From assembly GCA_023379055.1 (NCBI GenBank), contig JAMCSX010000009.1, forward strand, positions 10,625-74,624: a stretch of DNA of 64,000 bases, read 5' to 3'. This stretch comes from Candidatus Marsarchaeota archaeon. GTDB taxonomy: Archaea > Micrarchaeota > Micrarchaeia > Micrarchaeales > CABMGC01. This document shows positions 1 to 64,000 of the stretch, piece by piece. The position numbers and the translations under genes are program-made. The notes below the pieces were generated by a model. That model saw nothing but the letters and a program-made list of their open reading frames with translations, was not told where the DNA came from and searched no databases. How positions within the stretch are numbered: the first letter of the stretch is position 1; each line of letters begins with the position of its first letter.

Positions 1-2
1 TC

Positions 3-1319
3 AGGCACCAGAAGCACAGTCTGAACGGATTAGATGAAATAACGAAGCCATTATCAAAACTACTTAGCCACATAAATGACAACGGATTTACAAAAGCATC
101 GCTTGCATATAGATGGTATGAGGCATCGTGGTTCAGGGATTCGTCAATGATAGCAATCGGCCTTTGCAAGGTTGCTGAATTTCTCAGATCATCACAAGAC
201 CCGAGATATTTAGAGTCTGAAACGGCAGCAGGCAATATAATAAAGTTTCTGTGGGGATCACTAGATAAATTTCATTCGAATATCGAGAGAGCAATTTCTG
301 CGGATACTGCATCAGATAGATTCAGGTGCCTGGAAAACCATGTGCCTGCCAGAATTGGAGAAGATGGAGGCTACTTTTCATGTATGCAGGAGGGTATGCC
401 GTACTCTGATGCTAAAGAAGATAACAAGTATATAAGATTACGGCAGTATGATTCAGTGCCGCTTACGATAATGGCTACTGAAATGATTATGGATACCATA
501 GGAGAGAATGCGTTTGACACGTCAACCAAGAGGAACATACGGTCAAATCTCGGAAATCTTACTGCATATATGCTTAAAGTATACAGAACCGCAAGCGCAA
601 ATGCATGGGAACTGGATGACAATGAGGTACATTCATACACGGTTGCATCAATATCAAAAGGGATTAGAAGCGCAATGTTCATAGCGGAAAGATTAGGAAT
701 AGACCTTAGCTCCCTGGGAGATATTAATGAAAGAGTATGCGAGATAGACAGATTTATCAAGGAGACATTTGTAAGAGATGACATACTATTTAAATCTGCA
801 ACTAGCACAGGAGGCACATCTGTTGTGACAGAACCTATCAGACAGGTTGATGCGTCTGCAATATTTGTTTTTACGCTTTTCAAGCCACAGATTGGGAAAA
901 ACGTAGAAAAGGCCACTATAGAACGGCTTGAGGCTGACCTGTTTAATGGAAATGTGCTGCCGATAAGGTACCTTGATGATACATATTTTTCAGGTGGTAG
1001 ATGGCCGCTCCTTGGACTCGAATTTGCAAAGTACTATGCAGAGAGGGGTGACACTGAATCGGCATACAAAATAATCAGATATGTGAAGGAGCAATACCTC
1101 GATATAACCGGCGATGGCACGATACCAGAGCAGGAACTGGTGAATCCTGCGCATCCAAATGAGGACCTTGATAACTGGTTCAAGAAGAATGGAAATAAAG
1201 TGATAGGCGAACTTGGGTGGGCAGCAGCAGAGTATCTGATGGCAGTAGTTGCATACGACAAAGCAGTAAAGGACACTGTTGGCAAAGAGGCGCTTGCCGC
1301 AGTAGTAAGGGAAAAGTAG
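3..1319 (+). CDS. Glycoside hydrolase family 15 (glucoamylase-like); 5' end runs off the window
   Basis: The frame of track ORF 147..1319 stays open back to nt 3 (..YRWYEASWFRDSSMIA..). GH15-like motifs WELDDNEVHSYT and GGRWPLLGLEFAKYY. Confidence 0.7.
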   Translation, partial: RHQKHSLNGLDEITKPLSKLLSHINDNGFTKASLAYRWYEASWFRDSSMIAIGLCKVAEFLRSSQDPRYLESETAAGNIIKFLWGSLDKFHSNIERAISADTASDRFRCLENHVPARIGEDGGYFSCMQEGMPYSDAKEDNKYIRLRQYDSVPLTIMATEMIMDTIGENAFDTSTKRNIRSNLGNLTAYMLKVYRTASANAWELDDNEVHSYTVASISKGIRSAMFIAERLGIDLSSLGDINERVCEIDRFIKETFVRDDILFKSATSTGGTSVVTEPIRQVDASAIFVFTLFKPQIGKNVEKATIERLEADLFNGNVLPIRYLDDTYFSGGRWPLLGLEFAKYYAERGDTESAYKIIRYVKEQYLDITGDGTIPEQELVNPAHPNEDLDNWFKKNGNKVIGELGWAAAEYLMAVVAYDKAVKDTVGKEALAAVVREK

Positions 1320-1357
1320 CTAGATCGCGATGAATATATGCAGATACATTATTAAAA

Positions 1358-2386
1358 TTGCGGAGCACAGCATTATCTGAAATTATGGATACAGACATGT
1401 GGATTAGAGCCTTTGGAGGATTCTATAACCCTAGATCGAACACAAAGAAGCTCGACAGCGTGTCAAAATGGCTATTTGCCTCAAGGAGCGTGATATGGAT
1501 AATATCCGCGCAGGCTGCAATAATTGCAGGAATACTCTCATTTGCGTCGGGGAGATTCAATGCAGTATATTTTGTGCTTTTACTTGCAGGCTTTGTGATA
1601 GCTCATGCAACAAGCAACCTGCTAAACGATTATTTTGGATATAAAAGAGGGCAAGATAAAGAGAACACACCAAGGCGATTATATACAATACATCCAATTG
1701 CAGATGGCCTTGTTACTGCCAAGGAATTAATAAATGCCATAATCCTGCTCATGATTGCAGGGCTCCTGATAGCAACGTATTTCGTGCTCGTAAGGGGATA
1801 TATGACCATATTGTTCCTTGCTGTTGGCTCACTGTTTCTTTTTGGATACGATGCATCTCCCATTACCCTAAAGAGCATTGGACTTGGGGAGATATCGGCT
1901 TTTATAGTGTGGGGACCGCTCATGGTTGGAGGAGGTTACTACATTATAACAGGATTAGTGAATACAAATGCATTTATTGCAGGCATACCGTATGGATTGG
2001 GAGTAATGTCGGTACTCATAGGTAAACATATAGACCAGATAGGGTTTGATAAAAAGGAGAAACAACATACGCTCCCGGTAATTCTTGGGGAATCGAAGGC
2101 AAGGATTCTGAATATTATTGTGATAGCTGCCATGTATATCAGTACAATGTTAATGGCATTCTATGAGATTGTTACATTTTTCGCTATGGCAGTGCTGCTC
2201 AATCTTTTTAATGCAACTTATGCAATAGGAGTCCTCTCAGAGAAAAGGCCAAAAACCCCACCAAAAGGATATGCAGGGTGGCCGCTTTGGTACCATAGGG
2301 CTTCTTTAAGTCACAATAGGAAGTTTGGATGGTTGTATATAATTGGATTAACTATCGGGACGTTATTCAGATTTTTGATGCACTAG
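1358..2386 (+). CDS. UbiA-family polyprenyltransferase, MenA-like
   Basis: 342 aa, many hydrophobic helices. Prenyl-diphosphate binding motif NLLNDYFGYKRGQD resembles MenA-type N-D/E-Y-x-D-x3-G-x-D. Confidence 0.6.
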   Translation: MRSTALSEIMDTDMWIRAFGGFYNPRSNTKKLDSVSKWLFASRSVIWIISAQAAIIAGILSFASGRFNAVYFVLLLAGFVIAHATSNLLNDYFGYKRGQDKENTPRRLYTIHPIADGLVTAKELINAIILLMIAGLLIATYFVLVRGYMTILFLAVGSLFLFGYDASPITLKSIGLGEISAFIVWGPLMVGGGYYIITGLVNTNAFIAGIPYGLGVMSVLIGKHIDQIGFDKKEKQHTLPVILGESKARILNIIVIAAMYISTMLMAFYEIVTFFAMAVLLNLFNATYAIGVLSEKRPKTPPKGYAGWPLWYHRASLSHNRKFGWLYIIGLTIGTLFRFLMH

Positions 2387-2446
2387 CACGTGAATCCTGG
2401 CGCAATCTTATTCAAAGAAAATGCACACATATCCACATTGTTTTAA

Positions 2447-2719
2447 AATATAATTACGCCATTCGCAGATTTCGTTGAAGAGGTACTTGGAAAAAAGTCA
2501 TGCTCTGAAAAACCTGGCGATATTGAATCGGACCAATCAAAAGTAAATATACAGAGGATATTCAAATGCGGTGCATGTGGGACGCCGCTTTCTGGGCAGC
2601 AGGCACTTTACTGTGATGGGTGCGGCCAGTACCATTGTTATGCATGTGGAATAGCCGATGGTGACAGGGTGTGGGACTGCCCAAACTGCGTCATAGAGAT
2701 ACAAAGAGTAAATATCTAG
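2447..2719 (+). CDS. Small zinc-ribbon ORF with four CxxC pairs but no canonical start codon (possible pseudogene)
   Basis: Open frame ..KCGACGTPLSGQQALYCDGCGQYHCYACGIADGDRVWDCPNCVIEIQRVNI*. The only in-frame ATG/GTG/TTG after the upstream TAA (2444) is a GTG (~2666) far inside the Cys-rich core. TATA-like TTTTAAAATATAATT at 2441-2455. Confidence 0.3.
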   Translation, partial: NIITPFADFVEEVLGKKSCSEKPGDIESDQSKVNIQRIFKCGACGTPLSGQQALYCDGCGQYHCYACGIADGDRVWDCPNCVIEIQRVNI

Positions 2720-2732
2720 CTCTTATTCTTCA

Positions 2733-2744
2733 CTGCGGCATTTA
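2733..2744 (+). repeat. 12-nt direct repeat CTGCGGCATTTA, upstream copy of the tRNA-Phe 3' end plus flank
   Basis: Identical to 2838-2849 (last 8 nt of tRNA-Phe plus 4 flanking nt). Confidence 0.8.
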
Positions 2745-2771
2745 AAAGAATTTAGTGTAAATGATAATCAC

Positions 2772-2845
2772 GCCTCAGTAGCTCAGTCTGGGAGAGCGTC
2801 CCGCTGAAGACGGGAAGGTCGTCGGTTCAAATCCGACCTGCGGCA
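2772..2845 (+). tRNA. tRNA-Phe (anticodon GAA), no intron, CCA not encoded
   Basis: Cloverleaf: GCCTCAG/CTGCGGC acceptor (U4-C69 mismatch), D arm GCTC-AGTCTGGGA-GAGC, anticodon arm TCCCG-CTGAAGA-CGGGA, T arm GTCGG-TTCAAAT-CCGAC. Confidence 0.9.
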
Positions 2846-2869
2846 TTTATGCTTTACGAGGATAGCAAT

Positions 2870-3073
2870 TCAACTTAGATACATAAACCTTGAAAGAAGG
2901 TAGACAGGGCTGACAAGAAGTCCACAGTAATGCAGCTTTGGGACTTTATCCATTTCTTTTGGCCTATTTCGATTGAACGGGTTACCAAATCTATTCAAAT
3001 ATTGCTCCGTCAGCCGATTTTGTCTCAAAGCCCAATAATGCCTTTGGGTATGCTGTTTGCTGATACGTTCTCC
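2870..3073 (-). pseudogene. Tyrosine recombinase C-terminal fragment (box II region)
   Basis: Minus-strand frame reads GERISKQHTQRHYWALRQNRLTEQYLNRFGNP..KLHY. This parallels GIEKRIYPHLFRHSRASNYANKLTEQQLKAVFGW..TYVH of the intact integrase at 11824-13008. It is preceded by an in-frame stop and ends 25 nt from the tRNA-Phe 3' end. Confidence 0.45.
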
Positions 3074-3140
3074 TCAAAACTGGGAAAGAGCAAAAGCAAA
3101 TATATAAAACATTATAAGGGCAAGATGTGAATGTGATTTT

Positions 3141-3743
3141 ATGGTGACATTCAAGATAATTGGAGTGGCGGTGGCCGTCATAGCGATAGTTTTCATTGCC
3201 CTGATTTTGGGCGGTTTCGCTGGAAAGCAGGTGCCCTCCGCGCCTGTGACTACGGTATCAACGCAGAACAACAGGGTTGCAAGCACAACGGTACTGCCTT
3301 CTCCAACGCGACCATACATAACCCAGAGCCAAGCAGAGGGCTTCATAGGCCCTGTGCAGACAAGTAGCATAAAGGCGTTTAACACCTCCGCCGCAATCTC
3401 CAAACTCAGTCAAAGCTTGGTAGCAAATGCAAGCGCAGCGTGGGTGGTAACCTACAGAGGTGCGCATAACGCCACTATCAGCGAGGTTATTGTAGAGGCA
3501 ATTAATTCTAGCAAGGCGCAAGCCATGTATAATTTAATGACAGCAAACGTGCAGTACCATCCCAATTACAACTTTGGCACATATGATAACATGTCATACC
3601 TTGAGGTGCCATACAACCAGACCGAACATCAAGCCGGGTTATTGGCCAGGCAGGGGCGCTATGACCTCTTCGCGTTTGTAGCAAATGAGAGCGCGGCGAA
3701 TATTACCAGCCTAACGCACGTGGTGGCGGGAGACCTAACTTGA
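3141..3743 (+). CDS. Membrane-anchored extracellular protein, unknown function
   Basis: N-terminal hydrophobic anchor IIGVAVAVIAIVFIALILGGFAG, then a domain with several N-x-S/T sequons. TATA-like AAATATATAAAAC about 30 nt upstream. Confidence 0.5.
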   Translation: MVTFKIIGVAVAVIAIVFIALILGGFAGKQVPSAPVTTVSTQNNRVASTTVLPSPTRPYITQSQAEGFIGPVQTSSIKAFNTSAAISKLSQSLVANASAAWVVTYRGAHNATISEVIVEAINSSKAQAMYNLMTANVQYHPNYNFGTYDNMSYLEVPYNQTEHQAGLLARQGRYDLFAFVANESAANITSLTHVVAGDLT

Positions 3744-3746
3744 TAG

Positions 3747-4337
3747 CTACTTCAGGAATGGTGCAAAAGATAACGCAAGGGCTTGCAAGAAGCAGGAAGA
3801 GCGGAGCAAGGTATCCAGAGTCATGGCTTTCTCTGTCTTGACCACTAGCTCCCTGCTCTCGAACCTAATATCCTTTAGGTTTATCCTTACAGCTTCGCCT
3901 ATCCTGAGACCTAACTGCGATTGGTAAAGGAAGAGTAACCTGAATTTCTCGTTATCTATGGCCTTGAAGAACCTCTGCACCTCTTGTTCAGTAAACCCCT
4001 TGTTCAGCGAGCCATACTTAGGTATTCGGCTCCTCTGGAAGCGTTTCCTGAACTGCTGCATAACCATCTTGCGTACTTCTACGAGATGGTGCTTCGGCAA
4101 GGTAGGTAAGTACCTCTCCAATTCGCCCTTTATGAGTGCGAACTGCTGTTTGGAACTGCACCCGGAGGCTTGATGGGATTCGGCTTTGAAACCGCAATCG
4201 CACCCAGACCCGCTTGCGTGTTTGTCGCATGAATTTTCCTCATCTTCTTGATAAAACTTCTTCCCAAGAAGTTTTATGGACTCGGCGGACGTCGATAAAC
4301 CAGTATGATTTACTAACCATTTATTTACCTTTTGCAA
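3747..4337 (-). pseudogene. Tyrosine recombinase, N-terminal two-thirds only (truncated)
   Basis: FTEQEVQRFFKAIDNEKFRLLFLYQSQLGLRIGEAVRINLKDIRF..VVKTEK gives box I Arg and the beta-hairpin Lys. HxxR and Tyr are missing. Cys-rich N-terminal stretch CDKHASGSGCDCG. Confidence 0.6.
4276..4288 (+). repeat. 13-nt direct repeat ATGGACTCGGCGG (candidate att core; matches the tRNA-Ala 3' end)
   Basis: Identical to 13082-13094. Lies inside codons 17-21 of the truncated integrase ORF. Confidence 0.4.
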
Positions 4338-4342
4338 TGTTT

Positions 4343-5272
4343 TTAACTTGCAAGAGCATTTAATCGAGATTTTGCTTGCGAACCATCAGAACCGTCGAAA
4401 AAACTTGAATATTTCTTACCATCACCAAGATATGCAAAAGCACCTGCAAAGGTCTTTATAAGAGTCAGTTCTATGCGCCCCACATACATCAATTTTTCTG
4501 TAAGAGATTTAGGGACACACAAGAAATACAAATTTGCAGTATACGTCTTAAGATCTTTTATAATCTCATCAGAGCAATATTTTTTAGATAGTTTTATAAT
4601 ATCGGAGGCCAACGCTTGCATTTCTGTAAAGTTTGCTTTTACGTGTTTTTCAGCAAAACTATCAAAACTATCCTCTTTCCTTAAGTCCTCTATACTTGGC
4701 ATCTTCTTAGCTATTTTTGGACTATTTGATAGCACCCATGTAAGCGAAGCAATGTCATCTAAGATATCAGCTAAGAAACCCATAGCATTTGTTATCAATA
4801 ATTCCTGCCCTTTTTGAGATGTGTCTCTTCGATTGTTTAATCTAATCTCAGACACGAATGAGCGGAACCACTTTGAATCTATTATCATGCTAAGCACCAA
4901 TTCCTCGTCTTTTGATAAAGCATATGCTTCTTTATCTTTAGATTTTGAACTTGGAGATTTTGAATTTAGGACATTCCTGATGTAATGAATCAATGGTTTT
5001 GGTGTTGATATAAGTAAAGGGTTTAATTTTGGATTATAAGCCCCTTCGTCCTTTTCATATCTTTTTATATATCCTAAAGCCATCAGGTCTTTTCTTGCAT
5101 CTATTATTGGTTTTTGGTTTACCTTTCTAAGGTCTTTTTGCCCGTATACAAACCTTGCAACAGCTGCTTGGGAACTGGGATTAAAGAACGATAGGTATAC
5201 AACAGAATTAGATTCGTATGCTTTGTTTGTCCTTCCAACTAGCCCTTTTAACTCCTCATCTATGTTCTTCAT
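4343..5272 (-). CDS. Hypothetical protein (island ORFan)
   Basis: 309-aa AT-rich ORF. Its stop is 5 nt before the integrase-fragment start. No family motif recognised. Confidence 0.5.
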   Translation of the reverse strand: MKNIDEELKGLVGRTNKAYESNSVVYLSFFNPSSQAAVARFVYGQKDLRKVNQKPIIDARKDLMALGYIKRYEKDEGAYNPKLNPLLISTPKPLIHYIRNVLNSKSPSSKSKDKEAYALSKDEELVLSMIIDSKWFRSFVSEIRLNNRRDTSQKGQELLITNAMGFLADILDDIASLTWVLSNSPKIAKKMPSIEDLRKEDSFDSFAEKHVKANFTEMQALASDIIKLSKKYCSDEIIKDLKTYTANLYFLCVPKSLTEKLMYVGRIELTLIKTFAGAFAYLGDGKKYSSFFDGSDGSQAKSRLNALAS

Positions 5273-5399
5273 AAATACACCTAATGCGAGATCATGTTAA
5301 CGATTACAACATTTATAACAATTCACAACAAATAGAACAATATATATGTTTGTATCTACATCATGTATCTTAGTAAATGTCTTTCAAGTGGTTGATGTT

Positions 5400-5543
5400 A
5401 TGAAAGGAATAAGTGTATATCTAGCTGCTGATGAGATTGCCTTCTTAGACAAGAAAGTAAGCGAGGGATACAAGATCAGTTCCCTTGTCAGGCATATCAT
5501 ATCTGAATGGATAAAGAATGAGTGTGATAAAAATGACGCTTAG
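5400..5543 (+). CDS. Ribbon-helix-helix (CopG/Arc-like) DNA-binding protein
   Basis: MKGISVYLAADEIAFLDKKVSEGYKISSLVRHIISEWI fits a beta-strand/helix/helix pattern. Internal ATG of track ORF 5346..5543. Confidence 0.55.
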   Translation: MKGISVYLAADEIAFLDKKVSEGYKISSLVRHIISEWIKNECDKNDA

Positions 5544-5769
5544 CGAAGCCGACATTGAACGATATTGCACAGCTATTCGCTGGTCGCAGATTCCCGACAA
5601 TCGAGAATCGCTAGAGCCAGAGCTTAAGGAACTATTGGAGCTCATTGAAAGAAAAATGGATAAATTAAAGCCAAGACAGAAATTGCAGGTAGTTGTAAGT
5701 TTTAGTGCTAAAAATCAACCCCTGACCTTTACCTCAACGCTCTTACCATATACTACTAGAACGGTGTAA
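5518..5769 (+). CDS. Hypothetical small protein
   Basis: 83-aa ORF overlapping the RHH gene end; part of a tight same-strand block. Confidence 0.35.
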   Translation: MSVIKMTLSEADIERYCTAIRWSQIPDNRESLEPELKELLELIERKMDKLKPRQKLQVVVSFSAKNQPLTFTSTLLPYTTRTV

Positions 5770-5771
5770 AA

Positions 5772-6071
5772 ATGCAAAACGAAAAAATTCAATTGGATAT
5801 GATGAGTAAACCCATAGAGAAGTTATTACGTCATGAAACTAGGCGACTAGTAATATTGATAGGCAACGTTGTCGAAGGGCAAGATGTTGATATGCAAGAA
5901 CTTTCTCTAATTTGGGGGACTGATAAGCAATGGCCCTATAATAAAACTGCACTGTTGGTGACGGCTATGAAACTCGCAAATATGGTCAAGGAGCATCATT
6001 CTCATAAAAAGAAAATATACGAGATAAATAGGCAATTGATACTTGACTTTTTGGATAGCCCAAAAGAATGA
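5772..6071 (+). CDS. Hypothetical small protein
   Basis: 99-aa ORF starting 2 nt after the preceding stop. Confidence 0.4.
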   Translation: MQNEKIQLDMMSKPIEKLLRHETRRLVILIGNVVEGQDVDMQELSLIWGTDKQWPYNKTALLVTAMKLANMVKEHHSHKKKIYEINRQLILDFLDSPKE

Positions 6072-6312
6072 TAATATGCGCAAACATGTATCTATCTCTA
6101 ATGGCCTTGATATGGTCATAAATGATATTAAAAAGATAGAAGAGACTAAAACGTTGGATAATAGTTATTCTAAAATTCTGAATTATTTGGCCGTATTGGG
6201 AGTTGAAAGGTATAATGAGTTGTTCAAAATTAAATTAAAGATACCTGAATTTGATTTTGATAAATATTATCGACAAATTTATAATAACAAAGTTAAGAAG
6301 GGGGAGGGGTAG
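6043..6312 (+). CDS. Hypothetical small protein
   Basis: 89-aa ORF overlapping the previous one by 29 nt. Its stop lies in the G-rich arm of an inverted repeat. Confidence 0.35.
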   Translation: MTFWIAQKNDNMRKHVSISNGLDMVINDIKKIEETKTLDNSYSKILNYLAVLGVERYNELFKIKLKIPEFDFDKYYRQIYNNKVKKGEG

Positions 6313-6346
6313 GGTGTGTATGAAGGTGTCTCTTATTTACTTTACT

Positions 6347-6368
6347 TATACTTATGTACATAAGTATA
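6347..6368. repeat. 22-bp perfect palindrome TATACTTATGTACATAAGTATA
   Basis: The reverse complement is identical. Lies in non-coding AT-rich DNA. Confidence 0.9.
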
Positions 6369-6426
6369 GTAGTACTATGTATGATGTTAACTATTCTCTC
6401 TACCCTCCCCTCCTCACTACAGAATA

Positions 6427-6455
6427 CACAGCGGTTCGCTTCGCGAACCGCTGTG
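6427..6455. repeat. GC-rich hairpin, 13-bp perfect stem with 3-nt loop
   Basis: CACAGCGGTTCGC-TTC-GCGAACCGCTGTG. Confidence 0.9.
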
Positions 6456-6564
6456 AGTTTTCAACTGCTTAGACGACAAATACACCTATGGTTTAATATG
6501 GTACCATAATGTCTAATACGCACAATGGTGTTGTAATTAGACATTCAAATGTAGAGGCTTGAGT

Positions 6565-7596
6565 TTAGCTTATTCCTGCTTCGATATTCTGCATGGTAGT
6601 ATTGAATGCCTGCTGTGTGCAAAGAGAGCCCGAGCAGCTTACTATAGACAGGAAGTTGGACTGCTGCACCATAGCAGTAAATGAATTAGGGTTCACAGTT
6701 AAGTCTTCAATATACTGAAGATTGCCCGCAGAGCCTGATTGCTGTGCATGTGGCGCTTGATTGGCAAGTATTATGCCTGCCTGTGGCGTTTCCACTACCA
6801 ATTCTGTAAAGTTCGTTGCATATGTGTGATTGTAGTATGTTATGTAATAAGAAGAGCCTGCATTGGTATTTTGAAAGGTGAAGTTGAATAGCAGCGTCTG
6901 AATCTGGGTCGGGAATAGCAAGTCTAAGGATCCTATTGGTAACTCGCCTGCGTTCAGTGCCGACTCGCTGTATATGCCGCTACCATACACACCCTGTAGT
7001 TGCTGCTGAGTTAGATAAGGCTTGTTCAGGTTGACTGAGTTGCTGGTTGGTGGAGCGTAGTAGTTAGAGTTAGCAAGAACAACATAGACCACCCAAATTA
7101 TGAATAGGAATGCGATAGAGCCGCCCATTGCCTTTGTCATGCCTCTTTGTTTAAAGCTTAACTGCCTGAGCGATGCACCAATTATTAAACTGACCAATAT
7201 CAAAACGAATGATGCAACTATGAGCATAACACTGAATGTTAAGCTTGCAAGCAGTAAGAATACAAATAAGACTGCGATGACATTCTCAACTGTCCATACC
7301 TTATGTGATGTGGCGAAGTCGTATATAACGAATAAGACGAACAGCACTATGAAGCTGCCTAGAAATAATGGAGAGCTAAATGCAGTGCCGAGTCCTATGC
7401 CTGTTATTGCATTGAACAGTTTGATTGAAGGCAACGTCAGGATAAACAGGACTACTGTCATTATCACAGATTTGATTAGAAGCTTTGGCAGGGCAGTTTT
7501 TAGCATGCTACTTACTGCCTGATTCTGTTGTGTATTGCTATGCTGAGACGGCACATGGTATCTGCGCCACCTATGGTATCTGCGTCTTCCTGACAT
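6565..7596 (-). CDS. Polytopic membrane protein with C-terminal extracellular domain, unknown function
   Basis: Basic N-terminus MSGRRRYHRWRRYH, about 5 hydrophobic helices, then a sequon-rich domain beginning PYLTQQQLQGVYG. Confidence 0.55.
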   Translation of the reverse strand: MSGRRRYHRWRRYHVPSQHSNTQQNQAVSSMLKTALPKLLIKSVIMTVVLFILTLPSIKLFNAITGIGLGTAFSSPLFLGSFIVLFVLFVIYDFATSHKVWTVENVIAVLFVFLLLASLTFSVMLIVASFVLILVSLIIGASLRQLSFKQRGMTKAMGGSIAFLFIIWVVYVVLANSNYYAPPTSNSVNLNKPYLTQQQLQGVYGSGIYSESALNAGELPIGSLDLLFPTQIQTLLFNFTFQNTNAGSSYYITYYNHTYATNFTELVVETPQAGIILANQAPHAQQSGSAGNLQYIEDLTVNPNSFTAMVQQSNFLSIVSCSGSLCTQQAFNTTMQNIEAGIS

Positions 7597-7689
7597 ACGA
7601 AGTTATATGACTAGAACGCTTTTATACTTTCCCGAAAGAGATAAATGTCCTGAATCATAATAGTCTGATAGATAAATTATGGTGGCAAC

Positions 7690-8301
7690 TTGGGATTCAT
7701 ACCTGCAGCTCCAGATAACGAAGCTATACGGCAGACTAGAGATCACAGTAAGCGACAGGTTGAACTGGTAGAAGATCTCAGCAAGTCATCTAAAAATCTA
7801 GAGAAGCTTACTAAGGTACTTATCGTATTCACTGCTGCACTTATAGTATTCGGCTCGTTGGGCGCGATGACGGAGCTAAGTCAATATCCTGCTTTCATCA
7901 GTTGGTTCTTACTTATCATTATAATAGTAGCGGTTGTTGTGGTGTATGCTGTCTTTCCTGGAAGCATATGGAGACTCATTACTGCAGGATATCTATTACT
8001 CAGATATAGGAAGGTAAGAGCTATGCATGCCACCAATACAACCACAGGCGAAGTTAGCATCAGCGTAACCGCCACGGTAGCTGCACATAACCTTAATCCT
8101 TTTACTGCAGAGGACTATAAAGCCGCTATTTCTCTATTCATTATTAGCATCACGTTCCTGTGGCTCTCCTATCAACTCCAGACAATATTTCCATCCACAG
8201 CAGGTAATGTGATTGGTGATCTTGTAATATCCATGTGGATACTCTTGGGAGGCAGTATTATTATTTTAATAGTCATGGTGTATCGCACACTCAGAGGTTA
8301 G
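7690..8301 (+). CDS. Membrane protein, unknown function (TTG start in track)
   Basis: 203 aa with four long hydrophobic segments. The start codon is uncertain. Confidence 0.4.
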   Translation: MGFIPAAPDNEAIRQTRDHSKRQVELVEDLSKSSKNLEKLTKVLIVFTAALIVFGSLGAMTELSQYPAFISWFLLIIIIVAVVVVYAVFPGSIWRLITAGYLLLRYRKVRAMHATNTTTGEVSISVTATVAAHNLNPFTAEDYKAAISLFIISITFLWLSYQLQTIFPSTAGNVIGDLVISMWILLGGSIIILIVMVYRTLRG

Positions 8302-8438
8302 ACACCATTACAACATATTCCTTCATTCTTCACACTTCGTAGTATATTGTTAAGCTAGCTGGGCATCCTATCTTTCCTGTCCGATGTGGCTACTAACAAA
8401 GGAAGGATAAGCAAATATTATGGATAAATCTGCGCTAT

Positions 8439-11420
8439 TTAGCTTTGCATATAATCCGCAGTTTCAGATATGTTAGAATACATAGTTATTGTAGCAGGGT
8501 TTGATGGCCCTGTATAGCTTCCATTCCCTGAGCCTGTCCAGCCTGTGAATGTACCTTTACCAAATCCTGAAACTGCATTTATATTTACATGATAACCTGG
8601 AAAGAAGCTGTAACTCCCAGAACTCGGAGAAGTACAAAATGGCCATGGCAATCCGCCGCAGGCCGATCCATTTATTGTTAAATAATAACTTTTAACTGGT
8701 ACGAAGTGGGCAGTTTCTATACTACTAGCCCCAGATATATTTGTTGATTGTAACATCCCCGTATAGCTTGAGCCCGTCCATCCGTTAAATTTCCATCCAG
8801 GATATGGAACCGCCGATATTGTTACGGGATCACCTTGTGTCATCATCATAGGGCAAGTATTCTGTTCGCCGCTCCATCCAGTAGTAGTGGCGTTTGAGGT
8901 AAAGCACGCAGGGAACCCGTTTACATAAAGCGCATATTTATCGTATATTTCTGCATATCCCCCAATTAAAGATTGATTTATATTTGTTACATAAGGCGTG
9001 ACATTTACTATCATCATTACTTGTGGCGGACTATAGCTCCAATAAGCAGTCTCTGTTATATCACTATTCATAGTTATAGTTGCGTTTGGCGAGCTTCCAG
9101 AATAACCACCGCCATAATTTGACCCCCATCCACCAAACTCACATCCAGACGCTGGATACGTCTGGGTTGGTGTAGCAGATATATGCACTATGCTTCCAGC
9201 CCTGTATGTGCCATTGCCAGACTGCGAGACACTGCCACAATTATCTGGACTTACTATTTTTTCATTTAAAGTATAATAAATGGGAGCAAAGTTCTCTGTT
9301 TCTGTTATATTATTATTCATAGTGAGATTAAATTCTCCTGAATTTCCAGAGTAGCATCCAGTACCACTACAAGACCAGCTAGTAAATTGCCATCCTGATG
9401 GTATATTAACTACAGAAATGTTAACACTTGCATTATTCGAGTATTTGGTTGTGTTCGGCAATTCTTGTACCAAATGCATGTTGTGTTGGTATCGGATTAC
9501 ACTTTGTGCACCTATGCTTGAAGGGTTTGAAGTTATAGTTAATGAACGATTCAATGGCGCAGGTGGGGGAGTTGCCCAGCCAGCGATTTCTGTAATATTG
9601 CTATTAATCGTTATAGTTGCATTCGGTGAGCTTCCAGAATAGCCATTGCCATCATTGCACACAACGCCCATTTCTCCAGTAGTTGGTGCATCTCCAAAAA
9701 AACAAAGCCAGCCTCCGAATACTTCTCTGTTAGGTGGCCTAGCGGATATTAATACTCTGCTCCCAGCTAGATATGTGCCATTGCCAGACTGCGAGACATT
9801 ACCACTATTGTTCATACTCTTTACATATAAAGAGTAATATACGGGTTTTACTGGTTGTGTTGTCGTTGTTGATTTAGTTGTACTTGTGGTGGTTGATGTT
9901 GAAGTCGAAGTAGTTGAAGAAATTACCTGATATTCTACGGTTTCAGTTATATTCCCTTTCATATCTATAGTTACATTAGGATTAGTGCTGTTTTTACTTC
10001 CTAATCCAGATCCAACCCATCTGGAAAAGTAGTATTCTACGCCTGTTTGTGGTAAGTTGCAAGATAAAGGTGCCGATAAATTCACTAGTGAATTTGCTTG
10101 TTCTGAATAATTATTACCAGGCTGCGGATTAGGATAACAGTAAACAAAAGTACCTATATTTGTTTGTTGACTCAAATTCGGAGTTCTGATTATATTAAGA
10201 GTATAATATTTTATTTGTGGCATTGTAGTTGTGCTTGTTGTAATTACTGTGGATGTTGTGGACGTTGAGGTTGAAGATGATGTGATTTGACCAGGCGGAT
10301 TGCCCGTATAATCAACAACTACTTCTAGTTGTCCAGTATAAGATTGATTTGGAGTTTTAAAATTGAGATCAAGACCATATGTTGTCATATAACCATTTGG
10401 CGGGGATATTGAAAATCCCTCCCCTACTGGTGTGAATCCTGGTGTTTTGTACACTACTCTCGAAACAGTTTCGTTTGGAAACAACGCAGTACCCATAGAG
10501 GCATTCTCATTGGGCCTTAGATTATTGATATTTCCAATACCAAATGAACTATTTAAATCGGTATTGATATTATGCATGATTAATATTGTACTAGTTATAT
10601 TAACTTCTGGGAGGGGCCCAGTAAAGCAGGCATGAGAACCAGGGTCTTCGCTTCCATAAACATACCCGTACTCGAATGGACAGTTACTTGGACAAATTGT
10701 ATTATTTAGATAAAAATACGTCTGATTAGCATTTGAACATTGAACGATTTTTACGGTAGATGGCTGTAACCATTTATAATTAGCAGTTGCGTCTATATTA
10801 CCAAAAACGTTGAGTTTTATTATAGTGCTATTGTTTGTAATTTCTAACTCTGAATTACTATAATTTTTATAAATCCAGCGCCCATTACTATAGGTACCAT
10901 TAACGTTAGTTTCAGAAATAGACCATCCTACAAATGTATAATTTTCAAAGTTTTGACATTCGGTTGAAGCTAAAAGCTCTACAACCGCTCCGCGAGGATT
11001 TGAATAATTTCCAATAAGTGTTATGGGACAAACATAACCATTTGGATTAGACGTGCTAGGATTTGTTTGGACCGATAAGTGATAATTCTGTTTAGGCGCG
11101 GTTGTGCTATTTTTATTGAATGATGAATTTAATATTACTTGTGGGGTTGTTATATTAGGAGTTATTGTAGTAGTTATTGTAGTTTGTGGGGTTTTATTTG
11201 TTGTGGTTATTGGGATAGTTGTAGTTGCAGGCGCAAAAGAGCTGAATATGTGACTAATAACGTTAGTAATATCTTGCCAAATAGATCCAAATATAGAAAA
11301 GCTATAAGACTGGGAATTGCCAATTGAATGAAAAGAAGTGTTAGAAGCACCTACTACAGGTATCGACATGAATAGGGCAAGCATAAACACTAGAGCTAAA
11401 CCTAGCTTTAATAGATACAT
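8439..11420 (-). CDS. Large secreted, probably glycosylated surface protein with seven repeat modules (InlB B-repeat-like pattern)
   Basis: Signal/anchor MYLLKLGLALVFMLALFMSIPVVGA. Thr/Ser linkers at aa 65-92, 380-399 and 500-521. Modules end in F-x-G/S-W...G-x-Y-S/T-G-x-S-N-P-A-T-I-T-M-x-S-N-I-T-E-T-A-x-Y/W. Many N-x-S/T sequons. Confidence 0.8.
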   Translation of the reverse strand: MYLLKLGLALVFMLALFMSIPVVGASNTSFHSIGNSQSYSFSIFGSIWQDITNVISHIFSSFAPATTTIPITTTNKTPQTTITTTITPNITTPQVILNSSFNKNSTTAPKQNYHLSVQTNPSTSNPNGYVCPITLIGNYSNPRGAVVELLASTECQNFENYTFVGWSISETNVNGTYSNGRWIYKNYSNSELEITNNSTIIKLNVFGNIDATANYKWLQPSTVKIVQCSNANQTYFYLNNTICPSNCPFEYGYVYGSEDPGSHACFTGPLPEVNITSTILIMHNINTDLNSSFGIGNINNLRPNENASMGTALFPNETVSRVVYKTPGFTPVGEGFSISPPNGYMTTYGLDLNFKTPNQSYTGQLEVVVDYTGNPPGQITSSSTSTSTTSTVITTSTTTMPQIKYYTLNIIRTPNLSQQTNIGTFVYCYPNPQPGNNYSEQANSLVNLSAPLSCNLPQTGVEYYFSRWVGSGLGSKNSTNPNVTIDMKGNITETVEYQVISSTTSTSTSTTTSTTKSTTTTQPVKPVYYSLYVKSMNNSGNVSQSGNGTYLAGSRVLISARPPNREVFGGWLCFFGDAPTTGEMGVVCNDGNGYSGSSPNATITINSNITEIAGWATPPPAPLNRSLTITSNPSSIGAQSVIRYQHNMHLVQELPNTTKYSNNASVNISVVNIPSGWQFTSWSCSGTGCYSGNSGEFNLTMNNNITETENFAPIYYTLNEKIVSPDNCGSVSQSGNGTYRAGSIVHISATPTQTYPASGCEFGGWGSNYGGGYSGSSPNATITMNSDITETAYWSYSPPQVMMIVNVTPYVTNINQSLIGGYAEIYDKYALYVNGFPACFTSNATTTGWSGEQNTCPMMMTQGDPVTISAVPYPGWKFNGWTGSSYTGMLQSTNISGASSIETAHFVPVKSYYLTINGSACGGLPWPFCTSPSSGSYSFFPGYHVNINAVSGFGKGTFTGWTGSGNGSYTGPSNPATITMYSNISETADYMQS

Positions 11421-11499
11421 TCCATCAATATCCTATTAAAGTTTAGATATAAATAGTTTGACTATATAATGTATTGTACAATACGTATAATGTGACCAC

Positions 11500-11742
11500 A
11501 TGTCCAAAACACTTAGAGGAGAAGAGATAGACAAATTGATATTAAGATTAGACAAATTGATATTAAGATATATCGCCAGCATACCTTTCTCTGCAACAAC
11601 AGAAATGGTTGCCAAAGAGCTAAAGATAGCTTGGTATACTGCCTCACAGCACTTGATTAAGCTTGAAAGAGAAGGCAAGATAAAGTATTTCAGAATAGGC
11701 CGCCAAAACCAATACATTTTAGCTTCGAGATTAAAGACCTAG
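11500..11742 (+). CDS. Small winged-helix DNA-binding protein
   Basis: 80 aa. TTEMVAKELKIAWYTASQHLIKLEREGKIKYFRIGRQNQY resembles an HTH plus wing. Contains an in-frame 21-bp tandem duplication. Confidence 0.5.
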   Translation: MSKTLRGEEIDKLILRLDKLILRYIASIPFSATTEMVAKELKIAWYTASQHLIKLEREGKIKYFRIGRQNQYILASRLKT

Positions 11743-11768
11743 AAGCCATAACCAAAATACATGTAATC

Positions 11769-11807
11769 GCTCGCCCGTCGGCGCCTTACGGCGCCAGGAC
11801 GGCTCGC
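11769..11807. terminator. GC-rich imperfect hairpin between convergent genes
   Basis: CGTC-GGCGCC-TTAC-GGCGCC-AG-GACG core with imperfect outer pairing, in an otherwise AT-rich spacer. Confidence 0.3.
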
Positions 11808-11823
11808 TCAATAGTGTCTTTTC

Positions 11824-13008
11824 TTATTTGTTCGCATCAAGCAGCAATGCCCTGCTCACTTCATCCAGAACCTTCGGGTCTTTGAGCGCCTCTATCATAA
11901 GCTCCTTCATGCTCTTGACGTTCTTCTCCTTATCCATCGCAGTCTTTATATCCAGAGCCGAACCGCAGCGTGTGCAGTATATCGCATCTATGCCGTTGAC
12001 CATCTTACAGGTAGGGCATTCACGCACTTTCAGCTTTACTTCTCTCTCAGAATCATGCGGTTTCAGGCCGTTGGCCACTAGGGTTGCATTGTCTATGTCC
12101 CTACCGCTTAGATGCACATATGTTGCAGCCATGCTGCTGGCTCCAGTCCAACCAAAGACAGCCTTTAATTGCTGTTCTGTTAACTTGTTTGCATAATTAG
12201 AAGCCCTGCTGTGCCTGAACAGGTGGGGGTATATGCGCTTCTCTATGCCTGCCGCATCTGCAACCTCCTTGAGCATCTTCCTTAGCCCGCCATAATCCAG
12301 CTGGCCTTTGATGTTGCTCTGCTTGAGATTCCACCATAAAGACTGACTAGGCTTCAAATCATTTACAAGGTTGAGGTATTGGGCAAGAAAAGGCACGCTG
12401 AAGAATATCGGTATCCTGCGCATTCCAGTCTTTCCATTTACTACTATGTGGTTTGATTGGCCGCTGCCCAATTCAACATCCTTCTTTCTTATTGTGAGAA
12501 GCTCGCCGACCCTTATCCCAGCGTCAAACAAGAGTGCTATTATGGCCTTATCCCTGAGGTTGTTCGCTGCGCCTATCATCTTTTGTATATCTTCCTCACT
12601 TAATATGTCCTCTGGCAGAATCTTCTCAGTCCTTTTTATAGATGTCTTCAGCCAGCGTACTGATTTAGGGTAGAATTCCCCGTCTCCAAAGCTTTGCTTG
12701 TAGAATGACTTTATCGTTACGTTTATGCTGCGCCTTACTTCGTTGGATAGGTCTAGTCCGTTCAGCTTCGCAATGGCCTTTTCTACATCTTCTCTGGTGG
12801 CATTTTTCAATACTACATGCTTGTCCATAGCCGCTAGGAACTTCTCCAAGCCATATAGGTGCTTTATTATGGTCTTGATGTTCAGCCTCTGCGCCTTTGA
12901 TCTGGCCACGTAACCGTGTATGGCATCTTTGTTCTCCTGCAAGATATAGTTATCTGCATCTATGCGCCCGATTAGCCTGTCATAGTCCTTCTCGAAGTCC
13001 CTTGCCAT
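11824..13008 (-). CDS. Tyrosine recombinase/integrase, full length, with C-terminal zinc ribbon
   Basis: Box I AGIRVGEL, HLFRHSRAS (HxxR), catalytic Tyr in AATYVHLSG, CPTCK..CTRCG tail. The start is 75 nt from the tRNA-Ala 3' end. TATA CTTTATATAG upstream. Confidence 0.85.
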   Translation of the reverse strand: MARDFEKDYDRLIGRIDADNYILQENKDAIHGYVARSKAQRLNIKTIIKHLYGLEKFLAAMDKHVVLKNATREDVEKAIAKLNGLDLSNEVRRSINVTIKSFYKQSFGDGEFYPKSVRWLKTSIKRTEKILPEDILSEEDIQKMIGAANNLRDKAIIALLFDAGIRVGELLTIRKKDVELGSGQSNHIVVNGKTGMRRIPIFFSVPFLAQYLNLVNDLKPSQSLWWNLKQSNIKGQLDYGGLRKMLKEVADAAGIEKRIYPHLFRHSRASNYANKLTEQQLKAVFGWTGASSMAATYVHLSGRDIDNATLVANGLKPHDSEREVKLKVRECPTCKMVNGIDAIYCTRCGSALDIKTAMDKEKNVKSMKELMIEALKDPKVLDEVSRALLLDANK

Positions 13009-13081
13009 GAATAGATATAGGTAGGAGACTATATAAAGCTTTATGTGAGTAAGTCATACCCTACTTCCTCGTAAAGCGAAA

Positions 13082-13094
13082 ATGGACTCGGCGG
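13082..13094 (+). repeat. 13-nt direct repeat ATGGACTCGGCGG (tRNA-Ala 3' end; candidate att core)
   Basis: Identical to 4276-4288. Confidence 0.4.
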
Positions 13095-13186
13095 GAGTCG
13101 CACCCGCGGCCTCATCGTCTTTCGATAAAGCCTTTTTTTTAAAAGCTTCTTGCGAACGATGCGCGCTACTACTGCGCTACGAGCCC
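13083..13186 (-). tRNA. tRNA-Ala (anticodon CGC) with 32-nt intron at 37/38
   Basis: GGGCTCG/CGAGTCC acceptor with G3-U70. Anticodon arm CATCG-TTCGCA[intron 13150-13119]A-CGATG. T arm GCGGG-TGCGACT-CCCGC. Discriminator A. Confidence 0.85.
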
Positions 13187-13210
13187 GTACTGAATCTGTG
13201 GCAATTTACC

Positions 13211-13220
13211 TTATTTATAT
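13211..13220. promoter_or_regulatory. Shared TATA box (TTATTTATAT) for divergent tRNA-Ala and cca
   Basis: Lies 25-34 nt from the tRNA 5' end and 22-31 nt from the cca ATG, implying a leaderless cca mRNA. Confidence 0.4.
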
Positions 13221-13241
13221 CTTGCGCCACTTAAACCTTAC

Positions 13242-14615
13242 ATGGACAAGTCCCGCGATGCTGCCGCGAAGGCGATATTTGACAGGGTGCTGAAGGACAT
13301 TAAACCCAACACAGAGGAGATAAAGGACCTGAGGCACAGGATCAACAGGCTAATAGGGGTGCTTAAAAGTGCAGTCCCCAAGAATGTTGAAATCCGTGTC
13401 GCCGGATCTATGGCACGCGGAACTAACCTGAAAGGTGATGCAGACATAGATATATTCCTGCTGTTCAACAGTGGCATCAGCAAGGACCGTCTCGTGAAGA
13501 TGGGGCTTGAATACGGGAAGAAGGCAGCCAAGATCTCTGGCGGCAGGTATGAGATAAAATATGCGGAGCACCCGTACATACGCTTATATGCGGACAATGA
13601 TGCATTAAAGGCGGATCTGGTGCCCGCATCAAAGATAGATGATCCTGAGGATATGGCAACAGCCGTTGACCGCACTCCGCTCCACACAGAATTTATAAAT
13701 TCACATTTCAATGACAGACAAAGAGACGAGGTAAGGCTACTCAAGTACCTGCTGAAGGCGCACAAGATATATGGCGCAGAGATAAGGACTGGCGGATTCT
13801 CTGGATACATGTGCGAGCTGTTGGTGTACCATTACGGTTCCCTTATCAATGCACTCGATGCAGCTGCGAGGTTCAGCATGCCCCTGGCGCTTGATCCCGC
13901 ATCGAGAAAGGAGATAACCTCCCCCGAAGTCACAAAACGCTTCAGTTCGGATTTTATCGTAATAGACCCGGTGGACAAAAACAGGAATGCGGCAGCAGGG
14001 GTATCCAAGGAGTCGATAAGCCGCCTTCTCATATTAGCAAAGCAGTTTACGGACAGACCAAGAATCGGGCAGTTCTACGGAAGGGGCTTTTCGTCCACAA
14101 AGGTTTCAGTACTGCTCTCGAAGTTTGCGAAGGATTCGGGACTGGACACATTCGTAATAGAATCTTCATTCCCTGACAAGAGTGAGGACATAATATTTCC
14201 GCAGCTAAGGAAGGTTGGACGGCTGATTGAAGATTATCTGGTAAAGAATGGTTTTGTGGTGTACCTTAGCATGCAGGTAATAAAAGGAAGGAGTGGGGCC
14301 CTGGTATTCCTTGCGCCACCGCAGACCCTTGTGTCAAGGATGCTGAAAGGACCTGACGTATTCGTGAAGAATGCATCCCAGCAGTTCATGTCTAGGCACA
14401 AAGACGCACTGGGCTTTACTGTAACAGATTCTACGATATATGCGCTACAGCGGTCAGATCGCCCAACTATCGAGGCCGCGTTGCGCGGCATTCCCAGGCA
14501 CATGCTGGTGCACAAGGACATAGATCTCAGGAAGGCCAATGTGCTCAAGAACAGCGTACCGGAAGGGTTGAGATTCGAATTGTACGCGGAGCTTCTAAAG
14601 AAGACGACCATATAA
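13242..14615 (+). CDS. cca: CCA-adding enzyme (archaeal class I tRNA nucleotidyltransferase)
   Basis: GSMARGTNLKGDADIDIFLLF nucleotidyltransferase signature. 457 aa, typical archaeal length and layout. Confidence 0.9.
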   Translation: MDKSRDAAAKAIFDRVLKDIKPNTEEIKDLRHRINRLIGVLKSAVPKNVEIRVAGSMARGTNLKGDADIDIFLLFNSGISKDRLVKMGLEYGKKAAKISGGRYEIKYAEHPYIRLYADNDALKADLVPASKIDDPEDMATAVDRTPLHTEFINSHFNDRQRDEVRLLKYLLKAHKIYGAEIRTGGFSGYMCELLVYHYGSLINALDAAARFSMPLALDPASRKEITSPEVTKRFSSDFIVIDPVDKNRNAAAGVSKESISRLLILAKQFTDRPRIGQFYGRGFSSTKVSVLLSKFAKDSGLDTFVIESSFPDKSEDIIFPQLRKVGRLIEDYLVKNGFVVYLSMQVIKGRSGALVFLAPPQTLVSRMLKGPDVFVKNASQQFMSRHKDALGFTVTDSTIYALQRSDRPTIEAALRGIPRHMLVHKDIDLRKANVLKNSVPEGLRFELYAELLKKTTI

Positions 14616-14622
14616 ACAGGAA

Positions 14623-15168
14623 TCAGAGCAGGTCAAGCACGCCGTTCAGTTCACCGAGCATCTCTATGTCGTTGGCTTTTATCTTCTTCCCCCTGGCAAT
14701 ATCCACAACCTTCCGAAGCGCACTGCTGCCTGCCTCTATCTCGTATACTGTGCCATAGTTCCTGGAAGCGTTCACTCCGCAGTAATCTATTGCCTCGGAG
14801 ACTATGTTGTCCTCAATTTTCTGCCTGCCGTATTTTCTCTTTTTCAGTCTCTTCAGGAGGGCGGCAGGATGCTCTCTCATAACAACTGCAACAGCATGCA
14901 TTATCCTCATGTCGCAAAGGAGATGCCCCTCAATTATAACGTAATCTGCCGTGCTATGATTTGCCATCCTGTTTAGCTCGGATTCGAGCCCCCCCAGCCT
15001 CACTATCAGCGCGCCGTCTTTTGAGCTGGAGATATAGAGCTTCCTCTCTTTTACAACGTCATTTGCTCTTATGAGCTCCGCTTTTTTCAGGGTCTTTGCA
15101 AGCCTTTCAGAGATAGTGGTCTTTCCGACGCCAGGCGTCCCAGTTATTACTATTATCCTCTTCGTCAT
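14623..15168 (-). CDS. P-loop kinase, Fap7/adenylate kinase 6-like
   Basis: IIVITGTPGVGKTTISERLAK Walker A at the N-terminus; 181 aa. Confidence 0.55.
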   Translation of the reverse strand: MTKRIIVITGTPGVGKTTISERLAKTLKKAELIRANDVVKERKLYISSSKDGALIVRLGGLESELNRMANHSTADYVIIEGHLLCDMRIMHAVAVVMREHPAALLKRLKKRKYGRQKIEDNIVSEAIDYCGVNASRNYGTVYEIEAGSSALRKVVDIARGKKIKANDIEMLGELNGVLDLL

Positions 15169-15950
15169 GGGCTCGGATCCTGTTTTGCTGGCTTCTTATG
15201 CACAAATATGTCAGCTATGTCATCGATGAGGCCGCTTATCTCATCACGTGCATTGTCTATGGATACGAGTATGCTTTGCGGAGGCTTTACCGAGATTATG
15301 TGACCTTTGCTTCCAGAGAAGAACCATGAACCTATGTTGTATTTTTTATACGTTGAAGATATGTTTGCCACGTAATTTGATGAGTTTATGAACTTCATTA
15401 TCAGTGCCTCAAGCCCGTTATTGTAGCTGTTTACATAGATTACCTCGGGGCTGGTAAGGCTTAGATCCATGTCGGCAGGCCTTATATAGGGTACCTTTGC
15501 TATTGCTGCCCTGCTCGACAGCAACTGCTCTATCTTATTGTACAGCGCATCTGCATCTGTAAGCTCCCTTGTAAATTCCCCCTGCTCGAGGGACAGTCCT
15601 GCAACAAGATCATCAAAGTACTTATCTGCCTCTGCGCGCATGTTCTTTATCTTGGTTGATATGTCTTTTAGGTCTGCATACTCCGCTGGACTGGAAAGCA
15701 GCTTTTTCAGCCTAACGCCAAATTTATCTCCGATAGCGTTGTCGAGGTCTGTGACAAACGGATCTATCTCATCGCTCCAAGGCGCATTTTCTGCCATAAA
15801 ATCAACTAAATATGCACAGGGGTACTTAAAAAGTTTGCCATGCAAACGAGGCTTTCGGATAGCACCGAATCCATGCCACAAGAAACCTGTGTCCATTAGA
15901 CTATTTATAAATTGTCCCGCTAATAACACAGTGGTAGCATGGAACTGCAT
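15165..15950 (-). CDS. Hypothetical protein
   Basis: 261-aa ORF overlapping the downstream kinase gene by 4 nt. No motif recognised; the start is uncertain. Confidence 0.4.
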   Translation of the reverse strand: MQFHATTVLLAGQFINSLMDTGFLWHGFGAIRKPRLHGKLFKYPCAYLVDFMAENAPWSDEIDPFVTDLDNAIGDKFGVRLKKLLSSPAEYADLKDISTKIKNMRAEADKYFDDLVAGLSLEQGEFTRELTDADALYNKIEQLLSSRAAIAKVPYIRPADMDLSLTSPEVIYVNSYNNGLEALIMKFINSSNYVANISSTYKKYNIGSWFFSGSKGHIISVKPPQSILVSIDNARDEISGLIDDIADIFVHKKPAKQDPSP

Positions 15951-16865
15951 CTGGACAGAAATGGCCTTGACTTTGCTTACAAATACCCGTTCTCAAATGA
16001 GGCAAGGGCCATAATAGCGACTGCAAACTCCATGGAAGACAGACTCGTAAATGCCGGAAGATTGCGGGTAGAGGAAGACATTAATGGCAAGCCAATAGTA
16101 TTCCACAATACGATGATGCAGGACGTTAAGCGCATGCATGTTCTCAGCTACGTATATTCCAGGATGATAATAAGTGCCATGGCGAACAAACTCCACCTCG
16201 ATAAATATGTACTATCGGAGGCCAGGCGCGCCAGGATGGCACTTGAATATGAAACCCTCCCAAATATGCTGAAGCTCACGAGCGAGCTGGGAATGGAACT
16301 TGGATATTCCGAGGAGCGATTCGTGATAAAATTCGCAACGTTTCTTTTGCTGTCCTCGGATTCTAGAAGCCTTCCGTTAGTTGACCAAGAGCTCGCCAGA
16401 GGTATGGTATACCTTAAGAAGGAGAATGCACTTTCACTCATGGAGAGCGCAATTGCAAAGGAGATACGCAAGAACCTTCCAATCCCCCCGAAGGAGCTTC
16501 CTGACAGGATAATAGAAGAATCAATGCGGGTTAGGCTTCCAAAGCTGGACCCAAAGGTTGAGATACGGGAAGGGAGCTACAGATGGATAGAAAAGGTACT
16601 CTCCAACCCTATTGCGGACGTTAGACACAGAACGGTTAATCTAATACTTGCCCCATATCTTACAAACATAAAGGGCATGGACGAGGACGCTGCCGCGTCC
16701 ATAATACTTGAATACATAGAGAGATGTAAGCAGATAAATCCGGACACGAAGGTCAATTCGTCGTACATAAAATACCAGTGCAAGTATGCTAAGTCAAAGG
16801 GAATGAAACCCCTGTCCCTGGAAAAAGCCAGGAATCTTTTTATCGGAGTGCTTGAACTCGATTAG
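15939..16865 (+). CDS. priL: DNA primase large subunit PriL-like
   Basis: N-terminal KYPFSNEA motif and C-terminal WIEKVLSNPIADVRHRTVNLILAPYLTNIKGM resemble archaeal PriL. Only 2 Cys in the C-terminal region. Confidence 0.5.
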   Translation: MELHLDRNGLDFAYKYPFSNEARAIIATANSMEDRLVNAGRLRVEEDINGKPIVFHNTMMQDVKRMHVLSYVYSRMIISAMANKLHLDKYVLSEARRARMALEYETLPNMLKLTSELGMELGYSEERFVIKFATFLLLSSDSRSLPLVDQELARGMVYLKKENALSLMESAIAKEIRKNLPIPPKELPDRIIEESMRVRLPKLDPKVEIREGSYRWIEKVLSNPIADVRHRTVNLILAPYLTNIKGMDEDAAASIILEYIERCKQINPDTKVNSSYIKYQCKYAKSKGMKPLSLEKARNLFIGVLELD

Positions 16866-16873
16866 ATGATATC

Positions 16874-17005
16874 ATGAACCGTATGGGACTATGCCACATA
16901 TGCGGGGAGTCAGCCAGGAGGGTGTGCAGCATGTGCGGCAGGCAGGCATGCGATAGGCACATCAAGAAAGGCGTATGTGAATCCTGTGCGTCAGGAAAAA
17001 GATGA
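16874..17005 (+). CDS. 43-aa Cys-rich zinc-finger miniprotein (not in ORF track)
   Basis: MNRMGLCHICGESARRVCSMCGRQACDRHIKKGVCESCASGKR, with 7 Cys and 2 His. Starts 9 nt after the priL-like stop. Confidence 0.45.
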   Translation: MNRMGLCHICGESARRVCSMCGRQACDRHIKKGVCESCASGKR

Positions 17006-17009
17006 AGCG

Positions 17010-17276
17010 CTATAGGCCTGCGAAGTCTGTCATGGACGTACCACTCGGAAATGCGCGCCCATTCTGCGATTCCACAGGAAGCCCAATCTCTTCGGCAATG
17101 CGCTGTAGCTCTGACAGGTCAACCTGTCTTAAGGTAGCGAGCTCTACATAGTTTATGTTTCCATGCTGCACCCGCCTTATATCGAATGTCAACTGCTGAA
17201 ACATGCCGCTCCTGATGAGTCTTACCTTTACCGACCCCCTGGATATGACATCTTTCGCCTTTGCAGAAATCTCCAT
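17010..17276 (-). CDS. Hypothetical conserved-looking small protein
   Basis: 88 aa from the internal ATG (MEISAKAKDV..) of track ORF 17010..17318. Confidence 0.4.
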   Translation of the reverse strand: MEISAKAKDVISRGSVKVRLIRSGMFQQLTFDIRRVQHGNINYVELATLRQVDLSELQRIAEEIGLPVESQNGRAFPSGTSMTDFAGL

Positions 17277-17350
17277 AATACACTTCTCAATATATACGCA
17301 TTGATACATCCTACACAAGCAATAATAAATTATCCTGCAATATCTAAACT

Positions 17351-17704
17351 ATGGATATAAATGTCGTCGCAATAGTGATATTCATAATCTTCTCGACATT
17401 TACCCCAGTATCGCTTGTTATTACCTCAATATTCCTCAGAAGGCAGTCAAAAAGGAACGCTATGATGGGATCGCCTTATGAAAGTGCGGAGGAGAGCAGG
17501 GGGAACAGAATAAGCATAATGAATGAGTATATGCACTACTTTTCAATGTTCCTTTCATTTGAGATACTTGTTGCAGTGGCAATAGTCTGGGCACCAATAG
17601 CAAGACTGCTTCCGACCACTGCAAGCGCCGCTGTGCTGTCATTGCTTGTTGCTGGCATGGTATTCGAGGTGTTCGTGATGCTGATAGCAAGGTCTACTCG
17701 GTGA
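17351..17704 (+). CDS. nuoA: NADH-quinone oxidoreductase subunit A
   Basis: 117 aa, 3 TM helices, SPYESAEE loop motif. First gene of the nuo block. Confidence 0.8.
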   Translation: MDINVVAIVIFIIFSTFTPVSLVITSIFLRRQSKRNAMMGSPYESAEESRGNRISIMNEYMHYFSMFLSFEILVAVAIVWAPIARLLPTTASAAVLSLLVAGMVFEVFVMLIARSTR

Positions 17705-17710
17705 GGTTTT

Positions 17711-18295
17711 ATGGCAGAAGATAACATAGACCACGAAAGCAAGGAATTTGCAGACGCTAAGGAAGAGATGGACGCATTGGTATACGAATCCCTCAAGGGG
17801 AGGGAGGTAAAGCCAAATGCTATTTTCGCAAAGCTTTCGGATCTAACACGTTCAATGCCCATAAGGAAGAAGGTAATAAACTGGTCCAGGGTGAATTCGC
17901 TCTGGCCGCTGCAATTCGGCCTTGCATGCTGCGCAATAGAGCTTATGGACTTCGGCTCTGCAAGAATCGATGCGGAGAGAAAAGGATACCTGCTGTTCAG
18001 GGGCACTCCGAGGCAGTGCGATGTGATGATAATTGCAGGGTGGGTAACCAAAGCCATGGTACCGGAGATAAAGAGGCTTTACGAGCAGATGGCAGAGCCG
18101 AAGTATGTGATAGCATTCGGCGAATGCGCTACGTGCGGGGGCCCGTGGTGGGAGAGCTATAATATAATGAAGGGCATAGACCAGGCAATAAAGGTAGATG
18201 TATATGTTGCAGGATGCCCCCCAAGGCCCGAGAACCTGTTCGCAGCGCTCATGAAACTGCAGAAGAAGATAGGTGGTAGCATTGAAAGTAGATAG
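17711..18295 (+). CDS. nuoB: NADH-quinone oxidoreductase subunit B
   Basis: [14 protein letters not shown] and GCPPRPE motifs (N2 cluster ligands). Confidence 0.9.
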
Positions 18296-18656
18296 AGATG
18301 CACTTGTTGCGACAGTAAGCAGGATGAAGTCTGAAGGCTTCGACTACCTTGTAAAGGTGACAGCTGTGGATTACGCTGATCATATAGATGTGCTGTACAT
18401 ACTGCGAAATACTGACACATCCAAAGACGAGATACTAGAGGTTATGCTAGATCCGGAGGACCTGCGGATTCATACTATAATCAACATACACAAGTCTGCA
18501 GATTGGTATGAGAGGGAGATGTCGGAGATGTTCGGCATAGGGATTTTGGGCAGGAACGCGCCAAGGCTTTTGCTTGAGAAATGGGATGGAGTGGACCCGC
18601 CTCTGAGGAAGGTTTTTGCATGGAACGCTGCATACAAGACAAAGGAGGATAAATAA
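18273..18656 (+). CDS. nuoC: NADH-quinone oxidoreductase subunit C (short form)
   Basis: GTG start. Lies between nuoB and nuo[15 protein letters not shown] motif. Confidence 0.8.
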
Positions 18657-19750
18657 TGCCAATAACAAGAATAAATGTGGGACCTGTGCACCCAAGCACC
18701 CATGGCGTGATACGGCTTGTGGTGGATCTTGATGGAGATACGATAGAAAACGTTGAGCCGCATGTTGGATTCCTGCATCGCGGAGTGGAGAAGCTCGTAG
18801 AGACAAGAATGTACATGCAATCGACACCATATATGGAAAAGCTTGACTATGTAGCTCCGATGTCATACAATGATGCATACGTGGCTGCAGTAGAGGCAGC
18901 AATGGGCATTCCCGTTAAGGAGAGGGCGCAGTACATACGGGTAATACTTCTCGAACTTCAGAGGATCGCAAGCCACCTGCTGAGCATTGGCACGCTGTGC
19001 AATGATATAGGCCAGATGTTCACCGCATTTATGTGGTCGTTCAAGGACAGGGACATTGTGCTTGACCTCTTGCAGGAGGCGACGGGATCGCGCATGTTCT
19101 ATGTAAACATGAGGCTCGGTGGCCTTCATTCAGATCTGCCACCAGACTTCGAGGAGCATGCACTGAATACGTTGGATTACCTTGAAAAGCGAGTACCGCA
19201 ATACGAACATTATATTGAGAGGAATCCCATATTCACCGAGAGGATGAAAGGCATAGGCGTTGTTTCAAAGGAGCTTGCAAAGAATATAGGGATTACTGGC
19301 CCTGCGCTGCGAGCCTCTGGGGTTAACTATGACGTAAGGAAGAACAGCCCATATTATGTATACGACAAGTTCCACTTCAATCCGCAGGTGCTTTACGACG
19401 GAGACAATTTCTCCAGATACAAGGTAAAGATACTGGAGATAAAGGAAAGCATAAGGATTGCGAGAGCAGCATTAAAGTCGCTTCCGGAGGGCGATGCACT
19501 TGGGATGCCGGTAAAGCTCAGAAGCCCAAATCCTAAAAACAGGATATCTATTGTAAGCAGGGAACTTCCGAGAGGCGAATGCCTCATGTACCTTGTTGCG
19601 GATCCGCAGAGACCATACCGGCTTTCCATCAGGTCGCCATGCTTCATAAACCTTGCCGCAATAAGCCACATAGCAAAAGGGGAAAGGTTTGCAGACCTGT
19701 TCGGCATACTCGGCAGCCTTGACATAATAATGGGCTGCATAGACAGGTGA
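18656..19750 (+). CDS. nuoD: NADH-quinone oxidoreductase subunit D
   Basis: INVGPVHPSTHGVIRLVVDLDGD and HVGFLHRGVEKL motifs. Confidence 0.9.
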   Translation: MPITRINVGPVHPSTHGVIRLVVDLDGDTIENVEPHVGFLHRGVEKLVETRMYMQSTPYMEKLDYVAPMSYNDAYVAAVEAAMGIPVKERAQYIRVILLELQRIASHLLSIGTLCNDIGQMFTAFMWSFKDRDIVLDLLQEATGSRMFYVNMRLGGLHSDLPPDFEEHALNTLDYLEKRVPQYEHYIERNPIFTERMKGIGVVSKELAKNIGITGPALRASGVNYDVRKNSPYYVYDKFHFNPQVLYDGDNFSRYKVKILEIKESIRIARAALKSLPEGDALGMPVKLRSPNPKNRISIVSRELPRGECLMYLVADPQRPYRLSIRSPCFINLAAISHIAKGERFADLFGILGSLDIIMGCIDR

Positions 19751-19763
19751 TACCATCGCACCA

Positions 19764-20801
19764 TTGAACAATATACCTTTGGACAATATCGCAGTGAACC
19801 TTGAAAAAAACATGATAAACATACCTTTCTGGCTGCATTCCGCAAGCCTGCTGTACAATATAATAGGCATAATCATATACGTGGTAATAGTCTCCATAAT
19901 ATTCTCAGTATTTGGATATGTGGTAGGGTGGCTTGAGAGAAAGCTAATTGCAAGGGCACAGTACAGGCACGGTCCAACGTATGTTGGCATGTGGGGAATA
20001 CTGCAGAACATGGCAGACTTGATAAAGCTCCTCGCAAAATCTGACGTTGTACTTGACAATGCAGACAGATTCATCTTTATAATTTCCATACCCCTTATAC
20101 TTGCACTCTCCGTATTTCTTGTGCTTCTTCTGCCATACTCCCCAGTATTGCAGTCTACTAACCTGGGTTTTGGACTGCTAATGGTATTCACGGTAATCGC
20201 ATTTTTCCCTATACTCCTGTTCAACGCAGGTTTCTCAAGTGCTAACAAATTTGCAAACATAAGCGCGCAGAGGTCAGTGCTCATACTTCTTGGCTACGAG
20301 ATACCAGTACTGCTGGTCGTCGCATCTGTTGCGCTTCTTGCAAACGGATACAACCTGCAGAACATAATAGCAATGCAGTCAAATTCATACTTTGCATTGC
20401 TTATGCCCATAGGTCTTTTCGTCTTCTTCGTAGCGATGCTCGCTGAATTTGAGAGACCCCCATTTGATCTAAGGGAAGCGGACTCCGAGCTGATAGCAGG
20501 ATGGCTTACGGACATCAGCGCACCATACTATGCCCTCGCCCTCTTTATAGACTACGCGAGGATGTTTCTGGGGAGCGTGTTAATAGCAATACTCTTCTTC
20601 GGCGGATGGCTTGGGCCGCCCTTTCTTCCACCGCTTGCCTGGCTAATTGCAAAGGCATTCATAATCTCGATATTTGTCATAATGGTGAGGGCCACTACAT
20701 TCAGAATGAGGATAGATAGGGTACTAAGATTCGGATGGTGGTGGCTGGTACCGCTCTCATTAATAAACCTTATAATTACATACATAATATTCGTCAGGTG
20801 A
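19764..20801 (+). CDS. nuoH: NADH-quinone oxidoreductase subunit H
   Basis: GWLERKLIARAQYRHGP and FERPPFDLREADSELIAGW motifs. TTG start in the track; an alternative ATG is at 19812. Confidence 0.85.
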   Translation: MNNIPLDNIAVNLEKNMINIPFWLHSASLLYNIIGIIIYVVIVSIIFSVFGYVVGWLERKLIARAQYRHGPTYVGMWGILQNMADLIKLLAKSDVVLDNADRFIFIISIPLILALSVFLVLLLPYSPVLQSTNLGFGLLMVFTVIAFFPILLFNAGFSSANKFANISAQRSVLILLGYEIPVLLVVASVALLANGYNLQNIIAMQSNSYFALLMPIGLFVFFVAMLAEFERPPFDLREADSELIAGWLTDISAPYYALALFIDYARMFLGSVLIAILFFGGWLGPPFLPPLAWLIAKAFIISIFVIMVRATTFRMRIDRVLRFGWWWLVPLSLINLIITYIIFVR

Positions 20802-20807
20802 AGTGAA

Positions 20808-21170
20808 ATGTTGGAGCCTCTTGCAAAGACCATAAAGACTGCCATCTTCGACAAACGGTACACGACCGAATTTCCCGAGAACAGGGAACCACTTCCTGAC
20901 AGCTATAGAGGCAGGCTGAGACTTGACATGGAGACCTGCATAAGTTGCTCGGCATGTGCAATAATCTGTCCGAACCAGACAATAACCATGGTGAGCACCC
21001 TGACTGAAAAAGGGGACAAGATAATGCCACAGGTCGGGCATGAGAGGTGTCTCTTCTGTGCCCTATGTGCAGAGGTATGCCCTCCGAAATGCCTTACACT
21101 GACGAAAAGCTACGATTATGAGGCCTATGATAAAAGAGAGCTGCTGACAAGGCCCGAGGAGCTTGAATAA
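20808..21170 (+). CDS. nuoI: NADH-quinone oxidoreductase subunit I (2x[4Fe-4S] ferredoxin)
   Basis: CISCSACAIICP and CLFCALCAEVCP. Confidence 0.85.
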   Translation: MLEPLAKTIKTAIFDKRYTTEFPENREPLPDSYRGRLRLDMETCISCSACAIICPNQTITMVSTLTEKGDKIMPQVGHERCLFCALCAEVCPPKCLTLTKSYDYEAYDKRELLTRPEELE

Positions 21171-21171
21171 C

Positions 21172-21648
21172 ATGATAGGCTTGTACGTGTTTTATGCAAT
21201 AGCCGCGCTGGTAATAACATCGTCTATATTGGTATTCGTACAGAAAAGGCTGATACATGCAGTAATAGCGCTTGCAGTGGTGTTCTTTGGCAGCGCACTT
21301 GTATTCTTCATTATAGGGCAGACGCTTGTAGCGCTCCTGCAGCTTGTAGTGTTTGTTGGTGGATTCTCAACTTACCTGATAGTTGCAGTGGCAACAGAGG
21401 AGAAGAACGCCAGACTCATTAGGTTTCCTGTATTTGCAGTGCTGTCTGTACTTCTGTTTGCAGGAATTGTATTTGCATTGCAGGGCATTCCTTCACAGCA
21501 ATTTGGCGAGGGCAATAACTTCCTTACTGCTGCAGCATCGGCCCTTGCAACTGACTATGCTATGCTTTACATAATGGCAGCACTGCTATTTGCAGCCACT
21601 ATAGGCGGTGTAATGATAATAAAAAAGTTCACAAAACTGCTGATATAA
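21172..21648 (+). CDS. nuoJ: NADH-quinone oxidoreductase subunit J
   Basis: Hydrophobic protein of about 158 aa in the conserved position. The ATG at 21172 is preferred over the TTG at 21163. Confidence 0.75.
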   Translation: MIGLYVFYAIAALVITSSILVFVQKRLIHAVIALAVVFFGSALVFFIIGQTLVALLQLVVFVGGFSTYLIVAVATEEKNARLIRFPVFAVLSVLLFAGIVFALQGIPSQQFGEGNNFLTAAASALATDYAMLYIMAALLFAATIGGVMIIKKFTKLLI

Positions 21649-21956
21649 TGATACCGCTTCTCTATCTGTTCGTATTGAGCATTGCGCTGCTTGCCATAGG
21701 ACTCGCCGCCATTGCAGCCGAACGACACCTTGTGGTAATAATGCTCGCCGTCGAAATAATATTCGTGGCTAGCACCATAGCACTGATATCCTTCTTCTCA
21801 TACAATGCACATGCAAACCCCGATGCAGTTACAATGCTCTTCGCAATCTTTGCAGTCGCAGCAGTGGAGATAATAACATTGATAACATTCTATGTGTACA
21901 TGAAGTATCATGACATAAGTTTTGACGTCTCAAAGCTCTCAAAGTTCAAGTGGTAG
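21648..21956 (+). CDS. nuoK: NADH-quinone oxidoreductase subunit K
   Basis: 102 aa, 3 TM helices, conserved position. Confidence 0.8.
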   Translation: MIPLLYLFVLSIALLAIGLAAIAAERHLVVIMLAVEIIFVASTIALISFFSYNAHANPDAVTMLFAIFAVAAVEIITLITFYVYMKYHDISFDVSKLSKFKW

Positions 21957-21959
21957 ATC

Positions 21960-23747
21960 ATGTTCGCACCGATAGTATTATTGCCACTTGTCGCTGCAAT
22001 ATTGGCAATTGCAATATTCAAAAGACCGCAGGCGGCAAAGTACTTAGCAATAGCAGGAAGTATGATCGGGCTTGTACTTACATTGGCCGTGGGCTATGGC
22101 AGCGCCAGTATCCCGTGGTTTAGCGTGGGTCACTATACAATAAGCCTGTCGATAGCGGTCACTCCGCTTAACTACCTGCTTCTCTTCATCGTAATGCTGA
22201 TGGGCCTTATCGTAATGATATACTCCGCAGGATACATGGACACGCTAAGCGAGCATAGGAGATACTACATAGAGATGCTCTCGTTCCAGGCTGCAATGGC
22301 AACATTTGCAATAAGTGGAAGCTTTATAACACTGTTCATAGCCTGGGAGTTTCTCAGCCTCACGAGTTATCTGCTGATAGGCTTCTGGCATTCGAAAGAG
22401 AGGGCAAACAGGGCGGCAAGGAAGGCACTCACAATAATATTTATAGGCGACCTTGCGCTTCTCGCGTCAATGGTCATATTCTGGAACATATTCGGCACAC
22501 TCTCATTTGTGCGAATAATAGCCTCCGTGAGCTCACATGTATCTGCGGATCTAACTGCCGGAATACTGCTATTGCTCCTCGCGATATTCACAAAATCAGC
22601 GCAATTCCCGTTCCACGAATGGCTTATAGACGCAATGGAGGGACCTACACCGGTATCGGCATACCTCCATTCAAGCACGATGGTTAAGGCAGGAGTATTT
22701 GCAGCAATACTTCTCTACCCGCTGTTCTCATCTGCCGGCTTAAGCGATATCATGCTTGTATTCGGGGTTGTCACTGCAATAATATCCACTCTCGCAGCGT
22801 CAAGGGAGTATCATGTAAAGAGGGTCATAGCGTACTCCACAATACAGGAGTTGTCCATAATGCTTGTTGCAGTGGCAAGCGGCGCCATAATCGCTGCAAT
22901 ATACTTCTTCTTCGCGCAGAGCTTCTACAAGGCGCTTCTGTTCTTCACGTCGGGAGTGGAAATGAAATCTACGGACAATGAATACCTGAACGAAATCTCC
23001 GGGCTCAGAGAAAACAAACTGGTGTATCTATCAACCATGTTCGGAGTAGTGTCTCTTGCAGGATTCATACCGTTCTCCGGATTCTTTGCAAATGAAGGGA
23101 TAAGCATCTCACTGCTGCCCAATCTTGCAGTATATGCGGTCATGTCCGGAATAAGCCTCCTAACAAGCTTCTACATATTCAGATGGGTGTCGTACGGTGC
23201 CAAGAGGTCAAAGAATGCGTACGTGAGCGGTAATTACCGCGGCCAGCCGAAGTCAATGGTATACCCGATGGTGCTTCTTGCAGCCCTTACGCTTGCATCC
23301 TCAGCATTCGTAATATATATTGGCAGCTTCCTCAACTATGGAGGTTATCTTGCGTATCTTGATATTCCCGGATCCCTGCCCTCAGGAATAGCCGACGGCA
23401 TTGTATTCCTTGTACTGATATCGATAGGCGCTGTGCTGGGATACGAGGTATACTACAAGAACCGCATAAAAATGAGCGCAGACAGACTTGATCCAATCAT
23501 ATACACAAATCCGATAATAAACTGGGCGTATCTAGCCGTTGCTGCAATAACCTATGCCGCTGCTGAGGGCATAAGCGCATTCGACGCATACCTGGGCGAT
23601 TTGTTTGACAGGATAGGCAGGGTTACCGTACGATCAGGATATCTGGTAAGGCGGGCATCGGTAGGCGACATAAACACATACGCAGCAATGTTCATAATAG
23701 GTATTTTGGCACTGTTTGCAATATTCTATTACCTGGTGATTCTCTGA
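21960..23747 (+). CDS. nuoL: NADH-quinone oxidoreductase subunit L (antiporter-like)
   Basis: 595 aa. AQFPFHEWLIDAMEGPTPVSAYLHSSTMVKAG motif. C-terminal extension with terminal TM helices. Confidence 0.85.
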   Translation: MFAPIVLLPLVAAILAIAIFKRPQAAKYLAIAGSMIGLVLTLAVGYGSASIPWFSVGHYTISLSIAVTPLNYLLLFIVMLMGLIVMIYSAGYMDTLSEHRRYYIEMLSFQAAMATFAISGSFITLFIAWEFLSLTSYLLIGFWHSKERANRAARKALTIIFIGDLALLASMVIFWNIFGTLSFVRIIASVSSHVSADLTAGILLLLLAIFTKSAQFPFHEWLIDAMEGPTPVSAYLHSSTMVKAGVFAAILLYPLFSSAGLSDIMLVFGVVTAIISTLAASREYHVKRVIAYSTIQELSIMLVAVASGAIIAAIYFFFAQSFYKALLFFTSGVEMKSTDNEYLNEISGLRENKLVYLSTMFGVVSLAGFIPFSGFFANEGISISLLPNLAVYAVMSGISLLTSFYIFRWVSYGAKRSKNAYVSGNYRGQPKSMVYPMVLLAALTLASSAFVIYIGSFLNYGGYLAYLDIPGSLPSGIADGIVFLVLISIGAVLGYEVYYKNRIKMSADRLDPIIYTNPIINWAYLAVAAITYAAAEGISAFDAYLGDLFDRIGRVTVRSGYLVRRASVGDINTYAAMFIIGILALFAIFYYLVIL

Positions 23748-25126
23748 TGATCGCTGCACTTGGTTATATCTACTCACTATTCGCGCTTTCGGCTATAATG
23801 ATAATAGGAAACCTTGCAATAAGAATTGCGGGGGGCAAGAGGCTGCAGTTTGCATTTAATCTGATTCTGCCAGTACTCCTGCTGGTGAATATGGGGATTA
23901 TCTATGCGTTTGGCATCTCCGGACTTTTCTTCGGCGCGTTCACCATAAATCCATTCTCCCTGCTGTTTTCTGGATTGTTCACGCTGGGTCTGCTGACAGT
24001 CACCTTAATCGCATTCGGCTATTCCGATGAATACCAGGACTTTGCGGTTATAATCGCATTTGCACTGATAGGTATGTACGCGGTGTCCATGTCGTCATCG
24101 CTCATAACCATATTCCTCGGGCTTGAACTTTCAAGCATACCCATGGTGTTTGCCGTGCTTCTCTCAAGAAGGGGCATAGAGGCTGCCGCGAAATTATTCA
24201 TAATGTCATCCATTGCAATATCCGTCTTGTCTTTTGCAATTGTGCTCTTATACGGGTCCTCAAACAGCCTTGCTCTCACATCGTATCCGCACAGCGCAGT
24301 GGTTGCGTTTGCAGCCCTGCTGTTCATCGCAGCCCTTGGTTTCGAGGCGTCAATATTCCCGTTCAATGTTCTAATACCCGACGTATATACCGGATCGTCT
24401 GCATACATAACAGGCATGCTTGGCGGAATAAACAAGAAGGTCGGGTTTGTGGCACTCATGCAGGTGCTTATACTTGTATTCATAACAGACAGCAAGCTGT
24501 TCCTCATCGTAGCTGCCCTCTCTGTGCTTACGATGTTTTATGGCAACATAGTCGCACTTATGCAGAGAAACACGAAAAGGATGCTTGCGTATTCGTCGAT
24601 CTCCCAGGCCGGGTACATACTCATAGGAATAGCCACTGCAACAGCTGCAGGAATAGCTGCAAGCATATTCCAGATATTCTCGCATATGTTCATATTCATA
24701 GGCATGCTGGGTGTGGTCGCGCTGCTGGAGAGCAGGAACAGAAACGGGATAGATGAACTTATAGGGTTGAACGGCGAAAACAGGTTTGCTGCGTTTGCGA
24801 TGGCGCTTTTCATGCTCTCACTCATAGGACTGCCGCTGACTACCGGATTCGTGGGCAAGTTCCTCATATTCCTAAGCGCAGTAAACTCTGGACTGTTGTG
24901 GCTTGCCATAATCGGAATCCTAAACAGCATAATATCCGTATTATATTATGCGCGGGCAATAATGGCAATGTATACAGGCAAGGCAGGCGGCAATCCCATA
25001 ATAATGGGCAAACCACTGCTCGCAGCGCTTATACTGTGCGTTGCAGTAACAATAGTATTCGGGATATATCCACAGCCGATAATCGGCCTTGCAAACAGCG
25101 CTGCAGGATACCTGATCTCGGTCTAG
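23747..25126 (+). CDS. nuoN: NADH-quinone oxidoreductase antiporter-like subunit (NuoN-like; N versus M not resolvable by eye)
   Basis: 459 aa, MLAYSSISQAGYILIG motif. Last gene of the block. Confidence 0.75.
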   Translation: MIAALGYIYSLFALSAIMIIGNLAIRIAGGKRLQFAFNLILPVLLLVNMGIIYAFGISGLFFGAFTINPFSLLFSGLFTLGLLTVTLIAFGYSDEYQDFAVIIAFALIGMYAVSMSSSLITIFLGLELSSIPMVFAVLLSRRGIEAAAKLFIMSSIAISVLSFAIVLLYGSSNSLALTSYPHSAVVAFAALLFIAALGFEASIFPFNVLIPDVYTGSSAYITGMLGGINKKVGFVALMQVLILVFITDSKLFLIVAALSVLTMFYGNIVALMQRNTKRMLAYSSISQAGYILIGIATATAAGIAASIFQIFSHMFIFIGMLGVVALLESRNRNGIDELIGLNGENRFAAFAMALFMLSLIGLPLTTGFVGKFLIFLSAVNSGLLWLAIIGILNSIISVLYYARAIMAMYTGKAGGNPIIMGKPLLAALILCVAVTIVFGIYPQPIIGLANSAAGYLISV

Positions 25127-25134
25127 GCAGGTTC

Positions 25135-25728
25135 ATGATAAAGGTATTGATATTTGATCTTGGCGGCGTACTCATATCCGGTGAAGGGTATCTTGATTAC
25201 CTTAGGAGGAAGGTTGGTATAAGCGAGCGCGACATGAGAAAGACTGTACTTCCTATTTTCTTCAAGGCTGAGGTAGGCGAGATAACAGAAGCCGAGATGA
25301 GGCGGCAGATGGCTAAAAAGCTAGGGATTCTTGAGAAGGACCTTTTGTGGCCCCCCAGGCTGAAGGGAGTATCCGTCCCAAACCTGGAACTCAGGAAGAT
25401 TGCACAGGAGCTCTCCTCAAGATACAAAATAGCGATGCTTAGCAACATGCTTGGTAGCAGATACCGCGCACTTGTGAAGAATGGGATAGTAATAGAGAGT
25501 ATGTTCCGAAGAAGATTCGTATCATATGAGGTCAGGATGTCGAAGCCCCACAAGTCAGTCTACAGACTGGTGCTTAAGGAGATGCATATAAAGCCGGAGG
25601 AAGCTGTAATGATCGATGACATGGCAAAGAACGTAAGGGGTGCCGAGAGTCTTGGAATGCGTGGAATAGTGTTTAAGGACAATGCAAGATTACTGAAGGA
25701 GCTTAAGGTGCTGGGAGTAAGGGTATAA
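25135..25728 (+). CDS. HAD-superfamily hydrolase
   Basis: MIKVLIFDLGGVL (DxG variant of motif I), MIDDMAKNVRGAESLGM (motif IV). Internal ATG of track ORF 24898..25728. Confidence 0.7.
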   Translation: MIKVLIFDLGGVLISGEGYLDYLRRKVGISERDMRKTVLPIFFKAEVGEITEAEMRRQMAKKLGILEKDLLWPPRLKGVSVPNLELRKIAQELSSRYKIAMLSNMLGSRYRALVKNGIVIESMFRRRFVSYEVRMSKPHKSVYRLVLKEMHIKPEEAVMIDDMAKNVRGAESLGMRGIVFKDNARLLKELKVLGVRV

Positions 25729-25748
25729 TGCCATAAATTACACAGTAC

Positions 25749-26276
25749 TCAAACTCTTCTTCCCCTTCTTCCGCCAGGCCTCTTTGTAGTGTCTGTGGGC
25801 ATTGGCGTAACGTCCTCTATGCTGCCTATCTTTATGCCGCTTCTGGCGAGTGCCCTTACCACCGCCTGTGCTCCTGTCCCGGGTATTTTGGATCCGTGCC
25901 CCCCGGGCGCCCTTATCTTTATGTTTATGTTTGTGACTCCCTTCTCAAACGCTGCTGCAGCAACCTTGTATGCTGCCTGCATCCCTGCATATGGCGATCC
26001 CTCTTCATGATCGGCACTTACTACCATGCCTCCGCTTCCAGTTGCTATGGTCTCGGATCCCGAAAGGTCGGTCAAGGTTATTATGGTATTATTCTTTGAC
26101 GAGTAGATGTGCGCAACTCCCCACCGTATCGCTTTCTGGTCACCATACTTCTGCTGTGCCTCTATTGCAACATTCTCATAGGACAGATTCTCTTTATGGC
26201 TATCTTTCTGCTGTTGCTGCTGCTTCTCCTTTACCTTCGGTGCAGATTTCTTTTTTCCTCCAACCATAATAATCAT
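25749..26276 (-). CDS. rps11: 30S ribosomal protein S11 (uS11) with Lys/Gln-rich N-terminal extension
   Basis: [27 protein letters not shown] and [17 protein letters not shown] motifs. Confidence 0.9.
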
Positions 26277-26866
26277 CCTGCCTTTTTCTCTTCGGCACCT
26301 GCACTGACCCCTGTAGGCTGCACTTCCTCGACAGTAGCTGTCTTTGCAACTGCAGTCGCATGCGTATTTTCCTGCGCAGGATTCACGGGATTTATGTCTA
26401 TCGGCTTATAGTATCCTATCTTTGCCTCGTCTTCAACAGTGACAAGGTATCCGGGCGACTTTACTTTCCTTCCATTTACCGATATGAATCCGTGCACTAT
26501 GAGCTGCCTTGCCTGCTTTGGTGTCTTTGCAAGTCCAGCCTTTGTCACTACTGACTGCAGCCTCCTGCCAAGTATCGCCTCGGGAGTTATGCTCAGAAGA
26601 TCATCAAGCCTTGCATCCCTGCCTATAATATTGTATCTTGAGAGCCTTGCAATCATATCCTTCCCTACATTCTCGTTTACCTGATTTGAGAGCACAAGCC
26701 TTGCATTCTTCCTTATTCTCGTTACTTCTGTACTCGCCTTCCATAACTCCCTGATTGTCTTCAATCCATACCTCTCCCTTAGCTCATGATCCCTTGCTAT
26801 CCTGTTCCTGTCCCACATTATCTTTGAACGCACGTACTTTTTCCTGATTCTCTTAGGATCTCCCAT
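26273..26866 (-). CDS. rps4: 30S ribosomal protein S4 (uS4) with C-terminal extension
   Basis: [11 protein letters not shown] start, [32 protein letters not shown] (S4 domain). Confidence 0.9.
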
Positions 26867-26871
26867 TCAAT

Positions 26872-27477
26872 TCACTTCTTTGCTTCTGCTGTGCCACCTG
26901 CTGGCGCACCTGCCTGAGCTGCCTTTTGTGCAGCCTCTGCAGCCTTCTTAGTCACTCCGACAGTTGCGCCTGTTCTCCCTGTGGACCTTGTCTTCTGCCC
27001 CCTGACCTTCTGGCCATACTTGTGCCTGAATCCCCTCCAGCTCTGTATCCTTATGTCGTTTTCTATGTCCTGTCTTGTCCTTACTATGAGATCAGTGCCT
27101 ACAAGATGCGAATCCAGCCCGGTATCCCTGTCGTTTCTTCTGTTGAATAGATATGCAGGGATGTTTGCCTTCTTTGGATCCTTAAGAAGACCCTCAAGCT
27201 TTGCAACATCCGATTCGCCCAACTTTCCTATCTGTGATTCCTTAGGTATGTTGTAAATGTCCCTGAGGGCAATCGAGAGTGCGCTTGCGATATTGTATCC
27301 TATGCCCTTTATCTGCATTAGCGCGGCAGGTATATCAAGCTCGCCGTCTATGTCCCTGCCAGCTATCCTCACTATGCTGCCGGTCTTCGGCCTTTCCTGC
27401 TTTGGCTTTGCATCATGCTCGTTGTGCTGACCTTTCGCTTCGTCGTCCTTTCTAGTTGGCTCTTCTTCCTTCGCCAT
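26872..27477 (-). CDS. rps13: 30S ribosomal protein S13 (uS13) with charged N- and C-terminal extensions
   Basis: IVRIAGRDIDG..ALMQIKGIGYNIA and WRGFRHKYGQKVRGQKTRSTGR. Confidence 0.9.
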   Translation of the reverse strand: MAKEEEPTRKDDEAKGQHNEHDAKPKQERPKTGSIVRIAGRDIDGELDIPAALMQIKGIGYNIASALSIALRDIYNIPKESQIGKLGESDVAKLEGLLKDPKKANIPAYLFNRRNDRDTGLDSHLVGTDLIVRTRQDIENDIRIQSWRGFRHKYGQKVRGQKTRSTGRTGATVGVTKKAAEAAQKAAQAGAPAGGTAEAKK

Positions 27478-27719
27478 GAATCCACTTTAAATATTAAATA
27501 CTCTAATGATATCAAATTTGCCCTCTTAATGAGGCAAAATCGCTGCGCGGCAAGATACGCACGCCATTATATTGTATTGTAAAGCCTTTTAAACATATCT
27601 AGGTGGCATCTGTTTTGGGAGTTGGCAGATGGCCATAATGCAGATGTCGGAATGCCCAGTCATGAGATCCCGAACCCCTTGTCTATGTAGGCGCAAAACC
27701 ACGCAGTTTACTGGGAGCG

Positions 27720-28940
27720 TCACACATCAAGTATCTCTATTGGCTTTTTATAGTATGCCAGGAACAGCCTCTCTATCTCCTTTTTTTCGGAGTCCTTGAG
27801 GCCGATTGAAGCCCTGCCCTTTTCTTCGGCCAAGGACAGGTCCTGCCGAAGTTTTTCCGAATTTAACCTAGATTTATGCATATCCGATATGGTCGCTTCA
27901 AGAGTGCCAATTCCACTTTCAATTAACGATCTCTCCTGCCTTGCTGACTCAAGCTCCTTTACCATCGAATAGATATCCGAGTCAAGTGCGACAGACACGG
28001 ACCCTAGCAGCTCTTCGCCGTTCTTCACTTCAATAATTCCCTTTTCCACTGACTCCTTAAGTTCCTGCAGCATCGACCTGAACTCCTTGTAGTCTGATTC
28101 TGAGGAAATGCTCTTTATGGGATCCGATATAAACTCGCCGAGATGCCTCTTTCTTACTGAGCTATGATCCAATTTTCTTGACGCCCTCCCAAGCGGCATT
28201 GTAAGCAGGCTTATCCTGTCTGACAAATCAGAAATCTTCCTGTTTGTCTCGGATAGCTTCAATTTGTGCATCTCAAGGTCTTTATGAACACCTGTATTCT
28301 GCGTATCGGCTGCGCTCTTGCTGTTCAGCATGCCCTCAAGTGACCTGGCACTGTCCTCAAATCCCTTTATCTCTGCCAGATGCAGCGCAAACCTGGATAT
28401 GGCCTCTTTCAGCGACACATACTCTGCCGCTTCCTTTTCATGCGCATTAAGCTCGCGCCTTAGTCTCTCTCTGAGTACATCGATGTTTGAGAAAATGGAC
28501 TTGAAGGGCCTCATGTATTTGGAGTAACAGTAAAGTACAGTCTTGTAGGTGGCATTTGACTTCAGTATCTTGTTTATTGAATTGTCTACGCTGAGCAGTA
28601 CTGCGCTGTATCTGTAGTATATGTTCAGAGCCATATCCATATCAAGCACTGCCTCTGACATCATCTGCCTTATCGCTGTCGCATATGATCCTTTTTTTGC
28701 TTTTATCGAATCGATGTTAGGCATCCAGAGGTCCTCAACGTACGGCTCGGCATCAAGCTTGGCCAGATCGTCGCATAGCCTGTAAAAATCCAGCTGGGCC
28801 CTTGCAAGATCCTTTACCAGAGGTTCGGCCCTGACCTGCAGGTTGCCCAGCCTACCCTCGAACTGCGACTCAAGCAGTGACAATAACGAGCCTGGTTCTA
28901 CTTTGTCTGGTTCTTTCTTACTGAAAAACGTGGTAGTCAC
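27720..28940 (-). CDS. Long coiled-coil protein, unknown function (GTG start)
   Basis: 406 aa, heptad-like charged/Leu-rich sequence throughout. No enzymatic motif. Confidence 0.5.
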   Translation of the reverse strand: MTTTFFSKKEPDKVEPGSLLSLLESQFEGRLGNLQVRAEPLVKDLARAQLDFYRLCDDLAKLDAEPYVEDLWMPNIDSIKAKKGSYATAIRQMMSEAVLDMDMALNIYYRYSAVLLSVDNSINKILKSNATYKTVLYCYSKYMRPFKSIFSNIDVLRERLRRELNAHEKEAAEYVSLKEAISRFALHLAEIKGFEDSARSLEGMLNSKSAADTQNTGVHKDLEMHKLKLSETNRKISDLSDRISLLTMPLGRASRKLDHSSVRKRHLGEFISDPIKSISSESDYKEFRSMLQELKESVEKGIIEVKNGEELLGSVSVALDSDIYSMVKELESARQERSLIESGIGTLEATISDMHKSRLNSEKLRQDLSLAEEKGRASIGLKDSEKKEIERLFLAYYKKPIEILDV

Positions 28941-28990
28941 CGATATCTAATCAGAACGCCAAGGTTGGGATTTCCAAAACTTTTGATTAA
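28936..28990 (+). repeat. Degenerate copy (E) of the hairpin + GGxTTCCAA..TTTTGATT element
   Basis: gtcaccgatatctaatcagaacgCCAAggTTGGgatttccaaaacttttgattaa aligns with copy D (tcaactgaaggttgagggcttccaagagtgtttttgattgg). Confidence 0.4.
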
Positions 28991-29143
28991 ACTCTTCCAA
29001 AAGTTTATTTGAACCCAAATGGCCCGTGAGAGCCATACGCTTACAGGAAAAATTTCCAGGCGTACGCGTTACCGGATTCCGCCACCTTGGCACGCTTTTA
29101 ATATCTTCCTCGCAATATATAAATCTAGACACTGGGCATCTGC

Positions 29144-29857
29144 ATGAAGATAGTGCTTTTCGACATCGATGGAACACTGCTGCAGCCCGAGATCAAGTTC
29201 AGCGACGGCGTCCCTATGCGAAGCCTCTTCACCTACTCAATGAAGAAGGTCTTCGGAGCAGACACAACGCTGCCTAAAGACATATCCGGATGGACTGACC
29301 GCGGCGTATTTCTTTATCTCATAGATCAGGCAGGGATCAGCAGGTCTGACGCAGAGCAGCAGATGGACAGGCTTATAGACACTGCAATTGGATTCGTGCG
29401 CGAGAGGATAGAAACCGCGCAGATAAAGAAGACTGAGGGTATAGATGTGCTGCTTGAGGCCATAAAATCAAAGGGATACCCCATGGGATTGCTTACCGGC
29501 AACATACCGGAGATAGCAAGGCTTAAGCTGACCAAGGCTGGCATATACAAATACTTCGGATTCGGAGGATTTGGGACGATATCAGATATAAGACATAGAC
29601 TCATAGACCATGCCATCAATGAAGCTGAATCGAGATTCGGGAAGAGGATAAGCCGCAGGGGGGTATTCTATTTCGGCGATGCGGTCAGGGACGTAGAGGC
29701 ATGGAAATTTGCAGGCGTTGTTACCATAGCTGTTGCGACAGGCACTCAGCCCGTCGGCCAGCTTGAGGGTGCACATCCAGACTATCTGCTCAAAGACCTC
29801 TCAGATACTACCAAAGTCATTGGGATAATAGACGGAAGACAGAGTAATGCGTTTTAA
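29144..29857 (+). CDS. HAD-superfamily hydrolase (phosphatase-like)
   Basis: MKIVLFDIDGTLL motif I, LLTGN motif II, YFGDAVRDVEA motif IV. TATA ATATATAAAT about 25 nt upstream. Confidence 0.75.
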   Translation: MKIVLFDIDGTLLQPEIKFSDGVPMRSLFTYSMKKVFGADTTLPKDISGWTDRGVFLYLIDQAGISRSDAEQQMDRLIDTAIGFVRERIETAQIKKTEGIDVLLEAIKSKGYPMGLLTGNIPEIARLKLTKAGIYKYFGFGGFGTISDIRHRLIDHAINEAESRFGKRISRRGVFYFGDAVRDVEAWKFAGVVTIAVATGTQPVGQLEGAHPDYLLKDLSDTTKVIGIIDGRQSNAF

Positions 29858-29882
29858 TATATCTTTCACTTAAGATTAGATT

Positions 29883-30488
29883 ATGAAGAGACTGGCGGTA
29901 TGCGTTACCGGCGCTTCGGGTGTGGCACTTCCCTACCTATTCTTAAAGGAGGCATCGAAATCCGGAGGAGTTGAGACACATCTCGTAGTTAGCAAATCCG
30001 GCGGACTGGTAATCAAGCAGGAACTTGGCATATCTGTGGCAGAATTCCAGAAGTATACAGGCTTCAGCTATGACGAGAAGAATTTCATGGCTCCTATTGC
30101 GAGTGGATCGTTCAGGCTTGACGGCGTTTTGGTGTCGCCATGCTCAATGAAGACCTTATCAGGAATTGCAAACGGTTACGAAGACAATTTAATAATACGG
30201 TGTGCATCAATAGCACTTAAAGAAAAATGGAGGCTTGTACTCATGCCTCGTGAGACCCCGCTAAGCGTGATACATATAAGGAACATGCTCTCTGTTGCAG
30301 AGGCAGGTGCCATGGTGTTTCCACCAATGCCACAATTTTACTTCAGGCCCAGGAATGTTGAGGATATGATAAGGATGACTGTGGGTAAGATGCTTTCAAT
30401 ATTCGGTATTGACAGTGGACTTTCGAGGGAGTGGGGATCGGACAAGGCGGCGCTAAAGGAGTTTGAGCCCCAATCTGGAACATATTGA
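29883..30488 (+). CDS. ubiX: Flavin prenyltransferase UbiX
   Basis: RLAVCVTGASGVALPY, VSPCSMKTLSGIANGYEDNLIIRCASIALKE. Confidence 0.85.
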   Translation: MKRLAVCVTGASGVALPYLFLKEASKSGGVETHLVVSKSGGLVIKQELGISVAEFQKYTGFSYDEKNFMAPIASGSFRLDGVLVSPCSMKTLSGIANGYEDNLIIRCASIALKEKWRLVLMPRETPLSVIHIRNMLSVAEAGAMVFPPMPQFYFRPRNVEDMIRMTVGKMLSIFGIDSGLSREWGSDKAALKEFEPQSGTY

Positions 30489-30497
30489 GTAGGTAAA

Positions 30498-31904
30498 ATG
30501 ATAAGGGACCTGAGAGGATATATAGATTACCTGTCGAGATCTGGCAGTCTTGGAATTATAAACAACGGGGTAAGCCCAGAGCTTGAGATTTCGGCAATAA
30601 CCGACAAGGAGAATCGAGAGCGCAGGTCCGAAAGCAGATCATTGCTTTTCGAGAATGTGGACGGATATGACATGCCTGTCATGACGAATCTTATGGGCTC
30701 TGTCTCGGTACTTAAAAAGTTATTTTCCGGATTTGGCGTATCAGATTTCCTAAGCAGCATATATTACTCAAAAGGCGTGTCAATGGCGAACGGGGCTAGA
30801 ATTCTTCTTGACTCAAAACCAAAGGTAGTGCGTAGCGGATTCTCAGGATACAAAAAGCTAGGGAGCCTTGACGAGTTACCGATACTGAAGACCTGGCCAA
30901 ACGATGCCGGCAGATACATAACATTGCCCCTTGTCGTAACAAACAGCCCAAGTGATGGCACTACCAACGTCGGGATATATAGGATGCAGGTATTTGATGG
31001 CGAGACTACGGGTATGCACTGGCAGTCGCAGAAAGGAGGCGCAATTCACGCCCTGGAGGCAGAGGAGACTGGCAGTCAGCTGAGCGTATCTATTGCCATA
31101 GGCACCGATCCATTTAACATACTCTCTGCGGTAGCCCCGCTTCCGCATGGAATAAACGAATTTGCATTTGCAGGAATCGCACGAAAGTCCAAAACGGCGC
31201 TTCTGGGATGTGGAGACTATCCTTATGTACCTGCAAATTCAGAAATAATAATAAATGGGTATGTGGATCCGGTTGAGAGGAGAGACGAAGGCCCTTATGG
31301 CGACCACACCGGATACTACAGCATAAAGGAGCCCACATATGTATTCCATATAAAGGCAATATACGCAAAAAAAGATCCGATATATGCGGCAAGCGTTGTC
31401 GGATTTCCGTGGAGTGAGGATAGCACTGCGGGACAATTCCTCATGGAATACCTTAAGCCCATGCTGAGGTTTGTAAACCAGAACATAGCAGACATCTATC
31501 TTCCTCCAGAAGGTGCATTTACAAACATGTGTTTCATAAAAGTGAGGAAGAGATTTCCAGGGGACGTGAAGAAAGCAATGTTCTCCGTACTCGGCACTGG
31601 ACAACTATCCCTCACGAAGATAATCATTGCGTTTGACGAGGATATAGATATCCGCAATCTCAGCCATGTTGTCTGGGCAATATCCACAAGGGTCGATCCG
31701 GACCGTGACATACAGATAATAAAGGGCACAGCCACCGATACCCTTGACCATGCCTCCAATTCTCCTGCCAGGGGTTCAAAGATGCTGATAGACGCTACGA
31801 TGAAGTCAAAGGAGGACGGATATCTCCGCGAATGGCCAGATATTCTTGTGCCTGACAAAGATATTGCAAAAGAGATAGATAGGAAATGGAGCCAGATAAA
31901 CTGA
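30498..31904 (+). CDS. ubiD: UbiD-family (prenylated-FMN-dependent) decarboxylase
   Basis: 468 aa. GIYRMQVFDGETTGMHWQSQKGG and EGPYGDHTGYYS motifs. Confidence 0.85.
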   Translation: MIRDLRGYIDYLSRSGSLGIINNGVSPELEISAITDKENRERRSESRSLLFENVDGYDMPVMTNLMGSVSVLKKLFSGFGVSDFLSSIYYSKGVSMANGARILLDSKPKVVRSGFSGYKKLGSLDELPILKTWPNDAGRYITLPLVVTNSPSDGTTNVGIYRMQVFDGETTGMHWQSQKGGAIHALEAEETGSQLSVSIAIGTDPFNILSAVAPLPHGINEFAFAGIARKSKTALLGCGDYPYVPANSEIIINGYVDPVERRDEGPYGDHTGYYSIKEPTYVFHIKAIYAKKDPIYAASVVGFPWSEDSTAGQFLMEYLKPMLRFVNQNIADIYLPPEGAFTNMCFIKVRKRFPGDVKKAMFSVLGTGQLSLTKIIIAFDEDIDIRNLSHVVWAISTRVDPDRDIQIIKGTATDTLDHASNSPARGSKMLIDATMKSKEDGYLREWPDILVPDKDIAKEIDRKWSQIN

Positions 31905-32740
31905 TGCATGCTGCAAAAGAGCTTTTCATGCCCCAATTGCTCTTCTTCAATTTGTTTTTCGTGTACATGGGCATGCTTGTAGCGCAGAATTATTCGTTAT
32001 GGACTGCAGTACTTCTTACTGTGGCATTTGTATCCGCAAGATCCTCTGGAGTACTAATAAACAGGTACGTGGGGCGCAGCGAGGATCTGGCTGATCCGTC
32101 AAAGATCAAGTCAATGCATAGCCTTAAAATACCGAAGAATGTGCTTATGTTGTTATTCATTGTATTTGCAGCAATATTCGTGTTTAGTGCATATCTCCTG
32201 AACACGCTCTCGCTTATTCTTGCGCCGCTACCGCTTGTGTTTTTTGTAATAGACCCGATGGTAAAACGGCATACAAGCAAGAGACATTATTTCCTCGGCC
32301 TTATAGAGTCATTCGACGTTGCAGGCGGATACATTGGTGCGTCTGGAATATTTCCGTCCAGCATCCTCGTGTACATCCTGATGTTTGCCGTGATATTCAT
32401 AGGTGGTGGATTTGATATACTTATATCCATGCGCAAGGCAGCTTTCGATGCTGGCCACGGGCTTAAGACCATACCATCAACAAGAGGCATGCCTGCAGCA
32501 TTAAACTACTCTCTCTACTCTCACATAACTGCAGCTGCGTTTCTTGTGATTTTTGCAATTATTTCAAGCTCTTACGTAATCCTTGCAGGTGCAGTATTGG
32601 CATCGGCAATCCTTCTGATGCAGCACATCGGCATAGATCCGAATGACGGTCCCGGAACGATGTCAAAGGTAGCTAGATACAATACAGCTGCAGCACTGGT
32701 ATTATTACTTTCACTTTTCATATCAGTGTTAGGTGCATGA
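31886..32740 (+). CDS. ubiA: UbiA-family aromatic prenyltransferase
   Basis: Polytopic. Lies directly after ubiD (alternative start 31904 overlaps the ubiD stop as TGATG). Only weak Asp-rich motifs are visible. Confidence 0.65.
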   Translation: MEPDKLMHAAKELFMPQLLFFNLFFVYMGMLVAQNYSLWTAVLLTVAFVSARSSGVLINRYVGRSEDLADPSKIKSMHSLKIPKNVLMLLFIVFAAIFVFSAYLLNTLSLILAPLPLVFFVIDPMVKRHTSKRHYFLGLIESFDVAGGYIGASGIFPSSILVYILMFAVIFIGGGFDILISMRKAAFDAGHGLKTIPSTRGMPAALNYSLYSHITAAAFLVIFAIISSSYVILAGAVLASAILLMQHIGIDPNDGPGTMSKVARYNTAAALVLLLSLFISVLGA

Positions 32741-33425
32741 CATGAGCAAAGAGTCAATGGAACGGTTTTCAAGAATCCATAGGCATTATGATTTCTTCAA
32801 CCACCTGTTCAGCTTAGGTACTGATATAATGTGGAGGAGAGAGGCTGCAAAGGAGTCTATAATAAACAAGGACAAATACGAAGTGCTGGATATTGCAACA
32901 GGAACCGGAGACCTTGCAATAGCAGTGGCGCAACTTTCGAAGGAGATGGGCAAGAAGGTAGCCATAACAGGAATTGACATTAATAGGGATATGCTCTCAC
33001 ATGTCAGTCCGAAGGCTGAGCGGCTTGGGCTCGGTAATATACATGCAGAACAGGGTAACGCCCTCAAAATGCGTTTCGATGACGCGTCTTTTGACGTAGT
33101 AATAAGTGCGTTTGGACTCAGAAACTTCGACAATCTTGAGACATTTTCAAAGGAACTCAGGAGGGTTATGCGGAGAGGAGGGAAGTTCGTGCTTATGGAC
33201 ATGGCCATGCCATTCAAAGGTGCAAGACTTATGAAGGCTTACTTTGGTGCAATGCGCCTTGTGGGTTCTACAGTGAATCGCAAGGCGTATCGCTTCCTCA
33301 CTGATAGCATAATGCACTTTGACAGGTATGAAATGGCAAGCTTGCTAAAGAAGTCAGGATTCAAGAGAGTAAGGCTGAGAAACCTTAGTGGAGGAATAGC
33401 ATTCATCATATCCGGAACAAGGTGA
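32733..33425 (+). CDS. ubiE: UbiE/MenG-type quinone C-methyltransferase
   Basis: YDFFNHLFSLGTDIMWRR and SAM motif VLDIATGTGDLAI. Confidence 0.85.
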   Translation: MHDMSKESMERFSRIHRHYDFFNHLFSLGTDIMWRREAAKESIINKDKYEVLDIATGTGDLAIAVAQLSKEMGKKVAITGIDINRDMLSHVSPKAERLGLGNIHAEQGNALKMRFDDASFDVVISAFGLRNFDNLETFSKELRRVMRRGGKFVLMDMAMPFKGARLMKAYFGAMRLVGSTVNRKAYRFLTDSIMHFDRYEMASLLKKSGFKRVRLRNLSGGIAFIISGTR

Positions 33426-34304
33426 CTAGAGTGACATACGGATAAGTTCTGCATAGTTTGAGAATATCATATGGGCACTGCTGTGTCTGAGCCTGGACTC
33501 GGAACGATCTATGTACTTATTGTTGAACTGGACGGATTTTAGCAGCGCTTCGTTCTTGCTGAGTCCGTTGTGCCTCTGCATGCTTGATACTATGTTCGGA
33601 GCAACTGATTTCATGCTTCCCGATCTTGCCTCCCGTATAAAATCCATTACATCGTCCCTTATCTGGAATGCCATACCAAGATCGATTCCAGACGCATACA
33701 ATTTGCTGCTGATCCCGTTATTTGAGTGTATGGCAGCGGCACTCCAGCATGCGCCTATGAACGATGCACTCTTCAATGACGCAATCATCATGTACTCTTC
33801 AGGGTTCGGTATTCTGCCTGACTTTTGATATTCATAATCAAGTATCTCCCCGGCGCACATATCCAGGCTTGCCTTGGTCATGGACTTTAAGGTATGCTCA
33901 CCATATTTGGATGCAAGGCTTATGGCTTTTGATAACAGCGCGTCACCAGCAAGAAGCGCAATTGCATCGCCGAATTTCACATGTACCGCACTTACCCCTC
34001 TCCTTGTTGCGTCACCGTCTATCATGTCATCATGTATAAGTGATGATGTATGCATCAGCTCAGCGGCAGCAGCAAGATCCACAAAATCCGAGGCTTTCCT
34101 TCCAGCGACCTTCGCACCCATTAGTACAAGTGCAGGCCTTAGCATCTTGCTGTTCCTGTTAAGCAGATACACTGACGGCAAGAAAAGGTCCCTGTTTACA
34201 AAGTCGGAGACCTTGAGTGACCTTAGCCTTGAGGAGACCATCCTAAGACTTCTCCGTATGTCCACCGGAAGCGATACTCTATGTCTGCTTACAGATACGT
34301 GCAT
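33426..34304 (-). CDS. trans-Polyprenyl diphosphate synthase
   Basis: FARM SLIHDDMIDGD and SARM FQIRDDVMD. Confidence 0.85.
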   Translation of the reverse strand: MHVSVSRHRVSLPVDIRRSLRMVSSRLRSLKVSDFVNRDLFLPSVYLLNRNSKMLRPALVLMGAKVAGRKASDFVDLAAAAELMHTSSLIHDDMIDGDATRRGVSAVHVKFGDAIALLAGDALLSKAISLASKYGEHTLKSMTKASLDMCAGEILDYEYQKSGRIPNPEEYMMIASLKSASFIGACWSAAAIHSNNGISSKLYASGIDLGMAFQIRDDVMDFIREARSGSMKSVAPNIVSSMQRHNGLSKNEALLKSVQFNNKYIDRSESRLRHSSAHMIFSNYAELIRMSL

Positions 34305-34390
34305 TTTGATCGGATGCTGCAGCTAAACAATTGCAGAATATCTTTAAATAGGCTATACAAGCGAAGCATTCTTATCCAAGGGTCTGACTG

Positions 34391-35221
34391 ATGACTCAGA
34401 TAACCAATGCGGTAGATCTAGTGCATGAGGGCAACGATGACAGCGGCAGCATTGGCAATGCGGAAATGATCCTGGGCATGCTCAAGAACACGCTTGTAAG
34501 AAGGCCGCAGCTGTACAAGGAGCTTAGGGTAGCCAAGGAGGTAATCGAGCTGCTGAAGAGCAAGGTATACGCCGGATGCGATGTTCTGCATGGAAATGGT
34601 GAGCCCGTTGTACTCGTCCCCGGATTCAGCGCAACGGACAGCATGATGGCCTTGCTCTACCTATGGCTGAATTCTGTCGGGTACAAAGCATATTATTCCG
34701 GACTTGGCCAGAATAAGTATCCTCCTGAAGAGACGTTGACTGTGCTCGGCAGGACACTAGAGCGAGCAACCGACCGCCAGGGAAAGCCAGCAACACTGAT
34801 AGGATGGAGTTTAGGAGGCGGCCAGTCAAAGGTTCTCTCAGACAGGTATCCTGAAAAAGTGGAAAGGGTAGTTGGACTTGCACCTGTATTCAACAGCGAC
34901 CTTAGCGCAACCCCCATGATCATACCAGTAGCAATACCGATAGCATTATTCAATCTTATCAAGTACAATACAGGCGTTGTAAGTGAGTGGCGAAGGTTTT
35001 TCATGCAACAACTGGACGAGCCAGTCAAGGTTCCCCATTTCTCGATATACTCTGAAAGTGACGGAGTACTTGCTGCAAAGAGTTGCATTCGTGGGGACGC
35101 GGAAAACATACGGGTAAATGGAACACACATGGGCATGCAGTCAAACAGAGAGGTCTTCGAGAACCTTGCATGGATTCTTCGAGATAAGAAGCCGACAAAA
35201 TTGGCAGTCGTCAAAGCCTGA
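34391..35221 (+). CDS. Alpha/beta hydrolase (lipase/esterase-like)
   Basis: Nucleophile elbow GWSLGG; 276 aa. Confidence 0.6.
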   Translation: MTQITNAVDLVHEGNDDSGSIGNAEMILGMLKNTLVRRPQLYKELRVAKEVIELLKSKVYAGCDVLHGNGEPVVLVPGFSATDSMMALLYLWLNSVGYKAYYSGLGQNKYPPEETLTVLGRTLERATDRQGKPATLIGWSLGGGQSKVLSDRYPEKVERVVGLAPVFNSDLSATPMIIPVAIPIALFNLIKYNTGVVSEWRRFFMQQLDEPVKVPHFSIYSESDGVLAAKSCIRGDAENIRVNGTHMGMQSNREVFENLAWILRDKKPTKLAVVKA

Positions 35222-35615
35222 ACTTGTCCCCTATCCCCATCCTGAGTGATTTTGCGGTGCCTTCTCTGAGCTCCACAACGTACCTTGCATCCCTGTCCGG
35301 CTTCACTGATCGACATCCGATTATCGAATTGCATGGCTTTGCGTTTTTCCAGATATGCACTATGCGTCCTCTCTCGTCAAGCCATATTATGTCTATGCTG
35401 AACCTCATTCCGTACATCCAGAATCCGTACCTCCCATTCCTTCCGAACGTGAAGAGCATGCCTTGATCCCTGTCAAGTGCTTTTCTTCCGCTCAGACCGC
35501 GCAACCTCTTGACGAATGAGTCCGCGACCTCTACTCTGAATGGCCTATTTTCGAAGTATATGCGCCTGGTCATGCTGCGACCCCGAAGATGTGGATGTGC
35601 ATTTGCATTACCCAC
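35211..35615 (-). CDS. DUF192-family protein
   Basis: FRVEVADSFVKRLRGLSGR..GMLFTF..FWMYGMRFSIDIIWLD pattern. Confidence 0.6.
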   Translation of the reverse strand: MGNANAHPHLRGRSMTRRIYFENRPFRVEVADSFVKRLRGLSGRKALDRDQGMLFTFGRNGRYGFWMYGMRFSIDIIWLDERGRIVHIWKNAKPCNSIIGCRSVKPDRDARYVVELREGTAKSLRMGIGDKFRL

Positions 35616-35616
35616 G

Positions 35617-37239
35617 CTACTTCACAAGTGCCTGGCTCTGCTCCCGCATGAACTGCTGCAGGTAGAATCTGCTTCCGGTGCCCTTGCCCGTAAGTCCGCT
35701 CCACTTCCAACCAACGAAAGTATGCAGCCCTACTATGGCTCCGGTAGTTGCGCTTGTCTCCCTGTTTATGTATATAACTCCTGCCTCTATCTTCTTGGCG
35801 AACTCCTTTATCTCTGAACCCTTCTTGCTGTACAAACCTGCGGTCAGTCCGTACGGTATATCGTTCGCCATTGCGAGCGCATCGTCAAACTTCTTGTATG
35901 ATGTTATTGTGAGGAATGGTACAAATAACTCCTCGTGGAAAAGCCTGCTCTCGGGCTTTACCTCCACGATTGTCGGCTCAACATACGCTCCGTTCAGCCC
36001 CACGTCGGCATCTTTCCCTCCGTATATAACTCTGCCTGTTGCAATAGCTTCGTCCACAGCCTTCCTATACCTCTCCAGTGCTGCTGAGCCGATGAGAGGA
36101 CCGACATAATTATCCTTCTTGAGAGGGTCGCCTATACTGAACGACCTTACCTTGTCAACTAGCTTGCTTATGAACTCCTCCTTGAGGGATTCGTGCACGT
36201 ATACGCGCGACGCAGCACTGCACTTCTGGCCGCAGAATCCGAATGCTGCACTTGCTATTCCTGATACTGCATCATCAAGTACGGCGTATTTCGAGACTAT
36301 AACAGGATTCTTTCCTCCCATCTCAACTACGAATGCCTTCTGCATGCCAAGCTCATGCACTTTTTTGATCATGCCCATGCCAGTGGTTCGAGAGCCAGTG
36401 AATACTATGCCAGCAACTCCGCCATTAACCACAAGCTCGTCGCCAACCTCAGACCCGGGACCTGTCACATAATTGAATGCGCCTGGCGGGACGCCTGCCT
36501 CTGCAAATATTTTATATACCTCAAGTCCCGTCAACATTGTCATGTTGTCTGTTGACGACGGCTTGAATACCACAGTATTTCCAGTTATAAGCGCGCCGCA
36601 GCTCATTCCCACAGATATGGACACTGGGAAATTGAACGGAGCAAGCACCCCAAATACCCCATAAGGCTTCATTGCTATTGTTACCTTCTCCTCCCTTCCT
36701 GGTGCGCCTTGGAATCCTGCCTTCACCTTTGCAGTGCTTGCAGACAGTTTCGACCTCTTCACGTATCCCCTATTCTTTCCAGCCAAGTCAAGTGCATAAT
36801 ACCTGAGGAAGTCTACAGCCTCATCCACCTCGCCGACAGACTCATATCTGCTCTTTCCGTTCTCTATGCTGAGTATGGCTGATATCTCGAACTTCCTCTT
36901 GGAGAATATGTCCGCAGCCTTCTCCATGACCTCTGCCCTATTCTTGTAGCTGGTCTCGCTCCACTCGGCGAATGCTTCATGCGCTGCGACTATTGCCTGC
37001 CTTGCAATCTCTCTGTCAGCCTTCTGAAACGTTCCTATTACAGACTTGTCTATCGGCGAATATTCTGTAAGCTGCTCGCTTGCAAAAACCTCCCTGCCCC
37101 CTAGGTATATGGGATGACTCTTGCCCAATGACTCCCTCCTGACTCTGTCAACAGCATCATCGAACAGCCTGTCGAACTCCGGCTCCCGTCCCTCCTCAAC
37201 GAAGCGCTTGTACGTGAACTCGTTCTCAAAATAAGTCAT
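35617..37239 (-). CDS. Aldehyde dehydrogenase family, 1-pyrroline-5-carboxylate dehydrogenase-like
   Basis: FTGSRTTG, VVEMGGKNPVIV, catalytic FGFCGQKCSAASR. The ATG at 37239 with an upstream TATA is preferred to the TTG at 37290. Confidence 0.8.
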   Translation of the reverse strand: MTYFENEFTYKRFVEEGREPEFDRLFDDAVDRVRRESLGKSHPIYLGGREVFASEQLTEYSPIDKSVIGTFQKADREIARQAIVAAHEAFAEWSETSYKNRAEVMEKAADIFSKRKFEISAILSIENGKSRYESVGEVDEAVDFLRYYALDLAGKNRGYVKRSKLSASTAKVKAGFQGAPGREEKVTIAMKPYGVFGVLAPFNFPVSISVGMSCGALITGNTVVFKPSSTDNMTMLTGLEVYKIFAEAGVPPGAFNYVTGPGSEVGDELVVNGGVAGIVFTGSRTTGMGMIKKVHELGMQKAFVVEMGGKNPVIVSKYAVLDDAVSGIASAAFGFCGQKCSAASRVYVHESLKEEFISKLVDKVRSFSIGDPLKKDNYVGPLIGSAALERYRKAVDEAIATGRVIYGGKDADVGLNGAYVEPTIVEVKPESRLFHEELFVPFLTITSYKKFDDALAMANDIPYGLTAGLYSKKGSEIKEFAKKIEAGVIYINRETSATTGAIVGLHTFVGWKWSGLTGKGTGSRFYLQQFMREQSQALVK

Positions 37240-37301
37240 ATTCGCACCCTTAGCAATTATGCTGGTTAAGCATAAAAACATTTCAGTCAATTTTTAACCC
37301 A

Positions 37302-37358
37302 GTGACATCCTCCAACGACTGAAGGCAGTTGGCTTCCGATGGTGTCTTTTTGATTGAT
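37302..37358 (+). repeat. Copy A of the conserved hairpin + GGCTTCC..TTTTTGATTG element
   Basis: gtgacatcctCCAACgactgaaggcaGTTGGcttccgatggtgtctttttgattgat. Confidence 0.85.
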
Positions 37359-37493
37359 AAAGGTCCAGCCAGACTGCCTGATGAGAATAAAGCAGCATTT
37401 GGGCGACCACTATTGAAGGGCTATATCCTGCTTACGCGGCCTTTTCTCTTCGCTGTACATAACGTATTTATTCGTTGACCTTGATAAATACTC

Positions 37494-38201
37494 ATGGCGA
37501 CAGTGCGTGGTGAGGAGCTCCAGACAGAAATACACGGCGGAGAAGACGTAATAGACCTAGTTTCGAACGAATCAACCTGGAGGGATCTGCTCATTGGCCT
37601 TGTTGACAAAAACAAGCTTGATCCGTGGAACATAGATATCGTAGAGATAGTAGACAGGTATATAAGCACAGTAAAGGCGCTCAAGGTCATGGATCTGAGG
37701 GTTCCTGCAAACATAATACTTGCAGCAGCAATACTCCTCAGGCTAAAGAGCAACTACATAAGCCTGCAGGACTACGACGAAATTGGCGAGATGGGCATCG
37801 CCGAAGATGTCAAGAAGCCGGACATAATAGTCGACCCACTTAACCTCAGACTCAGGCTGCCACCGAAGAGGAAGATATCGCTCACTGAGCTGATAGCCGC
37901 CCTGGACGAAGCCATGGAGATAAAGTTACTGAAGGAGTCGCCGCAGCAGAGGCCGAGCATATTCGTGCCCATAAAGCTTGAGAACTTCGACATAGAGGCT
38001 GAGACCGAAAGGCTCTATGGCATAATAAAGGAGAATGTGGATAAGAGCAACATGGTCACATTTTCATACATATCAAGACTTTCATCAATAAATGACATAC
38101 TGCTGGAGCTCTTCATACCTCTACTTTTCCTTGCACACAGGGGCAAGGTCGGTCTTATACAAGAACAGTTCTTTTCCGAGATAATAATAGCGCCGAGGTA
38201 G
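37494..38201 (+). CDS. scpA: Segregation and condensation protein A (kleisin)
   Basis: LIGLVDKNKLDPWNIDIVEIVDRYI and C-terminal winged-helix LLFLAHRGKVGLIQEQ. Confidence 0.8.
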   Translation: MATVRGEELQTEIHGGEDVIDLVSNESTWRDLLIGLVDKNKLDPWNIDIVEIVDRYISTVKALKVMDLRVPANIILAAAILLRLKSNYISLQDYDEIGEMGIAEDVKKPDIIVDPLNLRLRLPPKRKISLTELIAALDEAMEIKLLKESPQQRPSIFVPIKLENFDIEAETERLYGIIKENVDKSNMVTFSYISRLSSINDILLELFIPLLFLAHRGKVGLIQEQFFSEIIIAPR

Positions 38202-38206
38202 GTTAA

Positions 38207-38668
38207 ATGGATGCAGATTCCGACACAAAAAAGATCGTAGAGGCCGCACTGTTCATGTCGCCAACCGCAATGAGCGTGAACGAGATTGCGCAGGCAACTG
38301 GCATTGCAGCTCCAGGCGCAATAGAACGACTGGTCAACGAGCTGATAAAGGAGTATGAGGCAAGAGATACGTCGCTCAAGATAATGGCAATAAGCGGCAA
38401 ATACATGTTCAGCCTTAAGGATGCATACATATCAAAAGTTAGCTCGCTTGCCCAAGGCCCTGATATAAGCAGGGGTGCGCTCAGGATACTCGCATACATA
38501 AGTAAGAACGAGGACATACTCCAGAGCGATCTTGTAAAGTACTTCGGGAGCACAACGTACGACTACATAAAGGAGCTCACGGAGAAGGAGTTCGTAGAGT
38601 CGAAGCACTTCAAGAGAAGCAAGAAGATACGCACGACTCCAAAGTTTAATGAATACTTCAGCGTATAG
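38207..38668 (+). CDS. scpB: Segregation and condensation protein B
   Basis: IVEAALFMSPTAMSVNEIAQATG. Starts 5 nt after scpA. Confidence 0.8.
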   Translation: MDADSDTKKIVEAALFMSPTAMSVNEIAQATGIAAPGAIERLVNELIKEYEARDTSLKIMAISGKYMFSLKDAYISKVSSLAQGPDISRGALRILAYISKNEDILQSDLVKYFGSTTYDYIKELTEKEFVESKHFKRSKKIRTTPKFNEYFSV

Positions 38669-38674
38669 GACATC

Positions 38675-39021
38675 ATGAATCTGGTGTTCATCTACGGGCC
38701 TCCTTGGCGTAGGCAAGCTGACCGTTGCTAACGAACTCTCGAAGCTGACAGGATATCCCAGTATTCCATAATCACATAGCTATAGACAGGGTAAGGAAAA
38801 TATATGGCTGTGACTTCCCCCATCCGTAAACGGCGTGGGCTTCCAATGGTGTCTTTTTGATTGGTCATCGTGAAACGCCAAGTGTAGTTCCTGATTCAAC
38901 GATCCTGCTTGCAGCCTCCTTTTCAACATCAGTAAGCCCCAAGCATGCAGCTATAGAGGTAGTGGAGTCGCTGAAGCTCAATAAGTGGGATGGGACTCCT
39001 TCGCGCCTGCAGAGAGGTTAA
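38675..39021 (+). pseudogene. Decayed P-loop kinase gene, frameshifted and interrupted by repeat copy B
   Basis: MNLVFIYGPP then +1 slip: without one T (38704/5) it reads GPPGVGKLTVANELSKLTGYP. A second shift gives VFHNHIAIDRVRKIYG. After the repeat a frame reads ..ILLAASFSTSVSPKHAAIEVVESLKL..*. Confidence 0.45.
38810..38868 (+). repeat. Copy B of the conserved hairpin + GGCTTCC..TTTTTGATTG element
   Basis: gtgacttcccccatccgtaaacggcgtgggcttccaatggtgtctttttgattggtcat. Shares a 40-nt identical core with copy C. Confidence 0.9.
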
Positions 39022-39526
39022 GGTACAGCGCTGCAACGAACAGGTATGACGAAAGCCTGTTTAGGTAAGCCAAGATATTACCGTCAATCTTGTATGCCTT
39101 GGCTGCGCCATCAACACTCCTTTCAGCCCTACGCGCAACTGCCCTTGCCAGATGAAGCGCTGCAGCAGCCTTGCAACCTCCAGGAAGTACGAACTGCTTA
39201 AGATCCGGCATCATTCCGCCAAGCTCCTTTATGCCTGCCTCCAGCCTTGCAACATCCTCGCCATTCATCTGCGCCTTCGCGATCTTCCGGCCATCAGCAG
39301 AAGACAGGTTCACGCCAAGCACAAAAAGGTCGTTCTGTATGGATACCAATTGGGCCCGTACTTTTGCATCCTCCACCTGCGCCAGCGCAACGCCTATGGT
39401 GCTGTTAAGCTCGTCAAGGTTCCCTATTGCCTCCAGCAGCACATCGGACTTGCTGATCCTTGCACCTGACAGTATGCCAGTAGTCCCGTCATCGCCCCTC
39501 CCAGTATAATAAACAGTCAAGCGCAC
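38978..39526 (-). CDS. ATP:cob(I)alamin adenosyltransferase, PduO type
   Basis: YTGRGDDGTTG N-terminal motif; 182 aa. Confidence 0.8.
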   Translation of the reverse strand: MRLTVYYTGRGDDGTTGILSGARISKSDVLLEAIGNLDELNSTIGVALAQVEDAKVRAQLVSIQNDLFVLGVNLSSADGRKIAKAQMNGEDVARLEAGIKELGGMMPDLKQFVLPGGCKAAAALHLARAVARRAERSVDGAAKAYKIDGNILAYLNRLSSYLFVAALYLNLSAGAKESHPTY

Positions 39527-39570
39527 ACCAATACTTTATTCTATCTATCGCAATAATTTTTAATCTATCA

Positions 39571-39641
39571 GGGCTCGTAGTCCAATGGTAAGACGTCGCC
39601 TTCACACGGCGGAGACCGGAGTTCGATTCTCCGCGGGCCCA
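39571..39641 (+). tRNA. tRNA-Val (anticodon CAC)
   Basis: GGGCTCG/CGGGCCC acceptor, anticodon arm TCGCC-TTCACAC-GGCGG, T arm CGGAG-TTCGATT-CTCCG, discriminator A. Confidence 0.85.
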
Positions 39642-39743
39642 TACCTTCAATAAATAGACGGCAAAATGCACTTTTCTAGCTTTATATAGTTACAAAACTG
39701 ACACCAAATGTGTCGATTTTGGAACAAATAGCAAGCTACATAT

Positions 39744-40229
39744 ATGAAAAAATCCATTACATATGTAGTGAGTATTATGGCAACTAAAACAATAATAGCA
39801 GATGGAAAAAATAGAACCATGGTGGGGTTAGAGAGTTTAACAATTCGCCCTCCTACGAGTGGTAGCTATAAGGGACATTTGGGTTCAGGTCAGGCGAAAT
39901 GGGAAGTGGAAGCAGATGGTGCACTTGTTAAGGCGCACAGAAGTGGTGCCGGCAGAGGCAGATCACTGGATACAACTTGGAGGGCGCACGAGATGACTGA
40001 AGACTTCGTTGTAGTAGATACAAAAGGAAAAGAGATTGTTTCAGGAAAAGCAGGCGATTATCTCGTAATTTCGGAGACGGGAAAGTATAACTACGGCATG
40101 AACGGAGGCACACCGAGACCTGGGTGGTATAACTCTGGGCTGAAGTTTGAGGTAGTTAAAAAGGGAGATGAAGAGTTCACTAAGTTCGTTGCTTTAAAAG
40201 CCGTAGCTAGGGAGACTCTAAGATCCTAG
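39744..40229 (+). CDS. Hypothetical protein
   Basis: 161-aa ORF with TATA CTTTATATAG about 45 nt upstream. No motif recognised. Confidence 0.45.
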   Translation: MKKSITYVVSIMATKTIIADGKNRTMVGLESLTIRPPTSGSYKGHLGSGQAKWEVEADGALVKAHRSGAGRGRSLDTTWRAHEMTEDFVVVDTKGKEIVSGKAGDYLVISETGKYNYGMNGGTPRPGWYNSGLKFEVVKKGDEEFTKFVALKAVARETLRS

Positions 40230-40530
40230 AATATAGTATTCGAACCGCTCTAAAGTCTGGAAGAGGATATTGGCCTTGGTTCAGACCTTGTTCGGCAGAC
40301 GGTTATCTTGTGGTAAATTATACTACAAATTCTAATAGTGGGATTATTTTGTCAAATAGTGATTGCTTAGTTAAATAAGAACTAGCTTTGACTTAGTATT
40401 GAATTTATAAGCACAATGAGTACAGGTAATCCCTGGCATAACTGCTACCATTAAAGGCGTTTTTGTATAAATAGCTAGATCGTGTCTATACACTTATAGA
40501 CAAATTACTGCCCATGTCAGATAGGTTGAA

Positions 40531-40542
40531 CCGCGGGCCCAT
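40531..40542 (+). repeat. 12-nt direct repeat CCGCGGGCCCAT of the tRNA-Val 3' end (att-like remnant)
   Basis: Identical to 39631-39642. Preceded by the T-loop-like GGTTGAA. Confidence 0.5.
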
Positions 40543-40585
40543 TTCTCTGGAAAACATTTAATAGCCTAATCGGCAAATACATATT

Positions 40586-41011
40586 ATGCTCCAGCCTACA
40601 AATTCAGAGCTGATAAAGAGGGCCAAAGGGGTTACAAGGCGCCGCAAGGCGCCAAGCTACCTGCGCGTAGGCAGCGTAGGCTGCGCCCTAGTTACAGACA
40701 AGGGAAACGTATATACCGGAGTAAACATAGTCGCAGACTGCGCAATAGGCCTATGCGCAGAGAACAGCACAATAATAAGCATGATAACCAATGGCGAGTA
40801 CAAGATTGACAGGATAGTGGCTGTGCACAGGGACGGTGCCATACTGCCGCCATGCGGCAGATGCCGTGAAGTAATGTACCAGACGAACAAACAGAATCAC
40901 AATACGCTGATAGTGCTGGACAAGAACAAGACAGTAAGGCTGAAAGACCTGCTTCCAAATCCATGGCAGGAAAAGAGGCCAAAATCAATGCGCACCTGGT
41001 GGTCGAAATAA
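40586..41011 (+). CDS. cdd: Cytidine/deoxycytidylate deaminase family (cytidine deaminase-like)
   Basis: Zinc ligand motifs CAE (GLCAENS) and PCGRCRE. Confidence 0.8.
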   Translation: MLQPTNSELIKRAKGVTRRRKAPSYLRVGSVGCALVTDKGNVYTGVNIVADCAIGLCAENSTIISMITNGEYKIDRIVAVHRDGAILPPCGRCREVMYQTNKQNHNTLIVLDKNKTVRLKDLLPNPWQEKRPKSMRTWWSK

Positions 41012-42294
41012 TACTGAACAAACTGGCACCGAAGCCCAATCCAGAAGATGGCAACCGGGTATATCCTGAATACGGCGGCCAGTCCCTGGTAAACATCCCG
41101 CACATGGTAATGAATATACTCGGTGTCAGGACTAGCGGCATTCCGATAAACAAAGAGCTATACGACAACAAGATAAGCCTTAAGGGCATAAAGAAGGTGG
41201 TTGTAATACTGCTCGACGGCTTTGGGTACAGGATGTGGCTTGACTCGAATTCCGAGCCAGGTTTCTTCAATAAGTTATCCTCAAAGGGACTTCTGATTCC
41301 CATAACTACCACATTCCCATCAACTACTGCAGTTGGCATAACAACGATAAGCACCGGGCTCGAGCCTGCACGCCACGGACTTCCGGAATGGGTTGTGTAC
41401 ATGAAGGAGATAAGGCTTATAATAAACACGCTGCCATTTACAATGTTTATTGCAGAAAAAACGGTAGACCTTGGCGAACTGAAGTACAACTCAAAGATAC
41501 TATACAATGGCAATACTGTATACATGCAAATGAGGCAGGCGCACGTAAATTCGTTTGCAATTATAGAGAAAGGCCTTATTGGTTCAGCGTACACTAACCT
41601 CACAAGAAAGGGAAGCACCGCCGTACCATTCATAAAGCCTGGTGACGGAATAATAAAGCTAAGGGAGCTGATAGACTCTAAAAGCGGTCCGACGTATCTG
41701 CATTTCTACTCAGACAACATAGACAAGGTCACTCACGAATACGGGCCGTTCAGCATTCAGTCAAGAGCCGAGATAGCTGCTATGTCGCATGCATTTGATC
41801 GCAATCTGCTCGGGGAGGTAAGCAGAGCTGCAGCAAAAGAGACACTTATTATAGTCACTGCCGATCACGGTCATATAAAAGTAGATCCAGACAAGACAGT
41901 ATACCTGAATGACGATAGAAAACTGATGAAATACCTTGCAACAGACCATGGCAAAAAGATACTTCCCACAGGGAGCCCAAGAAATGTGTTTCTCCACATA
42001 TCGCCACGTTATCTTACTGAGGCATTCGAGTACCTCACTAGCAGATTCAAGGGCATGGCTAAGGTAATGTACTCGAGAGATGCGATAAGGCTCGGACTCT
42101 TTGGAAATTCAGATCCAGTAAGGAGGCTTAGGGATCGCATCGGCGACATAATCATATTACCTGACTCTGACAGGCTCATATGGTATGAACATATGAAAGG
42201 AAAGAAGCCTACGTTTAGGGGAGTGCATGGGGGACTCAGCGCAGACGAAATGCTTATTCCGTTGGGAATGGCCAGGCTCTCCGATCTTATCTAA
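40963..42294 (+). CDS. Alkaline-phosphatase-superfamily phosphodiesterase/nucleotide pyrophosphatase-like protein
   Basis: VVILLDGFGY, TTFPSTTAVGITTISTG..PARHG, IIVTADHGH, GVHGGLSADEM. The start is uncertain (49-nt overlap with cdd). Confidence 0.7.
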   Translation: MAGKEAKINAHLVVEIILNKLAPKPNPEDGNRVYPEYGGQSLVNIPHMVMNILGVRTSGIPINKELYDNKISLKGIKKVVVILLDGFGYRMWLDSNSEPGFFNKLSSKGLLIPITTTFPSTTAVGITTISTGLEPARHGLPEWVVYMKEIRLIINTLPFTMFIAEKTVDLGELKYNSKILYNGNTVYMQMRQAHVNSFAIIEKGLIGSAYTNLTRKGSTAVPFIKPGDGIIKLRELIDSKSGPTYLHFYSDNIDKVTHEYGPFSIQSRAEIAAMSHAFDRNLLGEVSRAAAKETLIIVTADHGHIKVDPDKTVYLNDDRKLMKYLATDHGKKILPTGSPRNVFLHISPRYLTEAFEYLTSRFKGMAKVMYSRDAIRLGLFGNSDPVRRLRDRIGDIIILPDSDRLIWYEHMKGKKPTFRGVHGGLSADEMLIPLGMARLSDLI

Positions 42295-42330
42295 TTCCTC
42301 TGCGGACATTCTTGCAGTCTCTTTTAGGTT

Positions 42331-43299
42331 TTAACATTTTCTCCTTATCTCTTTGGCGCTCTTTCTTAAATCTTCAATATCACAGGACATATGTGCACTA
42401 TCAATTACCCTATCTGCCTCCCTACTTTCGTATATGTCATAATACATCTTGTCATGCGTATCGCCCTTACTGTACCTGTCTGACTGCGACCTTGGTATTA
42501 AGTGAATATGCAATCTGTCCGTCGGCGAGTTTTCGTATCCGCCAGTTTGCAGTGAGGTAATATAGGATCTGCTTCCATGCCCATATTTTTTTAGTAACAT
42601 CCTCATTACAATACTATAAGTATTAATCATGTCAGCAATCTCCTCTTCACTTAACACTAGCAAGTCGGTTACATTCCGTCTCGGTACCAGCAGCGTATGC
42701 CCGTCTATAACCGGATCAGGATGATATAATGCTAGGAAATGTTCAGAGCTATAAAAAACGTTATTAAGAAGCCGTTGTTCTAATTCTGCGGCGTCTGGTA
42801 CATTACAATTGCCAGCATTTTTTGAATCCGCTGGATATCCGTCGCCAAACTTTCTCCTCAACTTTTCTACATCTTCGCTTATATCATCTAAAAACGGCCT
42901 ATCTGGATGCTCCAGATTCTCCTTGTATATGCGTTCATATTCTCCATCTATCTTCTTTCTTGGTATTAAGTGTACGTGAAAGTGTCCCACAGTCCTTCCT
43001 GAAGATATGCCACTGCGTATCTTTAGGTCATAGGCATTTTCACCTCCGCCGTACACATTCAGCAAAATAGGAAGCGCCCTTTTTATTAATGCGAACAATT
43101 CTTGTGCCTCATCCTGTGTGAGATCTAGCAAACCGTCTTTATGATCTTTGGTAATTATTAGGGAATGGCCACTTGTTAGGGCTTTTGCATTGTAAAGAAT
43201 CAAAAAGCTATTAGTCTCGGCACATGACTGCACATGGCGTATTCCTTCATTACAAAATGGGTCTTCTTTTTTATTGTGTTTTTTTGCAGACGCTAACAT
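42331..43299 (-). CDS. Tandem HIT (histidine triad) domain protein
   Basis: Two complete HIT modules in one chain: ..GHSLIITKDH..GHFHVHLIPRK and ..GHTLLVPRRN..RLHIHLIPRS. Confidence 0.75.
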   Translation of the reverse strand: MLASAKKHNKKEDPFCNEGIRHVQSCAETNSFLILYNAKALTSGHSLIITKDHKDGLLDLTQDEAQELFALIKRALPILLNVYGGGENAYDLKIRSGISSGRTVGHFHVHLIPRKKIDGEYERIYKENLEHPDRPFLDDISEDVEKLRRKFGDGYPADSKNAGNCNVPDAAELEQRLLNNVFYSSEHFLALYHPDPVIDGHTLLVPRRNVTDLLVLSEEEIADMINTYSIVMRMLLKKYGHGSRSYITSLQTGGYENSPTDRLHIHLIPRSQSDRYSKGDTHDKMYYDIYESREADRVIDSAHMSCDIEDLRKSAKEIRRKC

Positions 43300-43445
43300 A
43301 TTGTATTCACCTAGTATAGACTAGCGTTATTTTTATCTAAAGTAGCAACTGAAGATGCAAGAAAGTACATAGAATATAGTCTAGCCTCTCCTTTATATAC
43401 CTTTCTGAGATACGAATTTGTGCAAGGCCACGAACACATACTATG

Positions 43446-44147
43446 TTATGCAATATCCCTAAATATCCTGTGTTTTTCAAGGTCTGCGCTTGCCTCTTCC
43501 ATGTCCTTTATCGAGTCTACGCCCTTGAAATAGGCATTGCCGAATTTAATCCCTTTAAGTGACCGGTTCTTCGAAAGCTCAACGAATGTTGTATTCTCCA
43601 TGTTCCCTGACTCCGGAAGATGACTGAATATGTCCTTGGACATCGTATACACCCCGGAGTTCATCCAGTAGTCTGGTATTATAGGCTTTTCATCAAACTC
43701 CGTGATCTTCCCGCCGTCAAGCCTTGCTATGCCATATGTGCTTCTCAGAGGCACAAGCGCTATCGAAGCCACGCTGTTATCCATATCCATATTAGTGACA
43801 TCTATGTTGGTAATGTTGTCTCCATTGAACATGACAAAACTGTCCTCTCCGTCCAGCAGCCCCTTAGCATTTCTGAGTGCACCGCCAGTCCCTAATTGCG
43901 TTTTTTCTGTTGAATACTCCACATCTATGCCCAGATCTGCCTTTCTCGAGTCTACGTAGCTCATTACTTTATCCTTAAGATAACCCACAAGGAGGACAAA
44001 CGACTGTATCCCACACTTTCTGCTCAGCCAGAGCATCTGCCACTCGAGTATGGGCTTCCCGCCGACCCGTACAAGCGGCTTTGGTATGGTATCGGTGAGA
44101 GGCCTGAGCCTCTTCCCGTATCCGCCTGCAAGTATAACCGCCTTCAT
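43446..44147 (-). CDS. Sugar-1-phosphate nucleotidyltransferase
   Basis: MKAVILAGGYGKRLRPLTDTIPKPLV signature. Confidence 0.8.
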   Translation of the reverse strand: MKAVILAGGYGKRLRPLTDTIPKPLVRVGGKPILEWQMLWLSRKCGIQSFVLLVGYLKDKVMSYVDSRKADLGIDVEYSTEKTQLGTGGALRNAKGLLDGEDSFVMFNGDNITNIDVTNMDMDNSVASIALVPLRSTYGIARLDGGKITEFDEKPIIPDYWMNSGVYTMSKDIFSHLPESGNMENTTFVELSKNRSLKGIKFGNAYFKGVDSIKDMEEASADLEKHRIFRDIA

Positions 44148-44740
44148 AATCCCACAAGTTTATTCTTGATGAAATTTGAAATGATATCTATAAAATCCTG
44201 TGGCTTGTCAAGATAACATGCATGTGCCGCACCCTCCAGAACCCGTATCTTCGAATTCTTTATAGACTGCAGCATCCTGCCATTCCTCCCTACCGGGGAT
44301 ACCGTGTCTTTGCTGCCCCATATTCCAAGTACATGTGTCGTAATGCTGTCAAGCATGACCCTTTCCAGATTGACCGGAGCAACAACAATCAGGCCTGCAA
44401 GCATCCTGCTGTGCTTCTCCGCAAATTTGAGGGCAAGGTAACCGCTTGCACTTGAGCCCAGCATCACTACATTCCCGTGCAGCGTTCTTATGAATGCCTC
44501 AAGAAATCCAGTCATTTCAACATCTGTAAGTCCTTCGCTGTTAGCGCTCTTCGGGAATCCTGGAACATCTATGCAGAAGATGCAGTATCCCTGGCCATTC
44601 AGCCGCTCCACAAGCCCTATCTCTTCCCATACTCTGGAATTGAAGCTGTATCCGTGCATGAGGATAACGTTTCCTTTGTCCCCCTTGGCGTAGAAATAAG
44701 CCATTCTATGCTCCAGGTAATCAAACGATGACATCTTCAT
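44144..44740 (-). CDS. Alpha/beta hydrolase
   Basis: GSSASG nucleophile elbow, HGYSFNS oxyanion region. 4-nt overlap with the downstream gene. Confidence 0.6.
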   Translation of the reverse strand: MKMSSFDYLEHRMAYFYAKGDKGNVILMHGYSFNSRVWEEIGLVERLNGQGYCIFCIDVPGFPKSANSEGLTDVEMTGFLEAFIRTLHGNVVMLGSSASGYLALKFAEKHSRMLAGLIVVAPVNLERVMLDSITTHVLGIWGSKDTVSPVGRNGRMLQSIKNSKIRVLEGAAHACYLDKPQDFIDIISNFIKNKLVGL

Positions 44741-44802
44741 GCAGATTCTATCTTGATGTTAATATTAAAAAATGCGACCCTCCATAATAAGACAGTGTTA
44801 GG

Positions 44803-45858
44803 ATGGACATAAATACGAAGCTTGACCTGATCAAATCCGAGCCCACAGAGGAGATAATAACAGATGACAGGCTCAGACATCTGCTTGAGACAAACAGCCG
44901 CCCAAAGCACTACATAGGCCTAGAGATAAGCGGAATGCCGCACATAGGTCACGTGCTCGTTGCAGGGAAGAAGATAAATGACCTCGCGAAGGCAGGCGTG
45001 GAGACGCAGATACTTCTTGCTGACTGGCACACCATGGCAAACAACAAGCTTGGCGGTGACTGGGACAGGATACTGAAGGCTGCAAAGTTTTACAAGGAAC
45101 TTTTCAATGAGGTCTGTCCTGGGACAAAGGTCCTTCTTGGTTCCGAAGTATACAAGAACAATGACGATTTCTGGAAGCTTGTGATGCAGATGTCTAGGAG
45201 GGTTACCATGGCACGCGCTACGCGCACGCTCATAATAATGGGAAGGAGCGAGAGGGACACCCTACATGTATCGCAGTATCTATATCCCATAATGCAGTCT
45301 GCCGACATAGAGGCCCTTGACGTCAGCATACCCCATGCTGGCATGGACCAGAGGAAGGTACACATGCTTGCACTCGAGCTGTTCAGGGACATGAAGCTGC
45401 GAGAGATAGTGCCGCTGCATCATCATTTAATGCCGAGCCTGCTTGAGCCTCCAAAGGCGGAAGAGAATGCTGAGAAGGAGGAGATAGTTGCGGCAATGAA
45501 GATGTCAAAGTCCAAACCCGGCTCTGCAGTTCCGATACTTGCTGATGGAGATGAGATAAAGGCAATGATAAGGTCTGCATGGTGTCCTGAAGGCGTAACC
45601 AAAGAAAATCCGCTGCTTCAGCTATGCAGGTATATAATATTCCCGATGAAAGGAGAACTGGGTGTTGAAAGGCCTGCCAGATTCGGAGGGGACACATGTT
45701 ACGTATCCTACGCTACGCTTGAATCCGATTATGCATCCAGGAAACTACATCCAGTAGACCTCAAGGCTGCTGTTGCAAATTCGCTATCTGGAATAACTGA
45801 CCCGATAGTTAAAAAGTTCGGGCCGAGAAAAAATGAGATAATGGGCCTGTTTTCATGA
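44803..45858 (+). CDS. tyrS: Tyrosyl-tRNA synthetase (archaeal type)
   Basis: HIGH (MPHIGH) and KMSKS motifs. YPIMQSAD, GMDQRKVHMLA and KLHPVDLK mirror M. jannaschii TyrR. Confidence 0.85.
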   Translation: MDINTKLDLIKSEPTEEIITDDRLRHLLETNSRPKHYIGLEISGMPHIGHVLVAGKKINDLAKAGVETQILLADWHTMANNKLGGDWDRILKAAKFYKELFNEVCPGTKVLLGSEVYKNNDDFWKLVMQMSRRVTMARATRTLIIMGRSERDTLHVSQYLYPIMQSADIEALDVSIPHAGMDQRKVHMLALELFRDMKLREIVPLHHHLMPSLLEPPKAEENAEKEEIVAAMKMSKSKPGSAVPILADGDEIKAMIRSAWCPEGVTKENPLLQLCRYIIFPMKGELGVERPARFGGDTCYVSYATLESDYASRKLHPVDLKAAVANSLSGITDPIVKKFGPRKNEIMGLFS

Positions 45859-46772
45859 CGTATACGCCGAAAAGAAGGATACTGGTAGTGGGAAAATTGG
45901 GCATGGACCTGTTTGGGCTTGTTGATACATTTCCCAAATACAGGACTAAGGTATTCGGCAGATCGTTCTACATGGCTCCTGGCGGGCTTGCAGGCAACCA
46001 AGCGCTTGCTGCAAGCAGGCTTGGAGGACAGGTGCTGCTCGTAAGCAGGCTTGGCAACGACGAGTTCGGAAAGACGCTGCTAAGGCATCTCGAAAAAGAG
46101 GGCATATCTTCACGATACGTAACCATATCGAAAAACGCGCCTACCGGAACTTCAATAATAATATTGGATAAGAAGCACGAGAATACGATAATCTCTATAC
46201 CGGGGGTAACAAGGCAGTTTTCTGATGCAGACATACGTCCGATCAGGTTTGGCATGGGTGACATAGTTGTAACCCAGCTGGGTGTGCCTCTTAACGTTGT
46301 ATTAAGCCTTTTCAAGAAAGCAAAGATGTCTGGTGCGACTACAATTCTGAACTGCTCCCCGGCAATAAAATGCCCCAAATCTATATTCAGTCTCTCCGAT
46401 TATCTCATCATGAACGAGATAGAGGCGGCGTTCTTCTCAGGAAATGCAATGATATCTGACAGTGCGTCTGTCGCTGAGGGTTATGCGCGCAGGATAAAGT
46501 TGCACGGCAGCCAGACAGTAGTAATAACGCTGGGCGGCAAGGGGTGCATAGCGCTTGCACCTGAAGGTGCAATACGCGCAAAGTCCAAAAAGGTAACGGT
46601 AGTCGATACTACAGGTGCAGGTGACACGTTCCTAGGGGCATTTGCCACAGCACTGTCAAAAGGCATGGCACTCCGCGACATTCTGAAGTTCTCCAACAAG
46701 GCCGCGTCAATCTCAATACAACGGCAGGGAGCGTCATCCTCACCGACATTGAAGGAGATGCACCAAAAATGA
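45855..46772 (+). CDS. PfkB-family carbohydrate kinase (ribokinase-like)
   Basis: GGLAGNQA and DTTGAGDTFLGAF motifs. Confidence 0.8.
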   Translation: MTYTPKRRILVVGKLGMDLFGLVDTFPKYRTKVFGRSFYMAPGGLAGNQALAASRLGGQVLLVSRLGNDEFGKTLLRHLEKEGISSRYVTISKNAPTGTSIIILDKKHENTIISIPGVTRQFSDADIRPIRFGMGDIVVTQLGVPLNVVLSLFKKAKMSGATTILNCSPAIKCPKSIFSLSDYLIMNEIEAAFFSGNAMISDSASVAEGYARRIKLHGSQTVVITLGGKGCIALAPEGAIRAKSKKVTVVDTTGAGDTFLGAFATALSKGMALRDILKFSNKAASISIQRQGASSSPTLKEMHQK

Positions 46773-46832
46773 TGCCTTCTGCATGCACTGATTTTTATTA
46801 CTTTCTGACAATATAGTAGTGGCGATATCATC

Positions 46833-47900
46833 ATGACAGATCAGCTATCCCCAGATGACGAGGAGCTTTTAAGGTTTATTGAATCGGCAAAACCCAAGAT
46901 ATACGTAGTCGGCGCCGGAGGCAGCGGATCCAATACCGCGACAAGGATGTCGGAGCTCAACATCGACGGGGCAACAATAGTGGCGATGAATACAGACGCA
47001 CCACATCTTGCAAGGACAAAATCGCACAGAAAGGTGTTGATAGGCAAGAAAATAACGCGCGGGCTTGGGGCGGGAAGCGACCCGAAGGTAGGGGAGGAGT
47101 CGGCATTGGAGAGCAAGGATGACATACGGCACATGCTTGGGGATTCGCAGCTTGTATTTGTGACATGCGGATTAGGCGGAGGCACAGGCACAGGAGCAGC
47201 ACACATAATAGCACACGAGGCAAAGGAGCTCGGCGCACTCACCATAGGCGTAGTCACCCTGCCATTCTCGAGTGAAGGGAAGATAAGGATGAGAAATGCA
47301 CTTGAGGGGCTTTCAAAGCTCAAAAGGGCCACTGACACCACAATAATAATACCGAACGACAAGCTTCTGTCAGTTGCACCAGACCTTCCGCTGAACATGG
47401 CATTCAAGATAAGCGATGAAATACTTGCAAACGCGACAAAGGGCATAATAGAGATGGTTACAAAGCCAGGGATGGTGAACCTCGACTTTGCAGACCTCAG
47501 GAGTGTACTGAAGGATTCGGGATACGCAGTCATAGGCATGGGGGAGGCAAATGCCACCCAGACTACTGACAGGGCAACAATCGCAATAGAGAACACGCTG
47601 AAGAGCCCACTGCTTGACGTGGATATATCCACCGCAAAGAAGGCATTAGTAAATATAGTTGGCGGGGATGACTTGACGCTGAGGGAGGCGGAGGGAATAT
47701 TCCAGAGCGTCTCAGGCAGGATAAGCGGCGAAGCGCTTCTCAAGTGGGGGGCAAGGATAGAACAGAAGATGCAAAAAAGCTCGCTTAAGGTAATGGTGGT
47801 GCTGGGCGGAGTGGAGTTTCCTGATTATACGGAGGATGGCATAAAACAGAAGGTAGCGGATACGGAGAACATAGACCTTGACAGGATATTCGGGGAATGA
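46833..47900 (+). CDS. ftsZ: Cell division GTPase FtsZ
   Basis: GAGGSGSNT and GLGGGTGTGAA tubulin signature. Confidence 0.9.
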   Translation: MTDQLSPDDEELLRFIESAKPKIYVVGAGGSGSNTATRMSELNIDGATIVAMNTDAPHLARTKSHRKVLIGKKITRGLGAGSDPKVGEESALESKDDIRHMLGDSQLVFVTCGLGGGTGTGAAHIIAHEAKELGALTIGVVTLPFSSEGKIRMRNALEGLSKLKRATDTTIIIPNDKLLSVAPDLPLNMAFKISDEILANATKGIIEMVTKPGMVNLDFADLRSVLKDSGYAVIGMGEANATQTTDRATIAIENTLKSPLLDVDISTAKKALVNIVGGDDLTLREAEGIFQSVSGRISGEALLKWGARIEQKMQKSSLKVMVVLGGVEFPDYTEDGIKQKVADTENIDLDRIFGE

Positions 47901-47901
47901 A

Positions 47902-48096
47902 ATGAACTTAAATCCGCTGCCAAAATTGAAGAGCTTCTACAGCGATTCAAAGCATGTGACCAGTGTAAGCTACAGGCCAGATCTGGAGTCCTTCAAGAGG
48001 ACACTCAAGATAGTGCTGATAGGCATAATAATCTTAGGAATACTTGGATTCGCCATATCCTTCATAATAAACAACCTCATACTCCCTACTTCTTGA
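47902..48096 (+). CDS. secE: Protein translocase subunit SecE/Sec61-gamma
   Basis: 64 aa, single C-terminal TM helix. Lies immediately after ftsZ, as in many archaea. Confidence 0.6.
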   Translation: MNLNPLPKLKSFYSDSKHVTSVSYRPDLESFKRTLKIVLIGIIILGILGFAISFIINNLILPTS

Positions 48097-48893
48097 CGAA
48101 TAAGGATGTAAAGATGAGAATAGAGATAGACTTCACAAGGTCTGCACAGGAAAATGCAGATGCATATTTCAAGCTCTCGAAAAAGATGAAGAAGAAGGCT
48201 GAGGGGGCGGCAGTGGCGATAAAGGACCTAGAGCTCAAGCGGTCACGCATCCTGAAGGAAGGGGCAGAAGCCCAGCAGGTTCCTGCGATAAAGAAAATAG
48301 AGGAAAAGAAGTGGTTTGAGAAGTTCAACTGGTTCGTTGCGAGCGACGGCAGAATGGCAATAGGCGGAAGGAGCGCAATGCAGAACGAGCAGATAAACTC
48401 AAAGCACTTCGAGCCGAATGACCTATTCTTCCATGCAGACGTGTTCGGTGCGTCGGTCGTGGTGCTTAAAGACGGCATGGATGCAAGCCGCGTGGTCAGG
48501 GAGGAGGTTGCGCAGTTCGCGGCATGCTTCTCCAAGGCATGGGAGAACGCAATGGGGTCCGTGAATGTATATGCACTTAAGAGGGAGCAGGTATCCAAGT
48601 CAAAGGAGAAGGGTTCATTGGGCACGGGAAGCTTCCTTCTGGAGGGCGAGAGGGAATGGTTCAAGGGCGTGGCACTGGAGCTTGGCGCGTACAAGACCGA
48701 GGAAGCGCAAAGGCCATCAATAGAGCCAATCTCCACGTGCTTGGCAAAGGGGGTAAGGAGGTTCATCCTGCTTAAGCCTGGGAACACGAAGAAGTCCGAC
48801 GCAGCAAAGGCAATAGCAAAGAAGTTATCATTCAGAGACATAGATTACATAATGCAACATCTGCCGCCAGGATCATTCTCGTTGAAGGAGTAA
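48093..48893 (+). CDS. NFACT-R/DUF814 domain protein (Rqc2/NEMF C-terminal-half homolog)
   Basis: WFEKFNWFVASDGRMAIGGRSAMQNEQINSKHFEPNDLFFHADVFGASVVVLKDG. Confidence 0.65.
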   Translation: MTNKDVKMRIEIDFTRSAQENADAYFKLSKKMKKKAEGAAVAIKDLELKRSRILKEGAEAQQVPAIKKIEEKKWFEKFNWFVASDGRMAIGGRSAMQNEQINSKHFEPNDLFFHADVFGASVVVLKDGMDASRVVREEVAQFAACFSKAWENAMGSVNVYALKREQVSKSKEKGSLGTGSFLLEGEREWFKGVALELGAYKTEEAQRPSIEPISTCLAKGVRRFILLKPGNTKKSDAAKAIAKKLSFRDIDYIMQHLPPGSFSLKE

Positions 48894-48901
48894 GTCTGCA
48901 T

Positions 48902-48960
48902 GTGCTGATGGCATCCCACCACCCATAGATGGTGGGAATTTCCTGCTAACTTTGTTAATC
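48902..48960 (+). repeat. Degenerate copy (F) of the hairpin-plus-box element
   Basis: gtgctgatggcatCCCACCAcccatagaTGGTGGGaatttcctgctaactttgttaatc has the same layout as copies B and C but has diverged. Confidence 0.35.
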
Positions 48961-49031
48961 TTCAGCTGTCCACTGCGCGTTAGACTTCCGAGATTTAGCG
49001 CTGCAAGAGAAAACGGGTAAAAAACCTGGAA

Positions 49032-49568
49032 TTACTTCTTCTCTTTCTTTGCCCTGTCCAGCGCCTTGTTAACAAAGTCCTGCGCCTTTGTCGCATTGTC
49101 CCATCCTTCTACCTTTGCCCATTTGCCCGGCTCTATGCTCTTGTAATAGGAGAAGAAGTGCCCTATGAGCGCCTTTGTGTGTTCTCCCAACCCACCGATA
49201 TCGTTTATTGTTCCATTGTCCGGATCTATCTTTTCTACAGGCACAGCCATTACCTTTGTGTCTATCCCTTCCTCGTCTTTCATCAACAGCACGCCTATCG
49301 GCTTGGACATGACTGTGATGCCAGGCGCGAAAGACTCGCTGCTTATGACCATTATGTCAAGGGGGTCTCCGTCCTCGCCCAATGTGCCAGGTATGAACCC
49401 GTAATTATACGGATAGACCATTGACGTGTGAAGTATCCTGTCAACCTTTATGAATCCTGTCTTCTCGTCGTACTCGTACTTTATGTGACTCCCCTTCGGT
49501 ATCTCAATGAATGCGCGCACCGTTTTTGGTACGTCTTGCCCTGCGTCCAGTTTCAGCATGTTTATCAC
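49032..49568 (-). CDS. ppa: Inorganic pyrophosphatase (family I)
   Basis: EIPKGSHIKYEYD, YPYNYGFIPGTLGEDGDPLDIMV. Confidence 0.9.
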   Translation of the reverse strand: MINMLKLDAGQDVPKTVRAFIEIPKGSHIKYEYDEKTGFIKVDRILHTSMVYPYNYGFIPGTLGEDGDPLDIMVISSESFAPGITVMSKPIGVLLMKDEEGIDTKVMAVPVEKIDPDNGTINDIGGLGEHTKALIGHFFSYYKSIEPGKWAKVEGWDNATKAQDFVNKALDRAKKEKK

Positions 49569-49646
49569 TATCTGATAATGTCCCGAAATATTTAAATAGC
49601 TAATGAGAAGGCTCTGGTTTAAATTCCTTGATGCCTAAAATGAAGC

Positions 49647-51284
49647 ATGTCGACCAAGTATGTAGTTGTCTTAGGCTCCCTCATGAGCGGGCTAGGCAAG
49701 GGAGTGGTTACGTCCTCCATACTAAAGCTCCTGGATTTTCATGGATACAAGGTGCTGCCAGTGAAATTCGATGGATATCTGAACTACGATGCAGGTACGA
49801 TGAATCCGTTCCAGCACGGTGAAGTGTTCGTACTGGATGATAAGAGCGAGGTAGATATGGACTTTGGCATATACGAACGCTTCCTGAACAAGAATCTTAC
49901 CGGGGACCTCTCAATAACCGGCGGAAAGCTCTTCAGCGCAATAACCTCCAAAGAGAGGCAGGGAAGTTATCTTGGGGAGGACATACAGATAATACCACAT
50001 CTTACTGATGATATAATAAGAAGGATAGAGGCGATTGCAAGGTCAAGAAAGCCAGATGTGCTTGTCATAGAGGTGGGCGGGACTGTGGGCGATATAGAGA
50101 ACAGCTACTTCATAGAGGCAATGAGACAGCTCGCGCTTAGGCACGATGTTGCATTCGTCAATCTTACATACATACCAAACCTTGCTGCCGTAAGCGAGCA
50201 GAAGACAAAGCCTGCCCAGATAGGCCTTAGGCTTCTTCTTCAGGCAGGCATAAGGCCGGACTTCCTGATATGCAGGACAAGCACCAAGCTGCTTGAAGCG
50301 ACAAAGGAGAAGCTCGCACTGTTCTCTAACCTGAAGACAGATAATATAATGGATGACCCTGACCTGACCACGCTGTATCAGCTGCCCCTCAGGCTGAAGG
50401 AGCAGGGGCTTGACAGGCTCCTGATAAAGAAGCTGGATCTGCCCAAGAAGAAGGAAGACATGCGCAAGGTATCAGAATGGAGGAATAGAGTAGGAAGGAT
50501 AATAAACCCTACCGGCGGGCTGAACGTTGCAGTAGTGGGCAAATACACCTCCATGAGGGACTCGTATGCAAGCGTAAAGGAGGCCCTCATACATGCGGGT
50601 TCCGCAGAGAATACGCAGATAAACATAAGGTGGGTAGAGTCCTCTGATTACGAATCAAAGAGTCCTGACTACAGCAAGGTCGATGATATAGACGCGATGG
50701 TCGTGACTGGCGGATTCGGCAAACGTGGAATTGAAGGAATGATAAACTTGATAAGGTATGCCAGAGAGCGCCGCATGCCGTATCTTGGCCTGTGCCTTGG
50801 GATGCAGCTCATGGCTGTGGAATATGCAAGGAATATATGCGGAATGGAGGACGCAAATTCGTCAGAATTCAACGGCAATTCAAAATACAAGGTGATAGAC
50901 CTCCTTCCCTGGCAGAAAAGGGTGCGCAACAAGGGTGGCACCATGAGGCTCGGGGCACAGGAATGCAGGATAGTCGAAAGGAAGTCGTACACATTCGACG
51001 CGTATAAGAAAAATATGATAAGCGAGAGGCACAGGCACAGATACGAGTTCAACAACAAGTACCTGAAGGCGCTAAAATCCAAAGGGCTCAGGTTCACGGG
51101 TTTCACAAGGGACAGGAAGCTTGTAGAGTTCATAGAGTGGCCGCAGGGATTCGGAATAGGCACGCAGTCCCATCCGGAACTAAGGTCAAGGCTTGAGTCG
51201 CCAGCACCAACATTCGTGGAGCTGGTCAGGGCTGCGAAGAAGAGACACAGCGGATTAATGCAAGTAGAAAATAAGCTTAAGTAA
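49647..51284 (+). CDS. pyrG: CTP synthase
   Basis: SLMSGLGKGV, EVGGTVGDIE, GLCLGMQ glutaminase Cys, RHRHRYEFN. Confidence 0.95.
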   Translation: MSTKYVVVLGSLMSGLGKGVVTSSILKLLDFHGYKVLPVKFDGYLNYDAGTMNPFQHGEVFVLDDKSEVDMDFGIYERFLNKNLTGDLSITGGKLFSAITSKERQGSYLGEDIQIIPHLTDDIIRRIEAIARSRKPDVLVIEVGGTVGDIENSYFIEAMRQLALRHDVAFVNLTYIPNLAAVSEQKTKPAQIGLRLLLQAGIRPDFLICRTSTKLLEATKEKLALFSNLKTDNIMDDPDLTTLYQLPLRLKEQGLDRLLIKKLDLPKKKEDMRKVSEWRNRVGRIINPTGGLNVAVVGKYTSMRDSYASVKEALIHAGSAENTQINIRWVESSDYESKSPDYSKVDDIDAMVVTGGFGKRGIEGMINLIRYARERRMPYLGLCLGMQLMAVEYARNICGMEDANSSEFNGNSKYKVIDLLPWQKRVRNKGGTMRLGAQECRIVERKSYTFDAYKKNMISERHRHRYEFNNKYLKALKSKGLRFTGFTRDRKLVEFIEWPQGFGIGTQSHPELRSRLESPAPTFVELVRAAKKRHSGLMQVENKLK

Positions 51285-51981
51285 AGAAGGATTCAAAGAG
51301 AAGTATGCCCTGCCTGAATCCTGCCTTCGATGTGCCATGGCTCCTGAGCCCAAATTGGTACGGGACCTCGCAGATGTTTATGCTGTTGTGGCGCACGGAC
51401 TTCAGGAAGTCGAAGAGCACCTTGTACCCGCCGCCCACGAACCTGTTCCTGTTTCCGTTGTACACCCTTGCGAAAAGCCTCCGGTCTATGCCGAAGAATC
51501 CGGAGAATATATCTCTGGGCCTCTCTCCGCCCTTTACGGCAAGCGCAGCATATCCCACCAGTATCAGTGTCTTCGATATAATTTTCCTGTGCAATGCCCA
51601 ACCCTTCACGCTTGCACGCGTAGCTACGACCAGGTCCCTGCCCCTGACAAGCTCCAGTGCCATCTCTTTTATTGTGCCAGTGGGGTGCTGCATATCAGCA
51701 TCCATCACTATGGCAAATCTTGTCGTTGATTTTATTATTCCATCTGCAACGCTTGCCGTAAGTCCCTTCTCAACCCCACTTTTCGACCTGTCAAGAAATC
51801 TTACGTTGCCGTTTCCTCCCGATGCTGCGGATACTATCGACTTCGTCATGTCAGTAGACCCATCATCAACAACAATTATGCGTATGCCAGGATATGACTT
51901 CGCAAGCCTTCTTATCAGCGTGCCAACTGTTTTCGCCTCGTTCAATGTAGGCAACACAACAGTGAAGTTCCCGTAATTCAT
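51277..51981 (-). CDS. GT2 glycosyltransferase (dolichyl-phosphate hexosyltransferase-like)
   Basis: TVVLPTLNEAKT..IRIIVVDDGSTD..DADMQH. Confidence 0.8.
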   Translation of the reverse strand: MNYGNFTVVLPTLNEAKTVGTLIRRLAKSYPGIRIIVVDDGSTDMTKSIVSAASGGNGNVRFLDRSKSGVEKGLTASVADGIIKSTTRFAIVMDADMQHPTGTIKEMALELVRGRDLVVATRASVKGWALHRKIISKTLILVGYAALAVKGGERPRDIFSGFFGIDRRLFARVYNGNRNRFVGGGYKVLFDFLKSVRHNSINICEVPYQFGLRSHGTSKAGFRQGILLFESFFT

Positions 51982-51990
51982 GATGACAGA

Positions 51991-53604
51991 TTATACCCTG
52001 ACACTTATAAATAACCTATGCAGGTATTGTGCATATCCAAGGAACGGACCGAGTACCACGTTTATCCTCCCCAATCCCGATGCCGCATGCCTCATGCTTA
52101 TTAGGTCACCTTCGTTGACAGCTCCGAACAGGACAAGTATGGGAGGATATATCGCTACCGCCTCAAGGAGACCCAGGACTATGTAGATTATGTAGTCCAG
52201 TGTTGCAAATCCAATATTCAGAAATGTCATACTCAATCCCAACAGCACTGCCATTATTATGGCAAATACTATGTTGCTAGAGTAGAGCCGGGCAAGTTTC
52301 TTGAACTCGAATCGTATGCTATACAGCTTCTTGGCGTACCTTTCGAACAGCACTGCCTCAATAATGTTGCCGACGAAGAATATGATGATTATGGCTCCGA
52401 CGATCTTCTCTGAAGGCACAAAGGCCAGCATGAGGGCGAGCTGGAAGAATGCGGATATGAAGTTTATCTTCATGACGCTCTTTGTATAGCCTCCAGATAT
52501 CAGAAGGTTGCTTAGGTATAGCCCAAATAATCCTATGGCAGTGCCCAGGGCTATAAGCGTAAGGTAAAGCGGCGCGCTGGTGAAATTCTGGCCAACTAGC
52601 AGGTTTAATCCAGGTCCTGCCATTACTCCAATAAAGAGTACGAACGGAAGCATTGGGAGCAGCGCAAAGTGTATTATCATGTTGTATATCCTGTTCAGCT
52701 CCTGCTCCGACGCCATCGACTTGGCAGTGCTGAATACTGGGAGCAGGCCGCTTCCAAAGGCGCTGTGTATCATCGCAAGAAGCGCCAGCCCTTTCAATGC
52801 GACGCCGTAATTTCCAAGCGCTGCGGTGGTCACGTAAAGCCCGAGAAAGAGCACCGAGAAGTTCTGCATGCCGGTATTCAGCAGGTTTGTGGTAGCTATC
52901 GGCCATACGAAGGAGAATATGCCCCTGAGCTCGGCTTTTGTTGGTATTATTATTCTGAACTTGCAATACTTTGACATGGCTATATATATGAGATAGACGC
53001 CGAACAGCGCACCGAATATGTAGCCTATCAGCATTGCCGAGACTGCACCTATGACGCCGAACTTTAGGGTCAGCACTATGCTGAGCAGAAGCTGGATAAT
53101 GTCCACGGTTACAGTGAGTATTGACGCAAGGCCTGACCTTGAGAACCCTATTAGAGCCCCAAATGCTGCGCCATTCATCATGCTGGATAATATGGTTCCG
53201 GATACCACTATGAGTATAATCTGGCTTATGCCGACATGCCCGAAAGCACCAGCGACGTATCCGCTTATTGACATGCCAAGCAATGTGAGGATAATGCCCA
53301 CGGTCCCAGCTATTGCATAGCCCCCGAAAAGCGACCTGAGTATCCCTTCGCCGTCATTCTTGTACGCGAGCCTTGACAGCATGCTGCTGAAGTACGCACC
53401 GATCCCAAATGCAAGGAATCCGTTGACAAGTGCAGAAAATCCAAATGCAAAGGTGTAGATGCCGTAGCTCGACGGCCCAAGAATTCTTGCGACTATTATG
53501 AAAGTGAGTGCAGTAAGAACCACGCTAAAGCCCTGACCAACAAATAACGGATAGAGTAGCCTGGCAGCTCTCATGCCTATCCTATCTTCGCTAGATCCTT
53601 CCAT
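51991..53604 (-). CDS. MOP-superfamily polysaccharide flippase (Wzx-like)
   Basis: About 14 TM helices. The track start at 53643 reads through repeat copy C, so the ATG at 53604 (or 53574) is preferred. Confidence 0.7.
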   Translation of the reverse strand: MEGSSEDRIGMRAARLLYPLFVGQGFSVVLTALTFIIVARILGPSSYGIYTFAFGFSALVNGFLAFGIGAYFSSMLSRLAYKNDGEGILRSLFGGYAIAGTVGIILTLLGMSISGYVAGAFGHVGISQIILIVVSGTILSSMMNGAAFGALIGFSRSGLASILTVTVDIIQLLLSIVLTLKFGVIGAVSAMLIGYIFGALFGVYLIYIAMSKYCKFRIIIPTKAELRGIFSFVWPIATTNLLNTGMQNFSVLFLGLYVTTAALGNYGVALKGLALLAMIHSAFGSGLLPVFSTAKSMASEQELNRIYNMIIHFALLPMLPFVLFIGVMAGPGLNLLVGQNFTSAPLYLTLIALGTAIGLFGLYLSNLLISGGYTKSVMKINFISAFFQLALMLAFVPSEKIVGAIIIIFFVGNIIEAVLFERYAKKLYSIRFEFKKLARLYSSNIVFAIIMAVLLGLSMTFLNIGFATLDYIIYIVLGLLEAVAIYPPILVLFGAVNEGDLISMRHAASGLGRINVVLGPFLGYAQYLHRLFISVRV

Positions 53605-53628
53605 CGTCCAACCTAGAACCTTATCCTT

Positions 53629-53687
53629 GTGACTTCCTCCCACCCGTAAACGGCGTGGGCTTCCAATGGTGTCTTTTTGATTGATAA
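53629..53687 (+). repeat. Copy C of the conserved hairpin + GGCTTCC..TTTTTGATTG element
   Basis: gtgacttcctcccacccgtaaacggcgtgggcttccaatggtgtctttttgattgataa. Confidence 0.9.
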
Positions 53688-53719
53688 AGATTAATAATTG
53701 TGGTATATTCCTCGGGCTA

Positions 53720-54406
53720 TCAAAGCTCTTTTCTAAGCTTCATTATCGCACCGAAGAAATACAGGAAGTCCGTCCTTCCGACCTTTGTGCTGTCTCCCTC
53801 CCTCCACACCACAGGCATTTCATACGGCACTATGCCTCTCCTCTGAGCCCTGACCAGTATCTCCGAATCAAAGAACCACCGATTGTCATGCACTTCCTTT
53901 ACCGCCTTTCTTATGTACCTGCCATCCCAGAACTTGAATCCGCACTGATGGTCGCTTATTCTTGAACCTAGGAATATCCGCATCATAAGATTGAAGAGCA
54001 TGCTCTCCGCAAGCCTTGACCTGCTCCTCTCCGTAGACGCGCCCTTCGCGTATCTGGAGCCCAGCACTATCGGGTTTCCCTCTTCAACCTTCTTCACAGC
54101 CATCTCCACGTATCTCAGGGGCACTGCGAGGTCTATATCCATATAGCCTATGACATCGCCTTTTGCAACAGATATCGCATTGCAGATCGCACCCCCCTTC
54201 CCTATCCTTCTTCTTCTTGAGATAAGCCTAACGTTCCTTAATCTGGCAAAGTTCATCGCTATCTTTTTGCTGCAATCATAGGACCCATCTTCTGCTATTA
54301 TTATCTCCGCGTCCCTATGTCTGACCACCTTATTGTATATAGGCATGAAGTTTCTTTTCAACTCTTCACATCCGTTATAAACAGGGAGTATAAGGCTGAG
54401 TCTCAT
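53720..54406 (-). CDS. GT2 glycosyltransferase
   Basis: LSLILPVYNGCEEL..EIIIAEDGSYD..MDIDL. Confidence 0.8.
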   Translation of the reverse strand: MRLSLILPVYNGCEELKRNFMPIYNKVVRHRDAEIIIAEDGSYDCSKKIAMNFARLRNVRLISRRRRIGKGGAICNAISVAKGDVIGYMDIDLAVPLRYVEMAVKKVEEGNPIVLGSRYAKGASTERSRSRLAESMLFNLMMRIFLGSRISDHQCGFKFWDGRYIRKAVKEVHDNRWFFDSEILVRAQRRGIVPYEMPVVWREGDSTKVGRTDFLYFFGAIMKLRKEL

Positions 54407-54487
54407 GGTACCACAGATTACCTCATAGATTATATACGTGGGTTTTTATAATAGAGAGTTCAATAAAAATTCTGTTTCAGTCTTCAG

Positions 54488-56824
54488 GTGTTTTCAGTGG
54501 AATTGGAGGGCCAAGGCCAGATATCGTCGAATTCAGATCAGCATTCCAGCCATTCCCACGTGCAGGAGGATCCCCGTTCGCATGTAATGCACCGCGTCCA
54601 CAGCGTGTTTGGAGGAAGAGGGGACCAACCAATATACAAGAATACTTATGTAAAGGTATTTGCAGCATACCTGATAATAGCACTTGTAATGTACTGGACA
54701 GTTACGCTTAACATTACAACACGGGTAGTAAACGGATTTGGCGATGTACACCAGAGCCTCTTCAATCTCTGGTGGGTGCCGTATTCCATGTTCGTTCTGC
54801 ACCAATCCCCGTATTTTACATCGCTTTTATACTATCCCATAGGCGCGAACCTCGCAACGCAGACGCTAAGCCCCATAGCAGCAATACTGATAACCCCGAT
54901 ATACGACCTTAGCCCCGCACTAGGATACAATGTGCTCTTCTTTGCAGGATTCGCACTGTCCGGGCTGTTCATGTTCCTGCTTGCAAAGTACCTCACAAAA
55001 AACAATTATGCATCATTCATAGCCGGACTCATATTCGCATTTAGTCCGGCGCACATAGCGCAGGCTATCGCGCATCTTGATTGGACAATGGTAGAGTTCA
55101 TACCGGCATTTATACTACTGTACCTGCTTGCGCTTAGGGAGAAGAATCTCAAGTATGCTGCGCTTGCCGCCCTGAGCTTTGTGCTTCTGACATTCATGGG
55201 GGACATAGAGCAGGGACTGATGACCTTCTTTGCCGCAATAATACTTACCATACTTCTTGTCATAACCGAGAGAAAGGAGATGCTTAAGATTAGCACACTC
55301 AAGTCGCTTGCAGTCATTATTGTATTGGTGTTGCTTTTCGCTTCTCCGATAATCGCAATGCTTCTCCCTTACGTCAACTCAGGCGCATTTGCTGCTGCAC
55401 AGCAGAACTCTTTTGTGACCAGCAATATGGAATGGAGTGACAACCTCCTGTCATTCTTCCTACCAAGCCATTATAACGGAATATTCCAGGGACTTGCAAG
55501 CTCATATTCTTATATCTATCAGCTTACCTATAAGGGCATACAATACAACATAAACGTCGGAGAGAGGGTATCCTACCTGGGATATTCCGTACTGTTCCTT
55601 GCAGCAGTAGGAGTATATTTTGACTACAAGAACAACAGATTAAGAAATCTTGCCATATGGCTTGCAATCTTCATAATATTCGCCTGGCTTGCAATAGGAC
55701 CGTATCTGCAGATAGGCAATACAGTGACAGGCATTCCTGGGATATACGTGCTATATCGGTCAGTGCCGCTACTGAATATAATCCGCGAACCAGGAAGGAT
55801 GGACTTCATAGCCACGATCGCACTTGCAATCATGGCCGCATTCGGATTTGCACATCTGATACAGAAGAAGGACAGGAAGACGGCATACAAATATCTTGCG
55901 GTGTTCACACTTATCATATTAATAGAATATAATGGCATGCCCCTTACCAATCCGTATATAAGCAATTCGACCACGTCTGCAGCGGTGCCAAAGGCGTACA
56001 ACGAGATAGGCGCGATTCCAGGCAACTTTTCGGTGCTCATACTTCCTGCATTATCCAATCCGTCATCCACGCCAAACCAATTCACTGGCACTGCAACGTA
56101 TTATGCATCCATCCTCAAGAAGCCCATAATAGGCGGATATACCAGCAGGGAGAACGCCACCCAGTCACTTGCAGTAACATCAGTACCCCTTACGTTATCC
56201 GCATTGTACCTAGAAAGCGGATACGGTCTCGTGTATCCATCGCCCATTCTTGAGAACTACAGCAATGTTACTCTTCTCTGGCTTGCAAACTATAACACCA
56301 GGTTCATATCGGTAATTAGGCCAGCATACAACACTACTGAGCAGGAGCAGCTTCTATCGTATCTTGCCAGCGTATTCGGGCAGCCAGCATATATGAGCAA
56401 TACAACTGCGGTATTCTCGACACAGCAGGCGCTTTCGGCAAACGCAGGCAGATCACTGGTGTCATATACTATAGGGAACTGGACCCCAGGATACGATTTC
56501 TGCAGCCCTTATGCACCATGCAACAGCACACTTTCTGAATTGTGGTTTGGCAATAATCCAAGGGGCATAATGTTATACTCGCCTGCAGACCAGAACATAG
56601 TAATGTCGATGTCCACATTCAGCTTCTCAAGCAACACACCGCTTTCGGTGTATCTGAACAATAATCCTGCGGCCGTGCTGTCACTTGGGCCTAACAGCAC
56701 CACCTACTCAATAAACATGACTGTACCAAGCGGATTTAGCCAGATTCTTTTGTACTCGAAGCAGGCCGCGCAGACCCAGTATCTCGACTTCGGCGTAAAG
56801 AACATAACATTCACAAGAAAGTGA
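54488..56824 (+). CDS. Large polytopic membrane protein with C-terminal extracellular domain; putative GT-C-type glycosyltransferase
   Basis: About 13 TM helices followed by a sequon-rich soluble domain, in a glycan gene cluster. No WWDYG motif seen. The start is uncertain (GTG 54488 or ATG 54587). Confidence 0.45.
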   Translation: MFSVELEGQGQISSNSDQHSSHSHVQEDPRSHVMHRVHSVFGGRGDQPIYKNTYVKVFAAYLIIALVMYWTVTLNITTRVVNGFGDVHQSLFNLWWVPYSMFVLHQSPYFTSLLYYPIGANLATQTLSPIAAILITPIYDLSPALGYNVLFFAGFALSGLFMFLLAKYLTKNNYASFIAGLIFAFSPAHIAQAIAHLDWTMVEFIPAFILLYLLALREKNLKYAALAALSFVLLTFMGDIEQGLMTFFAAIILTILLVITERKEMLKISTLKSLAVIIVLVLLFASPIIAMLLPYVNSGAFAAAQQNSFVTSNMEWSDNLLSFFLPSHYNGIFQGLASSYSYIYQLTYKGIQYNINVGERVSYLGYSVLFLAAVGVYFDYKNNRLRNLAIWLAIFIIFAWLAIGPYLQIGNTVTGIPGIYVLYRSVPLLNIIREPGRMDFIATIALAIMAAFGFAHLIQKKDRKTAYKYLAVFTLIILIEYNGMPLTNPYISNSTTSAAVPKAYNEIGAIPGNFSVLILPALSNPSSTPNQFTGTATYYASILKKPIIGGYTSRENATQSLAVTSVPLTLSALYLESGYGLVYPSPILENYSNVTLLWLANYNTRFISVIRPAYNTTEQEQLLSYLASVFGQPAYMSNTTAVFSTQQALSANAGRSLVSYTIGNWTPGYDFCSPYAPCNSTLSELWFGNNPRGIMLYSPADQNIVMSMSTFSFSSNTPLSVYLNNNPAAVLSLGPNSTTYSINMTVPSGFSQILLYSKQAAQTQYLDFGVKNITFTRK

Positions 56825-56878
56825 CACCTTTCATCAACTGAAGGTTGAGGGCTTCCAAGAGTGTTTTTGATTGGTCAT
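56821..56878 (+). repeat. Copy D of the conserved hairpin + GGCTTCC..TTTTTGATTG element
   Basis: gtgacacctttcaTCAACtgaagGTTGAgggcttccaagagtgtttttgattggtcat. Its GTGAC overlaps the upstream stop codon. Confidence 0.85.
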
Positions 56879-57103
56879 CATAAAAAACATGCGTATTTAG
56901 TTAAATTTCCAACTACTGCAATAAGAGAATCTTGGTGAAAAATAGCCTCCGGCGACAAAGTCCGACGAGCTAGGCAAATAAAAAAACAGGTTCTGTCAAA
57001 AAAAGCACCAACTGCAAAAAATGCTTGCAGAGAAGATTTAAATACATATTACGGTGCAGATATAATTGCGACCAATTTATGACGATTGGGATGGGATGAA
57101 AAA

Positions 57104-57340
57104 ATGGGTATAGATGAATTAGAGGTAGGTGCAACCTACGATCTTAGAATTGCGGCTAAAGATCCGCGCGGAGAAGGAATAGGCAGAATAAACGATGTTG
57201 TAGTCTTTGTGAAGAACACAAAATCAAGGCTGGGTAAGACTTACAGAGTAAGAATAACGAATATGCACAAGACCTTTGCATATGCAGAGCCGATAGATAA
57301 TAGCAAGCCTTTTATAGGTAATGGTAGTTTAATATTGTGA
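57104..57340 (+). CDS. TRAM-domain RNA-binding protein
   Basis: YDLRIAAKDPRGEGIGRINDVVVFVKNTKSRLGKTYRVRITNMHKTFAYAEPI. Confidence 0.7.
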   Translation: MGIDELEVGATYDLRIAAKDPRGEGIGRINDVVVFVKNTKSRLGKTYRVRITNMHKTFAYAEPIDNSKPFIGNGSLIL

Positions 57341-57396
57341 AACAATCGATATCAGTGCAGTAATTTTTCGATTTGGTTTTTCTTCTAATCGGTGTA

Positions 57397-58035
57397 ATGA
57401 TGGTTGATAGAGAGTTCTACGAAGCTGTAAAGAAAGGTACAACTACGGTCGGGCTTATATGCAGCGACGGGGTAGTCATGGGATCTGACTCGAGGGCTAC
57501 AATGGATACCTTCATAGCTAGTTCCGAAGCTGTGAAAATACACAGAATAAACGAAGTGCTTGGCATGACAATAGCAGGCGGCGTAGGGGATGCCGAATAC
57601 TTGGTAAAGCTGCTGAAGATGCAGGACGAGACATATACTATGGAGGAAGGAAAGCCCTTGAATCCGACATCTGCAACATCACTTCTGTCGCTGATACTTC
57701 AGGAAAACAAGGGATTTCCCTTCCTTGTGCAGCTTCTTATAGGCGGATTGAAAAAGGGAAATCCAGAGATATTCAACATAGATCCCCTGGGCGGATACAC
57801 AAAGGAATCGAAGTTCACAGCCACAGGAAGCGGCTCACTTACTGCACTTGGATACATAGAAGGTATATATGACGACGGCCTTACGACACAGGAATCGCTG
57901 AAGCACGTTGCAAAGGCGCTAAAAATAGCGATGAAGAGGGATTCTGCAACAGGGGACAGCACAAGGATAGTTTCGATAACAAAGAAAGGGTATAGGGAGT
58001 TGTCAAGGGATGAGATAGATAAGCTCCTTAAATAA
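57397..58035 (+). CDS. psmB: Proteasome subunit beta
   Basis: Propeptide then G/TTTVGLICSDGVVMGSDSRAT catalytic Thr. Confidence 0.9.
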   Translation: MMVDREFYEAVKKGTTTVGLICSDGVVMGSDSRATMDTFIASSEAVKIHRINEVLGMTIAGGVGDAEYLVKLLKMQDETYTMEEGKPLNPTSATSLLSLILQENKGFPFLVQLLIGGLKKGNPEIFNIDPLGGYTKESKFTATGSGSLTALGYIEGIYDDGLTTQESLKHVAKALKIAMKRDSATGDSTRIVSITKKGYRELSRDEIDKLLK

Positions 58036-58097
58036 GTCGCTTAGATTAGGTTCTGGAAATTGGTTCGGTTGATTCACATTGCGTATTTTGTGATGTA

Positions 58098-60038
58098 GTG
58101 AGTGAAGAAGAGTATAACAAAGATATACTGGATAAGGTAAAAGCACTAATACCTAGTGATGCCGGGTCTGTCGAGGTTGAGTTCGAAGGTCCTGACGTTG
58201 CGGTATACGTTGAGAACATACCAGCATTGTATAAGAACGATGATGTGATACGCGGCATATCCGCTTCGGTAAAGAAGAGGCTCATAATAAGAAGCATGCC
58301 CAACAAGCTTATGGATCCAGCGCAAGCTGTAGAGAAGATAAGATCGCTGGTGCCTGCAGATGCAGGTGTGCAGCCTGAAGGCATAAAGTTTGTGCCAGAA
58401 TTTTCTGAGGTATATATAGAGGCATTAAAGCCCGGGCTTGTGATAGGGAAGGGGGGCTCAACACTGATGCAGATAATAATGGAGACTAGCTGGGTACCGA
58501 GAGTCCTTAGGCAGCCGACCATGAATAGCGATGTCATAAAAGGCGTCAGGCAGTTAATGTTCAAGGAAAGCCAATTCAGGAAGAAATTTCTGGGAGGGTT
58601 AGGCAAGAAGATAAATCACATGGGCACGAAGAGCGAGTGGGTAAAGGCAACAGCACTTGGTGGATTCAAGGAGGTTGGGCGGAGCAGTCTGCTCATAGAG
58701 ACAAACAGGTCAAAGATATTGATAGACTGCGGGATAATGCCTGAGCCAGGCATAAGGGGATCTGATGCAAACCAGAGCGGAGAGAACAAGGCATATCCCT
58801 ATCTTGACAGCATGAATGTGACGATAAACGATCTGGACGCCGTGATACTTACGCATGCACACATGGATCATATGGGATTCATACCCTACCTGTACAAATT
58901 CGGATACACCGGCCCAGTATACTGCACGCCTCCGTCAAGGGATCTCGCAGCGCTTCTGCTTTATGATTACATAAGGCTTGTGGCAAAGAGCGGAGGGACT
59001 CCGCTGTACGGCGAGAAGGACGTAAAGAATATGCTTATGCATACGGTTACCAGGGATTACGGCGAGGTGACTAACGTGACTGACGAGATAAAGCTAACAT
59101 ACCATAATGCAGGGCATATACTCGGAAGCGGCACAGTGCACCTGCACATAGGTGAGGGAATGTACAACATTGTGAGCACAGGAGACATGAAATATGGATT
59201 CACAAGGCTACTGAATGAGGCGGATACCAGGTATCCGCGGGTAGATGCCCTTTTCATAGAATCAACGTACGGCGGCCCCAGCGACATAACGACAAATAGA
59301 AAACAGGCGGAGCTTGACCTCATGAACGCAATAAGCAGCACAGTAAAGAATGGTGGAAAAGTACTGATACCGCTGTTTGCCGTAGGCAGAAGCCAGGAAC
59401 TGATGCTTGTCCTTGAAAACTATATGATGAGCAACCCAATGTACAAACTTGAGTGTCCAGTGTACCTTGACGGAATGATACTTGAGGCGAGCGCAATTCA
59501 TACTGCATACCCAGAGTATCTTAAGATAGGGCTGCAGCAGAGGATACTCGGCAATAATTCACCGTTCGAGAGCGAGATCTTCGAAGTTGCAAAGGGCGAA
59601 CGGGGAGACATACTCGACAAGGGACCTTCAATAATACTTGCAAGTGGAGGCATGCTCAACGGAGGCGCAAGCCTTGAATATTTCAAGGTAATGGCTGAGG
59701 ATCCAAAAAACATGTTAATATTTGTAGGATACAACAGCGTAAGCTCTCTTGGGAGGAGAATACAGAACAAGGCCAGCGAGATAGCGCTTCCTGGAGAGGA
59801 TGGGAAGCTTAGCCAGATAAGGATAAATTCCCAGATACGAACCATAGAGGGATTCTCCGGCCACAGCGACAGGCGACAGTTGATAGATTTTGTAAGAAGC
59901 CTGAGACCGTCTCCGAGGAAGATATTTACTATGCATGGCGAAGAGTCTAAATGCGAGGACCTATCCAGGACACTGGGCAACATAATGCATGCAGAGTCAA
60001 GGTCCCCAATGGATCTTGACACAATAAGATTCAAGTAG
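58098..60038 (+). CDS. aCPSF1/FttA: KH-domain beta-CASP metallo-beta-lactamase ribonuclease
   Basis: N-terminal KH repeats (GLVIGKGGSTL), HAHMDHMG, 646 aa. GTG start. Confidence 0.9.
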   Translation: MSEEEYNKDILDKVKALIPSDAGSVEVEFEGPDVAVYVENIPALYKNDDVIRGISASVKKRLIIRSMPNKLMDPAQAVEKIRSLVPADAGVQPEGIKFVPEFSEVYIEALKPGLVIGKGGSTLMQIIMETSWVPRVLRQPTMNSDVIKGVRQLMFKESQFRKKFLGGLGKKINHMGTKSEWVKATALGGFKEVGRSSLLIETNRSKILIDCGIMPEPGIRGSDANQSGENKAYPYLDSMNVTINDLDAVILTHAHMDHMGFIPYLYKFGYTGPVYCTPPSRDLAALLLYDYIRLVAKSGGTPLYGEKDVKNMLMHTVTRDYGEVTNVTDEIKLTYHNAGHILGSGTVHLHIGEGMYNIVSTGDMKYGFTRLLNEADTRYPRVDALFIESTYGGPSDITTNRKQAELDLMNAISSTVKNGGKVLIPLFAVGRSQELMLVLENYMMSNPMYKLECPVYLDGMILEASAIHTAYPEYLKIGLQQRILGNNSPFESEIFEVAKGERGDILDKGPSIILASGGMLNGGASLEYFKVMAEDPKNMLIFVGYNSVSSLGRRIQNKASEIALPGEDGKLSQIRINSQIRTIEGFSGHSDRRQLIDFVRSLRPSPRKIFTMHGEESKCEDLSRTLGNIMHAESRSPMDLDTIRFK

Positions 60039-60126
60039 CAAACGCACTTATTTAGGGATACTACACGCCTGAAATAATACTCAAAAAGCATATATATAAC
60101 CGAATCGCATAAATAAATCGCATTTT

Positions 60127-60753
60127 ATGTCACATAGAGCTAAAACCAACAGGATTATGAAGGCTGTTGCCGAAATCGGATTAGTCGCAGGGATTAGTAT
60201 TATTCCTATAGCGCCAGTGCAGCAAAGCAATACGGCATATGTTAAAACCCTAAAGAGAGCAGATAGCATAGTAATGACAAGCCAACATCAGACTAAAATT
60301 ACCGATACAAATCAACCACCCCAAGGGGGTGGGGCATATCCTGTCCGTAATAAAATTCTTACCCTGACCAAAGATAATCCACAAATCATCGCAAGCCACA
60401 CAACTCCAACAACTAAGCAGGACAGTACGACAAGCACTCCGACACAAACAACAGCAAGTAATAATCCTAAAAAAACGTCTTCAAACAATACAAATATAGT
60501 TGCAGTTATAGTAAAGGCACAGCAAGAGATAAAAGTACTTGAGAATGATCTGAAGAGCATAGATGCAAATCTGCCAAAGGCACAGAATTCCTTGAATCAG
60601 ATTCCAGAAACAGAGAATCATGTTATTAGCGATGTGAAGCTCATAGGCGCAATGGTAAGCGGAATAGTGGTTCTCGGATACGGGATCCTGGTGTTTTTCA
60701 TTAGCAGACTTAGGAAAGAAAACAAACGGCTTAGAGAAGCGCTGAAGGAATGA
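60127..60753 (+). CDS. Membrane-anchored Thr-rich protein, unknown function
   Basis: N-terminal hydrophobic segment, TT/ST-rich linker, coiled-coil stretch and C-terminal TM helix. Confidence 0.45.
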   Translation: MSHRAKTNRIMKAVAEIGLVAGISIIPIAPVQQSNTAYVKTLKRADSIVMTSQHQTKITDTNQPPQGGGAYPVRNKILTLTKDNPQIIASHTTPTTKQDSTTSTPTQTTASNNPKKTSSNNTNIVAVIVKAQQEIKVLENDLKSIDANLPKAQNSLNQIPETENHVISDVKLIGAMVSGIVVLGYGILVFFISRLRKENKRLREALKE

Positions 60754-60807
60754 ATATCAGACGCAGATACCAGCATTATAAAACCTTTTTACGCTATTAT
60801 ATGCGCT

Positions 60808-60879
60808 GCTCTGGTCGTCTAGTGGTTAGGATGGAAGCCTGTCACGTTTCCGACCCGGGTCCGAATCCCGGCCAGGGCG
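60808..60879 (+). tRNA. tRNA-Asp (anticodon GTC)
   Basis: GCTCTGG/CCAGGGC acceptor, anticodon arm GAAGC-CTGTCAC-GTTTC, T arm CCGGG-TCCGAAT-CCCGG, discriminator G. Confidence 0.85.
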
Positions 60880-60994
60880 TTTTATGTTTAGAGCTTGAAT
60901 GATAATGATTGCTAATATTCGAAGGTGTTGCATTAAAACCTAATGCCATAAGACCCTTCTGGAAAACCATTCTGGATTTGGTGGATAACTCGTA

Positions 60995-61294
60995 ATGCAA
61001 CTGACGCAAAAAATAAGGATTTTTCCGAATAAGGGACAGAAAACACTACCATGGATACTTTCGAAAAAGTGCAGACTCATCTACAACTTTGCTTTATCGG
61101 AAAGACGGGAAGCGTATTCAAACGGAACTAAAGGCATAACCTATTACAAACAGCAGAAGGACCTTCCGAAAATAAAGGAAAAGTATCCAGAATATATTTG
61201 GGTATATTCACATACATTGCAATATACTCTCCGAATACTCAATGCAAAATACTCCCTAACGAGGTTGGGGAAACCCTTAGGTATTAACTTTTGA
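60995..61294 (+). pseudogene. IS200/IS605-family TnpB (OrfB) N-terminal remnant
   Basis: MQLTQKIRIFPNKGQKTLPWILSKKCRLIYNFALSERREAY..YYKQQKDLPKIKEKYPEY..VYSHTLQYTLRILN matches the usual TnpB N-terminus. Only 99 aa remain, against the much longer length I recall as typical for TnpB. Confidence 0.65.
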
Positions 61295-61349
61295 CAAGAT
61301 CAGCGGGCGAGCTTGGGTTCTAAGACAAGAAGTCGAATTTTGAATAGTT

Positions 61350-61459
61350 TCCCGTTGGGGAGATTCGAACTCCCAACCTGCCGGTATCTACTCCTTCAGC
61401 ACTTTGCTGGGAAGCAATCGAACTACAGCCGGCCGCTCTAGCCATTGAGCTACAACGGG
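61350..61459 (-). tRNA. tRNA-Tyr (anticodon GTA) with 37-nt intron at 37/38
   Basis: CCCGTTG/CAACGGG acceptor (archaeal C1-G72). Anticodon arm GCCGG-CTGTAG[intron 61422-61386]A-CCGGC. T arm GGGAG-TTCGAAT-CTCCC. Confidence 0.85.
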
Positions 61460-61520
61460 TCGATACATACTGCAACGATAAGGATTATAATATAACAACT
61501 ATTTATATATGTGGAGGATT

Positions 61521-64000
61521 ATGCCGAGGTTGCGCCAGTCTAAAAAACGTGAGGTTGGGAGAGAGGATTTAGATGTGTCCTTCAAGAGTCCTGTAGAGGA
61601 GATATCGGAAAGGTATAGGTACTCCTATGTCCCGCTCTCATTCTACTGGCTCAAGGATATAGTACGCGGGTTCCTGAGCCACAAAAACTTCCCAGATGCA
61701 CTTGCAATAGCATTCGCAACGTTCAGCGTATCCATAGCGTTCCCGTTTTTCCCACAGATAATACTGATTCCGTTAATACTGCTAACGTTTGTGATAACCA
61801 TGCTATCGCCATTAACAGGGCTTATGGCGATGCTCTTCGAAACGCTTCCGATGTTTATATACCAGGCACCCCTTCTTGCATGGATACTTACGCTATTCGT
61901 TAGCATATCCCTGTTTGTTGGACACAAGCATTATCGAACTGTCACATTCATATATGCACTCATCATGCTTCCACTTTCGTATCTGGGATATTTTCTTGAG
62001 GTGCCTGCATTCATAATAGGCATACTGTTTATAGGCTTCAGAAGAGCTGTTGTATCCACAGTAATAGTAATATTTCTTGTTGCAATGCTATCAGGGATGA
62101 CAGGCATACAGAATACTGCACCATTCGTGTACAATGCAGCATCATTGCATGGCTCACTGACGTCGTCCACACTGGTGGTCCCATCAATGCCACTCCCAAC
62201 CTTTAGCCAGTTCCCTGCTGCATTCTCCGAAGCCCTGACAAGGTTCTTCAGCTTCAAAGTCACAACACAGATATTTAGCGGCTTCTGGATGGCCATACTA
62301 TCGATGACACATGACATAGCATTTACCGCAATACAGATGGTTGCTTGGCTTCTTGTCATATTTGCCATAACCAACTTTGTAATAAAAAGCAGGTCAGGTT
62401 ATAAGGGAACTGAATCAAGCGTATTCTCTTTCATTATGTTGGCAGTATACGTGTCCCTTTCATTCTATACTGGCGTTGCACCGAGCAACACTATCATATT
62501 CAGCTTCCTTTTCACTCCATTAATAATATTCTTCCTGGAGTCAAATAATATAGAAGTTGTCAGGGCGCTTGATGTAATGAAGCAGGACTTCCTTGGAAAA
62601 TTTGGAGAGGCATTTCAGGATCTTACCAGCGGTACAAAGGAGACTCTGAAGGATGTTGCAAATTACGACGAGACAAAGAAAGAGCTGCGCGAGTCAATAC
62701 TTGCCCCGATAGAGCATAGGGAGATATCTGGGGCATATAATGTCAAGCCTGCAAAAGGCATACTATTATTCGGACCTCCAGGAACAGGAAAGACACTCAT
62801 GATGCGTGCACTTGCCAATGAGATACGTGCAAAAGTCTTCTATGTGAAGACGTCGTCCATACTATCCCCTCTGCAGGGCGAGAGTGCACAAACACTATCA
62901 AGAATTTTTACAACTGTTCGCAAGAGTACTCCGGCCATCCTGTTCTTCGACGAGATAGACGGCATCTCTCCGAAGCGTGGAGTCCAGGGGGGAGATTCTG
63001 CGAGACAACTGCTCTCAACGCTGCTCAGCGAAATAGACGGTTTCCAGAAGCTCGAGGGCGTTGTGATAGTGGGTTCAACAAACGTCCCGCAGCTTATAGA
63101 TGAGAGCCTGCTTAGGCCTGGAAGGTTCGACAAGATAATTTATATGTCCCTTCCAAGCAGGCAAGGGCGTGCCAAGATATTTGATTATTATCTCTCCAAG
63201 CTACCTGTGGGCAACGACATAAATTATTCGAAGCTTGCTGAACTTACAGAAAGGTACAGCGGCGCAGATATAAAAAGCATGTGCGATGAGGTTGCAAGAG
63301 AGGTCGCAGAAGAGGCCGTTGTAAGGCATACGGTGCTGCAGATCTCCATGTCAGATTTTGTAAAGGTAATAAAGTCTACTAAGCCATCAACATCGCTTGC
63401 AAGCATAGATAGATACGAGCAGTTCAAGCTTGACTACGAGAGAAGGACCCATCCTGAGCTAGTCGTAAAGAAGGAGGGCAGCATCAGAATAAGCGATGTG
63501 GTCGGACTTGAGGATGCAAAAAAGGCCCTGTATGAGGCGGTAGAGATACCGATCCTTCATCCACATCTCATAAAGAAGTACGACGTGCAGAACATAAAGG
63601 GTATACTTATGTTTGGACCTCCAGGGGTAGGAAAAACGATGCTTATGAGGGCGGTTTCAAATGAACTTGAGGGGGTGGCCTTGATAATAGTGTCTGGCGC
63701 AGAGCTTGCAAGGAATGGCGCAGAAGAGTCACTTGCTGCGATAAAGGACACATTTAACAGGGCAATGGAGAATGCACCGAGCATACTATTTATAGACGAG
63801 ATAGATTCACTGCTTATAAGCAGGTCTGACGCCACCGAAGCCTCAATCAAGATCACGAGCGAATTCCTGCAGGAGCTTGACGGCATCAAAACATTCGGCA
63901 GAGTTGTACTTGTAGGTGCAACAAACAGGCCAGACAAAATAGATTCTGCAGCACTCAGGCCGGGGAGAATAGACAGATTCATATTTGTGCCTCCCCCTGA
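61521..64000 (+). CDS. Membrane-anchored tandem AAA+ ATPase (CDC48-like D1-D2 fused to a polytopic N-terminal domain); 3' end runs off the window
   Basis: My translation from ATG 61521 (GGAGG 5 nt upstream) stays open to nt 64000. About 330 aa of TM helices, then GPPGTGKT..ILFFDEID and GPPGVGKT..ILFIDEID modules. Absent from the ORF track because there is no stop in the window. Confidence 0.8.
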   Translation, partial: MPRLRQSKKREVGREDLDVSFKSPVEEISERYRYSYVPLSFYWLKDIVRGFLSHKNFPDALAIAFATFSVSIAFPFFPQIILIPLILLTFVITMLSPLTGLMAMLFETLPMFIYQAPLLAWILTLFVSISLFVGHKHYRTVTFIYALIMLPLSYLGYFLEVPAFIIGILFIGFRRAVVSTVIVIFLVAMLSGMTGIQNTAPFVYNAASLHGSLTSSTLVVPSMPLPTFSQFPAAFSEALTRFFSFKVTTQIFSGFWMAILSMTHDIAFTAIQMVAWLLVIFAITNFVIKSRSGYKGTESSVFSFIMLAVYVSLSFYTGVAPSNTIIFSFLFTPLIIFFLESNNIEVVRALDVMKQDFLGKFGEAFQDLTSGTKETLKDVANYDETKKELRESILAPIEHREISGAYNVKPAKGILLFGPPGTGKTLMMRALANEIRAKVFYVKTSSILSPLQGESAQTLSRIFTTVRKSTPAILFFDEIDGISPKRGVQGGDSARQLLSTLLSEIDGFQKLEGVVIVGSTNVPQLIDESLLRPGRFDKIIYMSLPSRQGRAKIFDYYLSKLPVGNDINYSKLAELTERYSGADIKSMCDEVAREVAEEAVVRHTVLQISMSDFVKVIKSTKPSTSLASIDRYEQFKLDYERRTHPELVVKKEGSIRISDVVGLEDAKKALYEAVEIPILHPHLIKKYDVQNIKGILMFGPPGVGKTMLMRAVSNELEGVALIIVSGAELARNGAEESLAAIKDTFNRAMENAPSILFIDEIDSLLISRSDATEASIKITSEFLQELDGIKTFGRVVLVGATNRPDKIDSAALRPGRIDRFIFVPPP

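Follow-up and report, generated by a model that had tools for sequence, protein, structure and literature searches.

Repeated intergenic hairpins in a Micrarchaeota contig as probable orphaned right ends of tnpB-carrying IS200/IS605 insertion sequences

Insertion sequences (IS) of the IS200/IS605 family, for which IS608 (H. pylori) and ISDra2 (D. radiodurans) serve as references, carry a subterminal imperfect-palindrome hairpin at both ends, and the family includes the IS1341 group, whose members hold tnpB only. In IS608, CL (TTAC) lies 19 nt 5' of IPL and CR (TCAA) lies 10 nt 3' of IPR, while the guide tetranucleotides are located 5' of each hairpin foot (PMC3201880). The reRNA or omega-RNA associated with TnpB is derived from the terminal 3' part of tnpB together with the transposon's right end (RE) and approximately 16 nt of flanking sequence acting as the guide (PMC8612924). 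In archaea, the sotRNAs of IS1341-type elements end in an RE hairpin, in many cases with a UUCA loop, that is also found in intergenic RNAs (PMC4615843).

The DNA analyzed in the current study, hereafter the window, is a stretch of 64,000 nt from a contig of a Candidatus Marsarchaeota archaeon placed by GTDB within the Micrarchaeota (JAMCSX010000009.1), in which a short intergenic element is repeated. We consider this ~55-nt element to be very probably the RE of an IS1341-type IS200/IS605 insertion sequence, with the four copies of the window (A to D) being orphaned and 5'-truncated versions of it. Since no copy in the window is attached to a tnpB gene, this assignment, which is the best explanation of the data, rests on homology to elements in other genomes; the link to tnpB is visible only in these relatives, although copy B keeps the last 19 tnpB codons.

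At family level, the element matches an IS200/IS605 right end and the 3' module of a TnpB omega-RNA, and the defining features that can be tested from sequence were found. As in IS608 and ISDra2, a subterminal imperfect-palindrome hairpin is present at both ends of the parent element. The RE stops about 10 nt 3' of the hairpin foot, with TCAC in place of the TCAA of IS608, and the target or TAM on the 5' side of the left end (LE) hairpin is TTTAT at 16-19 nt, compared with TTAC at 19 nt in IS608 and TTGAT in ISDra2. The likeness to the IS1341 group extends to the position of tnpB immediately upstream of the RE and to the occurrence of non-autonomous copies, presumably moved by a Y1 TnpA in trans. 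The family differs from IS608 and ISDra2 in belonging to a Micrarchaeota (DPANN) lineage and in having its own LE and RE sequences, whereas the copies in the window differ from IS1341 elements in being 55-115-nt 3' stubs without LE or tnpB rather than elements.

Identity and anatomy of the parent element

Searching one genome per species with the motif of the element returned 12 loci, five of them in three Candidatus Micrarchaeota MAGs; the other seven, from six bacteria and one Nitrososphaeraceae archaeon, were discarded as coincidences within coding sequences. Four of the five Micrarchaeota loci lie within 100-170 nt of a contig end, as expected if a multi-copy repeat breaks assemblies. The Micrarchaeota loci continue, on the strand opposite to the one read in the initial annotation, into an open reading frame (ORF) that ends in ...HTGDRDINASKNIFERAISQ...AESGTILGAS followed by the stop codon, and in the four loci near contig ends this ORF end (...HTGDRDINASKNIF...ILGAS and stop) corresponds to a TnpB C-terminus. 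In protein searches, the TnpB C-terminal fragment retrieved a PF07282 protein, and a reconstructed pseudo-protein retrieved 147 TnpB homologues of approximately 400 aa, many of them labelled Micrarchaeota. The retrieved TnpBs (409 aa and similar) carry PF12323, PF01385 and PF07282, all above the cut-off. A metagenome scan yielded one true copy, the remaining hits being false positives in bacterial coding sequences, and a viral scan yielded no copies. An Rfam search, one of the checks proposed in the initial annotation, gave no family matches either: only tRNAs were found in the window at gathering thresholds, and two of the tnpB-RE loci searched at E<=10 gave one chance sR17 match elsewhere and no family match, HgcC included.

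In Micrarchaeota genomes and metagenome contigs, 13 distinct sites (L004/L008 and L005/L010, each pair counted as one site, L017, L020, L021, L023, L033, L034 and L036 to L040) have the element directly behind the stop codon of tnpB; they comprise nine intact tnpB genes of ~400 aa and four fragments. At all 13 sites the tnpB stop is followed by CCAATCAAAAA..CACCATTGGAAGCCCAC-loop-GTGGGAGGATGTCAC, which corresponds to the element of the window when its minus strand is read. On that strand the element itself reads CAATCAAAAAGACACCATTGGAAG, a hairpin CCCAC..loop..GTGGG and AGGATGTCAC, and its anatomy in the relatives is the tnpB stop (TGA), CCAATCAAAAAGACACCATTGGAAG, the same hairpin and the terminal AGGATGTCAC, after which unrelated flank begins. 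Similarity ends exactly after GTCAC in 17 of 17 distinct copies, all of which finish with ...G(G/A)(T/A)GTCAC, 10 nt past the hairpin foot, and their flanks are unrelated. The plus strand, which the initial annotation took as the informative one, is thus the reverse of the element: its GTGAC corresponds to the transposon terminus ...GTCAC in reverse complement, and its T-run, likewise, to the A-run between the tnpB stop codon and the hairpin. The initial annotation recognized no named element and missed the link with tnpB, and it named clear similarity with the terminal repeats of some known IS as evidence against its proposal; the element proves to be of a named kind, and such similarity exists at family level.

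The full element measures ~1.37 kb and consists of a left end with TTCATAGCGGGAAAA-CCCAC..GTGGG-ATGRAAGCG, or in a second class with CAATCGTGGCGTAAAA-CCCAC.., then tnpB and the 55-nt RE. It is IS1341-like, since no tnpA is found inside it. The LE hairpin is nearly identical to that of the RE, and in nine full-length copies (L020, L023, L033, L034, L036, L037, L038, L039 and L040) it is preceded at 16-19 nt by TTTAT, or by ATTAT in L033 and L037. At the RE, 10 nt with TCAC as their last bases lie 3' of the hairpin foot, and the four bases GAAG stand just 5' of it; by analogy, GAAG occupies the position of the IS608 guide sequence; the LE-type guide tetranucleotide would be AAAA. A Y1_Tnp gene (PF01797, 93.7 bits) is located 1.5 kb from the RE in one metagenome contig (L021), and no gene for Y1 TnpA or a TnpA-like protein was detected in the window by tblastn.

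The biochemistry of TnpA and TnpB in these elements can be proposed by analogy with IS608 and ISDra2. As single-stranded DNA, the RE hairpin would be the subterminal palindrome bound by the Y1 transposase TnpA, whose cut would fall behind the terminal TCAC, 10 nt from the hairpin foot on its 3' side. As RNA, the omega/reRNA (the archaeal sotRNA) would direct the TnpB nuclease by means of a 3' extension reaching into the flank. At 9474-9509 on its minus strand, L034 also contains another RE that has diverged (GGGGAAGCCAACGACTTTTAGTCGTTGGGGGTGTCAC); it lies behind a 104-aa TnpB fragment (gene 9490-9804), some 200 nt away from an intact element to which it is divergently oriented, which indicates that different subfamilies share the design of GAAGCC, hairpin and ...GTCAC.

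The hairpin and an omega-RNA-like structure

The initial annotation had suggested selection on structure from the hairpins of the window, and the wider set of sequences bears this out. Among 15 copies, five of the eight hairpin pairs showed compensatory changes, 83% of the cells were paired and the covariation score was reached by none of 500 shuffles. The outer stem occurs, for instance, as CCCAC/GTGGG or CCAAC/GTTGG, and the inner stem as CCG/CGG, GCC/GGC, GAU/AUC or GAC/GUC. Several copies, A and D among them, have a CUUCAG loop, and this frequent (C)UUCA(G) loop of the terminal hairpin, seen in A, D, L033, L036 and L038, recalls the RE-like tetraloop of sotRNAs.

A larger structure was predicted on an alignment of the last ~240 nt of nine elements and copy B, and on this same alignment 37 pairs were counted, with 94.8% of the cells paired and 12 pairs having compensatory changes; none of 500 shuffles reached any of five measures, and slid controls were 38-47% paired. 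This structure has stems lying within the tnpB reading frame, such as CCGAA-GGACA-TTCGG in some elements versus CCCCT-GGACA-AGGGG in others. The RE hairpin is predicted to be the last stem-loop of a roughly 170-230-nt omega-RNA-like structure that overlaps the 3' end of tnpB. Within the full RNA, the ACACCA of the element is predicted to pair with an upstream TGGTGY in the 3' end of tnpB. A long-range pairing of GACACC with GGATGTC inside the 55-nt unit was rejected, being almost invariant and hence uninformative, and ACACCA is predicted to pair with TGGTGY instead. The likeness to the omega-RNA, reRNA or sotRNA of TnpB thus consists of a structured RNA over the last ~120-170 nt of tnpB plus the RE, with several covarying stems, and of a modelled scaffold that ends at the transposon boundary, so that the flank would be the guide.

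Besides, a 13-nt complementarity was found between the probable true start region of tnpB, (A/G)TGGTCATC(G/T)TGAA, encoding M-V-I-V/L-K, and the stop region, TTCA(C/A)GATGACCA, which lies inside the omega-RNA scaffold. Among eight full-length elements (L020, L023, L033, L034, L036, L038, L039 and L040), 97% of the cells were paired and two positions were compensatory, one of them occurring as G-C, U-A and A-U. The 3' half of this complementarity is also present in copy B of the window (38862-38875). It could represent pairing of the mRNA with the omega-RNA, by which the start codon would be masked, or else a stem in single-stranded DNA joining LE and RE. A literature search returned no title or abstract describing such a complementarity.

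Copies in the window and their genomic context

The four copies A (37302-37358), B (38810-38868), C (53629-53687) and D (56821-56878) were read directly from the sequence as they had been quoted in the initial annotation, and the 40-nt core reported there as identical between B and C was confirmed. The 26-mer GGCTTCCNANNGTGTCTTTTTGATTG occurs three times in the window without mismatch in a regular-expression search, and copy D has a diverged variant of it that is one base shorter. A covariance model, which the initial annotation had proposed as a check, was derived from 15 copies and applied without filters to the entire window; it detected A to D only, with 62-78 bits and E-values of 1e-13 to 1e-17, and placed all four in a single orientation. 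The two weaker relatives that had raised the earlier count to six, E (28936-28990) and F (48902-48960), went undetected by this model even at E<=10 and are therefore not counted as members, so the window holds four copies; their membership of another RE subfamily likewise found no support from the model. The F site does show a 7-bp hairpin (CCCACCA/TGGTGGG) between convergent NFACT-like and pyrophosphatase genes, which may be unrelated or may be the RE of a distant IS subfamily.

All the copies were delimited on the minus strand. Copy A is a solo RE fragment (37302..37356) that corresponds to the last 55 nt of the IS (IS positions 1307-1360 by blastn, 75.4 bits); it reads CAATC, the hairpin CCAAC/GTTGG and the terminal GGATGTCAC, with a hairpin of the type found at the RE of L036 and L038, and its 5' break abuts the TAM-like pentanucleotide TTTAT (37357..37361), read from the sequence. 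Copy C (53629..53683, 77.7 bits) is also a solo RE fragment made of the last 55 nt; its hairpin, CCCACGCCG/CGGGTGGG, is of the L034/L006 type, and TTTAT (53684..53688) again abuts the 5' break. Copy B (38810..38925, 64.9 bits) retains the last ~115 nt of the IS, comprising the RE (38810-38863), the TGA stop codon (38865-38867) and about 60 nt of tnpB 3' coding remnant, which is identical to L038 at 58 of 60 positions and in which residues 412-430 of protein P0012 match 38924-38868 with 89% identity by tblastn. Copy D (56821..56879, 62 bits) is a solo RE fragment that has diverged by 20%, starts at GATGACCAATC, matches IS positions 1301-1363 by blastn, retains the tnpB stop codon and adjoins TTTAT (56880..56884), likewise read from the sequence. 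The 3' tail of copies B and C is mutated, with GGAAGTCAC in place of GGATGTCAC.

When three complete IS copies were compared with the window by blastn, only the RE was matched, over the last 55-95 nt (IS positions ~1268/1301/1307-1363), and no LE was found. In a tblastn search with eight TnpBs and a TnpA, none of the copies proved to have a tnpB body nearby; the matches were limited to the 19 final codons next to copy B and to an unrelated N-terminal remnant at 60995-61294. The retained 3' end amounts to 55 nt in A and C, 59 nt in D and ~115 nt in B, and no copy in the window reaches the at least 170 nt of a complete omega-RNA scaffold. Copy B represents roughly the 3' two-thirds of the scaffold, while A, C and D consist of the last stem-loop only, lack every upstream omega-RNA stem, including the TGGTGY partner of ACACCA, and thus cannot form the scaffold. 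Moreover, the copies should not be mobilizable, since they have no left end. Most likely, the copies in the window are immobile relics incapable of serving as guide RNAs, and are probably inert.

These properties also define how the copies relate to other short elements. PATEs and MITEs of the IS200/IS605 family are likewise short, non-coding, repeated derivatives located in intergenic DNA, but PATEs keep LE and RE and remain mobilizable, and no LE was found by blastn in the window copies. The REP/RAYT systems are similar in having a single hairpin unit of ~35-55 nt with a short conserved motif beside the hairpin and in being related to IS200/IS605 ends; they differ in that the window has four copies and no TnpA-like gene, and in that these copies derive by truncation from an IS with tnpB and do not form a family of their own. 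The copies in the window are thus neither complete omega-RNAs nor PATEs or MITEs. The three candidates put forward in the initial annotation, a REP/MITE-like element, a small structured RNA or a protein-binding module, each captured part of the picture, as the family is repeated, structured and transposon-like, its hairpin would by analogy be bound by TnpA, and it is predicted to form the 3' stem-loop of an omega/reRNA; the comparison failed for the PATE/MITE part.

Regarding the neighbouring genes, copies A and C are located 62 and 24 nt, respectively, upstream of minus-strand ATGs, that of C belonging to a flippase gene (ATG at 53604); copy B lies between convergent genes; and copy D falls on the stop codon of a plus-strand gene, a 778-aa oligosaccharyltransferase (OST)-like ORF (54488-56824) whose TGA is supplied by the terminal GTCAC of the copy (GTGAC on the plus strand, 56821-56824). 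Such mixed contexts are what scattered transposon insertions give, and we agree with the initial annotation that neither a plain terminator nor a plain promoter accounts for the copies. The uniform orientation of the four copies is not significant (two-sided p = 0.125) and, by analogy, would be compatible with the lagging-strand bias known for the IS200/IS605 family (PMC8612924). Most likely, the shared orientation, the mixed gene contexts and the plus-strand T-run are all by-products.

Other features were observed in the window. A 99-aa ORF at 60995-61294 on the plus strand is an N-terminal TnpB remnant (PF12323, HTH_OrfB_IS605, 36.7 bits) that is ~32% identical to Micrarchaeota TnpBs, belongs to a different subfamily, is oriented opposite to A to D and adjoins a tRNA-Asp gene (60807-60880), with TTTTAT immediately after the tRNA 3' end. 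Two tRNA genes found by Rfam on the minus strand, of 104 nt (13083-13186) and 110 nt (61350-61459), were missed by ARAGORN in bacterial mode; they are presumably intron-containing, which is consistent with an archaeal origin. The region 46875-60037 is syntenic with L036 (GCA_028866835.1, Ca. Micrarchaeota) at ~70-74% nucleotide identity; in L036, a full tnpB element that is absent from the window lies between the pyrophosphatase and CTP synthase genes, while the glycosyltransferase and OST-like block bracketed by C and D (53720-56824) is present in the window only. A composite transposon bounded by two REs, with the glycosyltransferase and OST genes as its cargo, was rejected on two grounds: D is a simple insertion on the OST stop codon, and no RE is found at the junction in L036.

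Origin of the stubs and alternative explanations

The junction of TTTAT with CAATC is common to A, C and L006, an independent copy from another MAG, and no residual tnpB homology was detected upstream of the junction in these three copies. The hairpin subtypes of A and C differ and match different full-length REs (L036/L038 and L034, respectively), and the combination of one junction with different subtypes seems to indicate that the same break has arisen more than once. An identical junction at three unrelated sites and in two subtypes is unlike random decay, and would allow for a specific process or a mobile mini-unit. In the parent, the break region reads TTCAC, GATGAC and CAATC in succession, within an upstream RE segment that contains internal TCAC and TGAC (...TTCACGATGACCAATC...), the break of A and C falling after TGAC and that of D after TCAC; both breaks resemble the true terminus ...GATGTCAC. 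The left break of copy B follows neither the TAM/TEM-like nor the CAATC pattern.

The origin that we favour would be the loss of LE and tnpB from a full insertion at a TTTAT site, for which two routes may be proposed. In the first one, an aberrant TnpA cut at the internal TEM-like sites, after TCAC or after GATGAC, together with a normal cut after the left TTTAT, would excise LE and tnpB and leave the TAM and the stub behind. In the second one, a deletion would occur between CAATC microhomologies, located at the start of one LE class (L034) and just before the RE. For copy D, joining the flanks restores ...ACA AGA AAA TAA (TRK and stop) of the neighbouring gene, and thus the gene may have ended with the same residues before the insertion, its TAA being inside the TTTAT target. 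Nonetheless, marginal residual homology upstream of the junction of D (67 of 2000 shuffles) makes its TTTAT junction ambiguous and weakens this reading. It is also conceivable, if rather unlikely in our judgement, that the TAM-abutted 55-nt stubs, running from CAATC after TTTAT to the terminal GTCAC, are the product of a defined TnpA side reaction, a single-hairpin REP-like scar that may persist as an expressed RE-tetraloop RNA.

The shared 5' boundary of A, C and L006 at unrelated loci would also be expected if the 55-nt unit itself were mobile, as a REP-like or minimal PATE-like element with a single hairpin serving as both ends and TnpA provided in trans. Each boundary abuts the TAM TTTAT, as a TnpA-type insertion 3' of a TAM would give, one LE class (L034) starts with the same CAATC after TTTAT, and the near identity of LE and RE hairpins is in line with this idea, which we nevertheless consider improbable. 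The TnpA synapse normally requires two hairpins, and the match of A and C with different full-length REs argues for recurrent origin rather than the spread of one mini-element. In addition, ~148 kb of related loci contained just one further solo copy, as opposed to the 13 distinct tnpB-linked sites. In IS608 it is the guide tetranucleotide of the left end that determines the target (PMC3201880), and the unit carries the RE-type GAAG instead of the LE-type AAAA, so that it should not target TTTAT.

The solo copies could otherwise have been kept as functional small RNAs, used in trans as orphan or partial guides by TnpB or a TldR-like protein from another locus, or acting as RE-tetraloop sRNAs similar to the PATE-derived RNA of Halobacterium. 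Omega-RNAs carried by PATEs and working in trans with TnpB have been discussed (PMC10055086), and H. salinarum expresses intergenic RNAs with an RE-like tetraloop, one of which improved growth when overexpressed, and has a 120-bp tnpB pseudogene that keeps a sotRNA (PMC4615843). Read-through or operon transcription is plausible for A and C, which are on the same strand as the genes downstream of them. Even so, the lack of the upstream omega-RNA stems in A, C and D, the mutated 3' tail of B and C, the divergence of D, and a window without tnpB or an Rfam family match make this explanation decidedly improbable.

A host signal on the plus strand can hardly be credited, whether as a terminator-like hairpin with T-run, as a promoter module or as some unrelated structured RNA, for example a C/D-box sRNA. 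On that strand the hairpin does precede TCTTTTTG, and two copies, B and D, come after genes of the same strand. Against this, many genomes carry the sequence as the terminal 3' part of tnpB elements on the other strand, plus-strand folds did not surpass shuffles in stability (z from -1.1 to +1.0), there are no C/D boxes or Rfam match, and neither A nor C lies behind a plus-strand gene. Also rejected were sRNAs of the C/D-box or H/ACA type, half of a split tRNA, an RNA with an Sm site and a terminator of archaeal type, as no boxes or Rfam match were found and single-copy folds did not exceed shuffles.

Taking the copies as truncated right ends, the apparent unknown intergenic RNA or DNA element is resolved as the 3' terminus of a TnpB-bearing IS200/IS605 family resident in Micrarchaeota. 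This is a lineage-specific new element of a well-known kind and nothing categorically new, and the copies in the window are ordinary mobile-element relics. Annotators gain the exact LE, RE, TAM (TTTAT) and TEM (TCAC) of a Micrarchaeota IS family, and the study of TnpB gains a natural series of covarying omega-RNA scaffolds from a DPANN lineage. The recurrent TAM-abutted breakpoint and the start/stop complementarity are the parts that a specialist might pursue, as the solo-RE breakpoint hints at how such elements decay, while the complementarity could bear on the autoregulation of TnpB or on the synapsis of LE and RE.
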